From a virus (lineage: Duplodnaviria > Caudoviricetes): a stretch of 60,051 nucleotides of DNA. The first letter of the stretch is position 1, and each line of letters opens with the position of its first letter. The notes below the pieces were generated by a model that worked only from the letters and a program-made list of their open reading frames with translations, ran no database searches and had not been told where the DNA came from. This document shows, one piece after another, positions 1 through 60,051 of this stretch. Where the stretch lies: IMG/VR virus record IMGVR_UViG_3300046812_000237, positions 1-60,051 of that record; one strand, 5' to 3'. A program made the translations under genes and the position numbers.

Positions 1-127
1 GGGCCTCGCCGCAGCCCGTGGAGACTCCGCTGGCGCGCTCGCCTCGATCATGGCCGCAGAAACCGAGCGACGGGACCAGCTTGTCGAGTTTATGGGAGCG
101 CTCGAAGAACGCGCCGGCCGAATCCGC
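1..127. repeat. 127-bp exact terminal direct repeat (copy at 59925-60051); circular assembly overlap
   Basis: 1-127 is identical to 59925-60051, and an ORF reads through the junction. Confidence 0.95.
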
Positions 128-589
128 AAGACCGTCGCCAAGGCCGAGAAACTGGCGCGCCACTATGAATCCTTCTGCCGTGGCATCGAATCGTCGATGC
201 TTCTGTATATGACAGAGAGGGGCGTGGCCGAGGTCAACGGCAAGATGCACCGCTTCAAGGTCTACAAGAACCCCGACGCGCTGCAGATCGACGAAACGAA
301 GATCCCGATGGAGTACCGGAAGTTTCCGCTCGAACACCGCATGGCCGAGGTACTGCGCGCCGCTCGTGCCGCCATCCTGACGATGCTCAAGAGCACCGCC
401 AGCGAATTTCAGAACAGGCCCGAGGCTTATCCGCTCATTCCGCTGATCGACGGAATCCTCGCGCAGGTGCCGGCCGATGCCGCGCTTGGTAGCGTGGATA
501 AGGAGAAAGTAGAGACGGCCCTGAAAGCCAAAATCCAAGTTCCGGGTGCCACAATTCTGACCGATAGGCGCAGGCTGGACATCAAGTAA
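1..589 (+). CDS. Siphovirus Gp157-like protein, 3' part (gene starts at GTG 59794 across the junction, about 239 aa)
   Basis: N-terminal coiled coil, KNPDALQIDETKIPMEY and C-terminal VDKEKVETALKAKIQVPGATI..RRRLDIK resemble Gp157. Confidence 0.7.
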   Translation, partial: GLAAARGDSAGALASIMAAETERRDQLVEFMGALEERAGRIRKTVAKAEKLARHYESFCRGIESSMLLYMTERGVAEVNGKMHRFKVYKNPDALQIDETKIPMEYRKFPLEHRMAEVLRAARAAILTMLKSTASEFQNRPEAYPLIPLIDGILAQVPADAALGSVDKEKVETALKAKIQVPGATILTDRRRLDIK

Positions 590-971
590 TGGACTTCCCG
601 CTGTTCTTCCTCGAAGACGATGAGGTCGCGGGATTGCTTTTGAAGTTTGTCCCGACACTCGTATTCACGCCCGAGTGGGTGGAGAATTTCACTCAAGCGC
701 TCAACAACTGTGTCGCGGGCCAGCCGGAGAGGAACGGGAATGAGGGGCCGCAAATTCGCGCTCGGAATACGCATGGTTAGCAAGTCAATGGAGCAAGCGC
801 AACACCGGGCCCTGTCCGAGATCAAACTGCCCCAACGCTGGCCGACACGCGAGGAAATACAAATGACCCTCGAATACGCCGCCAGAGTGCAAGCAAAGAT
901 GGATCGGATCCAGTACCAGGCCGAGCGCCACTTTATCGTAATGAACGCCGACGCCTTCTGAGGAGAACACC

Positions 972-1205
972 ATGGACAAGCCGAAAAGGATTTACACCAT
1001 AGACGTAGCCTATACCTGCACCGTCGAAGCCACCGAGGAAGACGGGGCGATCCGGAGCGCGAGTTATTACATCCCGTCATCCGGCGACACAATCCGCGCT
1101 GTCTCGCACCTGGGGATGCGCGTAACGGGATGGCGTGACGCGCCCGTCGAAGTTCCGCCACCGAACGAAGCCGAAGTTCTGCCGCCACCGGAGCCGTTCC
1201 TGTGA
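972..1205 (+). CDS. hypothetical protein
   Basis: AGGAG RBS before ATG; GTGA overlap with next gene. Confidence 0.6.
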   Translation: MDKPKRIYTIDVAYTCTVEATEEDGAIRSASYYIPSSGDTIRAVSHLGMRVTGWRDAPVEVPPPNEAEVLPPPEPFL

Positions 1206-2581
1206 CCAAGAAGAAAGCAGACCAGCAAATCGTCGAAACCATTACCAAGGCCGAGACCGCCCCGAGCCTTCCCGCTGTCCCGCTCGAAGTCGCCGCAATT
1301 CAGAGCACCATTGAGAAACTCGAAACGGTCAAGCGTTTCATTCAGAAGAACCTCAACCCCGGACGCCGCCGCCTGCTCAAGAAAATCGGCAAGCGCCCGC
1401 CGACGCCGGCCGAGACCGCACAACTGCGGGAGCTCGAAATCGACTTCGGCACTGTCCCGGGCATCAACCGCAACTTTCTAAAACAGCCTGGCGCGGAGAA
1501 AATCGCTCAGTGGTTGCACGTGCGCCCGCGCTATGAATCCGAGACGACGCCTATCCCGGACCATCCCGGGCATATCGAGGTCGCTGGCCGTTGCAAGATC
1601 ATGGCGATTACCCCCGCCGGCGAGTTTGAACTGTTCTCCGGGCCTCTGGCGTCCTGCTCCACCATGGAATCGAACTACCGTTACCGTTGGGTGGACATGG
1701 ACCCGCAGCCGACGTTCGACTGGTCGATGAAGGAGGGCAAGACCGCCAAGGGCCTCGGCACACACCGCAGCTTCAAGGACAAGAAGACCGACAAATGGGT
1801 GTGGCAGACACGCCACGAAAATCCGAACATTTACGACGAGCGCAACAAGGTCCGGCAAATCGGCGAGAAGCGCATGCTCGTGAAAGCCATGCGGAACTGG
1901 GGCGCGCTGTCCGAGGTATTCACCGAAGACCCGAGCGAGTGGATTCTGGACGACGACTCGAACGTCACGCCGGAGGCACCGATCGAGCCCGGGAAGGTCA
2001 AGCGCGAGGAACCGACGCCGACATCAGATACCGCAGAGTCAGATACTCGGCAGGTATATACACTCGAGGTCCGCTGGCCGAGCGACACCTCCGAGGTCGC
2101 CTTTGTCCATATCCCGGAGTGTCCCGCCGGCATCGAAGTGGGCGTCAAGATTGCCGAGTTTGGGACCTTCCGCAAGGAGAGCGCCGACTGGCAGATTCCC
2201 GGCGGAGACGTCGCCACCATCACAGAGTTTGCGCTCAGTCTGGGCATGGAGGTCAACGAGGTCGAGATCGACAAGAAGCCCGCGCCGCCCGCAGCCAAGT
2301 CCGCCGGCAGCAACGTCGCGCCGCCGAGCAAGGGCAAGGTCACACAGGTATCCCGTCACCCGGGCCGGCAGAAGAACACGTTCTATTATCTGCTGGTGAT
2401 CGACGGGCGGAGCCTGTACTGCTATAAGACCGATTGGTTCGAGCACCTCGCCAAGGCCAAGGACCAGGTCTGCGAGTTCGAGTTGCAGGACGGCGCCTAT
2501 CCAAAAATAGTGGGCATCAAGCAAATCGGTGCCACGCACTTTGACGAAGGATTGCCGGTAATCCAGAACAAAGACCGATGA
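1202..2581 (+). CDS. putative ssDNA-annealing/recombination protein
   Basis: LKQPGAEKI, CSTMESNYRYRW and KRMLVKA..SEVFTED resemble a recurrent phage family; located next to Gp157; function inferred from context. Confidence 0.45.
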   Translation: MTKKKADQQIVETITKAETAPSLPAVPLEVAAIQSTIEKLETVKRFIQKNLNPGRRRLLKKIGKRPPTPAETAQLRELEIDFGTVPGINRNFLKQPGAEKIAQWLHVRPRYESETTPIPDHPGHIEVAGRCKIMAITPAGEFELFSGPLASCSTMESNYRYRWVDMDPQPTFDWSMKEGKTAKGLGTHRSFKDKKTDKWVWQTRHENPNIYDERNKVRQIGEKRMLVKAMRNWGALSEVFTEDPSEWILDDDSNVTPEAPIEPGKVKREEPTPTSDTAESDTRQVYTLEVRWPSDTSEVAFVHIPECPAGIEVGVKIAEFGTFRKESADWQIPGGDVATITEFALSLGMEVNEVEIDKKPAPPAAKSAGSNVAPPSKGKVTQVSRHPGRQKNTFYYLLVIDGRSLYCYKTDWFEHLAKAKDQVCEFELQDGAYPKIVGIKQIGATHFDEGLPVIQNKDR

Positions 2582-2829
2582 AAAAGCCACCCGCGCCGCC
2601 GAGAAGGAGTGACATCAAGCCCGGCGGTCTCACCATGCCCGCCAAGGTACTCGACCTGATCCATGAGCGCGGTATCGTCGCCGTGTTTATCCCGGCGCCC
2701 GAGGGCATCCGTTTTTTCGTGGTGCAAAACCTGAGCGAGGACGAGGCCGAGGAGTTCGCCACCATCCTCGAGGACTGCGCCAAGACCGTCCGCGGCATGT
2801 ATCGACCGACACCCGGGAGAGTCCAATGA
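2578..2829 (+). CDS. hypothetical protein
   Basis: ATGA-coupled ORF in operon. Confidence 0.55.
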   Translation: MKKPPAPPRRSDIKPGGLTMPAKVLDLIHERGIVAVFIPAPEGIRFFVVQNLSEDEAEEFATILEDCAKTVRGMYRPTPGRVQ

Positions 2830-3104
2830 AGAAGCAGAAGAAGACACCATCGGATCGCACACTGCTCCGTCGCGCGGAAGCGTCACTTGAGCAAGCACTT
2901 GGGCGGATGGGCCTGCTGGACAAAGAACTCACCAAAATGAAGCTGGACCGCGACCATTGGAAGCGCATTGCGGAGATTCACTTGCAAGAACGCGCCCGCT
3001 TGGATGCCTTGCTGAACATCGTCAAGGCCATGGCTTCGGGGGATTGTTCGACTGCGATTCGCACCCTGTTAACGCCGGTGACTGGTGGAACGCACAATGC
3101 GTGA
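2826..3104 (+). CDS. hypothetical coiled-coil protein
   Basis: ATGA-coupled ORF with GGAG RBS. Confidence 0.55.
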   Translation: MKKQKKTPSDRTLLRRAEASLEQALGRMGLLDKELTKMKLDRDHWKRIAEIHLQERARLDALLNIVKAMASGDCSTAIRTLLTPVTGGTHNA

Positions 3105-3564
3105 GCCAGTCAACGACCTTGAAGACCTAGGGCAGACCATGAAACTGGAATGGAAGAAAGTCGTGACCACCGTAACGTCGCTCTGCTCCGAGAATATCGT
3201 GCCGGCCGCCATGTCCCTGTCGCATATCTCCGGCGTGGGGCGCGCCTCGATCGAGCGCAAGCTCCGCGCCGTGCAGTGGGCCATCGGCGAGGGCATGGCG
3301 CCGCCCGTGATTATGGAACTCGGCCAGGAGGCCATTGTCTCGGCCTACAACAAAGCGACCAAGCAGGAGCAGGCCGAGCAACAGGTGTGGGTCCGCTGGA
3401 AGGTCTCGGGCACCCTGCGCGACCAGGTCGAGACCGAACGCGAGCGGATTATGAAATTGCTCAAGTTCACCAACTCCGAGCAGTTTGTGTCGTGGTTGCA
3501 TGCCGTTCTGGTCAATGCCAGCGACGAGGAAGTCCTCCATTCCGCCGGCGAACAACCGCAATGA
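3097..3564 (+). CDS. hypothetical protein
   Basis: Overlaps upstream stop; 155 aa ORF in operon. Confidence 0.6.
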   Translation: MREPVNDLEDLGQTMKLEWKKVVTTVTSLCSENIVPAAMSLSHISGVGRASIERKLRAVQWAIGEGMAPPVIMELGQEAIVSAYNKATKQEQAEQQVWVRWKVSGTLRDQVETERERIMKLLKFTNSEQFVSWLHAVLVNASDEEVLHSAGEQPQ

Positions 3565-3809
3565 CAGACCTGATGTTCCCGAAGCACAAGCCGATCCGGC
3601 TCGACTCCCGCGGCATGGCCAAGCTACGCACTCAGGCAGTCATCCGCGACGGCGGGCGGTGCGTCCAGTGTGGCTCGCGCTACTGGCTCGAGCTGTCGCA
3701 CGACGTTCCCCGCGGCCGCGGAGGATCCGACACGATCGACAACGTGCACATGCGCTGTAAGAAGTGCCACATCAAGCGCGACCTGCACGGCCAGCCTGGC
3801 CACTTTTAG
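3561..3809 (+). CDS. HNH endonuclease
   Basis: RDGGRCVQCG..LELSHDVPRGRGGSDTIDNVHMRCKKCH. Confidence 0.85.
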   Translation: MTDLMFPKHKPIRLDSRGMAKLRTQAVIRDGGRCVQCGSRYWLELSHDVPRGRGGSDTIDNVHMRCKKCHIKRDLHGQPGHF

Positions 3810-3849
3810 GATTTTCCACCGCCTATAGGTTTTCCTCAGAGGTGCTTGC

Positions 3850-3878
3850 TTGACAGGTTACAACGCGAGGTGTAACTT
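3850..3878 (+). promoter_or_regulatory. sigma70-type promoter of the replication initiator
   Basis: TTGACA-N17-TAACTT, 8 nt before ATG 3887. Confidence 0.7.
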
Positions 3879-3886
3879 CCCGCGCC

Positions 3887-4651
3887 ATGAATCCACGCTT
3901 CGGGCGGCGCACATGGGTCAAACTTTGGGTCAATGAATGGCTCGAGGGGACGACGCGCTGCGAAATGAGCGACGCACAGCGCGCCTTTTTCATCGACCTG
4001 CTCGCCATGGCCGGAAGGTCGCGCTTCCCGGGAATAGTCTGCGCCGGACAGATCAATGGCAAGTTCGTCGGCTACCCGATTACCAAATTCCAATCTTTGA
4101 TGACGACTCCGATCAACGTGCAGGAAACATTAGAGTTATTCGAGAGGAATGAAAAGGTCAAACTCACCTACACCCAAACCGAACCCTTCGCTCTCGTTAT
4201 GGTCGAACTGCTGAAGTGGGAGCAATATCAGTCCGAGTACCAGCGCCAGAAACCGTATAGGTTACAAGCTAAGTTACAAGAAAGTGACAAGGTAAGTTAC
4301 GTCGAAGGTAACAAGACAGATACAGAGACAGATACAGATACAGAAGTAGAAAAACCCTCGCTCACTTCGTTCGCTGCGTTTTGGGAGTTGTATCCAGTAG
4401 CGCGCAATAAGAAAGCAGCCGAGCGCACCTGGAACCGAATGAGCGAAACGCAGAAAGAAAAAGCGCTCGAGGCCCTGCCGAAGTTCAAGGCCAGCCTGCA
4501 GTGGCGCAAAGAGCGCGGACGCTATGTGCCCTACGCGCAGAGGTTCCTCGGGCAGGAACTCTACCTCGAGGCCCCGGACGCCGGCCGCGCGGCATCCTCC
4601 GGAAGGAGTTTCGATGAGCGCTCCCGATCTGCTGAAGAAAAGACTCGCTGA
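3887..4651 (+). CDS. phage replication initiator (replisome organizer type)
   Basis: N-terminal WVKLW..FIDLLAMAG region, TDTETDTD linker, C-terminal FAAFWELYP..KKAAERTW..YVPYAQRFL domain. Confidence 0.75.
   Translation: MNPRFGRRTWVKLWVNEWLEGTTRCEMSDAQRAFFIDLLAMAGRSRFPGIVCAGQINGKFVGYPITKFQSLMTTPINVQETLELFERNEKVKLTYTQTEPFALVMVELLKWEQYQSEYQRQKPYRLQAKLQESDKVSYVEGNKTDTETDTDTEVEKPSLTSFAAFWELYPVARNKKAAERTWNRMSETQKEKALEALPKFKASLQWRKERGRYVPYAQRFLGQELYLEAPDAGRAASSGRSFDERSRSAEEKTR
4261..4315 (+). repeat. iteron-like repeats (GTTACAAG), putative origin of replication
   Basis: GTTACAAG 4261 and 4273, GTGACAAG 4284, GTTAC 4296, GTAACAAG 4308; 11-12 bp spacing; followed by an A-rich tract. Confidence 0.6.
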
Positions 4652-5222
4652 ATGGGAAGTGACCTATGAGCACGAACTCGAAGACGCGGAACTGTCCGTC
4701 TGGTACGACACTTTCAGGGACCTGCGAATCTCGGACGTGCTGCTCGAGAACGCCCTCCGCATTGTGCAGAGCAAAGCCGTGAGAATGCCCAAACCCGGAC
4801 ACCTGACTATAGCGATCGAGGAGGCCCGGGCCGAGCGCGACAAGGGCTCGCGCAGTTCCGTGCTCGAAGACCTCGCAAACACTCCGCACGTAAGCGACCT
4901 GCCGGCGTCCGAGCGCGTCGAGATGAAGCAGATGTTCGACCGCGCCGTCGCCGAGATCATCCGCGACCAGATTCCCAAGTATCCGCACGCCCGGACCTGG
5001 AAAGACCAGAAGGCCGAGACCGCAAGGCAGAAACAGGCCCTCGCAGCCGTTTTAAGCGACGCAAATAGGGCCAAGGCCCCAGAAGACCCCGGGACGCCAC
5101 TGGATGCAGCAGCGCCAGAGGAAACGCCAGCGCCGCCACCTGTAGGGCCGGATGAGATTGCTCCGGAGGACCTAGCCGAAGAAGTGCCGTACAAACCGAC
5201 CGATGAGGACGTGCCATTGTGA
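4614..5222 (+). CDS. putative helicase loader/inhibitor
   Basis: Directly follows the initiator; VWYDTF..ENAL..RMPKPGHL pattern; function from position. Confidence 0.45.
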   Translation: MSAPDLLKKRLAEWEVTYEHELEDAELSVWYDTFRDLRISDVLLENALRIVQSKAVRMPKPGHLTIAIEEARAERDKGSRSSVLEDLANTPHVSDLPASERVEMKQMFDRAVAEIIRDQIPKYPHARTWKDQKAETARQKQALAAVLSDANRAKAPEDPGTPLDAAAPEETPAPPPVGPDEIAPEDLAEEVPYKPTDEDVPL

Positions 5223-5524
5223 AGCACACTCAGGCAGACCTAGAGCGATGGCACGACAGGTGGGAGCAGTGGCACGAGGACAATAAGGCCTACGTCAGGG
5301 AACTTGAGGGACAAATCAGGAGGGCGGGCATGCACGCGGAATACAGTGTCAAGACGTTCAAAAGCGCCGATGAGTTTCAAGAGTATCTCAGCAGCCTTGC
5401 CGAGGGCTGGCAGTTACACAGCTTCGCCCCGGGCGTGGTGCAGTGGGCGGTGGCGGTGTTCGTGAAACATAATATTCCGAAGTTCGAGCACATCGACATG
5501 CTGCCTTACACGGGGAGGTCATGA
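5219..5524 (+). CDS. hypothetical protein
   Basis: Coupled ORF in operon. Confidence 0.55.
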   Translation: MKHTQADLERWHDRWEQWHEDNKAYVRELEGQIRRAGMHAEYSVKTFKSADEFQEYLSSLAEGWQLHSFAPGVVQWAVAVFVKHNIPKFEHIDMLPYTGRS

Positions 5525-6318
5525 GCAACGAATCGGAGGAATTTTGGTCAGCCCATCCGTGCAACGCGCGCCGCGGGAGACTCGCCGCTGGCGATGAGGT
5601 CTATTTCGAACAGATTCGCCGGAACAAGGCCATCGCCGAGCCGCACCTGCTGCCGTTCATGGAAACGAGCCGATGGCGCGAGAAGGAGGTGCTCGACGTC
5701 GGCTGCGGTCTCGGGACGCAAGCGGTCTGGTTCGCCGAGAATGGCGCGTGGGTGACGGCCTGTGACTTCTCGCACGACTCACTCGCGCTGGCGGAGCGGC
5801 ACGCCGCGACGCAGTCGGACCTTGTCCGCGATCACATCCTGCTCAAGCCCCTCGACTTCGACCGCGGCATCTACCCGCGACACCATTACGACCTGATTTG
5901 GGCGTGGGGGACGTTGCACCATATGCTCACGCCGGCGCGCAACCTGCGGGCCCTGCGGGCTCACTGTGCCGGCCCGAACACGGTGCTGAAAGTCATGGTC
6001 TACCACCGAAAGTCTCTGAAGGTCTGGAGGCTTATGGCCAGACACGGCCGCGACTGGCGGAAGTGGACCGAGGCCAACGGGCCCGTGCCTATCTCGGATG
6101 CTTACACCGTCAAGGAAGCTCGCGCTGCGGTCGAACTGGCCGGTTGGCGCGTCGATAGCGTGCGAGTTACGCATATTTTCCCGTGGGCATTAAAGCCTTA
6201 CAAGCAGGGGCGGTACGAAAAGGCGTTTCCGTGGAACGTTATGCCTGAAAAGTGGAACAAATACCTGGAATCCCGGTACGGTTTTCACATTTTGATCGAA
6301 GCGAGGCCAGCCTTATGA
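5521..6318 (+). CDS. class I SAM-dependent methyltransferase (polysaccharide-cluster type)
   Basis: VLDVGCGLG motif I, YDLIWAWGTLHH. Confidence 0.85.
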   Translation: MSNESEEFWSAHPCNARRGRLAAGDEVYFEQIRRNKAIAEPHLLPFMETSRWREKEVLDVGCGLGTQAVWFAENGAWVTACDFSHDSLALAERHAATQSDLVRDHILLKPLDFDRGIYPRHHYDLIWAWGTLHHMLTPARNLRALRAHCAGPNTVLKVMVYHRKSLKVWRLMARHGRDWRKWTEANGPVPISDAYTVKEARAAVELAGWRVDSVRVTHIFPWALKPYKQGRYEKAFPWNVMPEKWNKYLESRYGFHILIEARPAL

Positions 6319-7544
6319 AAATAGCGGTAATCGGGCTCGGGAAGTTGGGTCTCCCCATCGCCTGCGCCCTAGCAGAGAAGTGCGAGGTAATCGGCGTCGA
6401 CCGGGACCCGCGCGTGCTCGAGGCCGTTGACACAGGTGCCGCGAACGGCGAGCCCGGCGTGAACGTCGTCAGCGTGGACCGGATCAAGAAAGTCACCTCC
6501 GACGCCGCGGCTGCGGTTGCGGCCAGCGACTTTTCGCTCGTGATCGTGCCCACACCCTCCGACCGCAACGGACGGTTCAGCAACGAGTACGTGCTCGCCG
6601 CCTGCCGGGAGATTGGCAAGGGACTGGTAAGCAATCCGCACCACACCGTCGTGATCGTTTCGACGGTCATGCCAGGGTCTATAGACTCCGAGATTCTCCG
6701 CACTCTCGAGTATGCCTCTGGACTTCGCGCCGGCGAGGACTTTGGACTCGTCTACAGCCCGCAGTTCGTCGCGCTTGGCTCGGTGATTCACGACTTCACG
6801 CACCCGGACCTAATCCTGATCGGCAAGTATGGCCACACCAAGGCCGAGGGCGTCATCGCCATGTACGATCGCATCCTCCGCTCGCTCCCGCAGATTGCCG
6901 TCACGACTCCCATCAACGCGGAACTGGCCAAGCTATCGCTCAACTGCGCGGTGGCCTCGAAGATTCACTTCTCGAACCAACTGGCGCGCGTCGTCGAACT
7001 CATCCCAGGCGCCGACGTCGACGTGATTACCGACATCATCGGGACCGACCGCCGGATCGGCAAGGCCTACCTCCGCGCCGGCATCATGTACGGTGGTCCC
7101 TGCTTCCCCCGGGACGTGGAGGCGCTCGCCACATTGCCCGGCGCGACCTGGTTCTGCCGACTGGCCGAACACAACGACGATTCGCTCGCGGCGCTGTTCC
7201 GGACGGTCCGGGCAACGGTCGGAGTTATCGGCATCCTCGGCACTAGCTACAAGGTCGGAAGCAATGTGACCGAGCGCGCGGTTGGGACTATTCTCTGCGA
7301 TTACCTCCGCGACGCCTGCCAGCGCGAGGTGCACACAGACTACATGCAGACCGCCGAGGAGGTCATCGCCCTGTCGGACACCGTCATCGTCACTCTTGAC
7401 GACATGGACTACCGGAGGGTCCCGCGCGAAGTCTGGACGAGCAAGCCGCGGGTGGTCATCGACTGCTGGCGTTCGCTGCAGCACCTCGACCGCTGCCACG
7501 AGCACCTGACCTACATTCCGATAGGGATTGGACCGCGCCCATGA
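6315..7544 (+). CDS. UDP-glucose/GDP-mannose dehydrogenase family protein
   Basis: GLGKLGLP Rossmann motif, IVPTPS, STVMPG, AELAKL, catalytic [16 protein letters not shown]. Confidence 0.93.
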
Positions 7545-7981
7545 GCGGACGGCCTCAGACTCCAATCTTCTCGCGACTGTCCCTTGACGTTTCTACGGGC
7601 TGCTGGAACTGGACCGGAAGCAAGGATAGTTGCGGTTACGGCACGGTCTGGGACCCGTTCACCCGAAAGTGCTGGCGCGCGCATCGCCTCGTCGCGCGAC
7701 TATTCTTGGGGTTCGACGCAGCTACGGTTCTGAAGGTTCTTCATCACTGCGATAACCCTTCCTGCTGCAATCCAAAGCATCTATTCATGGGCACGCAGGC
7801 GGACAATGTTGCCGATGCCGCGCGGAAACACCGGATGCGTAATCACAATTCTGGAAAGCGCACTTGCAAGCACGGACACTGGCTGACTGGTGAGAATGTT
7901 TACCACTGGCGGGGTCAGAGATTTTGCCGCACGTGCCGAGCCAGCTACCTGAAAACCTATATCCGCTTGGAGGACAGATGA
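7541..7981 (+). CDS. HNH homing endonuclease
   Basis: [37 protein letters not shown] plus C-terminal CKHGH..CRTC. Confidence 0.9.
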
Positions 7982-9159
7982 AAGTCCCTCTGTTGCTGTT
8001 GAGCGATTCGCCGGATTGTCCCTCCGGCCTGGCGCGCATCGGCCGCGACCTCGCGACGCGCCTGCACGAGGAACTGGGCGACCGCGTGGAGGTTGGTTAC
8101 CTCGGCCGCGGTGGCGTGGGCGGCAAGTTTCCCTTTCCCACATGGGTCGTACCTCACAATCTCTACGGGCTGAAGGACACCGCCGAGTGGGGCTCGACCA
8201 TCATTCACCAGGTCTGGCACGACTTCGCAGGCGAGCGGCAGGGCGTGGTGTTTTCCATTTGGGACCCGGGCCGGATGATATGGCTCTCGCGCCCGGAGTA
8301 CCTCAACGACTCCGCGGCCAAGGACTTTCTGCTAACTCCGCCGTTTGAGAAGTGGGGGTACTTCCCCATTGATGGCGAGACCGACTCCGGAGGCCTCGGG
8401 CTCATGGCGGCGCACGCCCTCAAGGGCTACGACCGCGTGCTGGCCTACACGCCCTATGGGTCGAAGGTCCTCTCGCACGTGCTCGAGCGCCAGGCCGGCG
8501 ACGAGGTCCCGTGGATCCCGCACATGCTCGAGGACGTCTGGTATCCGCGGCACCGCGACAAGGCCCGCGAGTATTTTTCCTACGCAAGGCACCACGTCGT
8601 CGTCGGCGTCGTCGCGACCAACCAGCGCCGGAAGGACTGGGGCCTGGCCGCACAGATCGGCAAGCAGCTCAAGGACGTCTACGGTGACCGCTTCCGCCAG
8701 TGGTGGCACATCGACCAGCCGGTCAAGGACTGGAACGTCATGGAGCTCTGCTCGGAGTACGGCCTCGAGGAGTGCACCATGGTGACCATGCCTCCGCAGT
8801 CCGACGACTGGCTGGCGACGGCCTATTCCTGCTGTGACGTCACGCTCGCGATCGGCTCGGAAGGTTTCGGGTATCCCATCGTCGAATCGCAGGCCTGCGG
8901 CGTGCCGGTGATTCACGGCAACTACGCCGGCGGAGCGGCGTTTGTCCCGACTGCCAATCTTATCGAACCGGTGGCCTACGTGATCGAGGGCCTGTCACCC
9001 ATCCGGCGCCCGGTGTTTGACGCCGACGCCTGGGTAGAGAAAATCCGCGGTCACGTCTACCCGGGCGGTCCGCAGCCCGGCAACATGACTCCGTTACATT
9101 GGCGCACGGTGTGGCCGAAGTGGCGTTCATGGTTCCTAGAAGGATTGGAGAGACTCTAA
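7978..9159 (+). CDS. glycosyltransferase, GT-B fold (GT4-like)
   Basis: SDSP..SGLAR N-terminus, [28 protein letters not shown] (EX7E motif). Confidence 0.88.
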
Positions 9160-9160
9160 A

Positions 9161-9838
9161 ATGTTTTCTATCTGCATCAGTTACGTGGGAGGCCCGGACT
9201 ACCTCCGGCGCGCGGTCGATTCGCTCGGGGACTACAAGGACCGCGTCTGGGTCGCCGACTCGTCCGAGAGCAATCCTCCGTTGAACCCTCTGGACTTCGG
9301 CCTCGGCTTAGACCAGATCGTGCAACCGATCATTCCGCAGTCCCACACACAGAGCCATAACTGGTTTCGGGCCCGCGCGATCATGGCCGGCAAGCCTTTC
9401 TACATGGTCATGCACAATGACGCCGAGGCCAGCGAGGACATCATCGAGCAACTGACGGACATCGCCGCGGCAAAGGCCGGGGACAAGTGGGGGGTGCTGT
9501 TCACGAATTACGATTCACTGGCCGTATACAACACGCGCGCCGCGGCCGAGGTGGGCCCGTGGGACTGGAAGTTGTTTCCCTCTTACTACTCCGACAACGA
9601 CTACTATCGGCGATTGAAGCTGGCGGGCTGGAACCTGGTCGATACCTGCCTGCCGGTGAAGCACGAGGGCAGTCACGTCATCAACAAAATCGACAAGCAG
9701 GCCAAGTACCTGAACCACATGTTACTGTCGAACTTCGCGCGGGAGGCCTACATTCGCAAGTGGGGCGGACCGCCAGAGTCCGAGACGTACCTCAAGCCGT
9801 TCAACGGGGAATTGGAGAACCCCTACCCCGATGAGTGA
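9161..9838 (+). CDS. glycosyltransferase, GT-A fold (GT2-like)
   Basis: MHNDA, VGPWD..FPSYYSDNDYYRRLKLAG..HEGS..YIRKWGG. Confidence 0.82.
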   Translation: MFSICISYVGGPDYLRRAVDSLGDYKDRVWVADSSESNPPLNPLDFGLGLDQIVQPIIPQSHTQSHNWFRARAIMAGKPFYMVMHNDAEASEDIIEQLTDIAAAKAGDKWGVLFTNYDSLAVYNTRAAAEVGPWDWKLFPSYYSDNDYYRRLKLAGWNLVDTCLPVKHEGSHVINKIDKQAKYLNHMLLSNFAREAYIRKWGGPPESETYLKPFNGELENPYPDE

Positions 9839-10208
9839 TCCAGTGCGAGACCTCATTGTCTGCCGGGAACTAACCAGAGTCATATGGGATGCCGTAAGAA
9901 CCGACCTCGATGCTGAGTGGCAATATAGTCGCCTATCGGATTTCATTCGTGACACTCATGAGCACGTCGATCCAGAGACCGGCGAGGTTACGCCACCAAA
10001 CTTCAAATATTTCGCGGCGCTACTTGCTGTGCGAGCCGATGGCGTCCACTTCTATGTGACGGTAATCGTGCCCGAGGACTACGATGCCCTCGAAAGGGGA
10101 GCGCAGGCTTCGCTCATAAAATCAGTCGCGATGAACGCGGCCCTGACTTTCAACGAGTTCCGGCTCTGTTCCTGCCAGGTGGATGCCCCTTGCGAGAAAC
10201 ACAAATGA
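9831..10208 (+). CDS. hypothetical protein
   Basis: Overlapping start in operon. Confidence 0.5.
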   Translation: MSDPVRDLIVCRELTRVIWDAVRTDLDAEWQYSRLSDFIRDTHEHVDPETGEVTPPNFKYFAALLAVRADGVHFYVTVIVPEDYDALERGAQASLIKSVAMNAALTFNEFRLCSCQVDAPCEKHK

Positions 10209-10406
10209 GGTGTCTCGCAGCCGTAGGGTTGCGTACAGTGGCAATCAAGCATGGTGCAGCCGTCCTCGTCATGAAAACCGAGGACGTGCCGGCACCGCGG
10301 ATTGTTGCAGGCGTTCATATTTGCAGTCTTGGTAACGATTCACTCCATTACCATACGGTAATTCCGGTATCATCCGCAAGATGGCACCAAGCCAAAGGGG
10401 GCTTAC

Positions 10407-10889
10407 ATGAGTGCATTTAGCAAGATCGAATCGTTTCTGACCAAGGCAGGGAAGGCTATTTCGGCAGGACTGTCGATCGCGGACTACTTCATTCCGGTCC
10501 TACGACCGTTCGTAGGCTCAGGCGCGCCGCAGACGGTCTTGAACGATGTCGCACAGGTCGCCGCGAGGGGGACCAACGACCTCACCGCCATTGGCTCGAC
10601 TGTCTTGCAGATTGAAGGCGCGTTGCAGGGAGTCCCGGGCCCGCAGAAATTGCAGGCGGTCGCTACACTCATCACGCCAATCATCGAGTCTGCGGAGTTC
10701 CTGCTCGGCACCGATCCGGGCGATGACGCCGAGTTCAATGCGGGCGTGAAGGACATGGCCAATGCAGTCGTCCGCATCTATAACTCGCGCAAGCCGAAGG
10801 TCAATCTCAAGAACACCGGCACGGTATCGGTCCTTTCGGCTCCGCTGGCCACACCGACACCGGTGGCACCGGATCCCGCCAAGCCATGA
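10407..10889 (+). CDS. hypothetical protein, possibly membrane-associated
   Basis: AGGGGG RBS; amphipathic, with a GPQKLQAV motif. Confidence 0.55.
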   Translation: MSAFSKIESFLTKAGKAISAGLSIADYFIPVLRPFVGSGAPQTVLNDVAQVAARGTNDLTAIGSTVLQIEGALQGVPGPQKLQAVATLITPIIESAEFLLGTDPGDDAEFNAGVKDMANAVVRIYNSRKPKVNLKNTGTVSVLSAPLATPTPVAPDPAKP

Positions 10890-11146
10890 TTTTCTGGTAC
10901 TTAAAAATCGGATCTCGCTCTCTGGACCTGTCCGTCTGGGAGTGGGATCCGGTTTATTGTGCTCCCGCTTACACCATGTTTGGCCTGGTCGCGCGGCGCG
11001 GCGGAAGCGCCCGGTACGGCATCCAGTTCACTGGCCGCAAGACCTATGACACTGGGTGCGTTCGCGTGGGAATGGCGTGGTGGTGGAAAGGGCGCGGGCA
11101 CGAACTCTCGGTCACTGGCCCGCTAATCAGGGTGAACTTCACATGA
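10886..11146 (+). CDS. hypothetical protein
   Basis: ATGA-coupled on both sides. Confidence 0.45.
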   Translation: MIFWYLKIGSRSLDLSVWEWDPVYCAPAYTMFGLVARRGGSARYGIQFTGRKTYDTGCVRVGMAWWWKGRGHELSVTGPLIRVNFT

Positions 11147-11850
11147 TCTCGGTACTCTGTCCATCGCGAGGCCGACCCGGCATCCTTGAGCGCATGGTGG
11201 TCTCCATCCACGAGACCGCCAAGGGCGACTGGGACGTTGTCGTGTACGCCGATGAAGACGACAAGCCCACAATCAAACTGTGCGAGGACCACGCCGACGC
11301 CATCAAGCTAGTCGTTGGTCCTCGCATCATCCTCACCGACTGCTGGAATAAGTGTCTGCCGAAAGCTGCCGGCGACATCCTGTGTCAGGGAAATGATGAC
11401 ATTGTCTTTCGCACGCCGGGGTGGGACCTGATGGTCGAGGGCGCGTTCGCGCAATCGTTCGACAAACTCCTGATGGTCTACGGCGATGACCAAGGGATGC
11501 ACCACGGCAAGTTCGGGCCACACCCGTTTGTCCATCGCCGCTGGCTGGACATCACTGGCGGGTGGTTCATTCCGCCATACTTCTGGTCAGAGTTCGGCGA
11601 CACCTGGGTGAACGAGGTCTATCGCGGCGTCGATCGCGCGAGGTTCCTGCCGTTCGTGGTCGAGCATATGCACTACGAGTTCAAGAAGGCGGAGTTCGAC
11701 CAGACCTACCGCGACCGCGTGGCGAATCATCAGCGCACGAATCCGGGCCATCACTACGAGTTCACCAAGCCAGAGCGCGAGCAACAAACCGAAAAGCTAC
11801 GCTCGCTTCTTGGCACGCCTTGGAGGCCGCGTGAATCATCCAGTCTTTGA
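11143..11850 (+). CDS. glycosyltransferase, GT-A fold (GT2-like)
   Basis: ISVLCPSRGRP..YADEDD..GNDDIVFRTPGWD..FGDTW..EHMHY. Confidence 0.85.
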   Translation: MISVLCPSRGRPGILERMVVSIHETAKGDWDVVVYADEDDKPTIKLCEDHADAIKLVVGPRIILTDCWNKCLPKAAGDILCQGNDDIVFRTPGWDLMVEGAFAQSFDKLLMVYGDDQGMHHGKFGPHPFVHRRWLDITGGWFIPPYFWSEFGDTWVNEVYRGVDRARFLPFVVEHMHYEFKKAEFDQTYRDRVANHQRTNPGHHYEFTKPEREQQTEKLRSLLGTPWRPRESSSL

Positions 11851-12643
11851 ACTGTTCAGGCCGTTCCTCGCGTCCTACTTCGAACAAGCCGTTCCGCCTG
11901 TCGACGAGGAATACTTCGAGTGGGTCGACCTGCTTCTCGCCGTCTGGGAGGCCAGCCAAAGAAACCCGGGCGGTCACTTTGTCATGGCCGAGGTCGGAGC
12001 GGGTCACGGCAGGTGGGGAATCCGCGGCGCGCAAGCTGCGTTCTTCGCCGGGCTCAATTCCCACGTAGTCTTTGTGGAAGCTGAACCGCAGCATTGCAAG
12101 TGGCTGTGCGCTGCCGTGGCCAAGGAGTTTGTCGGGCAGCATAAGGAAGCCGAGGTCCTCGAGCGCGTCATCGCCCATGATTCCAAGCAGGTGCCGTTCT
12201 ACATCCAGAGGGAAGGCAACGACGCCTCGAACTGGTTTGGCCAGTACCGGCTCGCCGATGCCTCCGGCGGTGTCCCTACGGACCGCATCTACCACGGGTT
12301 CGTGGTGTTCCGCCTAGGTGGTGACGAGTACATCGAGGTTCCAGCCATTAGCGTAGAGAAGGCACTCGAGCGCGTGCAGACCGTAGACCTGCTGGACATG
12401 GACCTGCAGGGTGCCGAGATGGATGTCGCCAGGATGGAGATGGAGTTGTTGACCGCCAAGGTGAGAAAGGTCCACATCGGCACACACTCACAAGAGATTG
12501 AGGAGTTTGTGCGGGCGCGCTTCACTGAGGCTGGCTGGCGTAACGTCTGGGATTTCGAGTGCGGCGGGACCCGCCAGACACCCTACGGTCGATCGTACTT
12601 TCAGGATGGCGTACAGACGTGGGTTAATCCGAAACCGCTTTAG
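11831..12643 (+). CDS. FkbM-family methyltransferase
   Basis: EVGAGHGRW, VEAEP, VDLLDMDLQGAE, HIGTHS, DGVQTWVNP. Confidence 0.85.
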   Translation: MNHPVFELFRPFLASYFEQAVPPVDEEYFEWVDLLLAVWEASQRNPGGHFVMAEVGAGHGRWGIRGAQAAFFAGLNSHVVFVEAEPQHCKWLCAAVAKEFVGQHKEAEVLERVIAHDSKQVPFYIQREGNDASNWFGQYRLADASGGVPTDRIYHGFVVFRLGGDEYIEVPAISVEKALERVQTVDLLDMDLQGAEMDVARMEMELLTAKVRKVHIGTHSQEIEEFVRARFTEAGWRNVWDFECGGTRQTPYGRSYFQDGVQTWVNPKPL

Positions 12644-12863
12644 GCTTTTCCTCTTTCGTCGACGGTGGCGCGGCTCCGCCCATCGAGTAGACCAGAATCG
12701 CTAGCAGCATCTTGGATGTGTCGGACAGCAGAGTCAGGCCCTCCGGCGCGATCTGTATCCCGCGCATCCGGACAATGAACAGCATCAGCATCATGGTCAG
12801 CCACAGGAATGCAATCAGGAGTGTCTTGCCTCCCGGAGTTCCAAACGCTTCGAGGAATTTCAT
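12624..12863 (-). CDS. putative holin
   Basis: 79 aa, two hydrophobic segments, charged C-terminus, coupled to the lysin candidate. Confidence 0.55.
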   Translation of the reverse strand: MKFLEAFGTPGGKTLLIAFLWLTMMLMLFIVRMRGIQIAPEGLTLLSDTSKMLLAILVYSMGGAAPPSTKEEKPKAVSD

Positions 12864-13267
12864 TCGGCCTCAATTCCCGGGTCAACTGCAACCGGCTGGA
12901 CTGGTTCGTGGGCAATCACTTCGAGCACTCTGTCTCCGGAGGCTCGTACTCGCTCGCGCACTGTTCGGGCTGTACAAATGCAACCTTCCGAAGCAGCGCC
13001 CGGGTGGTCGATGGAATCTCCGTGGATAAGGAAACTGTCGCGACCAAACATTTCATTCGAGGGATCTGGGGTCAAGGGAAGTACGAAGGGGCCATGATCG
13101 ACAGAATCGTGCGGGTCGCCGATGTGGTAGATGCCACAGGGAATCGGCCCGAGATTTTTTAGTGCCTGATCCTCGGGCCGATTCTTATGCTCGCCCTTGC
13201 CGGAGTAGGCCGGCGAGCGGGGTCCTTCCGGGTCGATGAGCAGACCCGTTTGAATGTAGGTCCACAC
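12860..13267 (-). CDS. Tlde1/DUF2778-type L,D-transpeptidase-fold protein, probable endolysin
   Basis: YSG..KN.P..GPIP.G.Y.I..GRDSFLIHGDS..ASEGCI. Confidence 0.8.
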   Translation of the reverse strand: MWTYIQTGLLIDPEGPRSPAYSGKGEHKNRPEDQALKNLGPIPCGIYHIGDPHDSVDHGPFVLPLTPDPSNEMFGRDSFLIHGDSIDHPGAASEGCICTARTVRERVRASGDRVLEVIAHEPVQPVAVDPGIEAE

Positions 13268-13273
13268 GCGCGG

Positions 13274-13498
13274 TTAAGGTGCGGGTGTCGGAGGCGGTGG
13301 AGTCGTGTTTGCGCTCACCGCGTCAGCCACCTTCTGCGCTTCTGCATCCAGTGAGTCAGCCAGCGCGTTCAGCGCGGCTGGATTGTTGGCGTTGTCGCGA
13401 ATCTGCTGCGCCAGGCCATTGACCAAGGCGATGATGGAATCATCCTGGTCTTTGATCTTGGTTACTGAAGCTGTCAAGCGGTCCAGTTCTGCGCTCAT
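13274..13498 (-). CDS. helical coiled-coil protein (an in-frame start at 13582 would add a TM anchor; spanin-like candidate)
   Basis: AGGGGAG RBS before 13498; Ala/Leu-rich helix; lysis-cassette position. Confidence 0.5.
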   Translation of the reverse strand: MSAELDRLTASVTKIKDQDDSIIALVNGLAQQIRDNANNPAALNALADSLDAEAQKVADAVSANTTPPPPTPAP

Positions 13499-13584
13499 GT
13501 GTCTCCCCTGTTTGAGAATGAGTAACTGAAAGAGAATTACGATCAGAAAGGCGATGACAATTCCTGAAGGTGCTGGAGGCATGG

Positions 13585-13803
13585 CTATCGGCGGAAAGGC
13601 CAGATTGGGCCATTGCTGAGAGGTAAGGCCATCCCGCTCCATCCGAGAAACACGCCGAGCAGCCATAGCACTACGGCTACGATCACCACAGCGTTAATCA
13701 GTTTCAGAAATGGGGCCCAGATGTACGGAGCTGCATGCTGGTTTATAGCCCACATCAAGACCCCGATTACGACGAGGATCACGATGATCTGAATGACTGG
13801 CAT
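13585..13803 (-). CDS. small two-TM membrane protein (Thivi_2564-like)
   Basis: IIVILVVIGVLMWAIN..KLINAVVIVAVVLWLL. Confidence 0.65.
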   Translation of the reverse strand: MPVIQIIVILVVIGVLMWAINQHAAPYIWAPFLKLINAVVIVAVVLWLLGVFLGWSGMALPLSNGPIWPFRR

Positions 13804-13814
13804 TGGCTGGTCTC

Positions 13815-14474
13815 CTAAGCAGGCGGTTGACAGAACTGGCCGAATCCGTAGTTGCTGCCGCACATCGTACTCTTATCGGGCGCTAGTTGATAGCCTCCGT
13901 TGCCTTGCGAGTTGCCGTCCGCGTAGAACACGCCCCACGGCTCGGCCACCATCTCGGCGCCGACCGGCGCGCTGGTGGACTTGTACTTCACCCACACGCC
14001 GTTTTCGGCGTACTCGACAAACGAGTTGGGATCGGGATTCACACCAGCCTGCCCGGGCACCTTGGGCTTGGCCATCATGGCGTCGAACGAGGTCCAGTTC
14101 ACCGTCGGCTGCGCGTCCGTGTTGGTCATTACGAAGTGATACCACGTCCCCTTCTTCAGCACGGGGAAGGACGGAAAGCCAATCAGCGGGAAGCCGCCGT
14201 TATTCACCCACATGGGATACTCCGGGTCCTCGATGAGGTAGCCGGTGGCGATCGGCGCGTTCGGCTTGCCGTTCAGGTCCGACCATATCTCGTAGCGATT
14301 GCGGCCGTCGGTTCCAGCGGCATACCCTGCGCTCTGCGTCATCAGGTAGAAGCGAATCGCGGCCACGGGAGAGCTAAACAGTGCCTTGAATCCCACGCCC
14401 ACGCGAAGATTCGCGGGACCACCAATCGTGATGTTGTTCAATCCTTGCGCGGGATCGCCGGGATAGAGCGTCAC
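13815..14474 (-). CDS. hypothetical beta-rich protein
   Basis: 219 aa ORF, aromatic/Gly-rich, coupled to upstream gene. Confidence 0.6.
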   Translation of the reverse strand: MTLYPGDPAQGLNNITIGGPANLRVGVGFKALFSSPVAAIRFYLMTQSAGYAAGTDGRNRYEIWSDLNGKPNAPIATGYLIEDPEYPMWVNNGGFPLIGFPSFPVLKKGTWYHFVMTNTDAQPTVNWTSFDAMMAKPKVPGQAGVNPDPNSFVEYAENGVWVKYKSTSAPVGAEMVAEPWGVFYADGNSQGNGGYQLAPDKSTMCGSNYGFGQFCQPPA

Positions 14475-14665
14475 GAGTGCCCCCTGTCGCGAGAACGAGT
14501 CGGCAGGTCAAACAGTTTCAGATTGTGCGCCTTGCAGTACCAGCTCATCAGCGTCTCGTGCTCAATGTCGTAGCGCGCCAGACGCCGGTCCGTGCGAATT
14601 ATCGCCCATAGGAGCGTGCCGAGCGTGACGATATTTCCAAGACTGACGGTGAGGTCGAAGTGCAT
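14471..14665 (-). CDS. small membrane protein
   Basis: N-terminal hydrophobic segment followed by a charged tail. Confidence 0.5.
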   Translation of the reverse strand: MHFDLTVSLGNIVTLGTLLWAIIRTDRRLARYDIEHETLMSWYCKAHNLKLFDLPTRSRDRGHS

Positions 14666-14850
14666 CGGTCAATCCTGCCTATGATACGCCGATGCTTCCA
14701 TCCCCGCCATGCCGCATACATGCCGATGGCCAGGTACAAGATTGTGTCGAGCCGAAGCGTCATATGGTCTCATTTTCCAAGGTGTCCCCTAGCCTAAGCA
14801 ATCCAGAATTGTTCGTATGTACCAAAGTGCACGCCGGTACGTATCTCACG

Positions 14851-15156
14851 TCACGGTGCCTTCGGAATGTCGGCGACAGCATCCTTGGCCGCTTCGATAC
14901 CCTTCGAGAATCCCTGAGCTTCCTTCGGATCCGTGGGTGTCTCCCCGACTGCACTGTAAAGTTTGACGCTCACCTGCCGCAGGTTCAACGAACCGTAGTA
15001 AGCGATCAGCATGAGAAGGGTGTTATAGCGTCGCTTGGTCACTGCCGAGCAGTTCGCGAAGACCTCCCGCGGCGGCAGCGCGATGTTTACGACCGACCAG
15101 AACAGCACCCAGTAAGCGGCGTAGTCGGCGACACTGTGACCTGAGATGGATAGCAT
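14851..15156 (-). CDS. small membrane protein
   Basis: AGGAG RBS, hydrophobic segments. Confidence 0.55.
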   Translation of the reverse strand: MLSISGHSVADYAAYWVLFWSVVNIALPPREVFANCSAVTKRRYNTLLMLIAYYGSLNLRQVSVKLYSAVGETPTDPKEAQGFSKGIEAAKDAVADIPKAP

Positions 15157-17595
15157 TTACTCTCCTTTGAGCCCGAGCGCGGAGCGGATGCGGGCAAGCG
15201 CCTCATCGGCGGTGAAGGTTCCCTTGGCCAAGGAATTGAGAACGGTCTGCACCGAGTTCGTTTCCGCCCGGCTCAGGTTGCCCTTCTCCTTCCACACGGA
15301 GTCTAGTTCCCTGCTCATCCCCTCGCTCAGTGGTTGGCCTATCTTGATTCCGGGCGGCATGGTGGTCCGTGGCGCTGGCGCATTAAACGGCGTCGCGCTG
15401 CCGGGCTTGAGACCGGCGCCGGGCTCGCGCGAGACCCACTCCTGAAAGCCGGGATGCTCGAGCAGTCGACCGACTCCATAACGCAGTCCGGGTACGGCCA
15501 TGCCTCCGGCAAAGGAAGCCAACGCAGTGCCAGGCCTTCCCGAGGCTAACTCCTCGAGTGCGCCGATTGTTCCGAAAGCGGGCGCCCCTAACTCGAAAGC
15601 CGAGAGGTGCTGAAGCTGCCGAGCCTTATCGGTCATCTTGCCCTTGATGAACTCGTTCTTATTGAAAGGCTCTGGTGGCGCTGTGAGGTCAGCAACATGG
15701 GCCGGCACGGGCTGCTCGTGAACAGGCGGAGGTCCCACCTCTCCGGGCTGCGGTTCCGGCTTCGGAACGTAGTCCGGGATAACCCGCGCCTGCTTGGGCA
15801 GAGTCTTGGCCTGGTCGAGCGAGTGCTTCATGGCGTCCAGAGCCTCGACCGGCGAGCCCTCGAACTGCCCGAGCAGTTGCTTCGCGTACTGGAACGCCTT
15901 GGGCTCGGACAGTATTTGGCGGAGGAATGGCGCGGCAGTGGCGGCAGCGTTGGGATCGTCCTGCAGCGCGCCGATAACCTCCCGGTACTTGGCGATAGCC
16001 TTGGCGACGGGCGACGTCCGGTTGTAGAACGTGCGCGCCATCTGTTTGAAACGTCCCTGCGACTCGGCGAACTGTTTCGAGACTTCCGGGCCCTCGGCGT
16101 CAGAGAGTTCCTTCATCGCCTTGCGGAGCACGTCCTGCGCCCCGAGGTAGGCCGCGCGCTGATAACCGTCGGTGGCGCGCGTGGCCAGTTTGCCGAGCGC
16201 GGAATACTGGGAATGGAGATTCGCAAAGTTTGGCTTGGCTGCGCTCTCGCCCTCACCCTTGAGCGCCGCGGCCTCGTCCGGCAGAAAGATGCCCTGCTCC
16301 ATCATCTGATCGAGTGCCTCGGCGCTGAAGTCGCCGGGATGCAGGCCCGGGCCTTCCTCGAGACCGGTCTCCGATTCTGCTGGCGTGTAGCGGCTGATAA
16401 TTCTCTGGATTGGGCCAGGGACCGCGCCGTGCTCCTTCATGGCGCTCTCGGCTGCGGCCTTCATGCGGTCGGCGATGTCGGCGGCGTCGGCCTCTCCGCC
16501 CACCTCCGGATAGGATTCCTTGACCTGCTGTTCGATCTTCTGCTGGTGCTCATTAAGCTGGCGCCCGAGTTCGGTCGCGTGGGCATTGGCCTCGTCGAGT
16601 AACTGCTGCTTCTGCTTCTGCTTGGCTTCCTCGGCGGCGCGCTGCTCGGCCACCTTCTGCGGGCCCTCGGCGTTTTCCTGCTCCCACTGCGCCCGGGCCT
16701 TCTGGTATTCCTGCTGCGCCTCGCTGCCTTCGCCTTCGTGCTCGGCGAGCGCCTGGTTGTACTTGCCCTGCGCCTTGGAGATGTCGGTCTGGTTGGCGAG
16801 TTGGGCCTTCTCTGTGGCTGCCTTGTTCCTCTCCGCTATGTTTGCGGCTTCCTCTCCTGCTGCGCCGGTCGCCTCGGTAACCTCTCCGGGACTGGCACCG
16901 ACTAGGCGGCGGGTGGTGCCCCGAACGGTATTCGGTACGGCTTCGAGTTGTTTGCCTGCGCCGGGGATTTCTCCGGCAATCATCGGCAGGAGGGAGAGAG
17001 CCATCAGGTGACGCTGTACGACGTCGGCCTGCGTCTCGCCGGGCTGGCGCGGCGTGAGCAGGTCCTTGGCAGAGTAGTACAGCCCCATTGGGATTCTCAC
17101 GAGTGGACCGCCAGCATACGCAGCACCGGCGAGCGCACCGCTTCCCGCCGTGGTCCCGGAGGATGCTATGTTCGAGGCAAAAGCGCCGTTGTGTAGACCA
17201 TTGATGGCTTGTTGCTCGAGAAATGTTGCCGGTGGACCACCCTTGGCCACGCGCCCGAGGATTTCCTGCTCATGCTCCAGCGCGCGCTGCTTCATCTGTT
17301 GCGACATGCCACCGAGCAATTCGCTAGGAGTGCCATAGGCCCCGGGGGGTTCCTCCATGCCCCAGGAGTTAGCGGCTAGGCCGGTCTCTTGCCCGGGAAT
17401 CGGTGCCCCTGGCGACGGTCCTTGCGCGGTCTTGGTTGTTGGTGTCAGCCCCGGAATCTGCTCGGGACGGAGAGCGGGAGAAGGTGCGGCAGCCTTGCCC
17501 GGTGCGTTAGAGGAAAACCAGTCCTGTCCCGATGGTGTAGCGGATGCCTTCGGGGCGTTTGAGGTGAACCAGTCCTGTGCCGTTTGTGGCGCCAT
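15157..17595 (-). CDS. putative internal virion (ejection) protein
   Basis: 812 aa Ala/Pro/Gly/Glu-rich helical protein, QDWF.SNAP N-terminal repeats, podovirus ejection-gene position. Confidence 0.6.
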   Translation of the reverse strand: MAPQTAQDWFTSNAPKASATPSGQDWFSSNAPGKAAAPSPALRPEQIPGLTPTTKTAQGPSPGAPIPGQETGLAANSWGMEEPPGAYGTPSELLGGMSQQMKQRALEHEQEILGRVAKGGPPATFLEQQAINGLHNGAFASNIASSGTTAGSGALAGAAYAGGPLVRIPMGLYYSAKDLLTPRQPGETQADVVQRHLMALSLLPMIAGEIPGAGKQLEAVPNTVRGTTRRLVGASPGEVTEATGAAGEEAANIAERNKAATEKAQLANQTDISKAQGKYNQALAEHEGEGSEAQQEYQKARAQWEQENAEGPQKVAEQRAAEEAKQKQKQQLLDEANAHATELGRQLNEHQQKIEQQVKESYPEVGGEADAADIADRMKAAAESAMKEHGAVPGPIQRIISRYTPAESETGLEEGPGLHPGDFSAEALDQMMEQGIFLPDEAAALKGEGESAAKPNFANLHSQYSALGKLATRATDGYQRAAYLGAQDVLRKAMKELSDAEGPEVSKQFAESQGRFKQMARTFYNRTSPVAKAIAKYREVIGALQDDPNAAATAAPFLRQILSEPKAFQYAKQLLGQFEGSPVEALDAMKHSLDQAKTLPKQARVIPDYVPKPEPQPGEVGPPPVHEQPVPAHVADLTAPPEPFNKNEFIKGKMTDKARQLQHLSAFELGAPAFGTIGALEELASGRPGTALASFAGGMAVPGLRYGVGRLLEHPGFQEWVSREPGAGLKPGSATPFNAPAPRTTMPPGIKIGQPLSEGMSRELDSVWKEKGNLSRAETNSVQTVLNSLAKGTFTADEALARIRSALGLKGE

Positions 17596-17598
17596 GTC

Positions 17599-19233
17599 TC
17601 ACTGCACGACCGTCGCACCAAGAGACTTGAAGTGCTCGACCTGGTCGGCTGGAACTGGCTTGATCGGTCCTGGCTTACCGTCCGGGCCAGCGGGCGCCTG
17701 CATCTTGACGGTCCCGCCGGGAGGTGGCGGCGTTTCTTTGTTCATCCCGTAGCCCTTACGGGTCTCCTCGCGCACGCGGTCGTAGGCCTTGTCGGCGGTG
17801 GCGACGCGCTGCTTGGCCAGTTCTAGCATCGACTTCATCTGTGGAGGAGTCAAGAAGACGCCCGCCTTCGGGTCGAGGGTGATGGTGACGTCGCCGGTGT
17901 CCGGGTCGATGTTCGTCCAGCGCGCGAGCGCCTTTTCGAGCCACGGCGTCGATCCGGCGGCCTCGTTCCAGACCGACTGCGTACCGCGGATGGAGTTGCC
18001 CTGTACGGTCATGCCGATATGCGCGCCGAGCAGGTTGACCATGGCCTGCTGGTCGCCGGCCAGTGCTCGAGGCAGCGACTCGGTCATCGTCTCGTAGCGC
18101 GACTCAGCATCGTTGACGACTCCGAAAGCCTTCTGGACAGGTTCCGGAACAGTGCGACCGACGGTTGTGCCCGCGCCGGTGATCTTCGAAACCGGTGGCT
18201 CCGGAGGTGCACCGCCTCCGCGCGTGGTCGTCGTCCCCGCCTCGAAAGGAATGGCCTGCACCGATCCGTCGGCCTGCTTCTGATACATATAGCCGGTGCG
18301 CTGCGACTGCGTGGTGTTGTAGTCCTTGAGCGCGGCCTCGATGTTTCCTTGGTGCGCCTGCAGCGTGGCCTTCCAGACCGTATCGGCCTCGTCGGCGGAC
18401 GTCCAGAGTTGCGGATTCTGGATGATGTTGCCGTCCTTGTCGTAGATGTTCGTGTCGTAACGGCCGCGGAAAGCCGGTATCTTTTCTCCCTTGGGACCCT
18501 TGAGCGCGATCGTGCCACCGAGGTACATCGACTCGGGTTTCTGCCCCATGGCCAGTTCGATCTGCTGGAAGTTCCAGTCGGGGTGTTCTTGGAGCAGTTT
18601 CTCGCGGGTCGCGATCTGCGCCTGTATGGTAGCCTGCGCCGTCGCGCCGGTGCGCTGCGCGGCCTGCTGTGTGAGTTCTTCGGGGCTGTAAATCGGCGAA
18701 TATGCTGGCGGTGCCGCGCCGGCCATCGGGCCAAAGCCGAGCGAATTTCCCGTATCCTGCGGATTCATACGGTACTGCGGAGGTGCAAGACCGGCGCCGG
18801 GCGTCGGCAGGGACATCCCATGCGGCGCTCCGGCAGCCATGGGTCCAACGCCAGCGGCGCCAGTGAGCGGTGTCGGTGCCCCCATCGGTGCAGGAGGACC
18901 CTGCGACATCAGTTCCGGAGAAAACTGGACGTCGGTCGGCCCGGGTGTTGGCTGCATTGCGTTCGCGCCAAAGCCCTGCGGCGGCTGGATGATGTTCGTA
19001 AAATCCGTCAGTTCCTTCGGGATCTTCTTGTGTATCGGCAGGGCAGCCAACGACCCCATGTTCTTGAGGATCTCGAGTTGCGCCTCTGGACGTGCGTTCT
19101 CTAGCAGTTTGGAATGGAGGTTCCAGAGGTTCGCCCTCTGCTGCATGTTGTTTTCGAGATTCTGCCGTTCCCTCTCGGCAAAAGCATTGCCGAGGCCCTG
19201 TAGCAGTCCGCCGCCGAAGCCGGGTGAACTCAC
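17599..19233 (-). CDS. putative internal virion (ejection) protein
   Basis: 544 aa, GFGGGLLQGLG N-terminus, low complexity, position. Confidence 0.6.
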   Translation of the reverse strand: MSSPGFGGGLLQGLGNAFAERERQNLENNMQQRANLWNLHSKLLENARPEAQLEILKNMGSLAALPIHKKIPKELTDFTNIIQPPQGFGANAMQPTPGPTDVQFSPELMSQGPPAPMGAPTPLTGAAGVGPMAAGAPHGMSLPTPGAGLAPPQYRMNPQDTGNSLGFGPMAGAAPPAYSPIYSPEELTQQAAQRTGATAQATIQAQIATREKLLQEHPDWNFQQIELAMGQKPESMYLGGTIALKGPKGEKIPAFRGRYDTNIYDKDGNIIQNPQLWTSADEADTVWKATLQAHQGNIEAALKDYNTTQSQRTGYMYQKQADGSVQAIPFEAGTTTTRGGGAPPEPPVSKITGAGTTVGRTVPEPVQKAFGVVNDAESRYETMTESLPRALAGDQQAMVNLLGAHIGMTVQGNSIRGTQSVWNEAAGSTPWLEKALARWTNIDPDTGDVTITLDPKAGVFLTPPQMKSMLELAKQRVATADKAYDRVREETRKGYGMNKETPPPPGGTVKMQAPAGPDGKPGPIKPVPADQVEHFKSLGATVVQ

Positions 19234-19234
19234 G

Positions 19235-20002
19235 TTACATCATCCCCGTTCCCGTAAATTGTTGCCGCATCGCTGCCCCTACCGCCTCATCGAACAGCGG
19301 GCGCACGAGGACCTGTAGCGCCGGGCGCGTTCGGAGGAAGTTTGCTGCCTTCTGGCCTATCTTGCCGTAAACGAACCGGAAGGCCTTCCAGTGCCACGGC
19401 AGCTTGCCGAGGCGCAGCCAGCTTCGTATCGCGAGAGTCCTGCGGTCCTTGGCGCCGTAGAGCACCTCTGCGATCCAACAGTGCATGATTCCCGCGCCAC
19501 CGAGTAACCCGAGGCCCTGCCCGATGCCGCCGAGCGCCGCGCCCTTGGCTGCGTTCTGACCGCTCTGATACTGCGTCAGGTCTCCGAAGCCGGTGGTTCC
19601 AACGCTGCCACCACCGAGACCGAGTTGTCCGCCGACCCCTGCCAGGCTAGCGAGTTGCTGCGCCGCATAGGGCTGGACGTTTTGATAGAGACCAGCGATC
19701 GAGGACGCCTTGTTGAGTTGGTTCTGCTGTAGCGCGAGGTTGCGCTCTCCGCCTGCCGGCATGAAATTCCGTAAGGTCTTGTCGCTGCCCTGATACACCT
19801 GGCCAATTTGCTGCGCCGATGGCGCGACAAGCTGCTGCCCGCCGGTGCCATTGCCAGAGAGCACGCCGGACCAGAAATCAGTCGCGGACCTGAGCGGGGC
19901 TGCGGAGCCGCTGAATAGCGCGCCACCGGTATTACTGAAATTGCCCGCAGTGTTGCCAAGCGAGTTCAGCGTATTGGCTGGTGCCTTGGGCCCTTTTCCG
20001 AT
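19235..20002 (-). CDS. putative ejection/pilot protein with C-terminal CFI-box-CTERM-like domain; probable ATC start
   Basis: Frame open from ATC 20002 (GKGPKAP) behind GGGAG; Gly/Gln-rich; CWIAEVLYG..IRSWL..VYGKIG..RPLF tail. Confidence 0.6.
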   Translation of the reverse strand: MGKGPKAPANTLNSLGNTAGNFSNTGGALFSGSAAPLRSATDFWSGVLSGNGTGGQQLVAPSAQQIGQVYQGSDKTLRNFMPAGGERNLALQQNQLNKASSIAGLYQNVQPYAAQQLASLAGVGGQLGLGGGSVGTTGFGDLTQYQSGQNAAKGAALGGIGQGLGLLGGAGIMHCWIAEVLYGAKDRRTLAIRSWLRLGKLPWHWKAFRFVYGKIGQKAANFLRTRPALQVLVRPLFDEAVGAAMRQQFTGTGMM

Positions 20003-20003
20003 T

Positions 20004-20591
20004 TTAAGCTCCCGACCCGAACAGGTCTTCCCTGCGGTTCATCCAGTCGCGGCGCGTCAGATACGTTGCCACCGAGCCGCACGGCTTGCCGCGGTAGGCG
20101 GCGAAATTAGGAATGGTGCCCAGACGCACGAAACCCATGTGCTCGACAAAGCGGAGCGCGCGATCGTTCAGTTCCGGCGTCACGCCGGCGACCACGTCAA
20201 GGTGCTGAAACCAGGCGTCCAGAATCACGGCACCGACGCGCGCGGAATCGTCACCTCCCCAGTAAGCCTTGAACAGGAGGAAATTGCCGAGCGCGCGCTT
20301 GACCGTGTCGGTCACGCGAATGTCGGTCAGCATAGCGAGAGCGGCGATGTCTTTGATCTGTTCGCCGTCCATCAGGCACACGGCATGTACCTGCTCGGTG
20401 GCCTCGGAGAGCACACGCACGAATTGCCCGAAGGTAAGCTCCGGGAAGTCGTGGAAGAACATCTCAAACGTGCCCTCGTCCTTCATCTGCCGGTAGAGCA
20501 ACGGGAGGATGACCTCGCCGTTGTCGATGAGGTCGGCGCGCGCCGGCATCAACTTGAAAATCTTGGTGGGAGCTTCAGACGCTAGTGGCAC
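20004..20591 (-). CDS. GNAT-fold protein in the podovirus tail/ejection module
   Basis: VAGVTPELNDRALRFVEHMGFVRLGTIPN. Confidence 0.65.
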   Translation of the reverse strand: MPLASEAPTKIFKLMPARADLIDNGEVILPLLYRQMKDEGTFEMFFHDFPELTFGQFVRVLSEATEQVHAVCLMDGEQIKDIAALAMLTDIRVTDTVKRALGNFLLFKAYWGGDDSARVGAVILDAWFQHLDVVAGVTPELNDRALRFVEHMGFVRLGTIPNFAAYRGKPCGSVATYLTRRDWMNRREDLFGSGA

Positions 20592-20988
20592 TGGATGCCC
20601 TCTTTCCTGTCGCGAACCATCGAATCGTCCGTTCGGTCGGTGACGGCGTAACTCCATCGCTCTGCCAGACGAAAATGTCGATTCTTCCAACCTGCACGGG
20701 ATTCGGTCGCGCGCTCACGATGTCGGTCGACCCTCCGGCATCACCGCTGTCTATCGCCGGAATTACATTAGTCACACTCGCAAGCCCGGTTGCAATTCCA
20801 TTCGTTGAGCCGGTGACCTTGGTAACTCCCGATGCGAGCGCCGGTTGATCGGAAATTCCTGTTCCGACCACCGCTTGATCGTTCAACGTGTAGACCTGGT
20901 CGTAAATAGTCTTCATGTCGAGCGCGAGTTGCGAGTTGCCGGGATAGCTTCCGGGACGATAGCGTTGGGTGTCGTTGGCGGCGCTCAT
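20575..20988 (-). CDS. putative minor tail protein
   Basis: GGAG RBS, ATGA overlap, beta-rich C-terminus. Confidence 0.5.
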   Translation of the reverse strand: MSAANDTQRYRPGSYPGNSQLALDMKTIYDQVYTLNDQAVVGTGISDQPALASGVTKVTGSTNGIATGLASVTNVIPAIDSGDAGGSTDIVSARPNPVQVGRIDIFVWQSDGVTPSPTERTIRWFATGKRASSATSV

Positions 20989-23744
20989 GGAGTCTCCGCC
21001 CCAAATAAGGGACTCACGGCATAGCCTAGGTCCGTCACCCACTGTTTCGCGCGCAATTCGGACTCCGGCTGATAAATCCGGAAGTTCTGCGCGCTATCGA
21101 AGGTGAATCCGGCGAGCTTCTGCTTGTTGGCCAGAAACGAGAAATACAACTTTTTCTTCGCGCCGCTAGTGCTCGGCAGCGTGAAGGTCTGGACCGCTCC
21201 GACGTCTGGCGTGAACGTCAGCGTGACGTCGGCGTTCGAGCGCAGCGTGACGTAACCGTCGCGCACATGGAAAAAGCCTTCGAGGCTGAGAGAGTTGGGC
21301 GGTACTTCCCAGTGCTTCATCTCGGCAGGCTCGACGCGGTACAGGATGTCCATTTGATACAGCGTCGGCGCGATCGTGCCGCCGTCGGTCGACCACTGCA
21401 CGTCGAATGAAATATTGAGACCGTACAGTTCGAGGCCGGCCTGCGTGAGTCCGAGCGCGACCCGCTGCCGACCGTTGCCGGTCACGTGAATCGCCGCTTG
21501 CGATTGCGCGTCCGCGTTGATGTAGGGCGTGATGGTGACGGGATTGGCGACGGTCGCCGCGCCAGGGTCAATGTCGAAGATCACGTCGCCGTATTCCTTC
21601 AGGTTGAGTGGAGCGCCCTGGTCGCGCGCGCCGGTGCGGATGTGCACGGGGATGCTTGCGCCGTTGTCGTCAGTGGCGAGTTTGCCCTCGAAGACCGAGT
21701 TCTCGATGCCTCCGGTGAGTAGCCGCGAAACCGTGCCCTGCTCGGAGTAGTGCATTTGCGCTCTAGAGGTCGCGGCCTCGCCGCGGTAGTAGGCGCGGAA
21801 GCGATTCTTGCGCTCGTCGTAGATGATGGTCTGCCGAGTGCCGGAAGTCTTTCCGGTGTAGTCGAACCAAATTTCCGAGTTGTGACGCTCGAGGCGGAGA
21901 CCGTCCTCATCGTCCATGTTAATGGCTTCGTAACCGTTGGCATCCTTGCCAGGCGCGTCGTAGGTTGGAAACAGCGGACGAATGAAGTCGTCGGCGATCG
22001 ACTGCTCCGCTCCGCCAGCCGTGAGATACCAACCGTCTTTGGCGATGAAGTGGATACCCTTCTCGCCGACGCAGAAGCCCCACCGCCCTTTGAGGCCGCG
22101 CCGGCACTCGGTCTCCTGTGGGGTGAAGGTCTCGCCCTGAATGACGTTGAGCACGAGGGTATAGAGCCGCTCGCGCGAAAAGCAAAATGCTCTCAGATTC
22201 CATGAGAATACGGCCATAGCCTCGGTGCCAGGTTCCGCGACGATGACCCAATTCTGCGGCGGCCAGGCGTCGCCGAGGCCACGCTTGCTGAAGTAAACCG
22301 ACTCGGGCCGGCCTGGATCTCCCACGCCTAGGACGCGCTCATCGAATCCGCAAATCTGCTTGAGCGGTACATTCGTTGCCTGTACCGAACTGACGGGCAT
22401 GTCGTTGTCGAGGTCGAGGATCGGATTGGCTTCGATGCCGGCGTCGGGCGTGTCGTCGTTGAGTTCGAGGTATCCCGCGCCGCAGCCACCCTGTACAAGG
22501 TCGGCGACATTGAACTGTGCCACAAACCGATAGTTGTCAAAGAGCGTGCCGCCGAGGCGGTAGAGGCGAATGACTGTTTCCTGCGGGTCGACGGGAGGAG
22601 CAACGCAAATATTCGCGTCCTGATTTGTCAGGTTGAGACCGGACCCACCGCCCCCCGAGGGCTCTCCTAGTGTCGAGATTTCATAGATCCGCATGTTGTT
22701 GTTAACGCCGCCGGAGGACTCGCCGCATACACCGCGAACCTGTAACTGCGTGAGGTCGGTTCCCGGGGGAAGCGAGACGATGACATGCTGTAGTCCGGCG
22801 GGGGACAGTGTGAGAAAAGCCATGTTCCACGTAACGCCACCGTCGGTGCTGTAATCGACCTCCGTGCCCACGCCGATGACTGCACTGGGAACGTCAAGAA
22901 GCACATGCAGTTCGAGCGAGGTATAGGCGAAACTCGGAGCCGGCCATCCGTACCACGAGCAGCAAGGAACATTGTTTGGAGCCGAGAGACCTTCGGCGTA
23001 TGTCGCCGGGTTGTTATCAAAGGCGTTTGCTGGATTCGCCCACGGGCCATTCGGGCCGACCGTAAACGGTGCCGGATTGACGAAAGTAGAAGGTTGCAGC
23101 GTCTCAGCGGATGGTCCGGCGTCCGTGGAAGCAATCGACGGATTCGATTCGCTCAGGGTGACGGAGTTTACGTAGGTGTACTTCCAGAAGTAGCCCGTCC
23201 CAGTGATCCCGGCGCCTGTACCCACCGATGCGATCGGCTGGACCGTGGGAGCGGGAAGACCGAGTTGTTCATAATAGTTGGCCTTGAACTTCATCATCTT
23301 GTTTCCGTTGGCGATGATTACCCATGCTTGTGGGTCGGCATCGAAGCGAAAGGTAATCATCGACAGCGGCGTGCCGTCGAAGCCTACCGGGAAGGCGGGA
23401 AACGGCACACCGCCGACGGTGTAGTACAACAGTTGCACCGGCACATTGCCGGCAGGCAGAGGCGCCGTCCAGAGTTGCGAGAGGATCCCGAACATGCGCG
23501 CGCCGTTGATCCCCGGCACAATCTCGTTCAGGCGGAACAGGCTGTGCACCGGTGATGAGGTCACGCCGACGTCGCACACTTTGCTGAGACCGTCGCGCGT
23601 GTTGACCTCGCCCTCGATGCGCGACAGGGCGTTCGTGAAATAGCTGTACTGCCCCATCGGAATGAGGTCCGGTGGAAGGTTCAGTTGCAGGCCGGAGTCC
23701 GGGAACTTCGCGACGTCATGGGCATACGGGATTTGGTCAGGCAT
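20985..23744 (-). CDS. tail nozzle/stabilization protein with an inserted beta-sandwich domain
   Basis: 919 aa; YFWKYTYVN..ESNPS, IRLYR..Y, VYFSK..DAWP; position after adaptors. Confidence 0.65.
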   Translation of the reverse strand: MPDQIPYAHDVAKFPDSGLQLNLPPDLIPMGQYSYFTNALSRIEGEVNTRDGLSKVCDVGVTSSPVHSLFRLNEIVPGINGARMFGILSQLWTAPLPAGNVPVQLLYYTVGGVPFPAFPVGFDGTPLSMITFRFDADPQAWVIIANGNKMMKFKANYYEQLGLPAPTVQPIASVGTGAGITGTGYFWKYTYVNSVTLSESNPSIASTDAGPSAETLQPSTFVNPAPFTVGPNGPWANPANAFDNNPATYAEGLSAPNNVPCCSWYGWPAPSFAYTSLELHVLLDVPSAVIGVGTEVDYSTDGGVTWNMAFLTLSPAGLQHVIVSLPPGTDLTQLQVRGVCGESSGGVNNNMRIYEISTLGEPSGGGGSGLNLTNQDANICVAPPVDPQETVIRLYRLGGTLFDNYRFVAQFNVADLVQGGCGAGYLELNDDTPDAGIEANPILDLDNDMPVSSVQATNVPLKQICGFDERVLGVGDPGRPESVYFSKRGLGDAWPPQNWVIVAEPGTEAMAVFSWNLRAFCFSRERLYTLVLNVIQGETFTPQETECRRGLKGRWGFCVGEKGIHFIAKDGWYLTAGGAEQSIADDFIRPLFPTYDAPGKDANGYEAINMDDEDGLRLERHNSEIWFDYTGKTSGTRQTIIYDERKNRFRAYYRGEAATSRAQMHYSEQGTVSRLLTGGIENSVFEGKLATDDNGASIPVHIRTGARDQGAPLNLKEYGDVIFDIDPGAATVANPVTITPYINADAQSQAAIHVTGNGRQRVALGLTQAGLELYGLNISFDVQWSTDGGTIAPTLYQMDILYRVEPAEMKHWEVPPNSLSLEGFFHVRDGYVTLRSNADVTLTFTPDVGAVQTFTLPSTSGAKKKLYFSFLANKQKLAGFTFDSAQNFRIYQPESELRAKQWVTDLGYAVSPLFGAETP

Positions 23745-24417
23745 AGGCCACCCCGCTGGTCATAAACCGCGCCAATTCGACGCCTTCTTCATATCTTTCG
23801 CGACAGTATTGCGCGCGCTCGGGATCCGAGGCCTCGCCCTCTTTAGAAAACATCTCGCCAAGCACACCCCAGACGATATACGGAGTAAAGTCATCCGGGA
23901 TGGACAAGGCCACGCCCGAACCGTCAGCAGTAGCACCGAGCGGCGTGGTGGTGATCTCGGCCTCCCCGATGTCGTTGGGAATCGGTGTAACCCGAACCGT
24001 GAGCGAGGCTAGCAGGTTCAGGAGGTAGGCCGTCGGCACTTGCTGCGAGTCCGCCGACCAGGTTTCGTCGCTCTGATCCTCCTCGAAGGTGTCGGTGGCG
24101 TAGAGTTCGACGTAACCGGTGCCGGAGGGTCCGAAGCGCCAGGCGATGCGCCGCAGGTCGATCATGTCCTGTGGAAGGTCGTACTCTCCTTGTGTCGGAA
24201 CAGACGTGATGAACGAAATCGCCGACACGATGCCGGTGCGGTGCAGGAAGTCCCGCAGGATGTCATTGAGATATTGAAGCACTTGCGCCTGTGACCACAT
24301 CGAGGACCAGGTAACGCCAGCGTCGTCCGGTTCGAGTGTCGCCAGTTGCAGAAGCGATAGCACCTGTTGATCGGTGACCGACCAGGTCTGCGCGGGAATT
24401 GGCGGGTAATCGCTCAC
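23737..24417 (-). CDS. head-tail adaptor-like protein
   Basis: WS..QVLQYLND, EYDLPQD, TPIP, IPDDF..YIVWGVL..FSKEGE. Confidence 0.65.
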   Translation of the reverse strand: MSDYPPIPAQTWSVTDQQVLSLLQLATLEPDDAGVTWSSMWSQAQVLQYLNDILRDFLHRTGIVSAISFITSVPTQGEYDLPQDMIDLRRIAWRFGPSGTGYVELYATDTFEEDQSDETWSADSQQVPTAYLLNLLASLTVRVTPIPNDIGEAEITTTPLGATADGSGVALSIPDDFTPYIVWGVLGEMFSKEGEASDPERAQYCRERYEEGVELARFMTSGVAYA

Positions 24418-25118
24418 CGTGGGCCTACCGGACTACCCTGCTCTGGCGTTATCGCATTTAACATCCAGCGGATGCGCTTCAGTTGCTTGTCCTGCTCAAG
24501 GCCGATGATCCTCCGGTAAATGGCGGTACTTCGCAGCTTCTCGTTCCGCACCACGGCCGCTTTCATAAAGGCCTGCATCGCCGCTTTCGAGGCCCGGAAC
24601 TCCGCTCCGCCTACCTTCACCTGTAGCGTATGGGTGATGTAGTCAGCCAGGGCATTGAAGTCCTCGCGGCCTATGTTGATCTTGTCGCCACCAGCACTCA
24701 CGATCGGCGTGACCGAAACGCCCTTCACCACGAGCACGTCACCGCCGGCTGGCGGTATCGGATTGAGCGCGATGATGCCAAGTCCGACGGGCGCCCACAT
24801 GACCGGCGCCCCCCGGCTACTCATCCAATTCGGGTCTTGCTGGTCCCATTCGAAGACGCTGCCGGGATCGAGGATGATGCCGTTCAGTTCAATGCGCGCG
24901 CCGAACAGGAGATTCGAGCCGAGCGGGTAGTAGGGATGGTTCGCGACGGTCGAGAGCGTCTTGCTTCCGGACCAGAAGCCCGTCAGGCAGTTCCACGTCC
25001 GCAGCGCCGCGTTGGTGTACTGGGTAATCTCGTTGTCCGTCCAGAAGTTCGACGGGCCAAGATTGCCGCGTACAACCGCGATGAACTGCGAAAGCGAGAC
25101 TGAGTTGTACGCCGCCAT
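24414..25118 (-). CDS. head-tail adaptor-like protein
   Basis: FWTDNEITQYTNAAL, YYPL, LNPIP, ALADY. Confidence 0.6.
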   Translation of the reverse strand: MAAYNSVSLSQFIAVVRGNLGPSNFWTDNEITQYTNAALRTWNCLTGFWSGSKTLSTVANHPYYPLGSNLLFGARIELNGIILDPGSVFEWDQQDPNWMSSRGAPVMWAPVGLGIIALNPIPPAGGDVLVVKGVSVTPIVSAGGDKINIGREDFNALADYITHTLQVKVGGAEFRASKAAMQAFMKAAVVRNEKLRSTAIYRRIIGLEQDKQLKRIRWMLNAITPEQGSPVGPR

Positions 25119-27692
25119 TTAGTTCCCGACGCACTGGTAGCGGATGCTGTCGGTTCCCGTCCCGGTAATTGTGAAAGCGCTCCCCGACGACTGCACAATC
25201 TGCGTCGCCTGTGTAGCTGTCAGGTCCGCCGCCGTGCACGTGTAACTGGTATTCGAAGTGAACACCGCCGCCCCGGTCAGCGTCACGGCGCAGCTTGTGC
25301 CCAGTACGCAGCTATCGACTATCGCATGCGCGTTGGTGGCCTGGGTGCCGGAATGATTGTAAAGAATGGGACCGGCCGCGAGATTCGGGACTGGCGTGGT
25401 CGAGGTGATGTCGAGCGGCACCGTGCCCGTGGCGATCGTTATTTTTAACGGGATGGCGGTCTCCCATTGGTTGCTGGCGTTTTCCTTGAGGCATCCATCG
25501 GTGCCGGTGGGATTGGCCTCTGAGCAGATGATGTTTTCGCTGTTGCCGGCCCGGAGCAAGCCGTCGTCGGCCACGTCGGCCACCTGCGGGATAATCATGC
25601 GACTCTGCCCGTTGGTCTGGTCGGTGAGCACCCACTGCTGTGCGGCCGTCTTCCGCATCCGCCACTTGGTCGTGCCGCGGTCGCGCAAGGAGATGCCGAG
25701 GTCCTGCGATACGGTCAGGCCATCGTCGAGGGTAAACTCAAGGGTCGCGTCGAGGAAGTTGCGCGCGGTCGCGTTGCCGGTCTGCGAGACATCGAACACG
25801 TTATTGGTGCCCGTGGTGTCCCGCTGGTGGAATCCCGCGGAGTCGGCGTACCACCAGAGTACGGGCGAGGCGCTGCCAGAGTAGACCCGAAAGCCACCGG
25901 TGCCGCCGTTGGCGACGTTGTTGATCGCAAAGATACCCGTCCCGCGCGTGTAGACGTCCGTGCCGGCGCCCGTGGTAAGAACTTCCCGGGAGTCTCCGGT
26001 GTTCGAGTCGCGCAGCACGAAAGTGTTTGCGGCTGACTTTTCCCAGGCCCACTTGGCTGTGCCCTGGTCGAGCCAGCGGACCGAGCCAATCTGCGAGATC
26101 GACGTGCCGGTATCGCTGATGTCCACGTTCATGGTGGCGTTGGCGTAGTTCTTGATGAGGAACGGCTTGCGCCCGGTGTTGGGCGTGATGACCAGTTCGG
26201 TCGAGCGGTTACCCAAAGCGCCGCGCGCCCCGACCACGAGACCGTCATTCACGACCGCCGTGCCGCCGGTAGTGATGTAGGCGGGCAGCGCATCCTGAAA
26301 GCCGCCGTCTCCGGCCCAGGACCAGTCCGAAAGGTAAGTGCTCGAAGTCGCATAGGACTCGCTCGTGACTGTGTTCGAGACCGCCACGACGGTAGCGCCA
26401 GTCGTGCGGAGGCCCTTGATCTGCACGTTCTTGGTGAGTTGGACGCCGGTTTCGTCAATCTCGACCGCGGTTTCGCTCGCCCCGTTCATCTGAATCTCGC
26501 TGCCATGCAGGAGCACGTTGCCCCAGTTATTGATCTTGAGGCCGATGGCGCTGTCGACGCTCGCCTCCATGTAGGTCGAGATGTCGGTATCGCGGCAGCG
26601 CTGCGCCCCGCCAGAGTCTCCGGCAAGTTCGATGCTCGGCTGACCCGTTCCCGGGAAGTTGTAGACTCCGCCAAGGATCTGCCCGCCGAGCAGGGTGTGA
26701 CCGTCACAAGCGAAAACGAGCGGTCGTGCGCCGACCTGCGATCCCTCTACCCACACGTTGTCGAGCAGGAAGGGCCCGGAGATGCCGCTCGTCGACCCGA
26801 TGCGGACTCCGATCGTGTTCTTGAATTGCATGACCTTTACGTCCCGGAAAAGCGGCTGGTTCAGGACGCCGTCAATGTTAATCATGGCCGTGTGCACAGC
26901 GCCGAACAGGACTCCGTCGGCACCGTAGACGAGGAAATTGTCGAGCGCGAAATAGTCCTGTCCGGTCTCGCCGTTGCTGATGACCGAATCGACATCTGCC
27001 GTCGAGGAGACGATGATCGTGGCACCCCCGGTCGACCCGTTGGCCGACGTCGAGTTGCCCACGTTGAACCCGACAATGCCCCCGCCGTTATGGACCACGA
27101 TGCACGAGCCGGTGGGACTGTTCACGTTGCAGGTCAGAATCGTGTCCGGGTACATCTGCAGCGTCACGGGCTTGGTCGCGCTGCCAAGGTCGATCTGCGA
27201 GGTGAAGGTCTCGCGGTAGTGCTGCGGCGTGCAGACGATGCCCCCGGTACTCGGCAGCGCCGCCACCGCGGCCGCAATGTTCATGTAGGTCGAACCGTCG
27301 ACACAGAGGATGCCCGTGGAAGGTGGGACCGTCAGGAGGTCGATGTTGTTGACCGTGTACGGCGTCAGCGCGGGCGTGCCGCCGGACAGGCGCACGTCAT
27401 AGGAGTTGCCGGCCACACCGTAGAAGCGCCAGGTGCCGTTGGTCGCCGCGGCGAAAGGGTTAGCCTTTGCGCCACCGACGTTGTTCGTGTAGATGGTCGC
27501 GATGTTGGTCGTGCCAGCGTCGTACACCGTGACCGTGCAGCTCGCCGAAATAGCCTGATCCCCGGGCGCGCCAAGCTGGAAGCAAAAGCCGTAGTTGTCC
27601 CCGGGTATCGGGATATAGGTCTGCGCCCGCGCCGCACTGGCACCGAACGTCAGTGCCAGCACAGCGAGGACGCTAAAGAACAAGCGTCGCAT
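25119..27692 (-). CDS. tailspike/receptor-binding protein with N-terminal Sec signal peptide
   Basis: GGAGGAG RBS; MRRLFFSVLAVLALTFGASAARA|Q; virion-attachment-like TVYDAGTTNIATIY..NPF..NG.WRFY; beta-helix-like core. Confidence 0.75.
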   Translation of the reverse strand: MRRLFFSVLAVLALTFGASAARAQTYIPIPGDNYGFCFQLGAPGDQAISASCTVTVYDAGTTNIATIYTNNVGGAKANPFAAATNGTWRFYGVAGNSYDVRLSGGTPALTPYTVNNIDLLTVPPSTGILCVDGSTYMNIAAAVAALPSTGGIVCTPQHYRETFTSQIDLGSATKPVTLQMYPDTILTCNVNSPTGSCIVVHNGGGIVGFNVGNSTSANGSTGGATIIVSSTADVDSVISNGETGQDYFALDNFLVYGADGVLFGAVHTAMINIDGVLNQPLFRDVKVMQFKNTIGVRIGSTSGISGPFLLDNVWVEGSQVGARPLVFACDGHTLLGGQILGGVYNFPGTGQPSIELAGDSGGAQRCRDTDISTYMEASVDSAIGLKINNWGNVLLHGSEIQMNGASETAVEIDETGVQLTKNVQIKGLRTTGATVVAVSNTVTSESYATSSTYLSDWSWAGDGGFQDALPAYITTGGTAVVNDGLVVGARGALGNRSTELVITPNTGRKPFLIKNYANATMNVDISDTGTSISQIGSVRWLDQGTAKWAWEKSAANTFVLRDSNTGDSREVLTTGAGTDVYTRGTGIFAINNVANGGTGGFRVYSGSASPVLWWYADSAGFHQRDTTGTNNVFDVSQTGNATARNFLDATLEFTLDDGLTVSQDLGISLRDRGTTKWRMRKTAAQQWVLTDQTNGQSRMIIPQVADVADDGLLRAGNSENIICSEANPTGTDGCLKENASNQWETAIPLKITIATGTVPLDITSTTPVPNLAAGPILYNHSGTQATNAHAIVDSCVLGTSCAVTLTGAAVFTSNTSYTCTAADLTATQATQIVQSSGSAFTITGTGTDSIRYQCVGN

Positions 27693-27706
27693 GGGACTCC
27701 TCCGTC

Positions 27707-27901
27707 TTAGGCGCGCTTTGCGCCGCCGAGGTCGTCGTAGAAAGTGACCGTTTCGGTCTCGCCCGATTCCTTGTGCTCGGATCCAGGAATCTCGACCCCT
27801 CCGTGTACGACGCCAGCGCCGCCGCTGCGGTCGCCGGGATTGCCGCACAACTCATCGACCGGTCCCTCATAGAGCTTCTTGTCAGGCTTGTCGTATGCCA
27901 T
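27707..27901 (-). CDS. small acidic hypothetical protein
   Basis: GGAGG RBS, 64 aa. Confidence 0.55.
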   Translation of the reverse strand: MAYDKPDKKLYEGPVDELCGNPGDRSGGAGVVHGGVEIPGSEHKESGETETVTFYDDLGGAKRA

Positions 27902-27910
27902 TTTGCCCTC

Positions 27911-29137
27911 CTAGGCTAAGAAATCATGGTCCTGCTGAAAATCGGCGCCCGGCCATAGCGCGTTGGCGTAGGGCAGGCCGAGTTCGTACTCCACCAGCGT
28001 CGAGTACACTTCCTCGTCCTCGCGCATCATCTGCTGGATCTTGCCTTCGAACTTGGCTTCCCACTGCTTTGAGGCGTCCAGCGAATACATGGGGTTCTTC
28101 TGGTCCGGCAAGCCTTGCCAGCGGGCAATGTCCGCCAGACCTCCCCAGATCATCGTGTCGCCGTCGATGTACCGCGGCAGCGCCCAGTTGGGATCGTCGG
28201 TGTCCGGGAAGCGCTTGTCGTACAGGTACGGATAAACGCGCGCGCTCAGTTGATACGGCCAGAGTTCGAACATCGGCATCGCCGTCTTGTACCCGGGCGT
28301 CACCTGAATAACGAAGACGTCGTTGAGCACGTAAGTCCCCGCCGGGAACTGGATGTTCACGCCCTGGTCGAAGGGAATCGGCTGCGTGGACGTCGGAAAG
28401 TCGGTCGAGAATGAGCCGTTGTCTTTCTTCCACGCGAACGTCGAAGTGCCCACTACGCCCCCGGTGGTGATCTTGATGACGTAGGTGGACAGCGAATAGC
28501 CGGTGTAGAGACCCGAGGCGAACGGGCTCGGGCCTGCTCCAACGACCTGTACGCACGGCCCGACCGACCCGATGGGATTGGTGGTCGGATTGTAGGCGAG
28601 GTCAGCTAGGCAGTACGGCGTCCCGGAGTTGGCGCGCTGCGCGTCGATTGAGTCGATGTACTTCTGCGGCACGTGGGTCCGCAGCCGCCAGTTCATCGCC
28701 GTGTCCTTCACCGAGAGAAAGTCCTGAAAGTCGTTCGGGTTGGGCGTGATGTAGGCGGTGAGAATCTGATAGCCGACAGCGGCAGCGGATAGTCCGCCGT
28801 AGACCTCGTTGATCTCGAGTTGCGTCGCGCTGTTCACTGCGGCCACCGTGTAGATGGGTGCCACGGTGCCCACGCGGAACTGCCGACCGATGAGGTTCGC
28901 GTTCCACGCGGTCGCAGTGCCGTTGACGATATTCGACCCGCGCACGACGGTGATGGTTCCGGTCTTATAGACGTCTTCGGTGAGGAACTGCGACTGGCCA
29001 ATGCGCCACGACCAGAGCTTCCGGTAACGGATGTCCCGGAAGCGGTACTTCACGAAATTCTGAGCGAGGGCGATCGGGAGTACGGGGCAGTATAGTCTTA
29101 GCGAACGCCAAAGCTGCTGACTAGTTTCCTGCGCCAT
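27911..29137 (-). CDS. adaptor/neck-like virion protein with inserted beta domains
   Basis: GTITVVRGSNIVNGTATAW insert, ELWPY; position after capsid genes. Confidence 0.55.
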   Translation of the reverse strand: MAQETSQQLWRSLRLYCPVLPIALAQNFVKYRFRDIRYRKLWSWRIGQSQFLTEDVYKTGTITVVRGSNIVNGTATAWNANLIGRQFRVGTVAPIYTVAAVNSATQLEINEVYGGLSAAAVGYQILTAYITPNPNDFQDFLSVKDTAMNWRLRTHVPQKYIDSIDAQRANSGTPYCLADLAYNPTTNPIGSVGPCVQVVGAGPSPFASGLYTGYSLSTYVIKITTGGVVGTSTFAWKKDNGSFSTDFPTSTQPIPFDQGVNIQFPAGTYVLNDVFVIQVTPGYKTAMPMFELWPYQLSARVYPYLYDKRFPDTDDPNWALPRYIDGDTMIWGGLADIARWQGLPDQKNPMYSLDASKQWEAKFEGKIQQMMREDEEVYSTLVEYELGLPYANALWPGADFQQDHDFLA

Positions 29138-29161
29138 AACACTCGATCACCCTCGCTCGTC

Positions 29162-29416
29162 TTAGAGGAAATCTACTTCCACGTCCACCGCGGCCATCGC
29201 ACCGCCACCGGCGTATGTGAAAGTCGCGACGTTGGTGCTGATACTCGCGAACACGTTTGTCGTGCTCGGCGGGTTGCAGGTCACCCCGAATATTTTCGAG
29301 GCGCCCGGAATCGTAAAGGTGTCACCCGTGGCCGCAAGCGAGATGTTCGCCTTGCGACGGCGGATGTCACCGATGACGCTATCAGCGTAAAGCGTGTTGA
29401 CTGTAGCTTCGGCCAA
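29162..29416 (-). CDS. small virion protein
   Basis: TTG start with poly-G RBS, beta-rich. Confidence 0.5.
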   Translation of the reverse strand: MAEATVNTLYADSVIGDIRRRKANISLAATGDTFTIPGASKIFGVTCNPPSTTNVFASISTNVATFTYAGGGAMAAVDVEVDFL

Positions 29417-29429
29417 TGTGCACCCCCCC

Positions 29430-29945
29430 TTATGGGTTCTGCGCCATCGAACCTACGGACAGTTCGATCGCGGTAAATCCGGTAGAGGGTTCACCAGTGA
29501 ACACTCCGAGCACAACGTAGGTCGGCGCGGTCCCTGCCGGGATACCGATAACGTCGGAACTCGTGCCGGAGTTGGCGACAACGATCATGCCCTGGTTGGG
29601 CGCGCCCGCTGTCTTGATGGTGTTGTATCCGCGTCCGCCAATTTGCACGGCGCAGAAGTTGCCCGGGGTGACCGCAGCCGTGAACATTCCGCACGCGCCG
29701 TTGCGTCCCTGCGGAGCATCAGCGAGCTTGTTGGTCACGATGTAGTTCGAGCGGTCCTTCCAGAAAGCGACATCGCCTGCCGCCACGGAAGCCGGTCCGG
29801 AGTCGCACTTCACGACTTGCCAGACCTGTGCACCGAGAGTGCATCGCATACCAAGCTGGCCAGCCTGGTAGAGCGATGACACGTTCATCGCCGGGAGCTT
29901 TTGCGCCCCGACGTAGAGGGTATCCATGAATACGGAGTTAGGCAT
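29430..29945 (-). CDS. putative capsid decoration/cement protein
   Basis: Immediately downstream of the capsid gene; Gly/Ala/Val-rich. Confidence 0.55.
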   Translation of the reverse strand: MPNSVFMDTLYVGAQKLPAMNVSSLYQAGQLGMRCTLGAQVWQVVKCDSGPASVAAGDVAFWKDRSNYIVTNKLADAPQGRNGACGMFTAAVTPGNFCAVQIGGRGYNTIKTAGAPNQGMIVVANSGTSSDVIGIPAGTAPTYVVLGVFTGEPSTGFTAIELSVGSMAQNP

Positions 29946-29984
29946 TGTTTTTGTCCGCCGCGCGACTTCCGCAGCGATTCCCCC

Positions 29985-31055
29985 TTATCCAGTGATCCCG
30001 TAGAGTTGGGCGTGGTAGCGTGGGTTCAGGGTGATGGCCGCAGCCGCGAGAACCTGCCCCGCGACCTTGGTGTTGCCCTGAGCCGGCTTCCAGCCGGTAA
30101 AGCCAAACGAGAACTTCGGCGACTTCGAGACGTAGAAGTTGAAGAACGGCTTGCGCGCGTTCATCCACCAGAGAGTTTCGGAGGTCACCGTCGGGTAAAC
30201 GACGACTGCTCCGTTGCTCATCTGCGTCAGGTAGGTCACCGCGTTGGGGTCACCGGTGCCCGAGATGTACGTCCCGGGCGCGTAGCGGGTGGCAATGAGC
30301 GTCGCAGAATTGAACTTCAGACCGTTGAAGCCGATCTTCGGATCCTGCGTGTCATTGAACCGCTGCTGCGTCTGGAACTTTTCCTTGATGTAGGCCAGGC
30401 CCTTGCGGGTGGTCACACCGAGGTTGGGCTCGATGTTGCCGAACGAGGCGTTGCCGTAGGTGTTTTCCAGAGTCGAGTACTGGATGGCACCGTTGACGTT
30501 TGTGGGGACGCTGTTCAGCGCCGAGCCTACCTGCCCACCGCGGGTGATTCCGCCGTAGGTCGCGTAGGTAGCGCCATCCCAGGAAGCCGTCGAATTGTCA
30601 TTCAAGGCCTCGGCGAGACCGTTGAAGTTGGGGGTGTAGCCTGCGGCCTGCCCGTTCAGGTAGATCGAGATGCCCATGAACGCGCCCATCGTCAGATAGG
30701 CGTTGGTCATGCGCGAATCCACCAGGCGGAAAGCCGCGAGCGGGCCGGTGTTCAACACTTCCATGTCTTCGAGGGAGAGCGTGACGTTCACCTCGTAGAA
30801 CTTCATGTTGAACTGGCAGCCCTGTTCGACCTGTTTTTCCGTGATGTCGAACTGCTTGCCCTTCAGATACGAACCGCCGACCATGCCGTCGTAGTAGAAG
30901 TTCTCTTGGATGAGAGAGCCTCCACCAAAGTCCTCGCGGGTGTTGACCTTGAAATAGGCCAGCGCCGGGTCGGCTTGGAAGATCGAGTCGACCAGTTGAG
31001 GACTCTCGCGGATGTAGCGGCGAGTAGATACGTTCAGTTGATCCAGTTCAGCCAC
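29985..31055 (-). CDS. major capsid protein
   Basis: 356 aa after scaffold; LVDSIF..GGSLIQE, YLNG..FNGL..YGGITR, GFNGLKF, HAQLYGITG. Confidence 0.85.
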   Translation of the reverse strand: MAELDQLNVSTRRYIRESPQLVDSIFQADPALAYFKVNTREDFGGGSLIQENFYYDGMVGGSYLKGKQFDITEKQVEQGCQFNMKFYEVNVTLSLEDMEVLNTGPLAAFRLVDSRMTNAYLTMGAFMGISIYLNGQAAGYTPNFNGLAEALNDNSTASWDGATYATYGGITRGGQVGSALNSVPTNVNGAIQYSTLENTYGNASFGNIEPNLGVTTRKGLAYIKEKFQTQQRFNDTQDPKIGFNGLKFNSATLIATRYAPGTYISGTGDPNAVTYLTQMSNGAVVVYPTVTSETLWWMNARKPFFNFYVSKSPKFSFGFTGWKPAQGNTKVAGQVLAAAAITLNPRYHAQLYGITG

Positions 31056-31089
31056 TTCGAAACCTCAAATTTGAGTTCGTGAGCGTTTC

Positions 31090-31845
31090 CTAGACGCCCG
31101 CGTTGGTGTTCCACGTATCCGCAAAGTTGCGCGCTCGTTGCCCCTCGGATAATGCAGCCGCTTGATCGCCCGCCGGCTTCTGCCAGAATGGAGAGGGTTC
31201 CGCCGCATCGGCCGGAGCCGAGTCGATCGGAAGGTTGCGCTTGGAGAGTTCCGCCGAGACGCCGGCTTTGATGCCGTCCTCGATGGATTTCTTCTGCGCT
31301 ATCTCCTGCTGTGCAGTCACCTTGGGTGCGATGACTTCCTTGTAGGCCGCGTCGATTGACAGGTTCTTTTCGAGGGCAAGTTTCTCAAGTGCATCGAGGT
31401 CCAGCGCCTCGCCGAAGCGAGAGCGATAGTCGTCCATAACGCGGACTGCGGCCTTGGTGATGTTCACACCAATCGCCGTGACCTTGTTACGTTCTGCCTC
31501 AAGTGCCTTGTCGAGTTGCGCCTGGGTCAAAGTAACCGTGCCATCGTTAGTCGGGGTTGCCCTTCGCGACGGATCGACGCCAGTCTTCGTCTCGAGTTCC
31601 TTGACGTAGGTGACGTTCGCGTCGTGCCACTTCTGCCACTTGTCGCGATTCTCTGCGAGAGCGGCAGCCTGGTTGCGGAGGTCGTCCATTGAGCGCGAGA
31701 ACTCAGACTGGCGGGTCACGCCGTCCTGAATCCCCTTTGCAAAATTCGGGTTGTCCAGAGCCTTCAACATCGTGTCTCGAACGCTTGCGTCGAGACCGGC
31801 CTGTTGAGCCAGCTCCGTTAAGTACGCTTTCGGGTCTACGGGCAT
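31090..31845 (-). CDS. capsid scaffolding protein
   Basis: Helical/coiled-coil, RQSEFSRSMD motif, directly upstream of the capsid gene. Confidence 0.7.
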   Translation of the reverse strand: MPVDPKAYLTELAQQAGLDASVRDTMLKALDNPNFAKGIQDGVTRQSEFSRSMDDLRNQAAALAENRDKWQKWHDANVTYVKELETKTGVDPSRRATPTNDGTVTLTQAQLDKALEAERNKVTAIGVNITKAAVRVMDDYRSRFGEALDLDALEKLALEKNLSIDAAYKEVIAPKVTAQQEIAQKKSIEDGIKAGVSAELSKRNLPIDSAPADAAEPSPFWQKPAGDQAAALSEGQRARNFADTWNTNAGV

Positions 31846-31908
31846 TGCTATTTCCTCCATCGGTGCCAGCCACCTACGCGCGAGCGTGCCAGTGACCTAC
31901 CGATTATT

Positions 31909-32307
31909 TTACTGCGGTGGTGCGCCCGGGGGTCCCGGAGGCGGTGCTGCGCCTGCAGGTGGTGCGCCTGCCGGTGCTCCTCCGCCGGTCATCCCCGAGT
32001 TCTGCTGCGACTGCCTCATCGCCTGAATCACGGCCTGCCGAATCATCGAAGAAATCTGCGCCGCGATCGGAACGAAGGTCGGTAACATCTGCGCCAGTTG
32101 CGCCGCGCCCGATTCAACTAACTGGGCCTGCTGCGCGACCAGCGTTAAAAACTGAGCGCCTGGCGGCACTCCCTGCGGAGTGCTCTGCGGATTGTCCGCG
32201 AGCCCGGTATAGTCCGGAGTCTTCATTCCCGGCGGAGGCGGAGGCGGAGCATCTAGCCCCGGATTCGTTCCTTCGGACGGACTTGCCGGACCCATGCTTA
32301 TCGCCAT
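31909..32307 (-). CDS. Pro/Gln-rich hypothetical protein
   Basis: Operon position, central amphipathic helix. Confidence 0.55.
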   Translation of the reverse strand: MAISMGPASPSEGTNPGLDAPPPPPPGMKTPDYTGLADNPQSTPQGVPPGAQFLTLVAQQAQLVESGAAQLAQMLPTFVPIAAQISSMIRQAVIQAMRQSQQNSGMTGGGAPAGAPPAGAAPPPGPPGAPPQ

Positions 32308-32313
32308 CTGCCG

Positions 32314-32418
32314 TTAGCCCTTCTTGGTGGCGCCGGCCTTGCCCATCGGCGCGGTCGCGGGGGTCTTCACCATCCCCATCTTTCCGCCGCCCTTGGTCAT
32401 TCCGCCTTTTTTCTTCAT
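32314..32418 (-). CDS. 34-aa Lys/Gly/Met-rich peptide (below the ORF-track cutoff)
   Basis: GGAGG RBS; MKKKGGMTKGGGKMGMVKTPATAPMGKAGATKKG. Confidence 0.6.
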   Translation of the reverse strand: MKKKGGMTKGGGKMGMVKTPATAPMGKAGATKKG

Positions 32419-32435
32419 TACGTCCTCCGTGTGGT

Positions 32436-32618
32436 TTATGAAGACTTCGCGGGCGAAACAGACGCCCCGAGCTTCCGAGCCTTCGAAAGTAAAATAGCCC
32501 GCTTCTGTTTCAGCGCGCGCGCCGGGCCGAACTTCCTCCGGGTGCTCGCCAGAATCGAGGGCGGATTATCCTTCAACTCTTTTCCCACGCCTTCGAGGAT
32601 CGACTTGCTATCAGCCAC
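32436..32618 (-). CDS. small basic protein
   Basis: QKRAILLSKARKLGA. Confidence 0.6.
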   Translation of the reverse strand: MADSKSILEGVGKELKDNPPSILASTRRKFGPARALKQKRAILLSKARKLGASVSPAKSS

Positions 32619-32808
32619 GTTTGGCGACCTTTTCCGCTGCCAGCGCGAACCGTGCCTTCTTGCCGATCTTCCCGGATTTACCGGCGTCCTTGTGGGCCAG
32701 AGCTGAGACAGACATGCCGCGCTTTTTAGCCATGCGGGTGAATGAGCCTTTGGTGCCCTTCTTTTCCATCCGCTCGCTGGCTTCCTGCATCCACTTTTCT
32801 GCAGCCAT
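32611..32808 (-). CDS. small basic protein
   Basis: KWMQ..KGSF..GKIGKKARFA; GAAGGTGA RBS. Confidence 0.65.
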   Translation of the reverse strand: MAAEKWMQEASERMEKKGTKGSFTRMAKKRGMSVSALAHKDAGKSGKIGKKARFALAAEKVAKRG

Positions 32809-32877
32809 GAATCACCTTCCGCAGTGAGTGAACCACAAATGGCAGTGGCACATGCAACTCCATTCGTTCAATGGTTC

Positions 32878-34104
32878 TCACGGAACTACGGCAGTCGCGT
32901 TCGCGGTTTGTCCGTTTGGTCCCGTCGCGCTTACCGGGAAGCGTGTTCCCGTGGGATTGTTGGTCTGCGTGATCGTGCAAACGAGGTTGCTGCAGGTCAT
33001 CGACATCGTAGCCAGGGGCGCGGTGATCGTGACGACGGCGCTCCCGGACTTGGTTGGGTCTGCGACGCTGGTAGCCTTGGCAGAGAAGGCTGTCCCTGGT
33101 GTCGTGCCTGCCTTGTAGAGGCCCGTAGTGTCGATCGTTCCGCCGGTTGCCGTCCACGTCACGGCCGTATTCATCGTTCCACCTACTGTAGCGGTGAATT
33201 GCTGAATCGCGTTTTCGGCCAGCGTCGTCGTCGCAGGAGAAACTGTGACGGTGACGGGCTGCGTGCCGGTCGGCAGGAAATTCACGTCTACCCAGTAATT
33301 CGCGGTGGGCGAGGAAAGTTTGGTCGGATACGCGGAGGTCGAGCCATAGGCATACACGCCCGCGCTTACAGGTGCGCTGAGAGGCCCCACCACAAGTGGC
33401 GTCGTGAACGCTGGCTCGTTCCAGGCATACTGCGCCGTGTGGATGCTGGCGGTGTAGACCATGCCCGGCGTGATGATGATGGGCGAGGGGAAGGTGAACG
33501 TCTGCCAGCCAGATACCGTCTCGTTCGTGAACGTGCCGTTGCCAAGGCTATTTCCATTCGGGTTCCAGAGATGCGCGGTGTGCGGGCCGGTGGCGTTGGT
33601 CGCCTTGAAGAACTTGATGCCGACGATCTCACCAGGCACCGAGGTGGAGAACTTGATCCCGAGTTCGACCGAGTTGCCATCGTTGCCGGTCACATTCGCC
33701 GGTAGCTGCGTGTTGGGCCAGAAACTAAGCGTGCTGCCGCCGCCGCCCGTGCTGCCTCCGGGAATCGTCGCAGACACTTCCACCGAATTAGCCGACTCAT
33801 TCCCGAGCGAATCTATCGCCGTGATGACGTAGTAATAGACCTGCCCCGCCGCGATCGAAGTGTCGAGATAGGACAGCGTCGTGATGACCGACGTGTTGAG
33901 CGTAACGTAGGGTCCGCCGCTGGTATTGCTGCGCTTGGCGTTATAGCTGACGACGTTCGGCGTGACCGAAGCAAGCCAGGTCAGCGAGACTGAGTGCGTG
34001 GTGACTTGTGCTGCCGGTGCGCCGGGCGGGGTCGTGGCCGCAGCACGCGCAGCGAATGGAACAAGAAGCAGTGTCAGGAGCGCCAGTTTTAGAGTGTGCG
34101 ACAT
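32878..34104 (-). CDS. exported protein: signal peptide + FN3-like + DUF4082-like + Ig-like domains
   Basis: KLALLTLLLVPFAARA; HSVSLTW..YYYVITAID..ES; SVELGIKF..GIKFFK..HLW..GWQ..NYWVDV; VTVSP..QQFTATV..VTW. Confidence 0.8.
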   Translation of the reverse strand: MSHTLKLALLTLLLVPFAARAAATTPPGAPAAQVTTHSVSLTWLASVTPNVVSYNAKRSNTSGGPYVTLNTSVITTLSYLDTSIAAGQVYYYVITAIDSLGNESANSVEVSATIPGGSTGGGGSTLSFWPNTQLPANVTGNDGNSVELGIKFSTSVPGEIVGIKFFKATNATGPHTAHLWNPNGNSLGNGTFTNETVSGWQTFTFPSPIIITPGMVYTASIHTAQYAWNEPAFTTPLVVGPLSAPVSAGVYAYGSTSAYPTKLSSPTANYWVDVNFLPTGTQPVTVTVSPATTTLAENAIQQFTATVGGTMNTAVTWTATGGTIDTTGLYKAGTTPGTAFSAKATSVADPTKSGSAVVTITAPLATMSMTCSNLVCTITQTNNPTGTRFPVSATGPNGQTANATAVVP

Positions 34105-34430
34105 ATTCTTATGAGGTCCTTCCTCGTGCCGCCTGCGATTCCGAGCCGTCTGAGCAATTCTCCGACGTGAAACTTGGCCGTGCGCTCGGTGATGTTCAGA
34201 GCCGTGCCAATCTCTTTATTCGACATCTCTTGCAGTATCAGATTCAGCACTTCCCGCTCACGTACTGTAAGGTACACGTCTATGGGAGACGCGGTGCGCT
34301 CATCAATCTCGCGCTGAATTGCCATGATCTGCGCAGGCAGCTCCACCAGTTGCCTGTGACGCAGCGCATCCCGCTGGACAATAAGGTCGTCCAGGCTGCG
34401 GCGTGCCGGATTTAAGATCGTAACGCTCAT
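34089..34430 (-). CDS. LuxR/GerE-type HTH regulator without a receiver or ligand domain
   Basis: LTVREREVLNLILQEMSNKEIGTALNITERTAKFHVGELLRRLG. Confidence 0.9.
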   Translation of the reverse strand: MSVTILNPARRSLDDLIVQRDALRHRQLVELPAQIMAIQREIDERTASPIDVYLTVREREVLNLILQEMSNKEIGTALNITERTAKFHVGELLRRLGIAGGTRKDLIRICRTL

Positions 34431-35740
34431 GGCCCGGTGATGAAGTTCCCTAGCTGCCCGCCTGCCGTGGTGATGCCCTTGAACGAGGCGACGCTGATTC
34501 CCCAGTTGACTGTGCCGCCCGTTGAAGCCGAAACAGTTTGTGCTCCAGACGGTGCGTTCGCGCGAAACTCCTGCATCGGATTGCCTGATGCGTAACTCGG
34601 CGTGGCGACGTAGTTGGTGCCGACGGTGAGTAGCGGGCCGGTGTTGGTGATAGCGATGGCGGCGTTAAAGTTTCCAGCCAGTGCTGGCGAGAACGATGCA
34701 CTCGTGACGCTGGTAGCGCCGGTGGCCGTGCCGATTTTGCCCGTCTCACAGGCTCCTAATTGCACGCCAGAGACCTCCAGCACAACGACACGGTTGAAGC
34801 TGCCGCCGGAACCAAACGTGACCGTAGTGACATCAGTAGCGTTCGTGTTCGTGTTGCCAGTTGTCTCCCATATTTCTGTTGCAAACTGTGTGTTCTGCCG
34901 TGAGCCGGAGCACTGCGCCCAGGTGTCGCCAGCGGTGTTGGCGATGCCCGTGACAGAGATACCTGTGCCACTAATGTCAGTCATGGCCACAAGTTTGTGT
35001 CCGGCAGCGTGAGAAGCCGCAGCGGAGGCTACAGTGGTTGCGGTCGTGCCCGAGCCAGTGACTTCATCTATCAGGCATGCCCCAGTCTGGCAAGTGCGAA
35101 TCTCTAGAACCGCCGTGTTCCACGGGGCACTGGCGTTGACGCCCACGGTTTGCGTGGTGAATGCGCTCACAGGGGCATTGGTGTCGGCGCAGGAAACACT
35201 GTTTCCGGTGACACTCGTAACCGTGGTCATCCCGGTCGGTGCTTGATTCACGTTCGTCGCGGTGTTGCTGCCGCCGCAGCCGATGACCCAGGAGGTAGCG
35301 TTTGTGTTCGTGAGCGTGATGCCTGCGTAGGAAAGCGTCGCGTTGTTCACGTTGTCGGTGACGGTCGCGCCACCCACGCTGACCGATTGGCAGGTGAGTC
35401 CTTGGTTCACGCCGCGATAGACAAGAATGATCGTCCCGCTGGCGTTGGTAAATCCGGTGCCCGTCTCGGAGGATGTCTGTGCGATCTTGCACGCCACACG
35501 GGCAGACTCACTGGAACCCGTCGCGCCGGAAATACTTACCCATCCCGCTGGAAGGTTAGGCGCGGTAGAGTTGCCACTGCGGTAGGCGTAGGCAACAAAC
35601 AGATCCCCGGCGACGTGAGCTGGTGGCGTGCATCCGGTGCTGGCCGCCTGGCATGAACCCACGCGCGTAATTGCCGTGATGGCCTGTGCCGGACGAGCCA
35701 GCAACAGAAGTGGCAGAAGTAGGAGTAGCAACTTTCGCAC
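34427..35740 (-). CDS. exported Thr/Ser/Gly-rich two-domain beta protein (putative receptor-binding or decoration protein)
   Basis: MRKLLLLLLPLLLLARPAQA signal peptide; 10 Cys. Confidence 0.65.
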   Translation of the reverse strand: MRKLLLLLLPLLLLARPAQAITAITRVGSCQAASTGCTPPAHVAGDLFVAYAYRSGNSTAPNLPAGWVSISGATGSSESARVACKIAQTSSETGTGFTNASGTIILVYRGVNQGLTCQSVSVGGATVTDNVNNATLSYAGITLTNTNATSWVIGCGGSNTATNVNQAPTGMTTVTSVTGNSVSCADTNAPVSAFTTQTVGVNASAPWNTAVLEIRTCQTGACLIDEVTGSGTTATTVASAAASHAAGHKLVAMTDISGTGISVTGIANTAGDTWAQCSGSRQNTQFATEIWETTGNTNTNATDVTTVTFGSGGSFNRVVVLEVSGVQLGACETGKIGTATGATSVTSASFSPALAGNFNAAIAITNTGPLLTVGTNYVATPSYASGNPMQEFRANAPSGAQTVSASTGGTVNWGISVASFKGITTAGGQLGNFITGP

Positions 35741-36168
35741 TAGCGTGTCACCCGGAAATTCAGTGTGACCGTACCTCCAGGAGTGATGTCAGCCCCGGTG
35801 CGGTTGCAAACTTTCACGTTTACCGTGTCAGCGGTCGGATAGGGAACCAGAAGAAGTCCTCCCGTGGTGGCTCCGGTATAGCCGGTCACGCCTGTCGGGT
35901 CTGCGTTGATAGTTAACTGAATCGTGTCCGTGGTGAGCAGGCCGGTTGCCGCTGCGGTTTGAGCCGTGCCACAGGTGCCGGAGGTCACGGCGGTCGTGTT
36001 GAGCGCGAGCGTGCCGCTGGCCACCGTCTTGGTCGCAGTGTAGTAGACCCGGCCCACGGTGGTGTCTTGGACCTGCGCATGCTGGACGGCAAGGTACGGT
36101 CCAGTTAGCAGCAAAGCAGCGACCGAAATGTAGAAGACAACTTTGGCAATTCTATCGAGTCTTCGCAT
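35740..36168 (-). CDS. exported or membrane-anchored beta protein
   Basis: Basic N-terminus plus hydrophobic stretch; fibre-tip-like C-terminus; 2 Cys. Confidence 0.6.
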   Translation of the reverse strand: MRRLDRIAKVVFYISVAALLLTGPYLAVQHAQVQDTTVGRVYYTATKTVASGTLALNTTAVTSGTCGTAQTAAATGLLTTDTIQLTINADPTGVTGYTGATTGGLLLVPYPTADTVNVKVCNRTGADITPGGTVTLNFRVTR

Positions 36169-36170
36169 GG

Positions 36171-37115
36171 TCAGCTCCTCTGGAAGCCGATGCAGGAAAA
36201 TGTGTACGTCTTGCCCGTAGTCGGTGTCCCGTGCCAGGTCATCGCGAGCGTGGTCTGCGCGGGAGTGTTGTCTATATCCGATCTGATGTCGTTCCCGCCG
36301 GTCTGCGAGCAGACGTAAATCGGAGTCGATGCTCCTCCGGTGTCAAAGTCACCGTCCGCGTAGGTGTAGGTGATCGTCGGGTTAGCCGCGATACCCGTGC
36401 CGCCGGTTGTGATCGTGAAGATGAAAGCGTTGTCGCTGCCGCCGATCGTGCCTGCCGCCGCTGTGCTGCCCCATCCCGCGCCGAGGGCAAACGACATGGA
36501 AGTCGGCGACGTAGTGTAGTCTGCGCTGAAGTTCAACCGGCCGAGTTCCATGGCCCGGCTTCCGGAGTTGATGTTGAACCCGGTCTGTTTGGCGCTGTGC
36601 GTCGTTATCATCCCGCTGTTGCCGCTGCCCGGCGCAAAGGCAAACGTCGTTGTATCGGTGGTGTCCGTCGCATTGCAGTACACGCCACCGTCGTTCTCGT
36701 TCGCGCAGTTCCAGTTATTACCCATGGGTGCGGCGGTATTTGTTCCACCCATGAAACCAGTGAACGTATTGGTCTGGGTAAAGTAAATATCGCAAGGGTC
36801 TCCGCTGCCGTCGCAGTTCGCGATGTTGGACGAGGTCTGATTCACACCGCCGAAGCTGCCGGTGTTGTTGAACTGAAGTTGGGTGGGAGACCCTCCCGGT
36901 AGCGCACCGCCGCCGGCGCTGCCCACCTTCACCCAGACGCCAGCCACGCAGTCGTACAGGTCGCCAGTAGCGGAGTTGATGCCAAAGGAAAATGGAGCAC
37001 AGGCGCCGGTAGGCGCACCTGTGAAGCGAATCGTCGTGGTGTTGCCGTTCTGCGCGCTGGCCGTGACGGCGCCGAAACTCAACAGGAGCAGAAGCGCTAA
37101 CAGTGCTTTTTTCAT
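36171..37115 (-). CDS. tail-fibre-like protein with signal peptide
   Basis: GAGG RBS; MKKALLALLLLLSFGAVTASA|Q; PGGSPTQLQFNNTGSFGG fibre-type motif; 8 Cys. Confidence 0.7.
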   Translation of the reverse strand: MKKALLALLLLLSFGAVTASAQNGNTTTIRFTGAPTGACAPFSFGINSATGDLYDCVAGVWVKVGSAGGGALPGGSPTQLQFNNTGSFGGVNQTSSNIANCDGSGDPCDIYFTQTNTFTGFMGGTNTAAPMGNNWNCANENDGGVYCNATDTTDTTTFAFAPGSGNSGMITTHSAKQTGFNINSGSRAMELGRLNFSADYTTSPTSMSFALGAGWGSTAAAGTIGGSDNAFIFTITTGGTGIAANPTITYTYADGDFDTGGASTPIYVCSQTGGNDIRSDIDNTPAQTTLAMTWHGTPTTGKTYTFSCIGFQRS

Positions 37116-37117
37116 GG

Positions 37118-37438
37118 CTACCTCGTGGTGATCGTTGCGCCGACCAGCGTTGGTCCTGCAGCGCTGGCCACCAGATAGATTTGCCTGAGCAGGAGCAGGT
37201 TTCCGGTTACTGGCGGAATCGTGACAAACTGCGCGGCTTGTAGCTTTATGCCCCAATGCGACGAGTCGACGTCGCTGTTCCCAATGTAGACGACGACAGC
37301 CATGCCGTCCGGATCCTCCTGTAACTCGACCGACTCGGCATGGTCCTCGATGTCCGTGTCGATCGCGTGCAGGAGGGAGTACAAAGACTGCGCGACGTTG
37401 GTAACGCTTACCGCCAGCATGCGTGGCGTGGCTCTCAT
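37118..37438 (-). CDS. small beta-rich virion-associated protein
   Basis: VYIGNSDV..GIKL..LRQIY. Confidence 0.5.
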   Translation of the reverse strand: MRATPRMLAVSVTNVAQSLYSLLHAIDTDIEDHAESVELQEDPDGMAVVVYIGNSDVDSSHWGIKLQAAQFVTIPPVTGNLLLLRQIYLVASAAGPTLVGATITTR

Positions 37439-37731
37439 TGTGGTGTTCTCCCCTCGTCCGCCAGGGCTCCCGGCGGTATGGCAATTCGTGACTGCTGCTC
37501 CGCGCGCGCTTGCTGCTGCTGCGCGTTGAACGTATCCCGCGCCATCTCGAGAATCCCGTAAAACAGCATGGGATCCCGCGGCCCGGCCATCTGCAATTCC
37601 CCGCTGGCCACGTTGTAGACGATGTGCAGCTCGACCGAGGCCTGCTTTTGGTCGACAGTGCCCTTGGCCCGCGCGAGGATGCTCTGCAAGTCGGCGGGCA
37701 GTCCCCCGTTTACTTTTGTGGGATCGACCAT
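37435..37731 (-). CDS. hypothetical protein
   Basis: Directly after the portal stop; AGGAG RBS. Confidence 0.55.
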   Translation of the reverse strand: MVDPTKVNGGLPADLQSILARAKGTVDQKQASVELHIVYNVASGELQMAGPRDPMLFYGILEMARDTFNAQQQQARAEQQSRIAIPPGALADEGRTPQ

Positions 37732-39603
37732 TTAAGACTCCTGTATTCCGCCGGCCGAGGTCATCGAGGGCATCTCCTGCCCGGAGGCCTTGCGGCCCGC
37801 TGGCGATACGGCCATGCCGAGGCCCATGCTCTGCTGCGCCTTGAGCCGGTCAGTGATGGTCTTGGCTTCTGACGGAGGATTGCCGACGTTGGGCACGCCG
37901 AGTTTGTCGAGCAGCGTCCAGATGTCCAGCCAGCCGGCGCGCGCCAGTTGCACATAGAGTAACTTGGTCGTTATTTCCGAGGCCGCAAGGAGGGAGCCCG
38001 GAGCCACGTGGTAGGTGAACTGCCGCAGAAACTCACGCGCGCGTTCATACCGCGGGCGTATAAAGCCCCGGGCCTCATCGTCGGCAGTTACAAAGTCGGG
38101 GATCATGGTGCCGGGGTCGTAGTCGAAGTCCTCGAAGGTCATTCCGTCGGGACCGAGGGCGGCGACGCGCTTGCCCGTGTCGTAGAACTGGAAGAAGTTC
38201 GAAAGCAGCATGGTGGCGAACTCGCGGATAAAGGCCTCGAGCACGCGCGAGCGCAGCCGGATCGACGGGCTCATCGACTCGACAATCTTCTCGACCGTCT
38301 CCGAGGTCGGTATCTGCCCGAGCTTCATCATCTGCGTCAGGTCGCGGGTGCCGGCGAGGATGTCCATTTCGTCGCGCAGGTCCTTGATCGACTCGACCAC
38401 CGAGACGTCCATTGTCTGCGTCTGGCCGACCGTCGCCTGCCGCCCGGGCAGTGTCCGCAGCTTCAGGCCGGCGCGCCGGGTGTCGATCGTATCCATCGCC
38501 GACCGCGGCATGGAATTGTTCTCGGCGATGAGGTCAGGGCGGAAAACCTTCTGGTTGTGGTCAGCCACGCCGCGCACGAGCCGATTGAGTTCCTTCTGCA
38601 GCGGCAGGGCGTCGAGCAGGAGCGGCTTGCCGAGGTAGGACCATGGCCACGGGTCCAGCGTCAGTTTCGACATCGGGAACATGCCGTGCCAGTAGATATT
38701 CGGGCCGTCACGCAGAACGGCGGTGCGCGTGAACACGATAGCCCGTCCACGCGGGTAGAGGGCTTCCCCGGGCTTCACCCAGTACGACCAGTTGGGATGG
38801 GCGTCCGGCGTGCCCTCTCCGACCCACACCGCGCGGCTCGATTTGTTGATGCTCTTGTCCTTCACGTAAATCTGAAACAGGTCCGCAGCGGGCACGTTGA
38901 TCGACTCCGCCGGTTTCGAGCCAATCGAGTCCCAGAACGGGCTCGAGGACATATTCAGCTTGGCCATGACCGTCTGGATCTTGTTGCGGGCCTTGGCCAC
39001 AAAGGAAGCGTCCCGGTCGGCCTTGATCCGGTCGGCCGCTTTCGGGTACTTCGCTTTCAGGTAGTTCACCGTGCGCTCGCGCCGGACCATCATGCCGAAA
39101 GCGTCCTGGCAGGAGATGTAGCTCGAGGGCCGGATGGGGAAACAGTCCTGCGGATTCTCAGCGATGAGGTCGATGTCCTCGATCTCCTCGTTCCACACCT
39201 GGTGCGCGTAGCCCGTGCCTCCGGGGACGTTCCAGCGGATGACGTCGGCAAACTTGAGGTCGATGTTGTTCTTCATGTACCAGCCGCTCGACAGTTTGCC
39301 GGCCATGTCCGCCTGCTGGTCAAAGCGCTTGTTGAAGGTGCGGTAGTCCCAGAACGGCTTGATGTCGGTGAGCGCGGCGACTAGGTCCGAGGCGATCTTG
39401 CCGAGGCGGTTGTCGACGAGGTCTGACAGGGCGGTCTGAGCGACGTCGGAACTGTAGTCGCCCATGATATTCGAGATAGTCTCCTGGATGCGGCTAAAGC
39501 CCTGCTGCGAGCGAAGGAAGTTCTCGCCCTCCTGCAGTGCTTCGGTCGCCCATCCAAGAACTGCGCTCAGATGTTGCTCGTCCGGGGGTGTCGGTTCAGC
39601 CAT
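37732..39603 (-). CDS. portal protein
   Basis: 623 aa between terminase and head genes; VLRDGPNIYWHG..FP..PWPW..G..L..LQKELN. Confidence 0.8.
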   Translation of the reverse strand: MAEPTPPDEQHLSAVLGWATEALQEGENFLRSQQGFSRIQETISNIMGDYSSDVAQTALSDLVDNRLGKIASDLVAALTDIKPFWDYRTFNKRFDQQADMAGKLSSGWYMKNNIDLKFADVIRWNVPGGTGYAHQVWNEEIEDIDLIAENPQDCFPIRPSSYISCQDAFGMMVRRERTVNYLKAKYPKAADRIKADRDASFVAKARNKIQTVMAKLNMSSSPFWDSIGSKPAESINVPAADLFQIYVKDKSINKSSRAVWVGEGTPDAHPNWSYWVKPGEALYPRGRAIVFTRTAVLRDGPNIYWHGMFPMSKLTLDPWPWSYLGKPLLLDALPLQKELNRLVRGVADHNQKVFRPDLIAENNSMPRSAMDTIDTRRAGLKLRTLPGRQATVGQTQTMDVSVVESIKDLRDEMDILAGTRDLTQMMKLGQIPTSETVEKIVESMSPSIRLRSRVLEAFIREFATMLLSNFFQFYDTGKRVAALGPDGMTFEDFDYDPGTMIPDFVTADDEARGFIRPRYERAREFLRQFTYHVAPGSLLAASEITTKLLYVQLARAGWLDIWTLLDKLGVPNVGNPPSEAKTITDRLKAQQSMGLGMAVSPAGRKASGQEMPSMTSAGGIQES

Positions 39604-40027
39604 TCCAGCCTTTCATAAAGCGGGCAAAGCGCTCGGCTTCTGGCTCGCGCCGGTCGAGGTGGTCGATCACGGGAGCGCCGTTTCCGTTATTGAAGTGCAT
39701 GGCTTCGCAGCGCACCCCGTTGTCCTTCTCGAACCGTTCCACTTCGCGCAGGCTCCGCATGGTGACGCGCTCGCAGCCCTTCGGCGTCGGCGCATCGTTG
39801 CGGCCCGGGTATGAGATCGAACCGTCCGGCTTGCGGAACACCACGACGGCGTCCCGGTCGCTCCATCCGGCGTTGCGCGGCTTCGGGAGGATGACCTCGA
39901 CCATCTCGCCCATGCACTCGCCGAGGTCCCCGAAATGGACGACGCGGTCGGGGCGGCGCATGACGAACAGGTCACGCACCACGCTGCCGCACTTTTCACA
40001 TTCGAGGTCGAGCATCCTAGGAGGCAA
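39596..40027 (-). CDS. zinc-ribbon (FmdB-like) protein
   Basis: DLECEKCG near N-terminus; pre-portal position; TTG start inferred from GGAG. Confidence 0.5.
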   Translation of the reverse strand: MPPRMLDLECEKCGSVVRDLFVMRRPDRVVHFGDLGECMGEMVEVILPKPRNAGWSDRDAVVVFRKPDGSISYPGRNDAPTPKGCERVTMRSLREVERFEKDNGVRCEAMHFNNGNGAPVIDHLDRREPEAERFARFMKGWNG

Positions 40028-40191
40028 AGATAGTCTCCACTCGATACCCTGCACCTGGAGGTTTGGCGTGCACGGCGCACATGGGAATCCATTTCCCATG
40101 AAGGTCATCTGGGTATATGCGGACCGTAGCTGGTTTCCCACACGCCGTCTCAGCGTGTCCCTCGAACACTCGGCACTTTTCTTCCATTCGG

Positions 40192-40464
40192 CTACCCTTG
40201 GCCCTTGAGGTTGTTGGTCGGACCGATGGCGCTTTCGCCAGGCGACTTGTAAATACGGTTCTTGGGCGGTCCGGAAGTGTCGACTTCAGATTCCACGATC
40301 GTTGCCGGGCCGCCCTCGCCGATGATCTTCTGGTAGGGCAGGCCAGTCATGTTCGCGTAGTCGATGTCGCGCCCCTGCCGGTCCATCATCTCGTCGCGGC
40401 TTTCCGGCCGTTCTGTCTGCTCCGGAAACGGTGCTGACGGTCCCGCTATCGTGATTTTTGCCAT
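40192..40464 (-). CDS. hypothetical protein
   Basis: AGGAGG RBS. Confidence 0.6.
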   Translation of the reverse strand: MAKITIAGPSAPFPEQTERPESRDEMMDRQGRDIDYANMTGLPYQKIIGEGGPATIVESEVDTSGPPKNRIYKSPGESAIGPTNNLKGQG

Positions 40465-40476
40465 TAGAGCCTCCTG

Positions 40477-40740
40477 TTACTTGTGCGCGCCGCGCGATTT
40501 GCTCTGCTGCTTGTGCGTCAGAACCTTTTCGCCTTGGTGGACCTTGGCGAGGCCGGTCTTGCGAACTTTTCCCCCGCGCTTGTAGGAGGATGGACTCGCC
40601 ATCTTGTCGGCGCGGGAATTTAGCTTATTGAGTGCGTTTTTCATGTACTCCGGGTCTTTGTTTCCTACCCGTGTGCCCGCAACCGCATCTACGGCGCGCT
40701 TGAGCGTCTTAGAACCTACCAGCGTATCGTTGTCTGCCAT
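40477..40740 (-). CDS. small basic protein
   Basis: SYKRGGKVRKTGLAKVHQGEKVL. Confidence 0.6.
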   Translation of the reverse strand: MADNDTLVGSKTLKRAVDAVAGTRVGNKDPEYMKNALNKLNSRADKMASPSSYKRGGKVRKTGLAKVHQGEKVLTHKQQSKSRGAHK

Positions 40741-40752
40741 GTTCCCCCCCCC

Positions 40753-41154
40753 CTATCGAAGTCCGCACGTGCGCTCTAACCCAATGATGGCCTCGCGTGC
40801 CAGCCAGGTCGCAGTGTCGACGCGTTCCGCCGTCGCCCGAGCCGCGCAGCGTTTGAGCAAGGTCTGCTCGATCGGCACGGGAGTCTCGGCGAGTTTCAGC
40901 GTGACCGCCTGGCGGAATATCTCGAGCAGTTCCTTCGGCGTGTTGAAGTTGCGGCCGAGGAGTTGCATCAGTTCGTGCCGGTGCTCGTCCTTCAGGTAGA
41001 CGCCGTGGGTCGCGTCGAAGTCGATCGTTTCAGACAAGCGCCGGGTCAGGTATTCTCCGAGGTCCGCCCCGTGCGCCTGAATCTCGTAGCGTTGCGCGAG
41101 TTCCTCCGGCAGGTTGATCCGGACCACCACTTCCCGTGTTGTAGTCGCCCCCAT
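40753..41154 (-). CDS. hypothetical protein, possibly ribbon-helix-helix-like
   Basis: VRINLPEELAQRY; GAGG RBS. Confidence 0.5.
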   Translation of the reverse strand: MGATTTREVVVRINLPEELAQRYEIQAHGADLGEYLTRRLSETIDFDATHGVYLKDEHRHELMQLLGRNFNTPKELLEIFRQAVTLKLAETPVPIEQTLLKRCAARATAERVDTATWLAREAIIGLERTCGLR

Positions 41155-41541
41155 AACCTCGCCTTTCCGTTTGGACAGTAGCATGAGTGTTGAGCAAAAA
41201 GTCTATTCCATTCGCTATCGGTCCGTCGGGACCGAACAGGAAAATCCGCGTTTGAGGGAAGTTGCGAACAGCGAAGCCAGCAATATCTCCAAGCGGTGTC
41301 CGGTTACCCCCGTCGTAGAGCAGCACCAGGTGCGGACAGAACGGAATAATTCGCCAGGGTCGGCCCTGCCACTTCGCCCACTTGGTCCTGATGCCGATTC
41401 CCAACGCCTCGCGCTCGGCCACGTTGCAGGCAATCACGTCGGCGGTGAGCACCAGCGAGAAGCGCATCTTGTCAATCGCGCGGACAAAGCGGCGGACAAA
41501 TTCGAGGTTGGCGTACTCGAGCCCGGAAACGAGCCCGATGT

Positions 41542-42384
41542 TCACCAGCCCTGTAGCTGTGACATTCGTTCGTTCCATGAGCTTGTCATCTCCTCGACGT
41601 CCATGTCGCACTCCTGCCCCTCGATCACTTCTGCCGGCTGTACGACACGCGACTCGTTATCCATCTCGGTCACACCGGTTGACCATCCGTGCGCCAGCCA
41701 CATGCACAGAAGCATAGAAAACACACGGTCGTCGTGCCGTCCGTGCCGGGCCTCACCGATCGCTGTGAAGGCGTCGGCCATGCAATCGGCCATCTCCTCG
41801 ATGAGGTGCTTCGAGTGGATGCGAACCCGCTGGTTATGAATGTGGTGCGCGCCGCGCATCCACAGGTCTTTATTGGCCGAGCGCGAGGAGTACCAGCCAA
41901 TCTTGTTGCCGCGGCCGGCCGCGCGCGGGCTCATCTCGCCGCCGTAGTAGTGCCAGAGGAACTGGTTGGTGTAACCGTAACGGTCAATCAGTTCGCGAAT
42001 GGTGACTGCGCCGGGCCCGGTAGCCTCGACAATCATCTCGGCCATGCCGTCGTCGGAGTTGCCTTTGTAGAGCCGGCCGATGGCGTTGAGGATGGGAGCA
42101 AACTCGACGGCGTCCACCGGCGCCGCAAACTCGGCGACCTGCACGTCCTGCAGCTTGCCCTTGCGGAGCACCTGGCAAGCGGCATTGTCAATTTCGAGGT
42201 CGTCGTCGGTGCGGTTCCACCGCGACCAGCCAGTCTTGCCCACGGTCGGGTCGCCAGAGATGAAGTACTGCGCGTTGGGCTTGGGCTCCTCGAACATGAA
42301 CAAAATCCCGCGTGGATCCATGTCCACTTCGTTCGTGGGAAGCGGCTGGATCTGATTGCGTCCGATGACCCAGGACTGGCTCAT
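41542..42384 (-). CDS. terL: terminase large subunit, nuclease domain (separate ORF)
   Basis: FEEP..YFISGDPTVG, DNAACQV, IVEATGPG, HDDRVFS. Confidence 0.85.
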   Translation of the reverse strand: MSQSWVIGRNQIQPLPTNEVDMDPRGILFMFEEPKPNAQYFISGDPTVGKTGWSRWNRTDDDLEIDNAACQVLRKGKLQDVQVAEFAAPVDAVEFAPILNAIGRLYKGNSDDGMAEMIVEATGPGAVTIRELIDRYGYTNQFLWHYYGGEMSPRAAGRGNKIGWYSSRSANKDLWMRGAHHIHNQRVRIHSKHLIEEMADCMADAFTAIGEARHGRHDDRVFSMLLCMWLAHGWSTGVTEMDNESRVVQPAEVIEGQECDMDVEEMTSSWNERMSQLQGW

Positions 42385-43592
42385 GCCGCGGTTTCCGTTT
42401 CCGCGATCTGATAGGCCTCGCCGTCCCGGGCTCCGAGGCGCAGGTGCTCTAGGGTTTCGTAACTGAAGGCGCTGCGCGTCGTATGCTGGAAACTTTCATC
42501 CGGCGTCGCGGCGTAGTTCGAGAAGAAGATATTCAGCGAGTTGGACTCCTGGTACTCACGGCGCGTGGTCTCCCACCAGTGCAGTTTCGAGCGCGAGAGC
42601 ATGATCTGCTTGCCGTTGCAGAACTCCGGCGAGGTTTCGAACACGTGCTGCGCGTACTTCATGGAGAGTTCGGCCGGCACCCATCCTTCCGGAGGCGTGC
42701 GGTTGTATTTCTCCCGCTCGACGTACCACGGAATGAACAGGAACTTCCAGCGACCGAGGCCCTTGCGGGTGCGGCTGACGAACTTGTTCCACCAGTCGCC
42801 GCGGCCCTGTGCCGTCGTTTCGAGAACGTGCAGCGCGAGCGAACTCTGCGGAATCGTGGGGAAGTAGTTGTGCTCGATCTCGAGCGGATGCGGCCAGGAG
42901 GCGACCTCGGTGATGTGGCCGATGTCCATGGTGCGGCCCTGCGCGACGCCGAATTTCTGGTTGCCGGTCTGGTAGATGATCCGGGAGCCGAGGCCCTTGA
43001 AGAATAGGTGAGCGGCCTTTTCGTCGAAGCCGATTTCCGGCTGCATCCACCACGGCAGGTTGTCGTAGATGGTCTTGTCGCGGTCATACATCTCGAGAAT
43101 CTTGTCATCGTCCAGCGATGCGGCCACGCCGCGCAGATGCTCGGTGGTAATCATCCGGTGCATGTCGAGAGCACGGACCACCATCGTCGCGCCCATCTGC
43201 CGGTCCTTGTGGAGGGCAATCAGGATGCCGTCGACCGGCTCATTGCGATCGAGGCGCTCGAGCATGTCTTCCTCGAGCTCGGCAATCTTGCGAAGGAGAA
43301 TCAACTGTGATTCCCACGGGGTGACCTTGCCGAGACCGCCCTTGTCGTGGATGCAGTAGCAGTAGTTGCGGAACCAGTGGTGGAAGTCGACTTTGATGAG
43401 CCGGCGTTCGTTGGTCACGAAGCGCTGTTCTTCCGGCGTGAGCGGGCGCGTGGGATTGCCCTTGGGGTCGAGGATGTCCTGCAAGGTCTGGCACATCTCC
43501 TCGATGTACTTCCCGTCGTAGCGCTCGATCTTGCAGTTGAACGCTGCCTCGAGTTGCCCCTGCCGGCGATCAATGCCTATGTCGCTATACAT
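42381..43592 (-). CDS. terL: terminase large subunit, ATPase domain (separate ORF)
   Basis: WESQ, KDRQMGAT (Walker A-like), GRT, HITEVASW (Walker B), LETTAQG, FLFIPWY. Confidence 0.88.
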   Translation of the reverse strand: MYSDIGIDRRQGQLEAAFNCKIERYDGKYIEEMCQTLQDILDPKGNPTRPLTPEEQRFVTNERRLIKVDFHHWFRNYCYCIHDKGGLGKVTPWESQLILLRKIAELEEDMLERLDRNEPVDGILIALHKDRQMGATMVVRALDMHRMITTEHLRGVAASLDDDKILEMYDRDKTIYDNLPWWMQPEIGFDEKAAHLFFKGLGSRIIYQTGNQKFGVAQGRTMDIGHITEVASWPHPLEIEHNYFPTIPQSSLALHVLETTAQGRGDWWNKFVSRTRKGLGRWKFLFIPWYVEREKYNRTPPEGWVPAELSMKYAQHVFETSPEFCNGKQIMLSRSKLHWWETTRREYQESNSLNIFFSNYAATPDESFQHTTRSAFSYETLEHLRLGARDGEAYQIAETETAA

Positions 43593-43845
43593 CCGGGACC
43601 GCGCCCTCGCCGGGATGGACAGGCGCTTCCTCCTGGCCAAGCAGAATCTCGAGTTCTTTGCGGACCTCGGCGTTGTCGTCGGTGTAACTCACGAAGGTCT
43701 TGTCGCGTTCATCCGGCGCGGCAGGCTCTTTCAGAGTGAGGCCGTAGCGCTCTTTGGCGATCGTTTCCAAGACATGCGCGATCCGGGCGAGCAGTCGGTT
43801 TGTTTGCTTCATCTCCGGACTGACGTTGAAGGTGAGGAATCCCAT
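43585..43845 (-). CDS. hypothetical protein
   Basis: TAATG-coupled ORF between the terS candidate and terL. Confidence 0.5.
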   Translation of the reverse strand: MGFLTFNVSPEMKQTNRLLARIAHVLETIAKERYGLTLKEPAAPDERDKTFVSYTDDNAEVRKELEILLGQEEAPVHPGEGAVPDV

Positions 43846-44483
43846 TAGACGTTCTTCACGGGGCGGACGTCGAGGATCTTGCCCATGCCGCCCATTTCCA
43901 TTTCTACCGATGGCAGTTCGCCTGGCACCTGGCCGACGTTCACATTGAACAAGGGACTCTTGCGGTTTGTCAGGCCAACAGTTTCGAACACGATCTTCTG
44001 CGCGCTGATGTCGCCTTGCTGAAGAATCTTTCCGGTGCCGCTGCACTCGTGGCAACTGCGGTACACGGTTGGCTGGCCTCGTTTGGTGTTGCGTCGGTCT
44101 ATCACCTCGCCAGTGCCCTTGCAGTTCTGGCAGGCCGCTTCCCGGTTACAGGCGTTGGTGGCGACCGAGGCCATGGCGTCGGGGACCTTCTCGCTCATCC
44201 GCAGGATACCGAGCGAGACACGCGCCTGCGAGACGGCCCGGAGCAGTTCCGCGAAGGACAGGTCGCACATCTGCGCCAGTTTGGCGAGCGATCGACGCTG
44301 GATTGCCTTGTCCGGACTCAGCAACAGTCCTACAAACCGGATCACGCGCTCATCGTCAGACACTCCGAGAACCTCGCCGAGGTTTTCCCTGGTGGCGTGA
44401 TCTTCGAGGGCCTTGAATGATTTATCGTGACGAGGTTGGGACTGCCGGGCTAACTGCCCGCTGCCGGTGTTCTGATTCGGCAT
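43845..44483 (-). CDS. putative terminase small subunit with DnaJ-type CxxCxGxG zinc finger
   Basis: CQNCKGTG..CHECSGTG; first gene after a promoter, upstream of terL. Confidence 0.5.
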   Translation of the reverse strand: MPNQNTGSGQLARQSQPRHDKSFKALEDHATRENLGEVLGVSDDERVIRFVGLLLSPDKAIQRRSLAKLAQMCDLSFAELLRAVSQARVSLGILRMSEKVPDAMASVATNACNREAACQNCKGTGEVIDRRNTKRGQPTVYRSCHECSGTGKILQQGDISAQKIVFETVGLTNRKSPLFNVNVGQVPGELPSVEMEMGGMGKILDVRPVKNV

Positions 44484-44490
44484 CGCTCGC

Positions 44491-44520
44491 AGTGTGGGGC
44501 CAAGTACTAGTACCCGTCAA
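44491..44520 (-). promoter_or_regulatory. late-operon promoter with an operator palindrome in the spacer
   Basis: TTGACG-N18-CACACT, 7 nt before ATG 44483; GTACTAGTAC at 44504-44513. Confidence 0.6.
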
Positions 44521-44524
44521 TGGT

Positions 44525-44929
44525 TTACTTGCCTGCGGGCGTGGGCGGTGGGTTCCACGACATGCTATGAGTGATCTTCGCGAGAGAAACATGGACTTCG
44601 ATGACGTCGTTTGGGTTGGGCGCGCCCATGGCTCCGACGGGGACGTCCTTCACTGCGCCGATGACATCGGTAACGGACAGCACGACTGCCTCGGATAGGC
44701 CTTTTATTTTCTGCCTGTAGAATGTGGTGATGATGGCCTGATCGGCGCCGTTGGTGTCGCGCAGCACCACGATGGTCTTGCCTGGTTGCGGGACGATCTC
44801 GGCCCACGGCTTCTCGAGCGCGTTTGGTGGAGGAGCAGAGCCTTGTGCAAACAGGTGGTTGATGTCCTGCATAGCACTTGCGCTTATAAGCAACGCTCCG
44901 CACAGCACTAGCCACATTGGTATCTTCAT
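44525..44929 (-). CDS. exported or membrane hypothetical protein
   Basis: MKIPMWLVLCGALLISASA signal-like N-terminus. Confidence 0.55.
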   Translation of the reverse strand: MKIPMWLVLCGALLISASAMQDINHLFAQGSAPPPNALEKPWAEIVPQPGKTIVVLRDTNGADQAIITTFYRQKIKGLSEAVVLSVTDVIGAVKDVPVGAMGAPNPNDVIEVHVSLAKITHSMSWNPPPTPAGK

Positions 44930-45219
44930 CGGAGCACCTTTATTTTCTTCATGGTTGCAGGGCGCGGCAGGTAGCCGGACTGCTTTTCCCATCTTACGAT
45001 GGTGCGATGATTCACGCCGAGCAGGTCTGCGAGTTTCCGCTGTGACAGGCCGCGCTTTTTGCGGAGAGCGACCAGCATCTCGGACAGGCGCCGGTAGTCG
45101 TGCGGATGATCGAAACGCCGCTGGTGGGCGTTCTTGTCCCGCTCGAGGTTTTGTTGCCGGAGGGACAGAAACTTCCAACGCTTCTGTCCCTTCGGCCGCA
45201 CTGTGCTTTTCCGTTTCAC
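44926..45219 (-). CDS. XRE-family HTH regulator
   Basis: LRKKRGLSQRKLADLLGVNHRTIVRWE..P. Confidence 0.85.
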   Translation of the reverse strand: MKRKSTVRPKGQKRWKFLSLRQQNLERDKNAHQRRFDHPHDYRRLSEMLVALRKKRGLSQRKLADLLGVNHRTIVRWEKQSGYLPRPATMKKIKVLR

Positions 45220-45555
45220 TTAGGCCGAGGCCGCTTGGGCGTTTTCTTGCGGGGCGGCTTCACTTTTGGTTTCCGGCTGGTCAGCCTGAACCTCCACGGC
45301 ATCGCCGAGTTGTATTTCCTGCCCTGGCGCCAGTGTTTGAGCCGGTACGTGAAACGCGACCGTTTGTGGGGCGGGTGCCTTCGTGTCTTCCACCTGTGTC
45401 CTATAATTATCCCTGATGCTTTGTGCGATGGCCCGGAAGCCGTAGGCGGTAGCGTTCTTGATCTGCTCGAGATTGCTCTCGGTCGCCGCTGTCTTGTCTA
45501 AGCCGTCAGCCGTTTCTTCCAGAGTCCTGCAAAGTTCCAACGGATCGCTGTTCAT
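45220..45555 (-). CDS. hypothetical protein
   Basis: AAGGGG RBS, operon position. Confidence 0.55.
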   Translation of the reverse strand: MNSDPLELCRTLEETADGLDKTAATESNLEQIKNATAYGFRAIAQSIRDNYRTQVEDTKAPAPQTVAFHVPAQTLAPGQEIQLGDAVEVQADQPETKSEAAPQENAQAASA

Positions 45556-45557
45556 GC

Positions 45558-45941
45558 TTACCCCTTTCGGATGGAAAATAGTTTATCGAACACTGTCACG
45601 ATTTTGTCGATGGCGATGGTGTTGCTCCGGCCCGAGTTGTCCACGATGTCTTCGGGGATGAAGTGTAGCACCCGCCAACCGTACTCGATCGCGTCGTTGC
45701 CTTTCCTGATGTCCCGGATGTGGCCTGTGCCGGTGTGAGCGCCACCTTCGGGTCGCCAGATTCCTCCGTCGACTTCGATGCCGAGTTTGGACTCGGGCCA
45801 GGCGAAGTCTAGCGCCCATTTCCGTTTATCGTGGAAGTGGTGCTCCGGCATGGGTTCCGGGATCCACGGCGCCAAGTGTTTCAGTTGCCACGCGAGGGCG
45901 TCGACCGCGCTGGCCTTGTCGGGTTTGCTTTGTCGGGTCAC
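45558..45941 (-). CDS. PD-(D/E)xK nuclease (Vsr/DUF559-like)
   Basis: EHHFH..RKWALDFAWP..GIEVDGG..H..D..K.N.A..GWRVL. Confidence 0.85.
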   Translation of the reverse strand: MTRQSKPDKASAVDALAWQLKHLAPWIPEPMPEHHFHDKRKWALDFAWPESKLGIEVDGGIWRPEGGAHTGTGHIRDIRKGNDAIEYGWRVLHFIPEDIVDNSGRSNTIAIDKIVTVFDKLFSIRKG

Positions 45942-46141
45942 GACTTCCGGAACTTGTCCGCATCAGGGCAAGTCGACCAGTGCGGCTGCATCGTGCCAGC
46001 GTCGAGCGGCATGTGCTTCTGCTTGGGAGTGAGCCAGAACTCTATCTCCGCCTGGCAGCTACGGCAGCGCGCCTTGTTCTCGAAAGTGTAGCCGGCGGCT
46101 TTCAGATCGGTGTCGGTGTGGTAAGGCCAGCTTTCGGTCAC
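45938..46141 (-). CDS. small Zn-binding protein
   Basis: CRSCQAEIEF..MPLD..HWSTCP; GGAGG RBS plus GTG. Confidence 0.65.
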   Translation of the reverse strand: MTESWPYHTDTDLKAAGYTFENKARCRSCQAEIEFWLTPKQKHMPLDAGTMQPHWSTCPDADKFRKS

Positions 46142-46158
46142 GATGCCCTCCGCGGTAG

Positions 46159-46240
46159 GCGGGAGACGTGCCGCACCGGCCCAAACCCAAATCGTCAAGG
46201 GTAGCGGACCCTTGCGATTATCGGCACGTCGTCTCCCGCG
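46159..46240 (-). ncRNA. putative structured RNA or 5' leader
   Basis: Nested inverted repeats directly downstream of TTGACT-N17-TAGAGT. Confidence 0.45.
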
Positions 46241-46247
46241 AGGCAGG

Positions 46248-46276
46248 ACTCTACGCTGGCGACATCGCAAAGTCAA
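46248..46276 (-). promoter_or_regulatory. sigma70-type promoter
   Basis: TTGACT-N17-TAGAGT. Confidence 0.6.
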
Positions 46277-46425
46277 TCATTGTATCGGATCGTGAATGAA
46301 CAGAAGCGGCTGGAAGTCATCGCGCCATGGGTGACAGGGGCAGTCGGCGCTTGGCCGGTGCGGGAAGTAGGGCTTGCCGTCAGCGTCAACGGGCATGACG
46401 TGCACCTCGGAGGTGGTCTCGGAGG

Positions 46426-47004
46426 TTAGCATCCCGTACTTCTGACTGGCGCGTTGGTCGGTCTCGGCTCGCACGTGCCGAGGTTATAGTCCTCGACTAT
46501 CCGGTGTCCAAGCCATTCGGTAATTTGCGGGACGGCCGCGTTTGCCAATGCTGCGACTTCGATATTCCCTCCACCATCGCCCACTGTGCCGGAAACCCCA
46601 TCAACCACTCGACAAACGCCGGGTTCGGATAGCCAATGAGTTCCCGGGACAGGCTTCGTCCGTAAGACGAACCGCCCTTTGTCTTGGCATCCCGAACGGT
46701 CGGGGTAGCAAACGATGAAGACCCTGTCCCTCTCGTGAGGGGCACCAAAGGCGCACGCCGGTAGGCAATCCCATTCCGCGTCATACCCGCTCTCGGCCAG
46801 GTCTCCAAGTACCGTCCCCATCCCTCGACCAAGCAACGCTGCCACGTTCTCCACGACGACGTAGAGCGGTCGTACCAAGCGAACGGCACGCACCATTGAC
46901 CGCCACAGTCCGGAACGGGCTCCGGCAAGACCGGCGCGCTGGCCTGCGTTACTGACGTCCTGGCAGGGGAATCCACCGCTGATAACTCCGACTCGGGGAA
47001 GCAT
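46426..47004 (-). CDS. C5-cytosine DNA methyltransferase, catalytic-frame polypeptide (motifs IV-VIII and X)
   Basis: GGFPCQD, ENV, GY..W, GAPHERDRVF, ALANAAVPQ; ATG 47004 preceded by GGAG. Confidence 0.75.
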   Translation of the reverse strand: MLPRVGVISGGFPCQDVSNAGQRAGLAGARSGLWRSMVRAVRLVRPLYVVVENVAALLGRGMGTVLGDLAESGYDAEWDCLPACAFGAPHERDRVFIVCYPDRSGCQDKGRFVLRTKPVPGTHWLSEPGVCRVVDGVSGTVGDGGGNIEVAALANAAVPQITEWLGHRIVEDYNLGTCEPRPTNAPVRSTGC

Positions 47005-47168
47005 AGGTCGATGTCTCCATGAATTTCGGTGTGCGGGAAGTGCCGGGCGAGCACGCGCTTGCAGAACTCCTCGATCTCGACGGCCCATTTCGTAACGATG
47101 CCGGCGCGCTCGAACCCTAAATCAAAGCCACCCAAACCGGCAAAAAGCGATCCGTGCGTGAGACTCAC
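46497..47168 (-). CDS. C5-cytosine DNA methyltransferase, second polypeptide (motifs I-III fused to a motif IX frame)
   Basis: SLFAGLGGFDLG, VEI, HGDI, then ETWPRAGMTRNG..NPAFVEWLMGFP. Confidence 0.7.
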   Translation of the reverse strand: MSLTHGSLFAGLGGFDLGFERAGIVTKWAVEIEEFCKRVLARHFPHTEIHGDIDLCFPESELSAVDSPARTSVTQASAPVLPEPVPDCGGQWCVPFAWYDRSTSSWRTWQRCLVEGWGRYLETWPRAGMTRNGIAYRRAPLVPLTRGTGSSSFATPTVRDAKTKGGSSYGRSLSRELIGYPNPAFVEWLMGFPAQWAMVEGISKSQHWQTRPSRKLPNGLDTG

Positions 47169-47476
47169 AGTCCGCGCAGTTTCTTGAGGGCGGCTTCGGC
47201 CTCGGAACTTTTCGCCCAGGCTTCGGCTTCATCGGCCGTGTCGTCCCACTCGCCGCGCATGACCGCCTGCGCGATGGCGTGAGCTCTCTGGCAGACGCCG
47301 GCGGAGATGTTGCCGTTCTTGTAAATCTTGGAGAGTGCGCCGATAAGTTCGAGTTTCGGTAACTCGTGCTCGCTCTCGAAGTCGGAGAACTCGCCAGTCG
47401 CGGCGCGATCGGCAAGCGAGCCAAGGCCGGCGGCGCGCAGGGCGTTTGCCAGAAGTGCTTTCGTCGGTTCGCTCAT
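47165..47476 (-). CDS. hypothetical protein
   Basis: GGAGG RBS, coupled ORF. Confidence 0.6.
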   Translation of the reverse strand: MSEPTKALLANALRAAGLGSLADRAATGEFSDFESEHELPKLELIGALSKIYKNGNISAGVCQRAHAIAQAVMRGEWDDTADEAEAWAKSSEAEAALKKLRGL

Positions 47477-47694
47477 GCCGCAGTTCCTCCCAGTATCACG
47501 GGCTTGCGATCGGTGCCGGCGGTGAACTGGTTGCCGCAGCGCCGGCAGGAGACGGTGCAACCGAGCCACGCAGTCGGCACTTCACCCGTCGCTCCGCAGC
47601 TCCAACACTTCACCGGCAGGCGCAGGTAGCAGGGGTGTGCCGTCATCTCACTCACGTTCACCTCCCGCGCACGCGGTTCAGTCTGGGTAGTCAT
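47473..47694 (-). CDS. zinc-ribbon protein
   Basis: CWSCG..CRRCGNQF. Confidence 0.55.
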   Translation of the reverse strand: MTTQTEPRAREVNVSEMTAHPCYLRLPVKCWSCGATGEVPTAWLGCTVSCRRCGNQFTAGTDRKPVILGGTAA

Positions 47695-47791
47695 AGCCGA
47701 TACTGCCTCCCCTCTTGAATCAAATCTCCAATTACGCAGAATGCCGTACCGATCAGAAGAAATGGAACGCCCAGCCACCAGCGTAGGGCGC

Positions 47792-48589
47792 TCATGGCTT
47801 CCACTCCACCAGGGGCATCCAGTGAATGGCTTCACTGATCGTATAATCTAGATTTCTAGCTATGCGCTCGTCCGCCTCCCGTTGCTGCCTCGCCCCCTCC
47901 GTGAAGACGGCTTGCAGATCAGCCTTAGCTTCAATCTCACATTCATGGCAAGGACGCTCTGCATATTCACCATGGGGACAACGTTTGTATGTGATTGGCT
48001 CACTCACTTTTGGCTCCTGGCTGCGATTGCGGCATCTGCTTCCGCGTCCTTGTTTCGAGTCTTGGCTACGACGGCATCCTCAACTAGAAACATTTCGTTG
48101 TAGCGGTCACAGTGAGGGCAGTCGAAGTACACAATTGCTTCTGGATTCATCGCACGCAGGACTTCAATGGCTTCACGAACTTTCACCCCCTGCCTCCCTT
48201 CGCGGATTCAACAACATGCCTGCTACCTATATGGCTCTCCCCTAGCAGGCGTCGGGGAGCCTCATTATTCTGAGGTGGAATTGACTGCATTTCGCGGCTC
48301 TGCTGTTGTGGCGCATCCCATGTAAGTAAACCCACTAACAGCAGCAAGATACTTGCGGCGTAAACAGTCATCCAACTCAGACGTTTTGTTATCAAGTGAC
48401 ACCTCCTCCCTTCGCGGATTCGATGCCCTCGGCTATCAATGCTCTTTGGGCTTCATTATATGGGCAACTTTGGCGGTGATCGTCATCCGCATGGTTGTGG
48501 CAAAATATGCAATATCCTGAGCCATTTCGCACTTTTGGAATGATACTAAGCGCCCATTCAAGATGTTTCGCCAGAGGATTGCGGATCAT
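47792..48589 (-). other. run of four short coupled hypothetical ORFs (47792-48007, 48004-48186, 48183-48395, 48392-48589) in lower-GC DNA
   Basis: 4-bp start/stop overlaps, strong RBSs, visibly more AT-rich. Confidence 0.55.
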
Positions 48590-49194
48590 GCGTCACCCTT
48601 TCCATCGGCAATAGCGGCTTGCTCGGCCTCTTTTATGAGAGCGCGAATTGTATTCGGTATGCAGAGGTTTCCATTTGAATGAACTGCCGCAAGTCCAACA
48701 ATGCCGCTGCGTGGTGGAATCACGACGCCTAATCCTTTCACGCAGGCTAGGCAAAAGATTTCAGCCTCCTTGATTGCGGCTTCAACTTGCGCCCGCTCGG
48801 CTCGCTTGATGCGCTCCAGCACGCCTGCGGAGTCGGGGGTGAGGGGCAGATTCGCCAGTTCATCCATGAGAATGAGCACGTGCGATTCCGCTTCCCGCAA
48901 ACGCATCGTGGCCTCACATTCCTGTGAGTATTCGTGACGCCTAGCGGCAATCTTCTTGGCGGTTTCATTGCAATAGGCGACCGCAGCCTCCCGCCCCGCC
49001 AGTTCCCCGGCGAGCTTGGCTTCGGCTGTAGCGTCGGCGAGCGTGGCTAGCTCGGCGCGGGAATTGATGCAGTAATAATTCCTACAAGTTTCAAGGGTGT
49101 CCACGCAGCATAAAGTTGCGTGTTGATGCCGCACCGCCCGCTCTAGAAACTTCGTCCCGCTCTCCTGCTCCCCCGCGCTGTGTTTGTCGGTCAT
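48586..49194 (-). CDS. hypothetical protein
   Basis: GAGG RBS, 202 aa. Confidence 0.5.
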   Translation of the reverse strand: MTDKHSAGEQESGTKFLERAVRHQHATLCCVDTLETCRNYYCINSRAELATLADATAEAKLAGELAGREAAVAYCNETAKKIAARRHEYSQECEATMRLREAESHVLILMDELANLPLTPDSAGVLERIKRAERAQVEAAIKEAEIFCLACVKGLGVVIPPRSGIVGLAAVHSNGNLCIPNTIRALIKEAEQAAIADGKGDA

Positions 49195-49496
49195 GGCTTC
49201 CTCGCTTTCCATAGAATCACGGCAAACATTATGGCGTAGCAGCCCAACACGAAAAATATTGACCATCTGTGATCTGCCCAACTTCCCTGCAAATCGGATG
49301 GGTTGGTCATCGGAAGAAGTCCAGCAACTTGTCGGCCCACGAGCGATAGGGCTGCATCTCCGGCGCTGGCTTGAACCGTTCGCCGCGGCGCTCGGCGCGA
49401 ATCCGGTCGAGGCGTTCGCGGGCGATGTCGTCGGCTTCATCCCGCGGGTCGGAGTACAGGTTTCCCTTTCCGCCATAAAATGCTTGTCCCATGAGT

Positions 49497-49772
49497 TCAC
49501 CCCTTCCTGAGAGATACCGACTGGCACTGCCAGCAAGCGGCGCCGAGCGGCCGGTTGTGCGGGCACATCGTTGGAGGGCGGTCTGGCGCGACAGGCTCGA
49601 GCGCGAGCGTGGGTTGCTCGGGCGGCTTGTTGCGCGGCCTGCCGGCCTTGCGCCGGGCGCGGTCCCACGCCGTCGTAAAGCACATGGGGCAACGGGACGG
49701 GCGCTTGTTGGAGTTATCGAAGCTGCCGCGGGCCCACCAGTGGTGTCCGCACTGCTCACAGATGCAATTCAT
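49497..49772 (-). CDS. small zinc-finger protein with AT-hook-like GRPR
   Basis: CEQCGHHW..RCPMC..W..RKAGRPR. Confidence 0.65.
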   Translation of the reverse strand: MNCICEQCGHHWWARGSFDNSNKRPSRCPMCFTTAWDRARRKAGRPRNKPPEQPTLALEPVAPDRPPTMCPHNRPLGAACWQCQSVSLRKG

Positions 49773-49942
49773 CTGTACCTCCCGTAGTTGTCATCGGCCG
49801 CGTCTTCGCGGGCTTCGTCTTCCATCTGCCGGTACATGGCGCGGACCTCGCGGTCGCACTCAGGCTCGCCGCAGGACTCCGGTTCGCGGGGATTGTTCTT
49901 GCCGGGACCGATCTCATCGCCGCACCACGCGCAGTTCATCGG

Positions 49943-50629
49943 TCACTCCTTTGGCAGGAACGGTGCGAAGACCGCGACTGCCTTCTCGAGCGCCGCGAGA
50001 GCGCCCTGCTCGGTGCGCGCGACGCTGGTGAGATGCGGCAGGCCGGAGTCGATCGAGGCCATGACTTCGGCTCTGGTCGCCGGCTTGCCGCAACGGAAGA
50101 ACTCGACCTGCGAGGGCTCGCCCATCGTAATCAACACCTGATTTGGCTGCGGGCGCCACACCGAGTAATCGCGGCAGGTCCACAGCATTGCGATGCCGGG
50201 GTTGCGCTGGATGGCGCCGACCCGGCGATCGTCGTGGTATCCGATGGTCTCATCGACCCTGCGCTCGGCCTCGGGGTTATTCATCCACGGGCAGTTCGAG
50301 ACCGACCACAGGGCGCACTCGCGGTGACAGGGAGGTTCTCCCGAGGTCCGGTTGACGCCGCACATGGGCCCGGCGACGAAGACCATCCAGCGGCCGAGCT
50401 GCTCGCCGCAGACCCAACAACGCTTCTCGCGAACCGCGCGCACCAGCTTGCGGATGTCCATGGCGCGGAACTCCCACAGGCCGGTCTTGTCGTCCTTGTC
50501 GACAAACCACGGCACGACGAAGCCGCGATGGTCGACGGGCAGACTTTTCATGCGTGCCGGCAGGGACGCGAGATTCTGCTTACTGGGATCGAGCCCGTGC
50601 TGCACGGGGCACTTCAGTTCTTCGGTCAT
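49943..50629 (-). CDS. Cys-rich hypothetical phage protein
   Basis: RGFVVPWFV..CWVCG..GPMC..EPPCH.ECA..CPW. Confidence 0.65.
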   Translation of the reverse strand: MTEELKCPVQHGLDPSKQNLASLPARMKSLPVDHRGFVVPWFVDKDDKTGLWEFRAMDIRKLVRAVREKRCWVCGEQLGRWMVFVAGPMCGVNRTSGEPPCHRECALWSVSNCPWMNNPEAERRVDETIGYHDDRRVGAIQRNPGIAMLWTCRDYSVWRPQPNQVLITMGEPSQVEFFRCGKPATRAEVMASIDSGLPHLTSVARTEQGALAALEKAVAVFAPFLPKE

Positions 50630-50837
50630 CGGGTGAACCCCCAACGTGTGATTTTCTCGGTGGCCTGGCCGAGGGAATTGATGGCGATGGCGAAGTCGCG
50701 CACGACGTCGACGACGACCTTGTTGCGCTGGTCCGGATCGAGAGTCGGGAGTTCCAGTCTGCGCAGGGCGCGATCGAGCTGCGAGATGGCGAAACGGATT
50801 CTGCGATCGACGGCTTGCTCGGTTCTGGTGTAGGCCA

Positions 50838-51095
50838 TTATTTCTTCCACTCGCGCAGTTTCTTTCCGGGATGCTGGCGCATCAGTTCCGCAGTGCCGCG
50901 AATCGCAGCTTCGGTCGCCAGCCTCATGTAGCCAGCGACGGCGGATAGTTCCGAGTTGAGCGTGCCCCATCGCTTTGGCTGCATGTATACCCGGCACATG
51001 GTGTCGGCCATGGTGGCGGCAAGGGCGGCGCCGTGCAACCAGGCGGCGATGCTGCGCGCCTCGCGCAGTGTGGTCGGACGCTCCTTGCGCCTCAC
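50838..51095 (-). CDS. hypothetical protein
   Basis: Coupled ORF in a chain of small genes. Confidence 0.5.
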   Translation of the reverse strand: MRRKERPTTLREARSIAAWLHGAALAATMADTMCRVYMQPKRWGTLNSELSAVAGYMRLATEAAIRGTAELMRQHPGKKLREWKK

Positions 51096-51851
51096 TGGAC
51101 CGACTCATCCGGATCAGTCGAGGCCCACACGGCCGCGCAGGACGCGCACATGGGCTTGACCTTGACGCTCTCGTAGTCCTTCTGGAAGCGCGCGCTGTAG
51201 ACCAGTTCCTTGTCGCACCCGCTGCATTTGGCAAAAGCAACGGGCACCGGCGGATCCGGCGGAAGCGTTCCCTTGTCGGCCATCAGCACAACCCGGTCAC
51301 CTGGTTTCATTGTTTTTCCCCTGGCACTTCTCACAGCCTTCAAAACATTCCGAGCAGTGCGCCGGCTGGTCGAACTCCTCACGGTGCCGCTCGAGGAAGA
51401 TGCGCCGCGCGATCATCGCGATGCCGGGATCGTGGCCGAGCATGGCGTCGATCAGCTGGTCGTCGGTTGGTTCCTTCATAAGTCCTCCTCGATGACCTTG
51501 CCGACCACCGGCCAGTACGGGCGCTGTTCCTCAAGGATGATGCCGCGCACCGGGCAGTCCCGGGTAGAAGTGCAGGCCCAGTGGAATTTTTCGACCTGCA
51601 GGAGCATGGCACCACACTCGGCGCAGAGCGGCGCGACATTCAGGCGCACCTGTAGTTTGAGTTGCTCGCTCATGGCATTGTCGAGGACGGCGCGACGTTC
51701 AAATCGTCGCCTGTCTCGGCCTCCATCACCAGAGGCTTCCACTTTCTTCCCACGAAATCGAACTGGTACACGAATCCGTTCTGGGTCAGGCCGTACAAAC
51801 AGCGATAGTCCTCCGACTCGGTCGCGGCGATCTGCTTGAACAGGACTCTCA

Positions 51852-52232
51852 TCAGTTGCCTCCGGCGCTCGTGGCCCTCGGCCAGGTATATTGCGGAACA
51901 ACCTGCGGCTTCACCGTCCGCAGGTACTCGATGTTGTAGGTCGTGCAGGAAACGATGGCTGTGGCGATGATGAGCGCCGCAGCAAAGACCAGTCTCCCGT
52001 AGAAGCGCCATTCCGCCGTGTGCCTGGAGACCTGGGCATCCAGTTCCAGTTCACGACGTTCGGTCTCGCACTCTGCTTCGCGTTTCATCTTCTCGATACG
52101 AAAGACTCGCTCATCGGCGCGGTTGGCCTCCTCGATTAGGCGCTCCCGTTCTTTGGTTTCCTTCTCGAGCGCGAGATCAACCTCAAAGGCGCGCTTCAGC
52201 CGTGCCTGCTTCTGTTCCACTGTTTCGCTCAT
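51852..52232 (-). CDS. coiled-coil protein with C-terminal TM segment
   Basis: Glu/Arg-rich coil followed by LVFAAALIIATAIV. Confidence 0.55.
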   Translation of the reverse strand: MSETVEQKQARLKRAFEVDLALEKETKERERLIEEANRADERVFRIEKMKREAECETERRELELDAQVSRHTAEWRFYGRLVFAAALIIATAIVSCTTYNIEYLRTVKPQVVPQYTWPRATSAGGN

Positions 52233-52380
52233 CGCTGCCACCTTTTGCAGGGGTGATGCTTCCGTGCTTCCCGGCAGGCATCGCAGAGTCCGCAAGGCCT
52301 GGTCCCGGTTTCCGACCACGCCATGATCGTCAGCATGGTGAACATCCCGAGCAGGAACGAACAGCCCACGACCCAACCGA

Positions 52381-52665
52381 TCATCGCTGCCACCTTTTCC
52401 GCTTCTCGGCGCACTTCACGCACGGGCACCGCGGATGATGCTCGACGATCGGCCCGGGCGGCGGATTCAGCATCCCTGCCCCCAGGCTCGCCGGATCATC
52501 CACCCGACCGTTTCCACTTGAAGCGCCACCTTCCTTGATCCAAGCCCGCACCAGCCCCGCAATCGTCATCCCGCGCAATTTCGCGATTTCGTCCAGCTCT
52601 TTCTTCTCCTGCGCCGACATTCGAATATTCACCACCGACTGCCTCGCACTCCGTAAATCTGCCAT
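52381..52665 (-). CDS. ribbon-helix-helix transcriptional regulator
   Basis: VVNIRMSAQEKKELDEIAKLRGMTIAGLVRAWI; first gene of the leftward operon. Confidence 0.75.
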   Translation of the reverse strand: MADLRSARQSVVNIRMSAQEKKELDEIAKLRGMTIAGLVRAWIKEGGASSGNGRVDDPASLGAGMLNPPPGPIVEHHPRCPCVKCAEKRKRWQR

Positions 52666-52673
52666 GGCTGAGT

Positions 52674-52713
52674 TGTATACACGAACGTGAATACAAGAGT
52701 CAAGTGTATACAC
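52674..52713 (-). promoter_or_regulatory. promoter with paired TGTATACAC operators
   Basis: TTGACT (52703-52698)-N18-TATACA; TGTATACAC at 52674 and 52705. Confidence 0.6.
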
Positions 52714-53071
52714 ACTCGCCCACACACTTTCCTCCGCGCCCCTTGCGGAGAATATTCGAAACGATTTTCCTCCGCACCCGCGCCTTCCCCGCCCCTTGCT
52801 CAATTCCGGGCTCCTGCCCTAATTGTCGGCACGCCGACATTCCACCCTCAACTGCATGAAAACGCTGTTTTTATTTATTTTTATTGAGTGGATGGAACCG
52901 AGTGACCGCTAGGGGTGGAGGGGGGGGGTGACCCCCTCGAAAATGCGGCGAGTACTAGAACTACTAGCACCAGGTCTGACACTGCTGAAAGCACAGGACT
53001 TAGCCTGGCTCGTACTAGTACGGCCGGCGCGCCGCAGGAGGGTCGAGCGCGCAAGAGTAATGCAATCAACA

Positions 53072-53099
53072 AAGTAACATAATGTTGATTAGCAATGGT
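53072..53099 (-). other. dif-like XerCD recombination site
   Basis: ACCATTGCTAA-TCAACA-TTATGTTACTT; right arm matches E. coli XerD arm TTATGTTAAAT at 9/11. Confidence 0.5.
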
Positions 53100-53353
53100 T
53101 CTAAGGCCTATCGTGCTGATAACGCGCCAGTTAGGCAAATGCGCGACCAATCGCCTGCCAGTGCTGCGCCGATCATGCGCCAATTTGAATGACTCGCGCC
53201 GGTTTGTGGTGCTTGATTAGTGCTTAGGGTAGCAGGGCAGAGAGCAGGAGCAAGGCACCCTGCGGGGCGTAGGGAACAGAGAGCATAGGCTCTAGGACCG
53301 TGGGACCGTCGCGCGGGCGTTTGGCAGTGGAATAGCGTGCGAATGGCGAGTGA

Positions 53354-53704
53354 CTAGTCGTCTGAGGCGTGGAGCGGGTCGTTAGGCTTGCGGTCTGGCG
53401 CATGCGTTGCGAGCGGGAGCGGGTCAATGTCCGTTAGCGTCGCGACTGCGAGCGGAATGTCTGAGGGGTTCACCTCGGGCACTAAGCCATCCGGCGCGCT
53501 ATCGGTGCGCGAGCTGGAGCCCGGCGCAGCGCTGGCGTAGCGTAGGCCAAACACCACGACACGCCTACAGTCTCGGCAGGTAGCGCGCCAGTGTCCGGGG
53601 GCCAGTCTAGTGCGCGATGGATAGCCGCAAGCCGGACACGTCCAGACTAGCGTGCCTATGAATTGCGCGCGCACAGGGAAACGGTCTTCTTGTCTCTGCG
53701 CCAT
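53354..53704 (-). CDS. zinc-ribbon hypothetical protein
   Basis: WTCPACG..CRDC. Confidence 0.5.
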   Translation of the reverse strand: MAQRQEDRFPVRAQFIGTLVWTCPACGYPSRTRLAPGHWRATCRDCRRVVVFGLRYASAAPGSSSRTDSAPDGLVPEVNPSDIPLAVATLTDIDPLPLATHAPDRKPNDPLHASDD

Positions 53705-53707
53705 GCG

Positions 53708-53917
53708 TTAGACCGTGGGCGCGTTAGCTGTGACTAGCGCGTCGCGTTTGAGCCTGGTACTAGTACTCGGCCGGGGGCCCGGCTTGCGTCGGTCTCTGCG
53801 CCAAGCCGAGGTGTCGCACTTCGCGCAGCGCTTGGGCACGTGGCGAGCTGTCCAGACGTGGCCGCAGTTCCGGCAGGTGCACTGCCATACGCTTAGGCGT
53901 TTAAGGTTCGCCGTCAT
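53708..53917 (-). CDS. small zinc-finger protein (paralog of 49497-49772)
   Basis: CRNCGHVWTAR..PKRCAKC..AW; own promoter TTGACA (53953-53948)-N18-AACACT. Confidence 0.65.
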   Translation of the reverse strand: MTANLKRLSVWQCTCRNCGHVWTARHVPKRCAKCDTSAWRRDRRKPGPRPSTSTRLKRDALVTANAPTV

Positions 53918-54055
53918 GGCGCGAGTGTTTTCCGCCTACCGCGCCACTGTCAACACGCCGGCCGAGTACCAGTACTCTCGGGCCTTTCGTCTCATGCGAG
54001 TACTGTTGACTAATTCATGCGACTAGCCGCACTATCTAGGCGGAGGTATCACACT

Positions 54056-54268
54056 ATGTATGATGACAGCGAATACTTCGAGCGCGCGCAGTTTGCGGAC
54101 CCGGGCGGGCGTTCTGCTCTACGTGCTTCGAGCAAGCGCAACCCGCGCAACCTGCCGTGTCCTAACTGCGGCGCAAAAAACAAACTAACTCCGGCGGACC
54201 GTGCGCGCGGTTATCAGTGTGACTCATGCGCGGACCGTGCCGAGGGTCGCATGGGGGGCGAGTACTAA
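54056..54268 (+). CDS. small Zn-binding early protein
   Basis: GGAGG RBS; NPRNLPCPNCG..YQCDSCAD. Confidence 0.7.
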   Translation: MYDDSEYFERAQFADPGGRSALRASSKRNPRNLPCPNCGAKNKLTPADRARGYQCDSCADRAEGRMGGEY

Positions 54269-54439
54269 TGTTTATACCATTCTGGATTCTCGTGCTTCTG
54301 GTGGTCGTGCTCTTAGCAGGTCCTAGAGAGTGCGAGTGCGAGCAAGTGAAACCCGAGGCTCCTAGGGCGCGCGAGCGCGCGTTTGTGGGCCCGTGTACGG
54401 CGGATGACGTTGACCGAATCTTGCGACGAGGTAACTACC

Positions 54440-55108
54440 ATGTTTGATGATTACACGCCACAAGGCGGATTGCAGTTCCCTACGAGTGTTCCGCTGGCCG
54501 AAAAGTATAGGCCGCGAACCATTGGCGAGTTTATCGGCCTAGAGAAACCGCGCAAGGTCATAGGCGGATTTGCCAAACGTCCAACGTCGTGCGCGTGGGT
54601 GTTTGTGGGCCCGTCCGGCGTTGGCAAGTCTACGTTAGCGCTAGCGCTTGCGACCGAATTGCGCGCAGATTTTCACCACATTCCGTCGCAGCGCTGCAAT
54701 GTCGAAACCATTAACGATACGGTGCGGATGTGCTGGTACGTGCCTAAGTTTGGGACGTTTCACCTCGTGCTAGTTGATGAGGCCGATAAGATGTCTCCCG
54801 CAGCGCAGCTAGCGCTTCTGTCTAAGCTGGATTCAACGGACCCGCCTCCTAACACTATCTTTGTCTTCACCTGTAACACCACGGAACTCCTAGAGCAGAG
54901 GTTTCTGTCCCGTACGCGCGTGCTTGAGTTTTCATCCTATGGCATGCGCGACGCGCTAGCGCAGTTTCTTGCAAAAGTGTGGTCCGCTGAGACCGCAAAC
55001 GCTCCTGGGCCTGACTTTCCGCGCATTGCAAAAGATAGCTGTAATAACGTGCGCGACGCATTGAACACGTTAGAAGTGGAACTCTTATCTAGGGACGGTG
55101 CCGAATGA
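54440..55108 (+). CDS. clamp-loader-clade AAA+ ATPase (RFC/DnaX/RarA-like)
   Basis: LAEKYRP, GPSGVGKS, LVDEAD, FTCN, FLSR, VRDALNTLE. Confidence 0.88.
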   Translation: MFDDYTPQGGLQFPTSVPLAEKYRPRTIGEFIGLEKPRKVIGGFAKRPTSCAWVFVGPSGVGKSTLALALATELRADFHHIPSQRCNVETINDTVRMCWYVPKFGTFHLVLVDEADKMSPAAQLALLSKLDSTDPPPNTIFVFTCNTTELLEQRFLSRTRVLEFSSYGMRDALAQFLAKVWSAETANAPGPDFPRIAKDSCNNVRDALNTLEVELLSRDGAE

Positions 55109-55699
55109 AACCAACATATAGGCCTGTACGTGTTTGCATTCACTGCGGTGCGCGCTTTGTCACTCGCGCGCGGGAGACCTCGCCTGTCCCTTTCAGTCGC
55201 TTCTACTGTGTCCCGTGCTTGCGTGAGTCGCGCGCGAGATACAAGCGCGAGGGTATTAGCCTTAAACCCATTGTCGAGGTGCGACCGTGACGCGCGAATG
55301 GATTGACCTCACGCCGGAGCAGTACGCGCGCGCTGTCCGCACATCTTATTCCGGCGGTTCCTCGTGGTATTACACGCCTGACTATCCGCTCCGCTGCCTA
55401 GTCGCGCACGGTCAAAGTCCTATGGACGTTTACAGGGCTTTTGAGTCCGGCGCGCCTACTGTCCGAATGGAACTGTTTCGCGAATGGAGGGCCCCAAGAT
55501 GAGAACCGAGGCCGAAGCAATCAAGATCGCGCGCAAGCGCGCCCACTTTACGCACGAGGTGCGCTTTGTAGTGTTTGACCGCTCTGCCGATAACGGCGAG
55601 GGCCCGTACCACGTCGCAACCGAGGAAGACCTAGACACATTTTTCGATGGAATCCCGGAAAGGGACATTCTGTTCTGTACTGATGAGGTGACACCGTGA
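55105..55699 (+). other. three short coupled hypothetical ORFs (55105-55290, 55287-55502, 55499-55699)
   Basis: 4-bp overlaps and RBSs. Confidence 0.5.
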
Positions 55700-56346
55700 A
55701 AAGCAAAGCACTACGCAAGCGCGAGCGCGAGTCTAATACCGTGCTCAAGGTTCCAAACACGCCGGAGGGCCAGCAATTCCTAGCGGACTTTCGGAAGTAT
55801 AGGGTGTCCGGCGTGCGGGTGTGGGCCCGGGCCCGAGGTCCGCGCGCAGTTCACGCACGCGCAGCATTTGCCGACAAAGTCACGCCCGAGCGCTTGCGCT
55901 TTGCCGCGCGATGGTATGACCAAGACTTGCCGCGCGAACACGCGACCTATTGGGGCGTGTACGTTTGGAAGCCCACCGAGCGCTCGCGCCAAGCCGAGGA
56001 GTACCGCAACGTCCGCGCGCGCGCGTGGGAACTCGAAAAGCGTGTTAAGGCTCTCGAATCGGTCGCAATCGCGCCGGAAGAACTGCGCGCGGAAGTGGCG
56101 AGCCTCCGGCGTGACAAGGCCATTCTCACTCAGCAGCGCGACCAAGCGCTCGCCGAGGCCCGAGACCAGCAACCCGCGAACGATAACCGCGAAGTAAAGC
56201 GTTTGAACGCCGACCGCGCCGAACTCATGCGCCAGCGGGACCTAACCCAGAAGACCAACGACCGACTGCGCGAGCACGTGCGCGAACTGAAAGCCGAGGT
56301 GCTAGCGCTCCGCGCCGTGCGCCGACCCGGAGGGATACTAAATTGA
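55696..56346 (+). CDS. hypothetical protein with C-terminal coiled coil
   Basis: GAGG RBS, heptad-rich tail. Confidence 0.6.
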   Translation: MKSKALRKRERESNTVLKVPNTPEGQQFLADFRKYRVSGVRVWARARGPRAVHARAAFADKVTPERLRFAARWYDQDLPREHATYWGVYVWKPTERSRQAEEYRNVRARAWELEKRVKALESVAIAPEELRAEVASLRRDKAILTQQRDQALAEARDQQPANDNREVKRLNADRAELMRQRDLTQKTNDRLREHVRELKAEVLALRAVRRPGGILN

Positions 56347-56714
56347 AATACGCACCGCAGGACGCACGCGAACTACTGCACGCCGCTTGCAACGCCGTGG
56401 AGCTACTCGGGGAGGTCGAGCGGCAGACGGGCGCAATCTACCCCGAGCGCACCGCCCTTGCCATCGCTGCCGAGCGCGCCGAGCCCGTCCATGACGGCAA
56501 GCGCGCAAAGGGCAGCGCTTTCCTTTTCGCACCGCCGAGGCCCGAGGCCGTAGCCGGTCTAGTCGAGGCCGCGCGCTCCGCGCTTGCACTGTGCCAACGC
56601 ATACAGGCGGAAGACATCGCGCAGGCCGCAGAGTGGGACCAACTGCCCTACCCCGAGGCCGATCGTTTGGAACTTGCCCTAATCCCATTCCCGGAGGAAA
56701 ACCATGCAATTTGA
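56343..56714 (+). CDS. hypothetical protein
   Basis: Coupled ORF. Confidence 0.5.
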   Translation: MKYAPQDARELLHAACNAVELLGEVERQTGAIYPERTALAIAAERAEPVHDGKRAKGSAFLFAPPRPEAVAGLVEAARSALALCQRIQAEDIAQAAEWDQLPYPEADRLELALIPFPEENHAI

Positions 56715-56913
56715 ACTAAGCGACTCAGAACGTTACCTGCTCCTATCCCTGCTAGAACGCGCCGCCGAGGACATCGCCGAGTATTACGGCGGGCCCTTCG
56801 CGGAGGTCGATTTTGGCGCCGAGTATCCCGAGGCCAAGGCGCGCGCCGATGCCGAGGCCGACTTTGCCGGAGTGCTGATTCATCGCCTGTTCCCGCCGGA
56901 GGTGCAATCTTGA
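56704..56913 (+). CDS. small acidic hypothetical protein
   Basis: GGAGG RBS. Confidence 0.55.
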   Translation: MQFELSDSERYLLLSLLERAAEDIAEYYGGPFAEVDFGAEYPEAKARADAEADFAGVLIHRLFPPEVQS

Positions 56914-58643
56914 TCAGCGCCACATATTCACCCGAAGACGACAAACTCCGAATATATCCCGTAACACGACTCGGCCAGCAAACATACGAGCGCGTGCGCG
57001 CCAAGGGTTTTAGGTGGGCGCCGCATCAAGAGTTATTCTTTACCGTCTGGACGCCCGAGGCCGAAGACATCGCGCTCGAACTGGCCGAGGCCATCGACGA
57101 CGACGACAAAAGCCTCCGCGAGCGCGCCGAAGAACGCTCCGAACGCTTCGAAGACTATAGCGAGAACCGCGCGGAGGACGCCGAGGCCGCGCGCAAGGCT
57201 GTGCACGCCATCGCCGACTTTATCCCGATGGGACAACCGATCCTAGTAGGCCATCACTCCGAGAAACGCGCCCGCCGTGACGCGGAGAAGATCGAAAACG
57301 GGATGCGGAAAGCCGTTCGCATGTGGGAGACCTCCGAGTATTGGAAGCAGCGCGCCGCTTCCGCCATCCGCCACGCCAAGTATAAAGAACTCCCCGCCGT
57401 CCGGGCCCGACGCATCAAGGGCCTCGAAAAAGATGAGCGCAAATTCTCGAAAGAGATCGAGGACACCACGCGACAGCGCGCCGCATGGGAGAAACTCGGA
57501 GACGATCCCAAGCGCGAGACCGCCCTGGCGCTCGCGAATATCTGCGGGAGTTATAACGCCTGGTCGGACCTAGAAGCCAACCGCAAGACGCCGGCCGAGG
57601 TGCGCGCCGCCGTGCTTGCCAATTCCGCGCATTACCTAGAGCGCTCGGGCCGATGGCTCGCGCACACTCTCAACCGTCTGGAATATGAGCGCGCCATGCT
57701 CGCCGAGTCTGGAGGCATCGAGACCGACAAAATCAAGCCGGAGGTAGGCGGGGGCGTCAAATGTTGGGCCACGCATCGCGGGCGAGAGACCTACTCGTGG
57801 GTAAAGAAAGTAAACAAGGTCAGCGTCACGGTCGAGGACAACTGGCACAACGGCAATTCCCAGAACTTCACGCGGACCATTCCCTTTGATAAGTGCTCGA
57901 AGGTCATTAGCCGCGCCGAGGTCGAGCGGGCCCGGGCCGAGGGCCGACTGTGCGAGACTCCCGACCGCACGGGGTTCTATATCGTCAGCGACAATCCGCC
58001 CGAGACGCCGCCAAAAGATAAACCGGAAAATGGCGGTGCCGACCCCTTGACGGAAACGCCGGACGGTGCAGCGCCGTTTGATGCCATGCGTGACACGCTC
58101 CGCGCGGGCGTGAAGGCCGTCAGCGCGCCGCAGCTATTCCCGACACCGCCAGACCTCGCCGCCCGCATGGTTGAGCTTGCCGACATCGAACCCGGGCAGC
58201 GCGTGCTCGAACCGAGCGCCGGGACCGGAGCAATCCTCCGCGAGCTGGACGCCTTCGGCGATAGCTGTGAAGTCACCGCCGTCGAAATATCCCACACCCT
58301 AGCCGACGCCTTGCGCGCGCGGTCGCACACTAAAACCAAGGTGCTCGCCGAAGACTTCCTCGAATGTAACGGCAATCTCGGCCAGTTCGACCGCATTGTT
58401 ATGAATCCGCCATTCGCAGACGGTGCCGACATCAAACACATTCGCCACGCCATGACGCTCATCAAGCCCGGAGGCCGCATCGTCGCGATCTGCGCCAACG
58501 GGCCACGACAACAGGCCGCGCTTAAGCCGCTGGCCGAGGGTAGTAAGGGACTATGGGAAGAACTCCCGGAGGGCACATTCGCCGGGACCGGAGTGCGCGC
58601 AGTGCTTGCAGTGTTCAACGAAGGACCGGAGGCCAGCCGATGA
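56910..58643 (+). CDS. DUF3560-domain protein fused to an amino (N6-adenine-type) DNA methyltransferase
   Basis: ATYSPEDDKLR, IPMGQPILVGHHSEKRARRD; QLFPTP, VLEPSAGTG, AVEI, DRIVMNPPF. Confidence 0.88.
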   Translation: MISATYSPEDDKLRIYPVTRLGQQTYERVRAKGFRWAPHQELFFTVWTPEAEDIALELAEAIDDDDKSLRERAEERSERFEDYSENRAEDAEAARKAVHAIADFIPMGQPILVGHHSEKRARRDAEKIENGMRKAVRMWETSEYWKQRAASAIRHAKYKELPAVRARRIKGLEKDERKFSKEIEDTTRQRAAWEKLGDDPKRETALALANICGSYNAWSDLEANRKTPAEVRAAVLANSAHYLERSGRWLAHTLNRLEYERAMLAESGGIETDKIKPEVGGGVKCWATHRGRETYSWVKKVNKVSVTVEDNWHNGNSQNFTRTIPFDKCSKVISRAEVERARAEGRLCETPDRTGFYIVSDNPPETPPKDKPENGGADPLTETPDGAAPFDAMRDTLRAGVKAVSAPQLFPTPPDLAARMVELADIEPGQRVLEPSAGTGAILRELDAFGDSCEVTAVEISHTLADALRARSHTKTKVLAEDFLECNGNLGQFDRIVMNPPFADGADIKHIRHAMTLIKPGGRIVAICANGPRQQAALKPLAEGSKGLWEELPEGTFAGTGVRAVLAVFNEGPEASR

Positions 58644-58885
58644 TGCGCTTTCTTGTAATCAGTTACGACGACGATCAGCAGGTATGGCATTACGACGTGA
58701 CAGAAGACGCAACCGAGGAAGACGCCGAGGCGCGCATCTGCCGTATCCGGCCGTATGTCATTGCGGCCGAGGCGCTGACCGCTGACCAGCTTCGCGTCGC
58801 TGCCCGCTTGGTTGGAGAAGGCACTTCCGAAACTATCCGCGAGGAATTAGCGCGCATCGAGGTCGAATCCAATGCTCGCGCCTAG
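58640..58885 (+). CDS. hypothetical protein
   Basis: GGAGG RBS, coupled ORF. Confidence 0.55.
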   Translation: MMRFLVISYDDDQQVWHYDVTEDATEEDAEARICRIRPYVIAAEALTADQLRVAARLVGEGTSETIREELARIEVESNARA

Positions 58886-59477
58886 CTGTGAAGTTCACAA
58901 GGGCGCCCGGATGAAACTGGTCCCGCAGCCGGTGCCGCGGATACGCCTCGACACCTTCGAGAAGCAAGAAGCGCTCCGCCGCCGCATGTGGGTGTGCCTG
59001 GTGCCGGACTGTCACCGCGTACAGGTCGCACCGGCATTGCCTCGCGCCGCGCGCCTGTGCAGCGAGTGCGGGAAGCAACTGCCTAACGGCAATCTTACCG
59101 AGCAGGCCCGCTGCCGGCCGTGCCGGAGACTGAAGGAAAACCGATGAGCACCATTGAATATGTCAGCCCCAAGCCGATCAGTTTCAATCCGAAGACGTGC
59201 TTGCTGTGCACACAACTGGCCGAGCCTCGCCGGCGATTCTGCCGGAGGCACTGTGACTCACTCACGCTCAAGGAAAAACTAGACGCCATTCGGAGGGCCA
59301 AGCCATGAAGGAAAGCCGGAAAGAACGCCTTCTGCAGATTCGCCGGCGTCACGCACTGCGCCATGTTGGCTGCAAAATCTGTAAGAAGACGCCGTGTTGC
59401 TGTGATCCGAGCACATTGCGTAAGCACCGAATACCAGAAATCGACCCGTACCTAGAGCTACCAAGGAGACTACGAAA

Positions 59478-59732
59478 ATGACGACGCGAGTAAACCGAGA
59501 CGAAGACCCGATGGGTGTAGCGCGCGCGATTGGATTGCCAGTCGAGCCCGAGACCATACGGGGAACATTTGCCAATGAAAACGACGATTGCATCTGCCAG
59601 AACTGCGAACAGACGTGGGAACTCTCCGAACTCAACCAGATTAAAGACATATTTCAGCGCGTCGCCCCGGGCGAACCGATGCCAGCGGGAGAATGTCCGG
59701 ATTGCGGCTGTCTCTGCCAGCTTCGCGCTTGA
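59478..59732 (+). CDS. zinc-finger hypothetical protein
   Basis: CQNC..RVAPGEPMPAGECPDCGCLC. Confidence 0.65.
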   Translation: MTTRVNRDEDPMGVARAIGLPVEPETIRGTFANENDDCICQNCEQTWELSELNQIKDIFQRVAPGEPMPAGECPDCGCLCQLRA

Positions 59733-59757
59733 CTTCGCGAAGCAGCGGGAGCACACT
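59729..59757 (+). promoter_or_regulatory. sigma70-type promoter for the recombination/replication operon
   Basis: TTGACT-N17-CACACT upstream of AAGGAG RBS and GTG 59794. Confidence 0.55.
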
Positions 59758-59793
59758 GCCTGCTCCGCGATGTCACCAAACAAGGAGCCCGAC

Positions 59794-60051
59794 GTGGCCA
59801 AAGCAAAACCAGATTCTCTAGACGTGCGGGAGGTCGGTCTAGACCTCTCGCTAGAAGTTTTAATGGAAACATTCAAGGGCCTCGCGGAAGGAGTCGAGCG
59901 CCAGCTCGCCGCCGAGGACGATGAGGGCCTCGCCGCAGCCCGTGGAGACTCCGCTGGCGCGCTCGCCTCGATCATGGCCGCAGAAACCGAGCGACGGGAC
60001 CAGCTTGTCGAGTTTATGGGAGCGCTCGAAGAACGCGCCGGCCGAATCCGC
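59794..60051 (+). CDS. 5' part of the Gp157-like gene (continues across the junction to 589)
   Basis: AAGGAG RBS; open frame from GTG 59794 in phase with ATG 59974 (= position 50). Confidence 0.7.
   Translation, partial: MAKAKPDSLDVREVGLDLSLEVLMETFKGLAEGVERQLAAEDDEGLAAARGDSAGALASIMAAETERRDQLVEFMGALEERAGRIR

Follow-up and report, generated by a model that had tools for sequence, protein, structure and literature searches.

A leader and conserved cysteine pairs on a tailspike-like protein of a soil podovirus point to possible extracytoplasmic maturation of part of the virus

The window, meaning the whole stretch of DNA that was analyzed, is the complete viral genome of a soil phage (60,051 bp). 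A sequence-only reading of this DNA had placed an 857-amino-acid ORF with a GGAGGAG ribosome-binding site at positions 25119 to 27692. The length and the ribosome-binding site stood, but the strand needed specifying: the gene runs on the minus strand from 27692 to 25119 (857 amino acids plus stop), and a plus-strand reading of the same interval was rejected because that frame is crowded with stops. Upstream of the gene, the stop of the preceding 64-amino-acid ORF lies at 27707 to 27709. When the whole 857-amino-acid protein was searched, no match was found in Pfam (E ≤ 0.01) or PHROGs, and a PDB sequence search returned antibody light chains by chance only (E > 0.1).

Scanning 39 ORFs of the genome placed the gene in a podovirus tail module (Table 1). 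The module is SU10-like in that two adjacent ORFs match PF24175 and that portal and major head protein PHROG matches lie upstream. At least one structural gene (portal, head protein, 408-amino-acid fiber-like protein, adaptor, or 919-amino-acid protein) was also present at 31 of 33 related viral loci. The 408-amino-acid neighbor, which had no PDB sequence match, is conserved from end to end in relatives and therefore looks adaptor-like rather than hypervariable. Because this neighbor is conserved throughout, the variable, specificity-bearing proteins would be those with leaders. The 919-amino-acid protein had no Pfam, PHROG, or PDB sequence match; from its position, it is possibly a nozzle. 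Among the 39 ORFs, a scan that was not exhaustive, there was no integrase, and the lysis genes were represented by a single weak Rz-like match (E = 0.0045). The tail module is not the only part of the genome that codes for exported proteins.

Table 1. Features of the tailspike-like gene and its neighbors in the 60,051-bp window
Feature	Coordinates	Strand	Remarks
408-aa protein	27911..29137	-	Upstream; T7-type tail-fiber N-terminal segment at residues 56-127; PHROG matches, e.g., phrog_1980 (E 1e-7)
64-aa ORF	27707..27901	-	Between the 408-aa gene and the tailspike gene; own RBS; no family match; no match in related loci
Shine-Dalgarno GGAGGAG	27697..27703	-	4 nt 5' of the ATG (27692-27690); read from the sequence
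Predicted signal peptide, residues 1-23	27624..27692	-	Arg-Arg n-region, hydrophobic core, A-R-A before Gln24
N-terminal beta-sandwich (N-domain), residues 24-125	27318..27623	-	Cys37/Cys52 pair; AF2 model pLDDT 80.4
Right-handed parallel beta-helix body (model), residues ~126-440	26373..27317	-	Cys130/154, 188/197, 329/366
Residues ~441-745	25458..26372	-	Poorly modeled, pLDDT mostly < 50; common to full-length body homologs
C-terminal domain (C-domain, 110 aa), residues ~746-857	25122..25457	-	Cys795/801, 819/854; pLDDT ~87-96 for 775-857
Two consecutive SU10-type tail adaptor genes	23737..25118 (24414-25118 and 23737-24417)	-	Directly downstream; PF24175, E 2.4e-8 and 1.4e-15
919-aa tail protein	20985..23744	-	After the adaptors; conserved in relatives

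The tailspike-like protein begins with MRRLFFSVLAVLALTFGASAARA, which is followed by QTYIPIP. Arg2 and Arg3 give the n-region a net charge of +2, residues 4 to 21 are uncharged and hydrophobic (mean Kyte-Doolittle value, 2.13), and A21-R22-A23 followed by Q24 agrees with the cleavage-site rule, which asks for a small residue in positions -3 and -1 and bars proline from +1. No lipobox for signal peptidase II was found, as the leader is free of cysteine and the first Cys is residue 37. Tat signals carry the motif S/T-R-R-x-F-L-K, and their n-region is longer and their core only mildly hydrophobic. The R-R-L-F-F start of this protein is faintly Tat-like; what speaks against a Tat signal is that its n-region has only three residues, its core is strongly hydrophobic, and K-R is found in 4 of the 10 closest homologs. 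We called the signal peptide from rule-based features together with conservation, and the one proposed in the sequence-only reading (basic n-region, hydrophobic core, A-R-A) has all of the textbook features and is conserved in homologs.

By our own heuristic, leader-like starts were present in 15 of the 16 homologs from the first search and in 33 of the 38 database proteins that bear the N-domain. By eye, three of the five misses in the latter set also have a hydrophobic leader, and P0044 and P0075 (2 of the 38) begin without one. Inspection by eye of 33 viral loci from IMG/VR showed a leader-like start in every one: immediately ahead of the domain in 32, and in L010, where the domain is internal, still at the start of the ORF. 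A stricter script, which considered only ORFs of at least 250 amino acids, flagged a leader at 25 of 34 loci. The check that homologs retain the signal, which the sequence-only reading had called for, thus came out in its favor both at the viral loci and among the N-domain proteins. Across divergent homologs, the leader is kept as a feature and not as a sequence, with similar AxA-type sites. Judged from these comparisons, the leader is more than a product of chance. Because an export signal on a tailspike-like protein is kept across relatives, maturation of the virus may be partly extracytoplasmic.

The start codons of this gene and its relatives bear on whether the protein has a dual fate, with part of the pool exported as a free enzyme and part remaining cytoplasmic and being built into particles, as a second start in some relatives might allow. 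Several homologs have a Met at the predicted cleavage site or beside it (L015, L017, L018, L029/L030, P0046, and P0101), and the two leaderless N-domain proteins begin at the cleavage-site position, P0075 having only 2 Cys. Most homologs, however, lack such a Met, and the gene in the window offers no ATG, GTG, or TTG in frame between codons 12 and 55. A leaderless isoform with an intact N-domain is therefore impossible here, and we rejected a second start for this gene. We consider a dual fate very unlikely.

The sequence-only reading had counted 14 Cys, mostly in nearby pairs. The count is confirmed (residues 37, 52, 130, 154, 188, 197, 329, 366, 723, 734, 795, 801, 819, and 854), and all 14 are retained in a 70%-identical homolog; in addition, the cysteines are gained and lost pairwise and track the presence of the leader. 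Among homologs, both members of pair 795/801 are present in 31, one in 1, and none in 24. For pair 819/854, the corresponding numbers are 46, 5, and 2, and for pair 37/52, they are 20, 3, and 19, with Cys37 absent in some leader-bearing homologs (e.g., L005, L021, and L027). With leader classes assigned by eye and body columns taken from pairwise alignments, pair 188/197 was complete in 11 of 13 body homologs with a leader and in none of the 11 without one (Fisher P = 3.1e-5, in a test that ignores shared ancestry). This comparison used 24 of the 30 body-matching proteins; those left out were P0021, a 179-amino-acid fragment identical to the window's own protein, and P0022, P0031, P0040, P0119, and P0159, which have no Met start. 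Automatic leader classes on a multiple alignment were rejected, as several rows, P0027 and P0034 among them, were misjudged, and the alignment was wrong in columns 130/154. Cysteine density was 1.81% in the leader-bearing body homologs and 1.06% in the leaderless ones.

Structural disulfides do not form stably in the reducing cytoplasm. Because the leader is kept in relatives, the cysteines are conserved, and pair 188/197 tracks the leader, export to an oxidizing compartment is well supported, and from these patterns we infer actual export, cleavage, and disulfide formation. The same data speak to the possibility that infection makes no use of the leader for export and that the protein, with its N-terminus retained or otherwise removed, goes through cytoplasmic folding and assembly as ordinary tailspikes do. 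This could happen if Sec were shut down or saturated late, or if the leader served for membrane tethering near assembly sites or for membrane contact in infection. Body homologs without a leader do exist, which means that the fold can mature in the cytoplasm, and the P22 tailspike is reported to go through transient Cys chemistry there (PMC3357383). Against this, the small residues at -3 and -1 are conserved across divergent homologs, which points to signal-peptidase cleavage; pair 188/197 is complete only where there is a leader; and the cysteines vanish pairwise, as structural disulfides would. An unused leader is, in our estimate, distinctly unlikely.

The N-domain was compared by structure. 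The protein contains the motifs TVYDAGTTNIATIY, NPF, and NGTWRFY, on which the sequence-only reading had based a resemblance to head-binding domains. The best VIA-align match to the N-domain model was a tail-complex component of cyanophage Pam1 (PDB 7eeq chain A; Z 8.4, rmsd 4.1 over 90 residues, 20% identity), followed by P22 gp9N (Z 7.9 and 7.6) and Sf6 gp14N (Z 7.4), with 85 to 93 residues aligned at an rmsd of 3.4 to 5.1 among the top matches. P22 gp9N and Sf6 gp14N rank 2 to 5 of 48,161 chains, at Z values below 8.5 that may reflect a common arrangement only, and generic beta-sandwiches come next in the list at Z 6 to 7. The Foldseek top 10 consists of the same proteins, at E values of 7e-3 or weaker and none ≤ 1e-3; the components from Pam1 and cyanophage Pan3 (9vyg) take ranks 1 to 3, and the P22 and Sf6 domains were matched at E values of 0.06 to 0.3 (probability, 0.9 to 0.99). 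In the ESM Atlas, Head_binding clusters appeared at 0.80 to 0.83, which we treat as a lead only, and the Pfam Head_binding family (PF09008) had no match in the protein at E ≤ 0.01. A carboxypeptidase-regulatory/transthyretin-like N-domain, as in bacterial outer-membrane proteins, was rejected, since its Z values (6.2 to 6.3) are below those of the phage tail domains and the domain hardly occurs outside phage DNA. At Z values below 8.5 and E values above 1e-3, the resemblance held in two independent aligners, and the model suggests an N-domain that folds like the particle-binding domains of podovirus tailspikes and tail fibers.

The distribution of the N-domain fits this assignment. It is 60 to 69% identical in P0004 to P0010, whose bodies (477 to 888 amino acids) are unrelated. 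Parts that have to fit a virion typically show this pattern of a constant N-domain and exchanged bodies. A scan of 185,579 species genomes for the N-domain gave three loci only, and L037, the sole one long enough for a synteny check, is a fragment of the same phage clade.

The body, which had been read as beta-helix-like, was modeled as a beta-helix of the tailspike/depolymerase type, and Foldseek agreed. In 10-residue means, the pLDDT of the monomer model is ~86 to 98 up to residue 330, apart from two isolated lower blocks, and ~55 to 75 for residues 330 to 440, with short strands throughout residues 126 to 440. Foldseek matches to the body were the tailspikes of Sf6, P22, and CBA120 (TSP2) and GH28, GH87, and PL enzymes (E 3.8e-5 to 1e-2); eight PDB chains, including the Sf6 and P22 tailspikes and GH28 enzymes, had E values ≤ 1e-3. 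Homologs P0023 to P0025 align over residues 117 to 847. The C-domain is widespread at the C termini of mostly leader-bearing proteins, and most of the 150 matches listed cover residues 745 to 857 only.

In complex predictions, both adaptors with three N-domains scored 0.43 (runs, 0.49, 0.43, and 0.00), and the best of three controls scored 0.01, which lends weak support to their association. The partners had pLDDT values of 67 or higher, and agreement between the runs covered at least 6% of contacts. In calibration, 58 of 80 solved complexes reached the mark, as did 2 of 110 mismatches; only 7 of those 80 solved complexes, but both passing mismatches, reached it with a score of 0.60 or less. 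Because similar P22 and Sf6 complexes have already been solved, the pass may reflect likeness only. Given these caveats, the predicted complex makes the SU10-type adaptor a candidate docking partner.

The only cultured relatives that we found for this ~60-kb podovirus are the Tunturi podoviruses of Acidobacteriota. Tunturiibacter phage Tunturi_2 gp12 shares the N-domain (40% identity over residues 52 to 123) and also has a leader. All three large fiber/spike candidates of Tunturi_2, gp12, gp13, and gp14, have leaders, with 20, 10, and 21 Cys, respectively; seven other Tunturi_2 gene products read, including the portal and major head protein, have 0 to 5. Burkholderia phage BgManors32 gp48 shares the C-domain (45% over residues 777 to 857) and has a leader too, which is found on none of 10 other BgManors32 gene products read. 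Because BgManors32 is annotated with baseplate genes, the leader feature is not confined to podoviruses. The annotations of these proteins go no further than hypothetical, tail fiber, pectin lyase, or tail protein, and the main text of the Tunturi paper does not contain the terms "signal peptide," "mass spectrometry," or "structural protein."

The main competing explanation is that the protein is an exported free depolymerase and not part of the virion. Such an enzyme would trim or destroy host exopolysaccharide or O-antigen in the periplasm or envelope, and this could ease release, stop progeny from sticking to debris, or block superinfection, with adsorption left to other tail proteins. The leader and the disulfide evidence fit a free enzyme equally well. 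A bacterial precedent exists in WceF of Pantoea stewartii, described as a Tat-exported, trimeric beta-helix that cleaves the exopolysaccharide stewartan and has a P22-head-binding-like N-domain on an enzyme that is not part of a virion; WceF is also among the fold matches to our N-domain (VIA-align Z 5.4, rank 46; Foldseek rank 38). Furthermore, the genome has the exported proteins outside the tail module mentioned above, and relatives have as many as four ORFs with leaders in a row, of which most lack the N-domain. However, the N-domain stays conserved while bodies swap among related phages, its best fold matches are virion-docking domains, and it is nearly restricted to phage DNA. No other large, variable, leaderless protein was seen in the tail module, where the 408-amino-acid protein is conserved throughout, and none of the three large Tunturi_2 candidates lacks a leader. 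The complex prediction, at 0.43, adds weak support for adaptor binding. We judge a free depolymerase to be rather unlikely.

Several known systems share parts of this arrangement. Like the protein described here, P22 gp9 and Sf6 gp14 have a particle-binding N-terminal beta-sandwich followed by a right-handed beta-helix (N-domain Z 7.4 to 7.9; body E 3.8e-5 to 2e-2), and their genes lie in a podovirus tail module beside the adaptor. The P22 and Sf6 tailspikes, which lack a signal peptide, mature in the cytoplasm and form no stable disulfides. In contrast, the present protein lacks a PF09008 match, and both its leader and its seven Cys pairs are conserved. The Pam1 and Pan3 components, the best N-domain matches, come from phages with unrelated hosts and genomes, and no report of a leader on them was found in the literature searched. 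WceF is the sole tailspike fold behind an export signal described in that literature; it differs in being encoded by a bacterial gene in an exopolysaccharide biosynthesis cluster, with a 28-residue Tat signal and no phage part, whereas in the present case a phage tail module holds the gene, the leader appears to be of the Sec type, and phages share the N-domain. Sec-exported and SAR endolysins are phage late proteins that are taken across the inner membrane by the host Sec system ahead of lysis. They differ in being enzymes of lysis, with no place in the virion or in host recognition, and they have no fold in common with this protein. In the open-access texts searched, signal peptides were mentioned only for endolysins, PVC cargo, and general counts and not for a tail fiber or tailspike.

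Tailed-phage particles are taught as cytoplasmic assemblies, and to our knowledge, the only phage proteins that use host export are lysis, exclusion, and filamentous-phage coat proteins. Our preferred reading, which we put a little short of an even chance, is that the gene encodes a modular, tailspike-type, receptor-binding and polysaccharide-degrading protein of a ~60-kb podovirus that is exported, matures in the periplasm, and is then joined to particles. The protein would be made with a cleavable Sec-type signal peptide and exported by the host translocon late in infection. It would then lose the 23-residue leader, leaving Gln24 as the new N terminus, fold with up to seven disulfides in the oxidizing periplasm, and probably trimerize. 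Its P22/Pam1-like N-domain would dock on the SU10-type adaptor ring of tailspike-less particles. Because particles and periplasmic contents must first meet, docking would be possible only after holin lesions or lysis. Purified P22 tailspikes can be added in vitro to tailspike-less heads, and late addition outside the cytoplasm is therefore biochemically plausible. Joining the virion at or after inner-membrane lysis is what we infer from the N-domain fold, body swapping, tail-module synteny, restriction to phage DNA, and the weak complex prediction.

For the wider group, we think it possible, though somewhat doubtful, that a clade of soil podoviruses that includes the Tunturi phages exports its host-recognition proteins via Sec, that these acquire periplasmic disulfides, and that the spikes join spikeless particles after the inner membrane is breached; at least one Burkholderia baseplate phage may do likewise. 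Because the Tunturi phages and their nonpathogenic hosts are in culture, this is directly testable. If the protein is instead a free enzyme, it would be a phage-secreted, receptor-destroying enzyme built from a tailspike, which would itself be new. If the proposed route through the periplasm is true, ORFs with leaders in tail modules ought not to be written off as morons, and such spikes would probably misfold when expressed in a reducing cytoplasm, a warning for annotation and engineering. The disulfide-stabilized spikes would be suited to harsh soils, and the last assembly step of these tailed phages would be a new one, extracytoplasmic and coupled to lysis.

The window is a whole viral genome (60,051 bp; CheckV completeness 100%) with direct terminal repeats of 127 bp. 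Read on the plus strand, the frame at 25119-27692 is closed; the tailspike gene lies on the minus strand, where the 857-aa ORF proposed in the sequence-only reading is confirmed: it opens with an ATG at 27692, runs for 857 codons, and is closed by the stop codon at 25119-25121. The proposed GGAGGAG ribosome-binding site is found 4 nt 5' of this ATG, directly after the stop codon of a 64-aa ORF. The protein begins MRRLFFSVLAVLALTFGASAARA, then QTYIPIP, and has the signal-peptide features described for it. Two Arg precede a hydrophobic stretch free of charged residues (mean Kyte-Doolittle 2.13), and positions -3 and -1 are both Ala. The leader contains no lipobox and none of the 14 Cys, which all belong to the mature protein. 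Because the gene has no in-frame start codon from codon 12 to codon 55, no full-length molecule can lack the leader.

An exhaustive HMMER search returned 1,193 proteins at E ≤ 1e-3, split over three parts of the query (residues 1-125, ~120-745, and 745-857), the last being by far the most commonly matched. P0003 (860 aa) is 70% identical to the target from end to end, and seven other homologues (P0004 to P0010) are 60 to 69% identical over the first ~120 residues only, followed by different bodies (477-888 aa). A full-length AlphaFold2 model (70-row alignment) had a mean pLDDT of 67.5, with mostly good confidence at residues 50-120, ~125-440, and 775-857 and poor confidence at ~440-750. The suggested beta-helix body was recovered by Foldseek, with eight chains at E ≤ 1e-3 (best, 3.8e-5) and matches to the Sf6, P22, and CBA120 tailspikes and to GH28, GH87, and polysaccharide-lyase beta-helices.

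Residues 24-130 modeled alone (60-row alignment) gave a pLDDT of 80.4 and a pTM of 0.73. VIA-align, run independently of Foldseek against 48,161 representative chains, ranked the Pam1 tail machine first (7eeq_A; Z 8.4, rmsd 4.1, 90 aligned), followed by P22 gp9N in situ (Z 7.9), the P22 hub:tailspike complex (Z 7.6), the P22 head-binding domain (Z 7.6), and Sf6 gp14N (Z 7.4). Below these came generic beta-sandwiches (Z 6-7) and WceF, the exopolysaccharide-cleaving enzyme of Pantoea stewartii (Z 5.4). The Foldseek top ten were the same phage proteins, none at E ≤ 1e-3, and the nearest ESM Atlas clusters were viral, including Head_binding clusters at 0.80-0.83, which serve as leads only. Given top-ranked phage domains at modest scores and no Pfam Head_binding match in the target, the claimed likeness to podovirus tailspike head-binding domains is moderately upheld in the modeled fold but not at the family level. 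The leader-bearing tailspike architecture itself is regarded as established.

The leader is widely kept. A rule-based test was passed by 15 of 16 first-search homologues and 33 of 38 proteins with the N-terminal domain; three of the five failures (P0018, P0109, and P0122) have hydrophobic leaders by eye. Homologues starting downstream of the leader had been named as a counterindication, and two exist (P0044 and P0075, which begin at the domain), against the 33 that pass; of these two, P0075 contains just 2 Cys. In IMG/VR, a pattern scan found 66 matching stretches, 33 of them encoding relatives. By eye, all 33 viral loci have an M-K/R-hydrophobic-AxA start, directly before the N-terminal domain in 32. 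The exception is L010, whose domain lies inside an ORF, but that ORF too begins with a leader. A stricter script (ORFs of ≥ 250 aa) flagged leaders in 25 of 34 loci, failing mostly on short or truncated ORFs. The leader sequences diverge yet keep their features, which points to functional selection.

In several homologues, Met occupies the predicted cleavage site or a position adjoining it (L015:9914, L017:10046-10052, L018:8135, L029/L030:9929, and proteins P0044, P0046, P0075, and P0101). As P0044 and P0075 start at that point, both exported and cytoplasmic forms might be produced in some relatives; such a dual fate for the target protein is improbable. Separately, five loci of related phages carry two to four consecutive large leader-bearing ORFs (L026:7423-14473, L028:9839-17478, L013:9788-17952, L018:8078-14794, and L034:10001-14340), with the N-terminal domain usually confined to the first. 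Such runs suggest either a multipart exported fiber apparatus or several secreted enzymes.

The cysteine pairing seen earlier also holds among relatives, and P0003 keeps all 14. In the 70-row alignment, Cys are gained or lost together: 795/801 are both present in 31 rows, singly in 1, and absent in 24; 819/854 in 46, 5, and 2; and 37/52 in 20, 3, and 19. Some proteins have the beta-helix body after an ordinary N terminus without a leader, and we compared 24 full-length body homologues by pairwise alignment (six fragments dropped; leader classes by eye). Both Cys of the 188/197 pair are present in 11 of 13 leader-bearing versus 0 of 11 leaderless proteins (Fisher p = 3.1e-5, ignoring shared ancestry), the latter having Met, Ala, Leu, Ile, or no aligned residue at position 197. 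Cys density is 1.81% versus 1.06% (Mann-Whitney p = 0.001, again ignoring shared ancestry). This leader-linked pattern is the one that export to an oxidizing compartment would predict. Export and disulfide formation are rated likely, and maturation in the cytoplasm despite the leader is a distinctly unlikely alternative.

Judged by its predicted neighbors, the gene is inside a podovirus-type structural module (see the table). At least one of the portal, head, 408-aa, adaptor, and 919-aa genes is present in 31 of the 33 viral loci, many of which are on 58- to 66-kb contigs. In these loci, the N-domain gene is always within the tail module, but its site varies: on either side of the adaptor or beyond the 919-aa gene. 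The 408-aa neighbor is conserved at full length in relatives, which marks it as a fixed structural part and the leader-bearing proteins as the variable ones. A scan of species genomes (one genome per species, 185,579 species) gave 391 pattern matches, only three of them relatives, all on MAG contigs; the L037 fragment (11.6 kb) belongs to the same phage clade, with a head protein at E 6.6e-152 and a leader. The window's adaptor ORFs (234 and 226 aa) are separate with a 4-nt overlap; of the 24 related loci in which an adaptor was found, 23 have a single ORF of ~440-475 aa that matches both (e.g., L005:11942-13264 and L007:11614-12960), and the remaining one, L019, has two. The difference may stem from a split, a duplication, or an insertion.

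Features of the window
Feature	Position	Strand	Remarks
Sugar-metabolism cluster	6252-12643	plus	
UDP-glucose/GDP-mannose dehydrogenase	6252-7544	plus	
GT1 glycosyltransferase	7924-9159	plus	
Second glycosyltransferase	11056-11850	plus	phrog_14945
FkbM-type methyltransferase	11810-12643	plus	
Candidate lysis genes	12624-13803	minus	
Small ORF	12624-12863	minus	strong hydrophobic segment
130-aa ORF	13274-13666	minus	weak PHROG matches: Rz-like spanin (E 0.0045), membrane protein (E 0.0014)
Small ORF	13585-13803	minus	strong hydrophobic segment
919-aa protein		minus	after adaptor genes
SU10-type adaptor genes	23737-24417, 24414-25118	minus	PF24175
64-aa ORF		minus	between 408-aa gene and target
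408-aa protein	27911-29137	minus	T7-type fiber N-terminal segment
Major head protein	29985-31055	minus	structural module
Exported/membrane protein block	32878-37484	minus	between portal and head genes
408-aa DUF4082 protein	32878-34104	minus	leader; PF13313, E 1.8e-40
LuxR/GerE-type HTH protein	34089-34430	minus	
142-aa protein	35740-36168	minus	N-terminal membrane anchor
~314-aa protein		minus	portal-head block; leader if start is 37115; L007 homologue also leader-bearing
Portal	37732-39603	minus	structural module, first in order
192-aa ORF	46426-47004	minus	initial segment contains G-F-P-C-Q
577-aa protein	56910-58643	plus	DUF3560 (E 1.3e-35) and methyltransferase domain

Among the other genes, the sugar cluster could alter host polysaccharide or phage proteins, and G-F-P-C-Q is a motif typically found in cytosine-5 DNA methyltransferases. 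Of the 39 window ORFs scanned, none was identified as an endolysin.

In most Gram-negative podophages, fibers are reported to be carried by the adaptor beta-dock domain (PMC13730344). Complex prediction with both adaptors and three N-terminal domains gave "weak support" at a score of 0.43 (runs of 0.49, 0.43, and 0.00; partner pLDDT ≥ 67, contact agreement ≥ 6%), and controls, including replacement of the first adaptor, reached 0.01 at best of three. In calibration, 58 of 80 solved complexes and 2 of 110 mismatches reached the mark, and scores of ≤ 0.60 came from only 7 of those 80 and both passing mismatches. Since similar P22 and Sf6 complexes are already solved, the score may reflect likeness only. 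Incorporation into the virion is judged more probable than not. The leading alternative, a WceF-like depolymerase that the phage encodes and that is exported but stays free, is considered less likely than not. WceF, bacterial and Tat-exported, is the nearest described case to an exported tailspike, and the literature searched describes no tail fiber or tailspike with a signal peptide. The combined model, in which the target would be exported first and then dock onto particles at or after lysis, is held tentatively, at a little below an even chance.

The only cultured phages matching the window's head protein were Tunturi_1 and Tunturi_2 (27% identity, E 2e-21), podoviruses of the acidobacterium Tunturiibacter (Tunturi paper); the main text of that paper makes no mention of signal peptides or proteomics. 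Tunturi_2 gp12 (1,190 aa) shares the target's N-terminal domain, and leaders are present on gp12 (20 Cys), gp13 ("tail fiber protein"; 10 Cys), and gp14 ("pectin lyase"; 21 Cys); the seven other products read, including the portal and major head protein, are leaderless with 0-5 Cys. In Burkholderia phage BgManors32, the target's C-terminal domain recurs in gp48 ("tail protein"), the sole leader-bearing product of 11 read at its locus; these 11 are mostly tail or baseplate proteins. The annotations of gp13 and gp14 (L001:11411-16158) and gp48 (L002:6294-8249) leave these leaders unmentioned. Through the Tunturi phages, the leader-bearing tailspike is open to testing at the bench.
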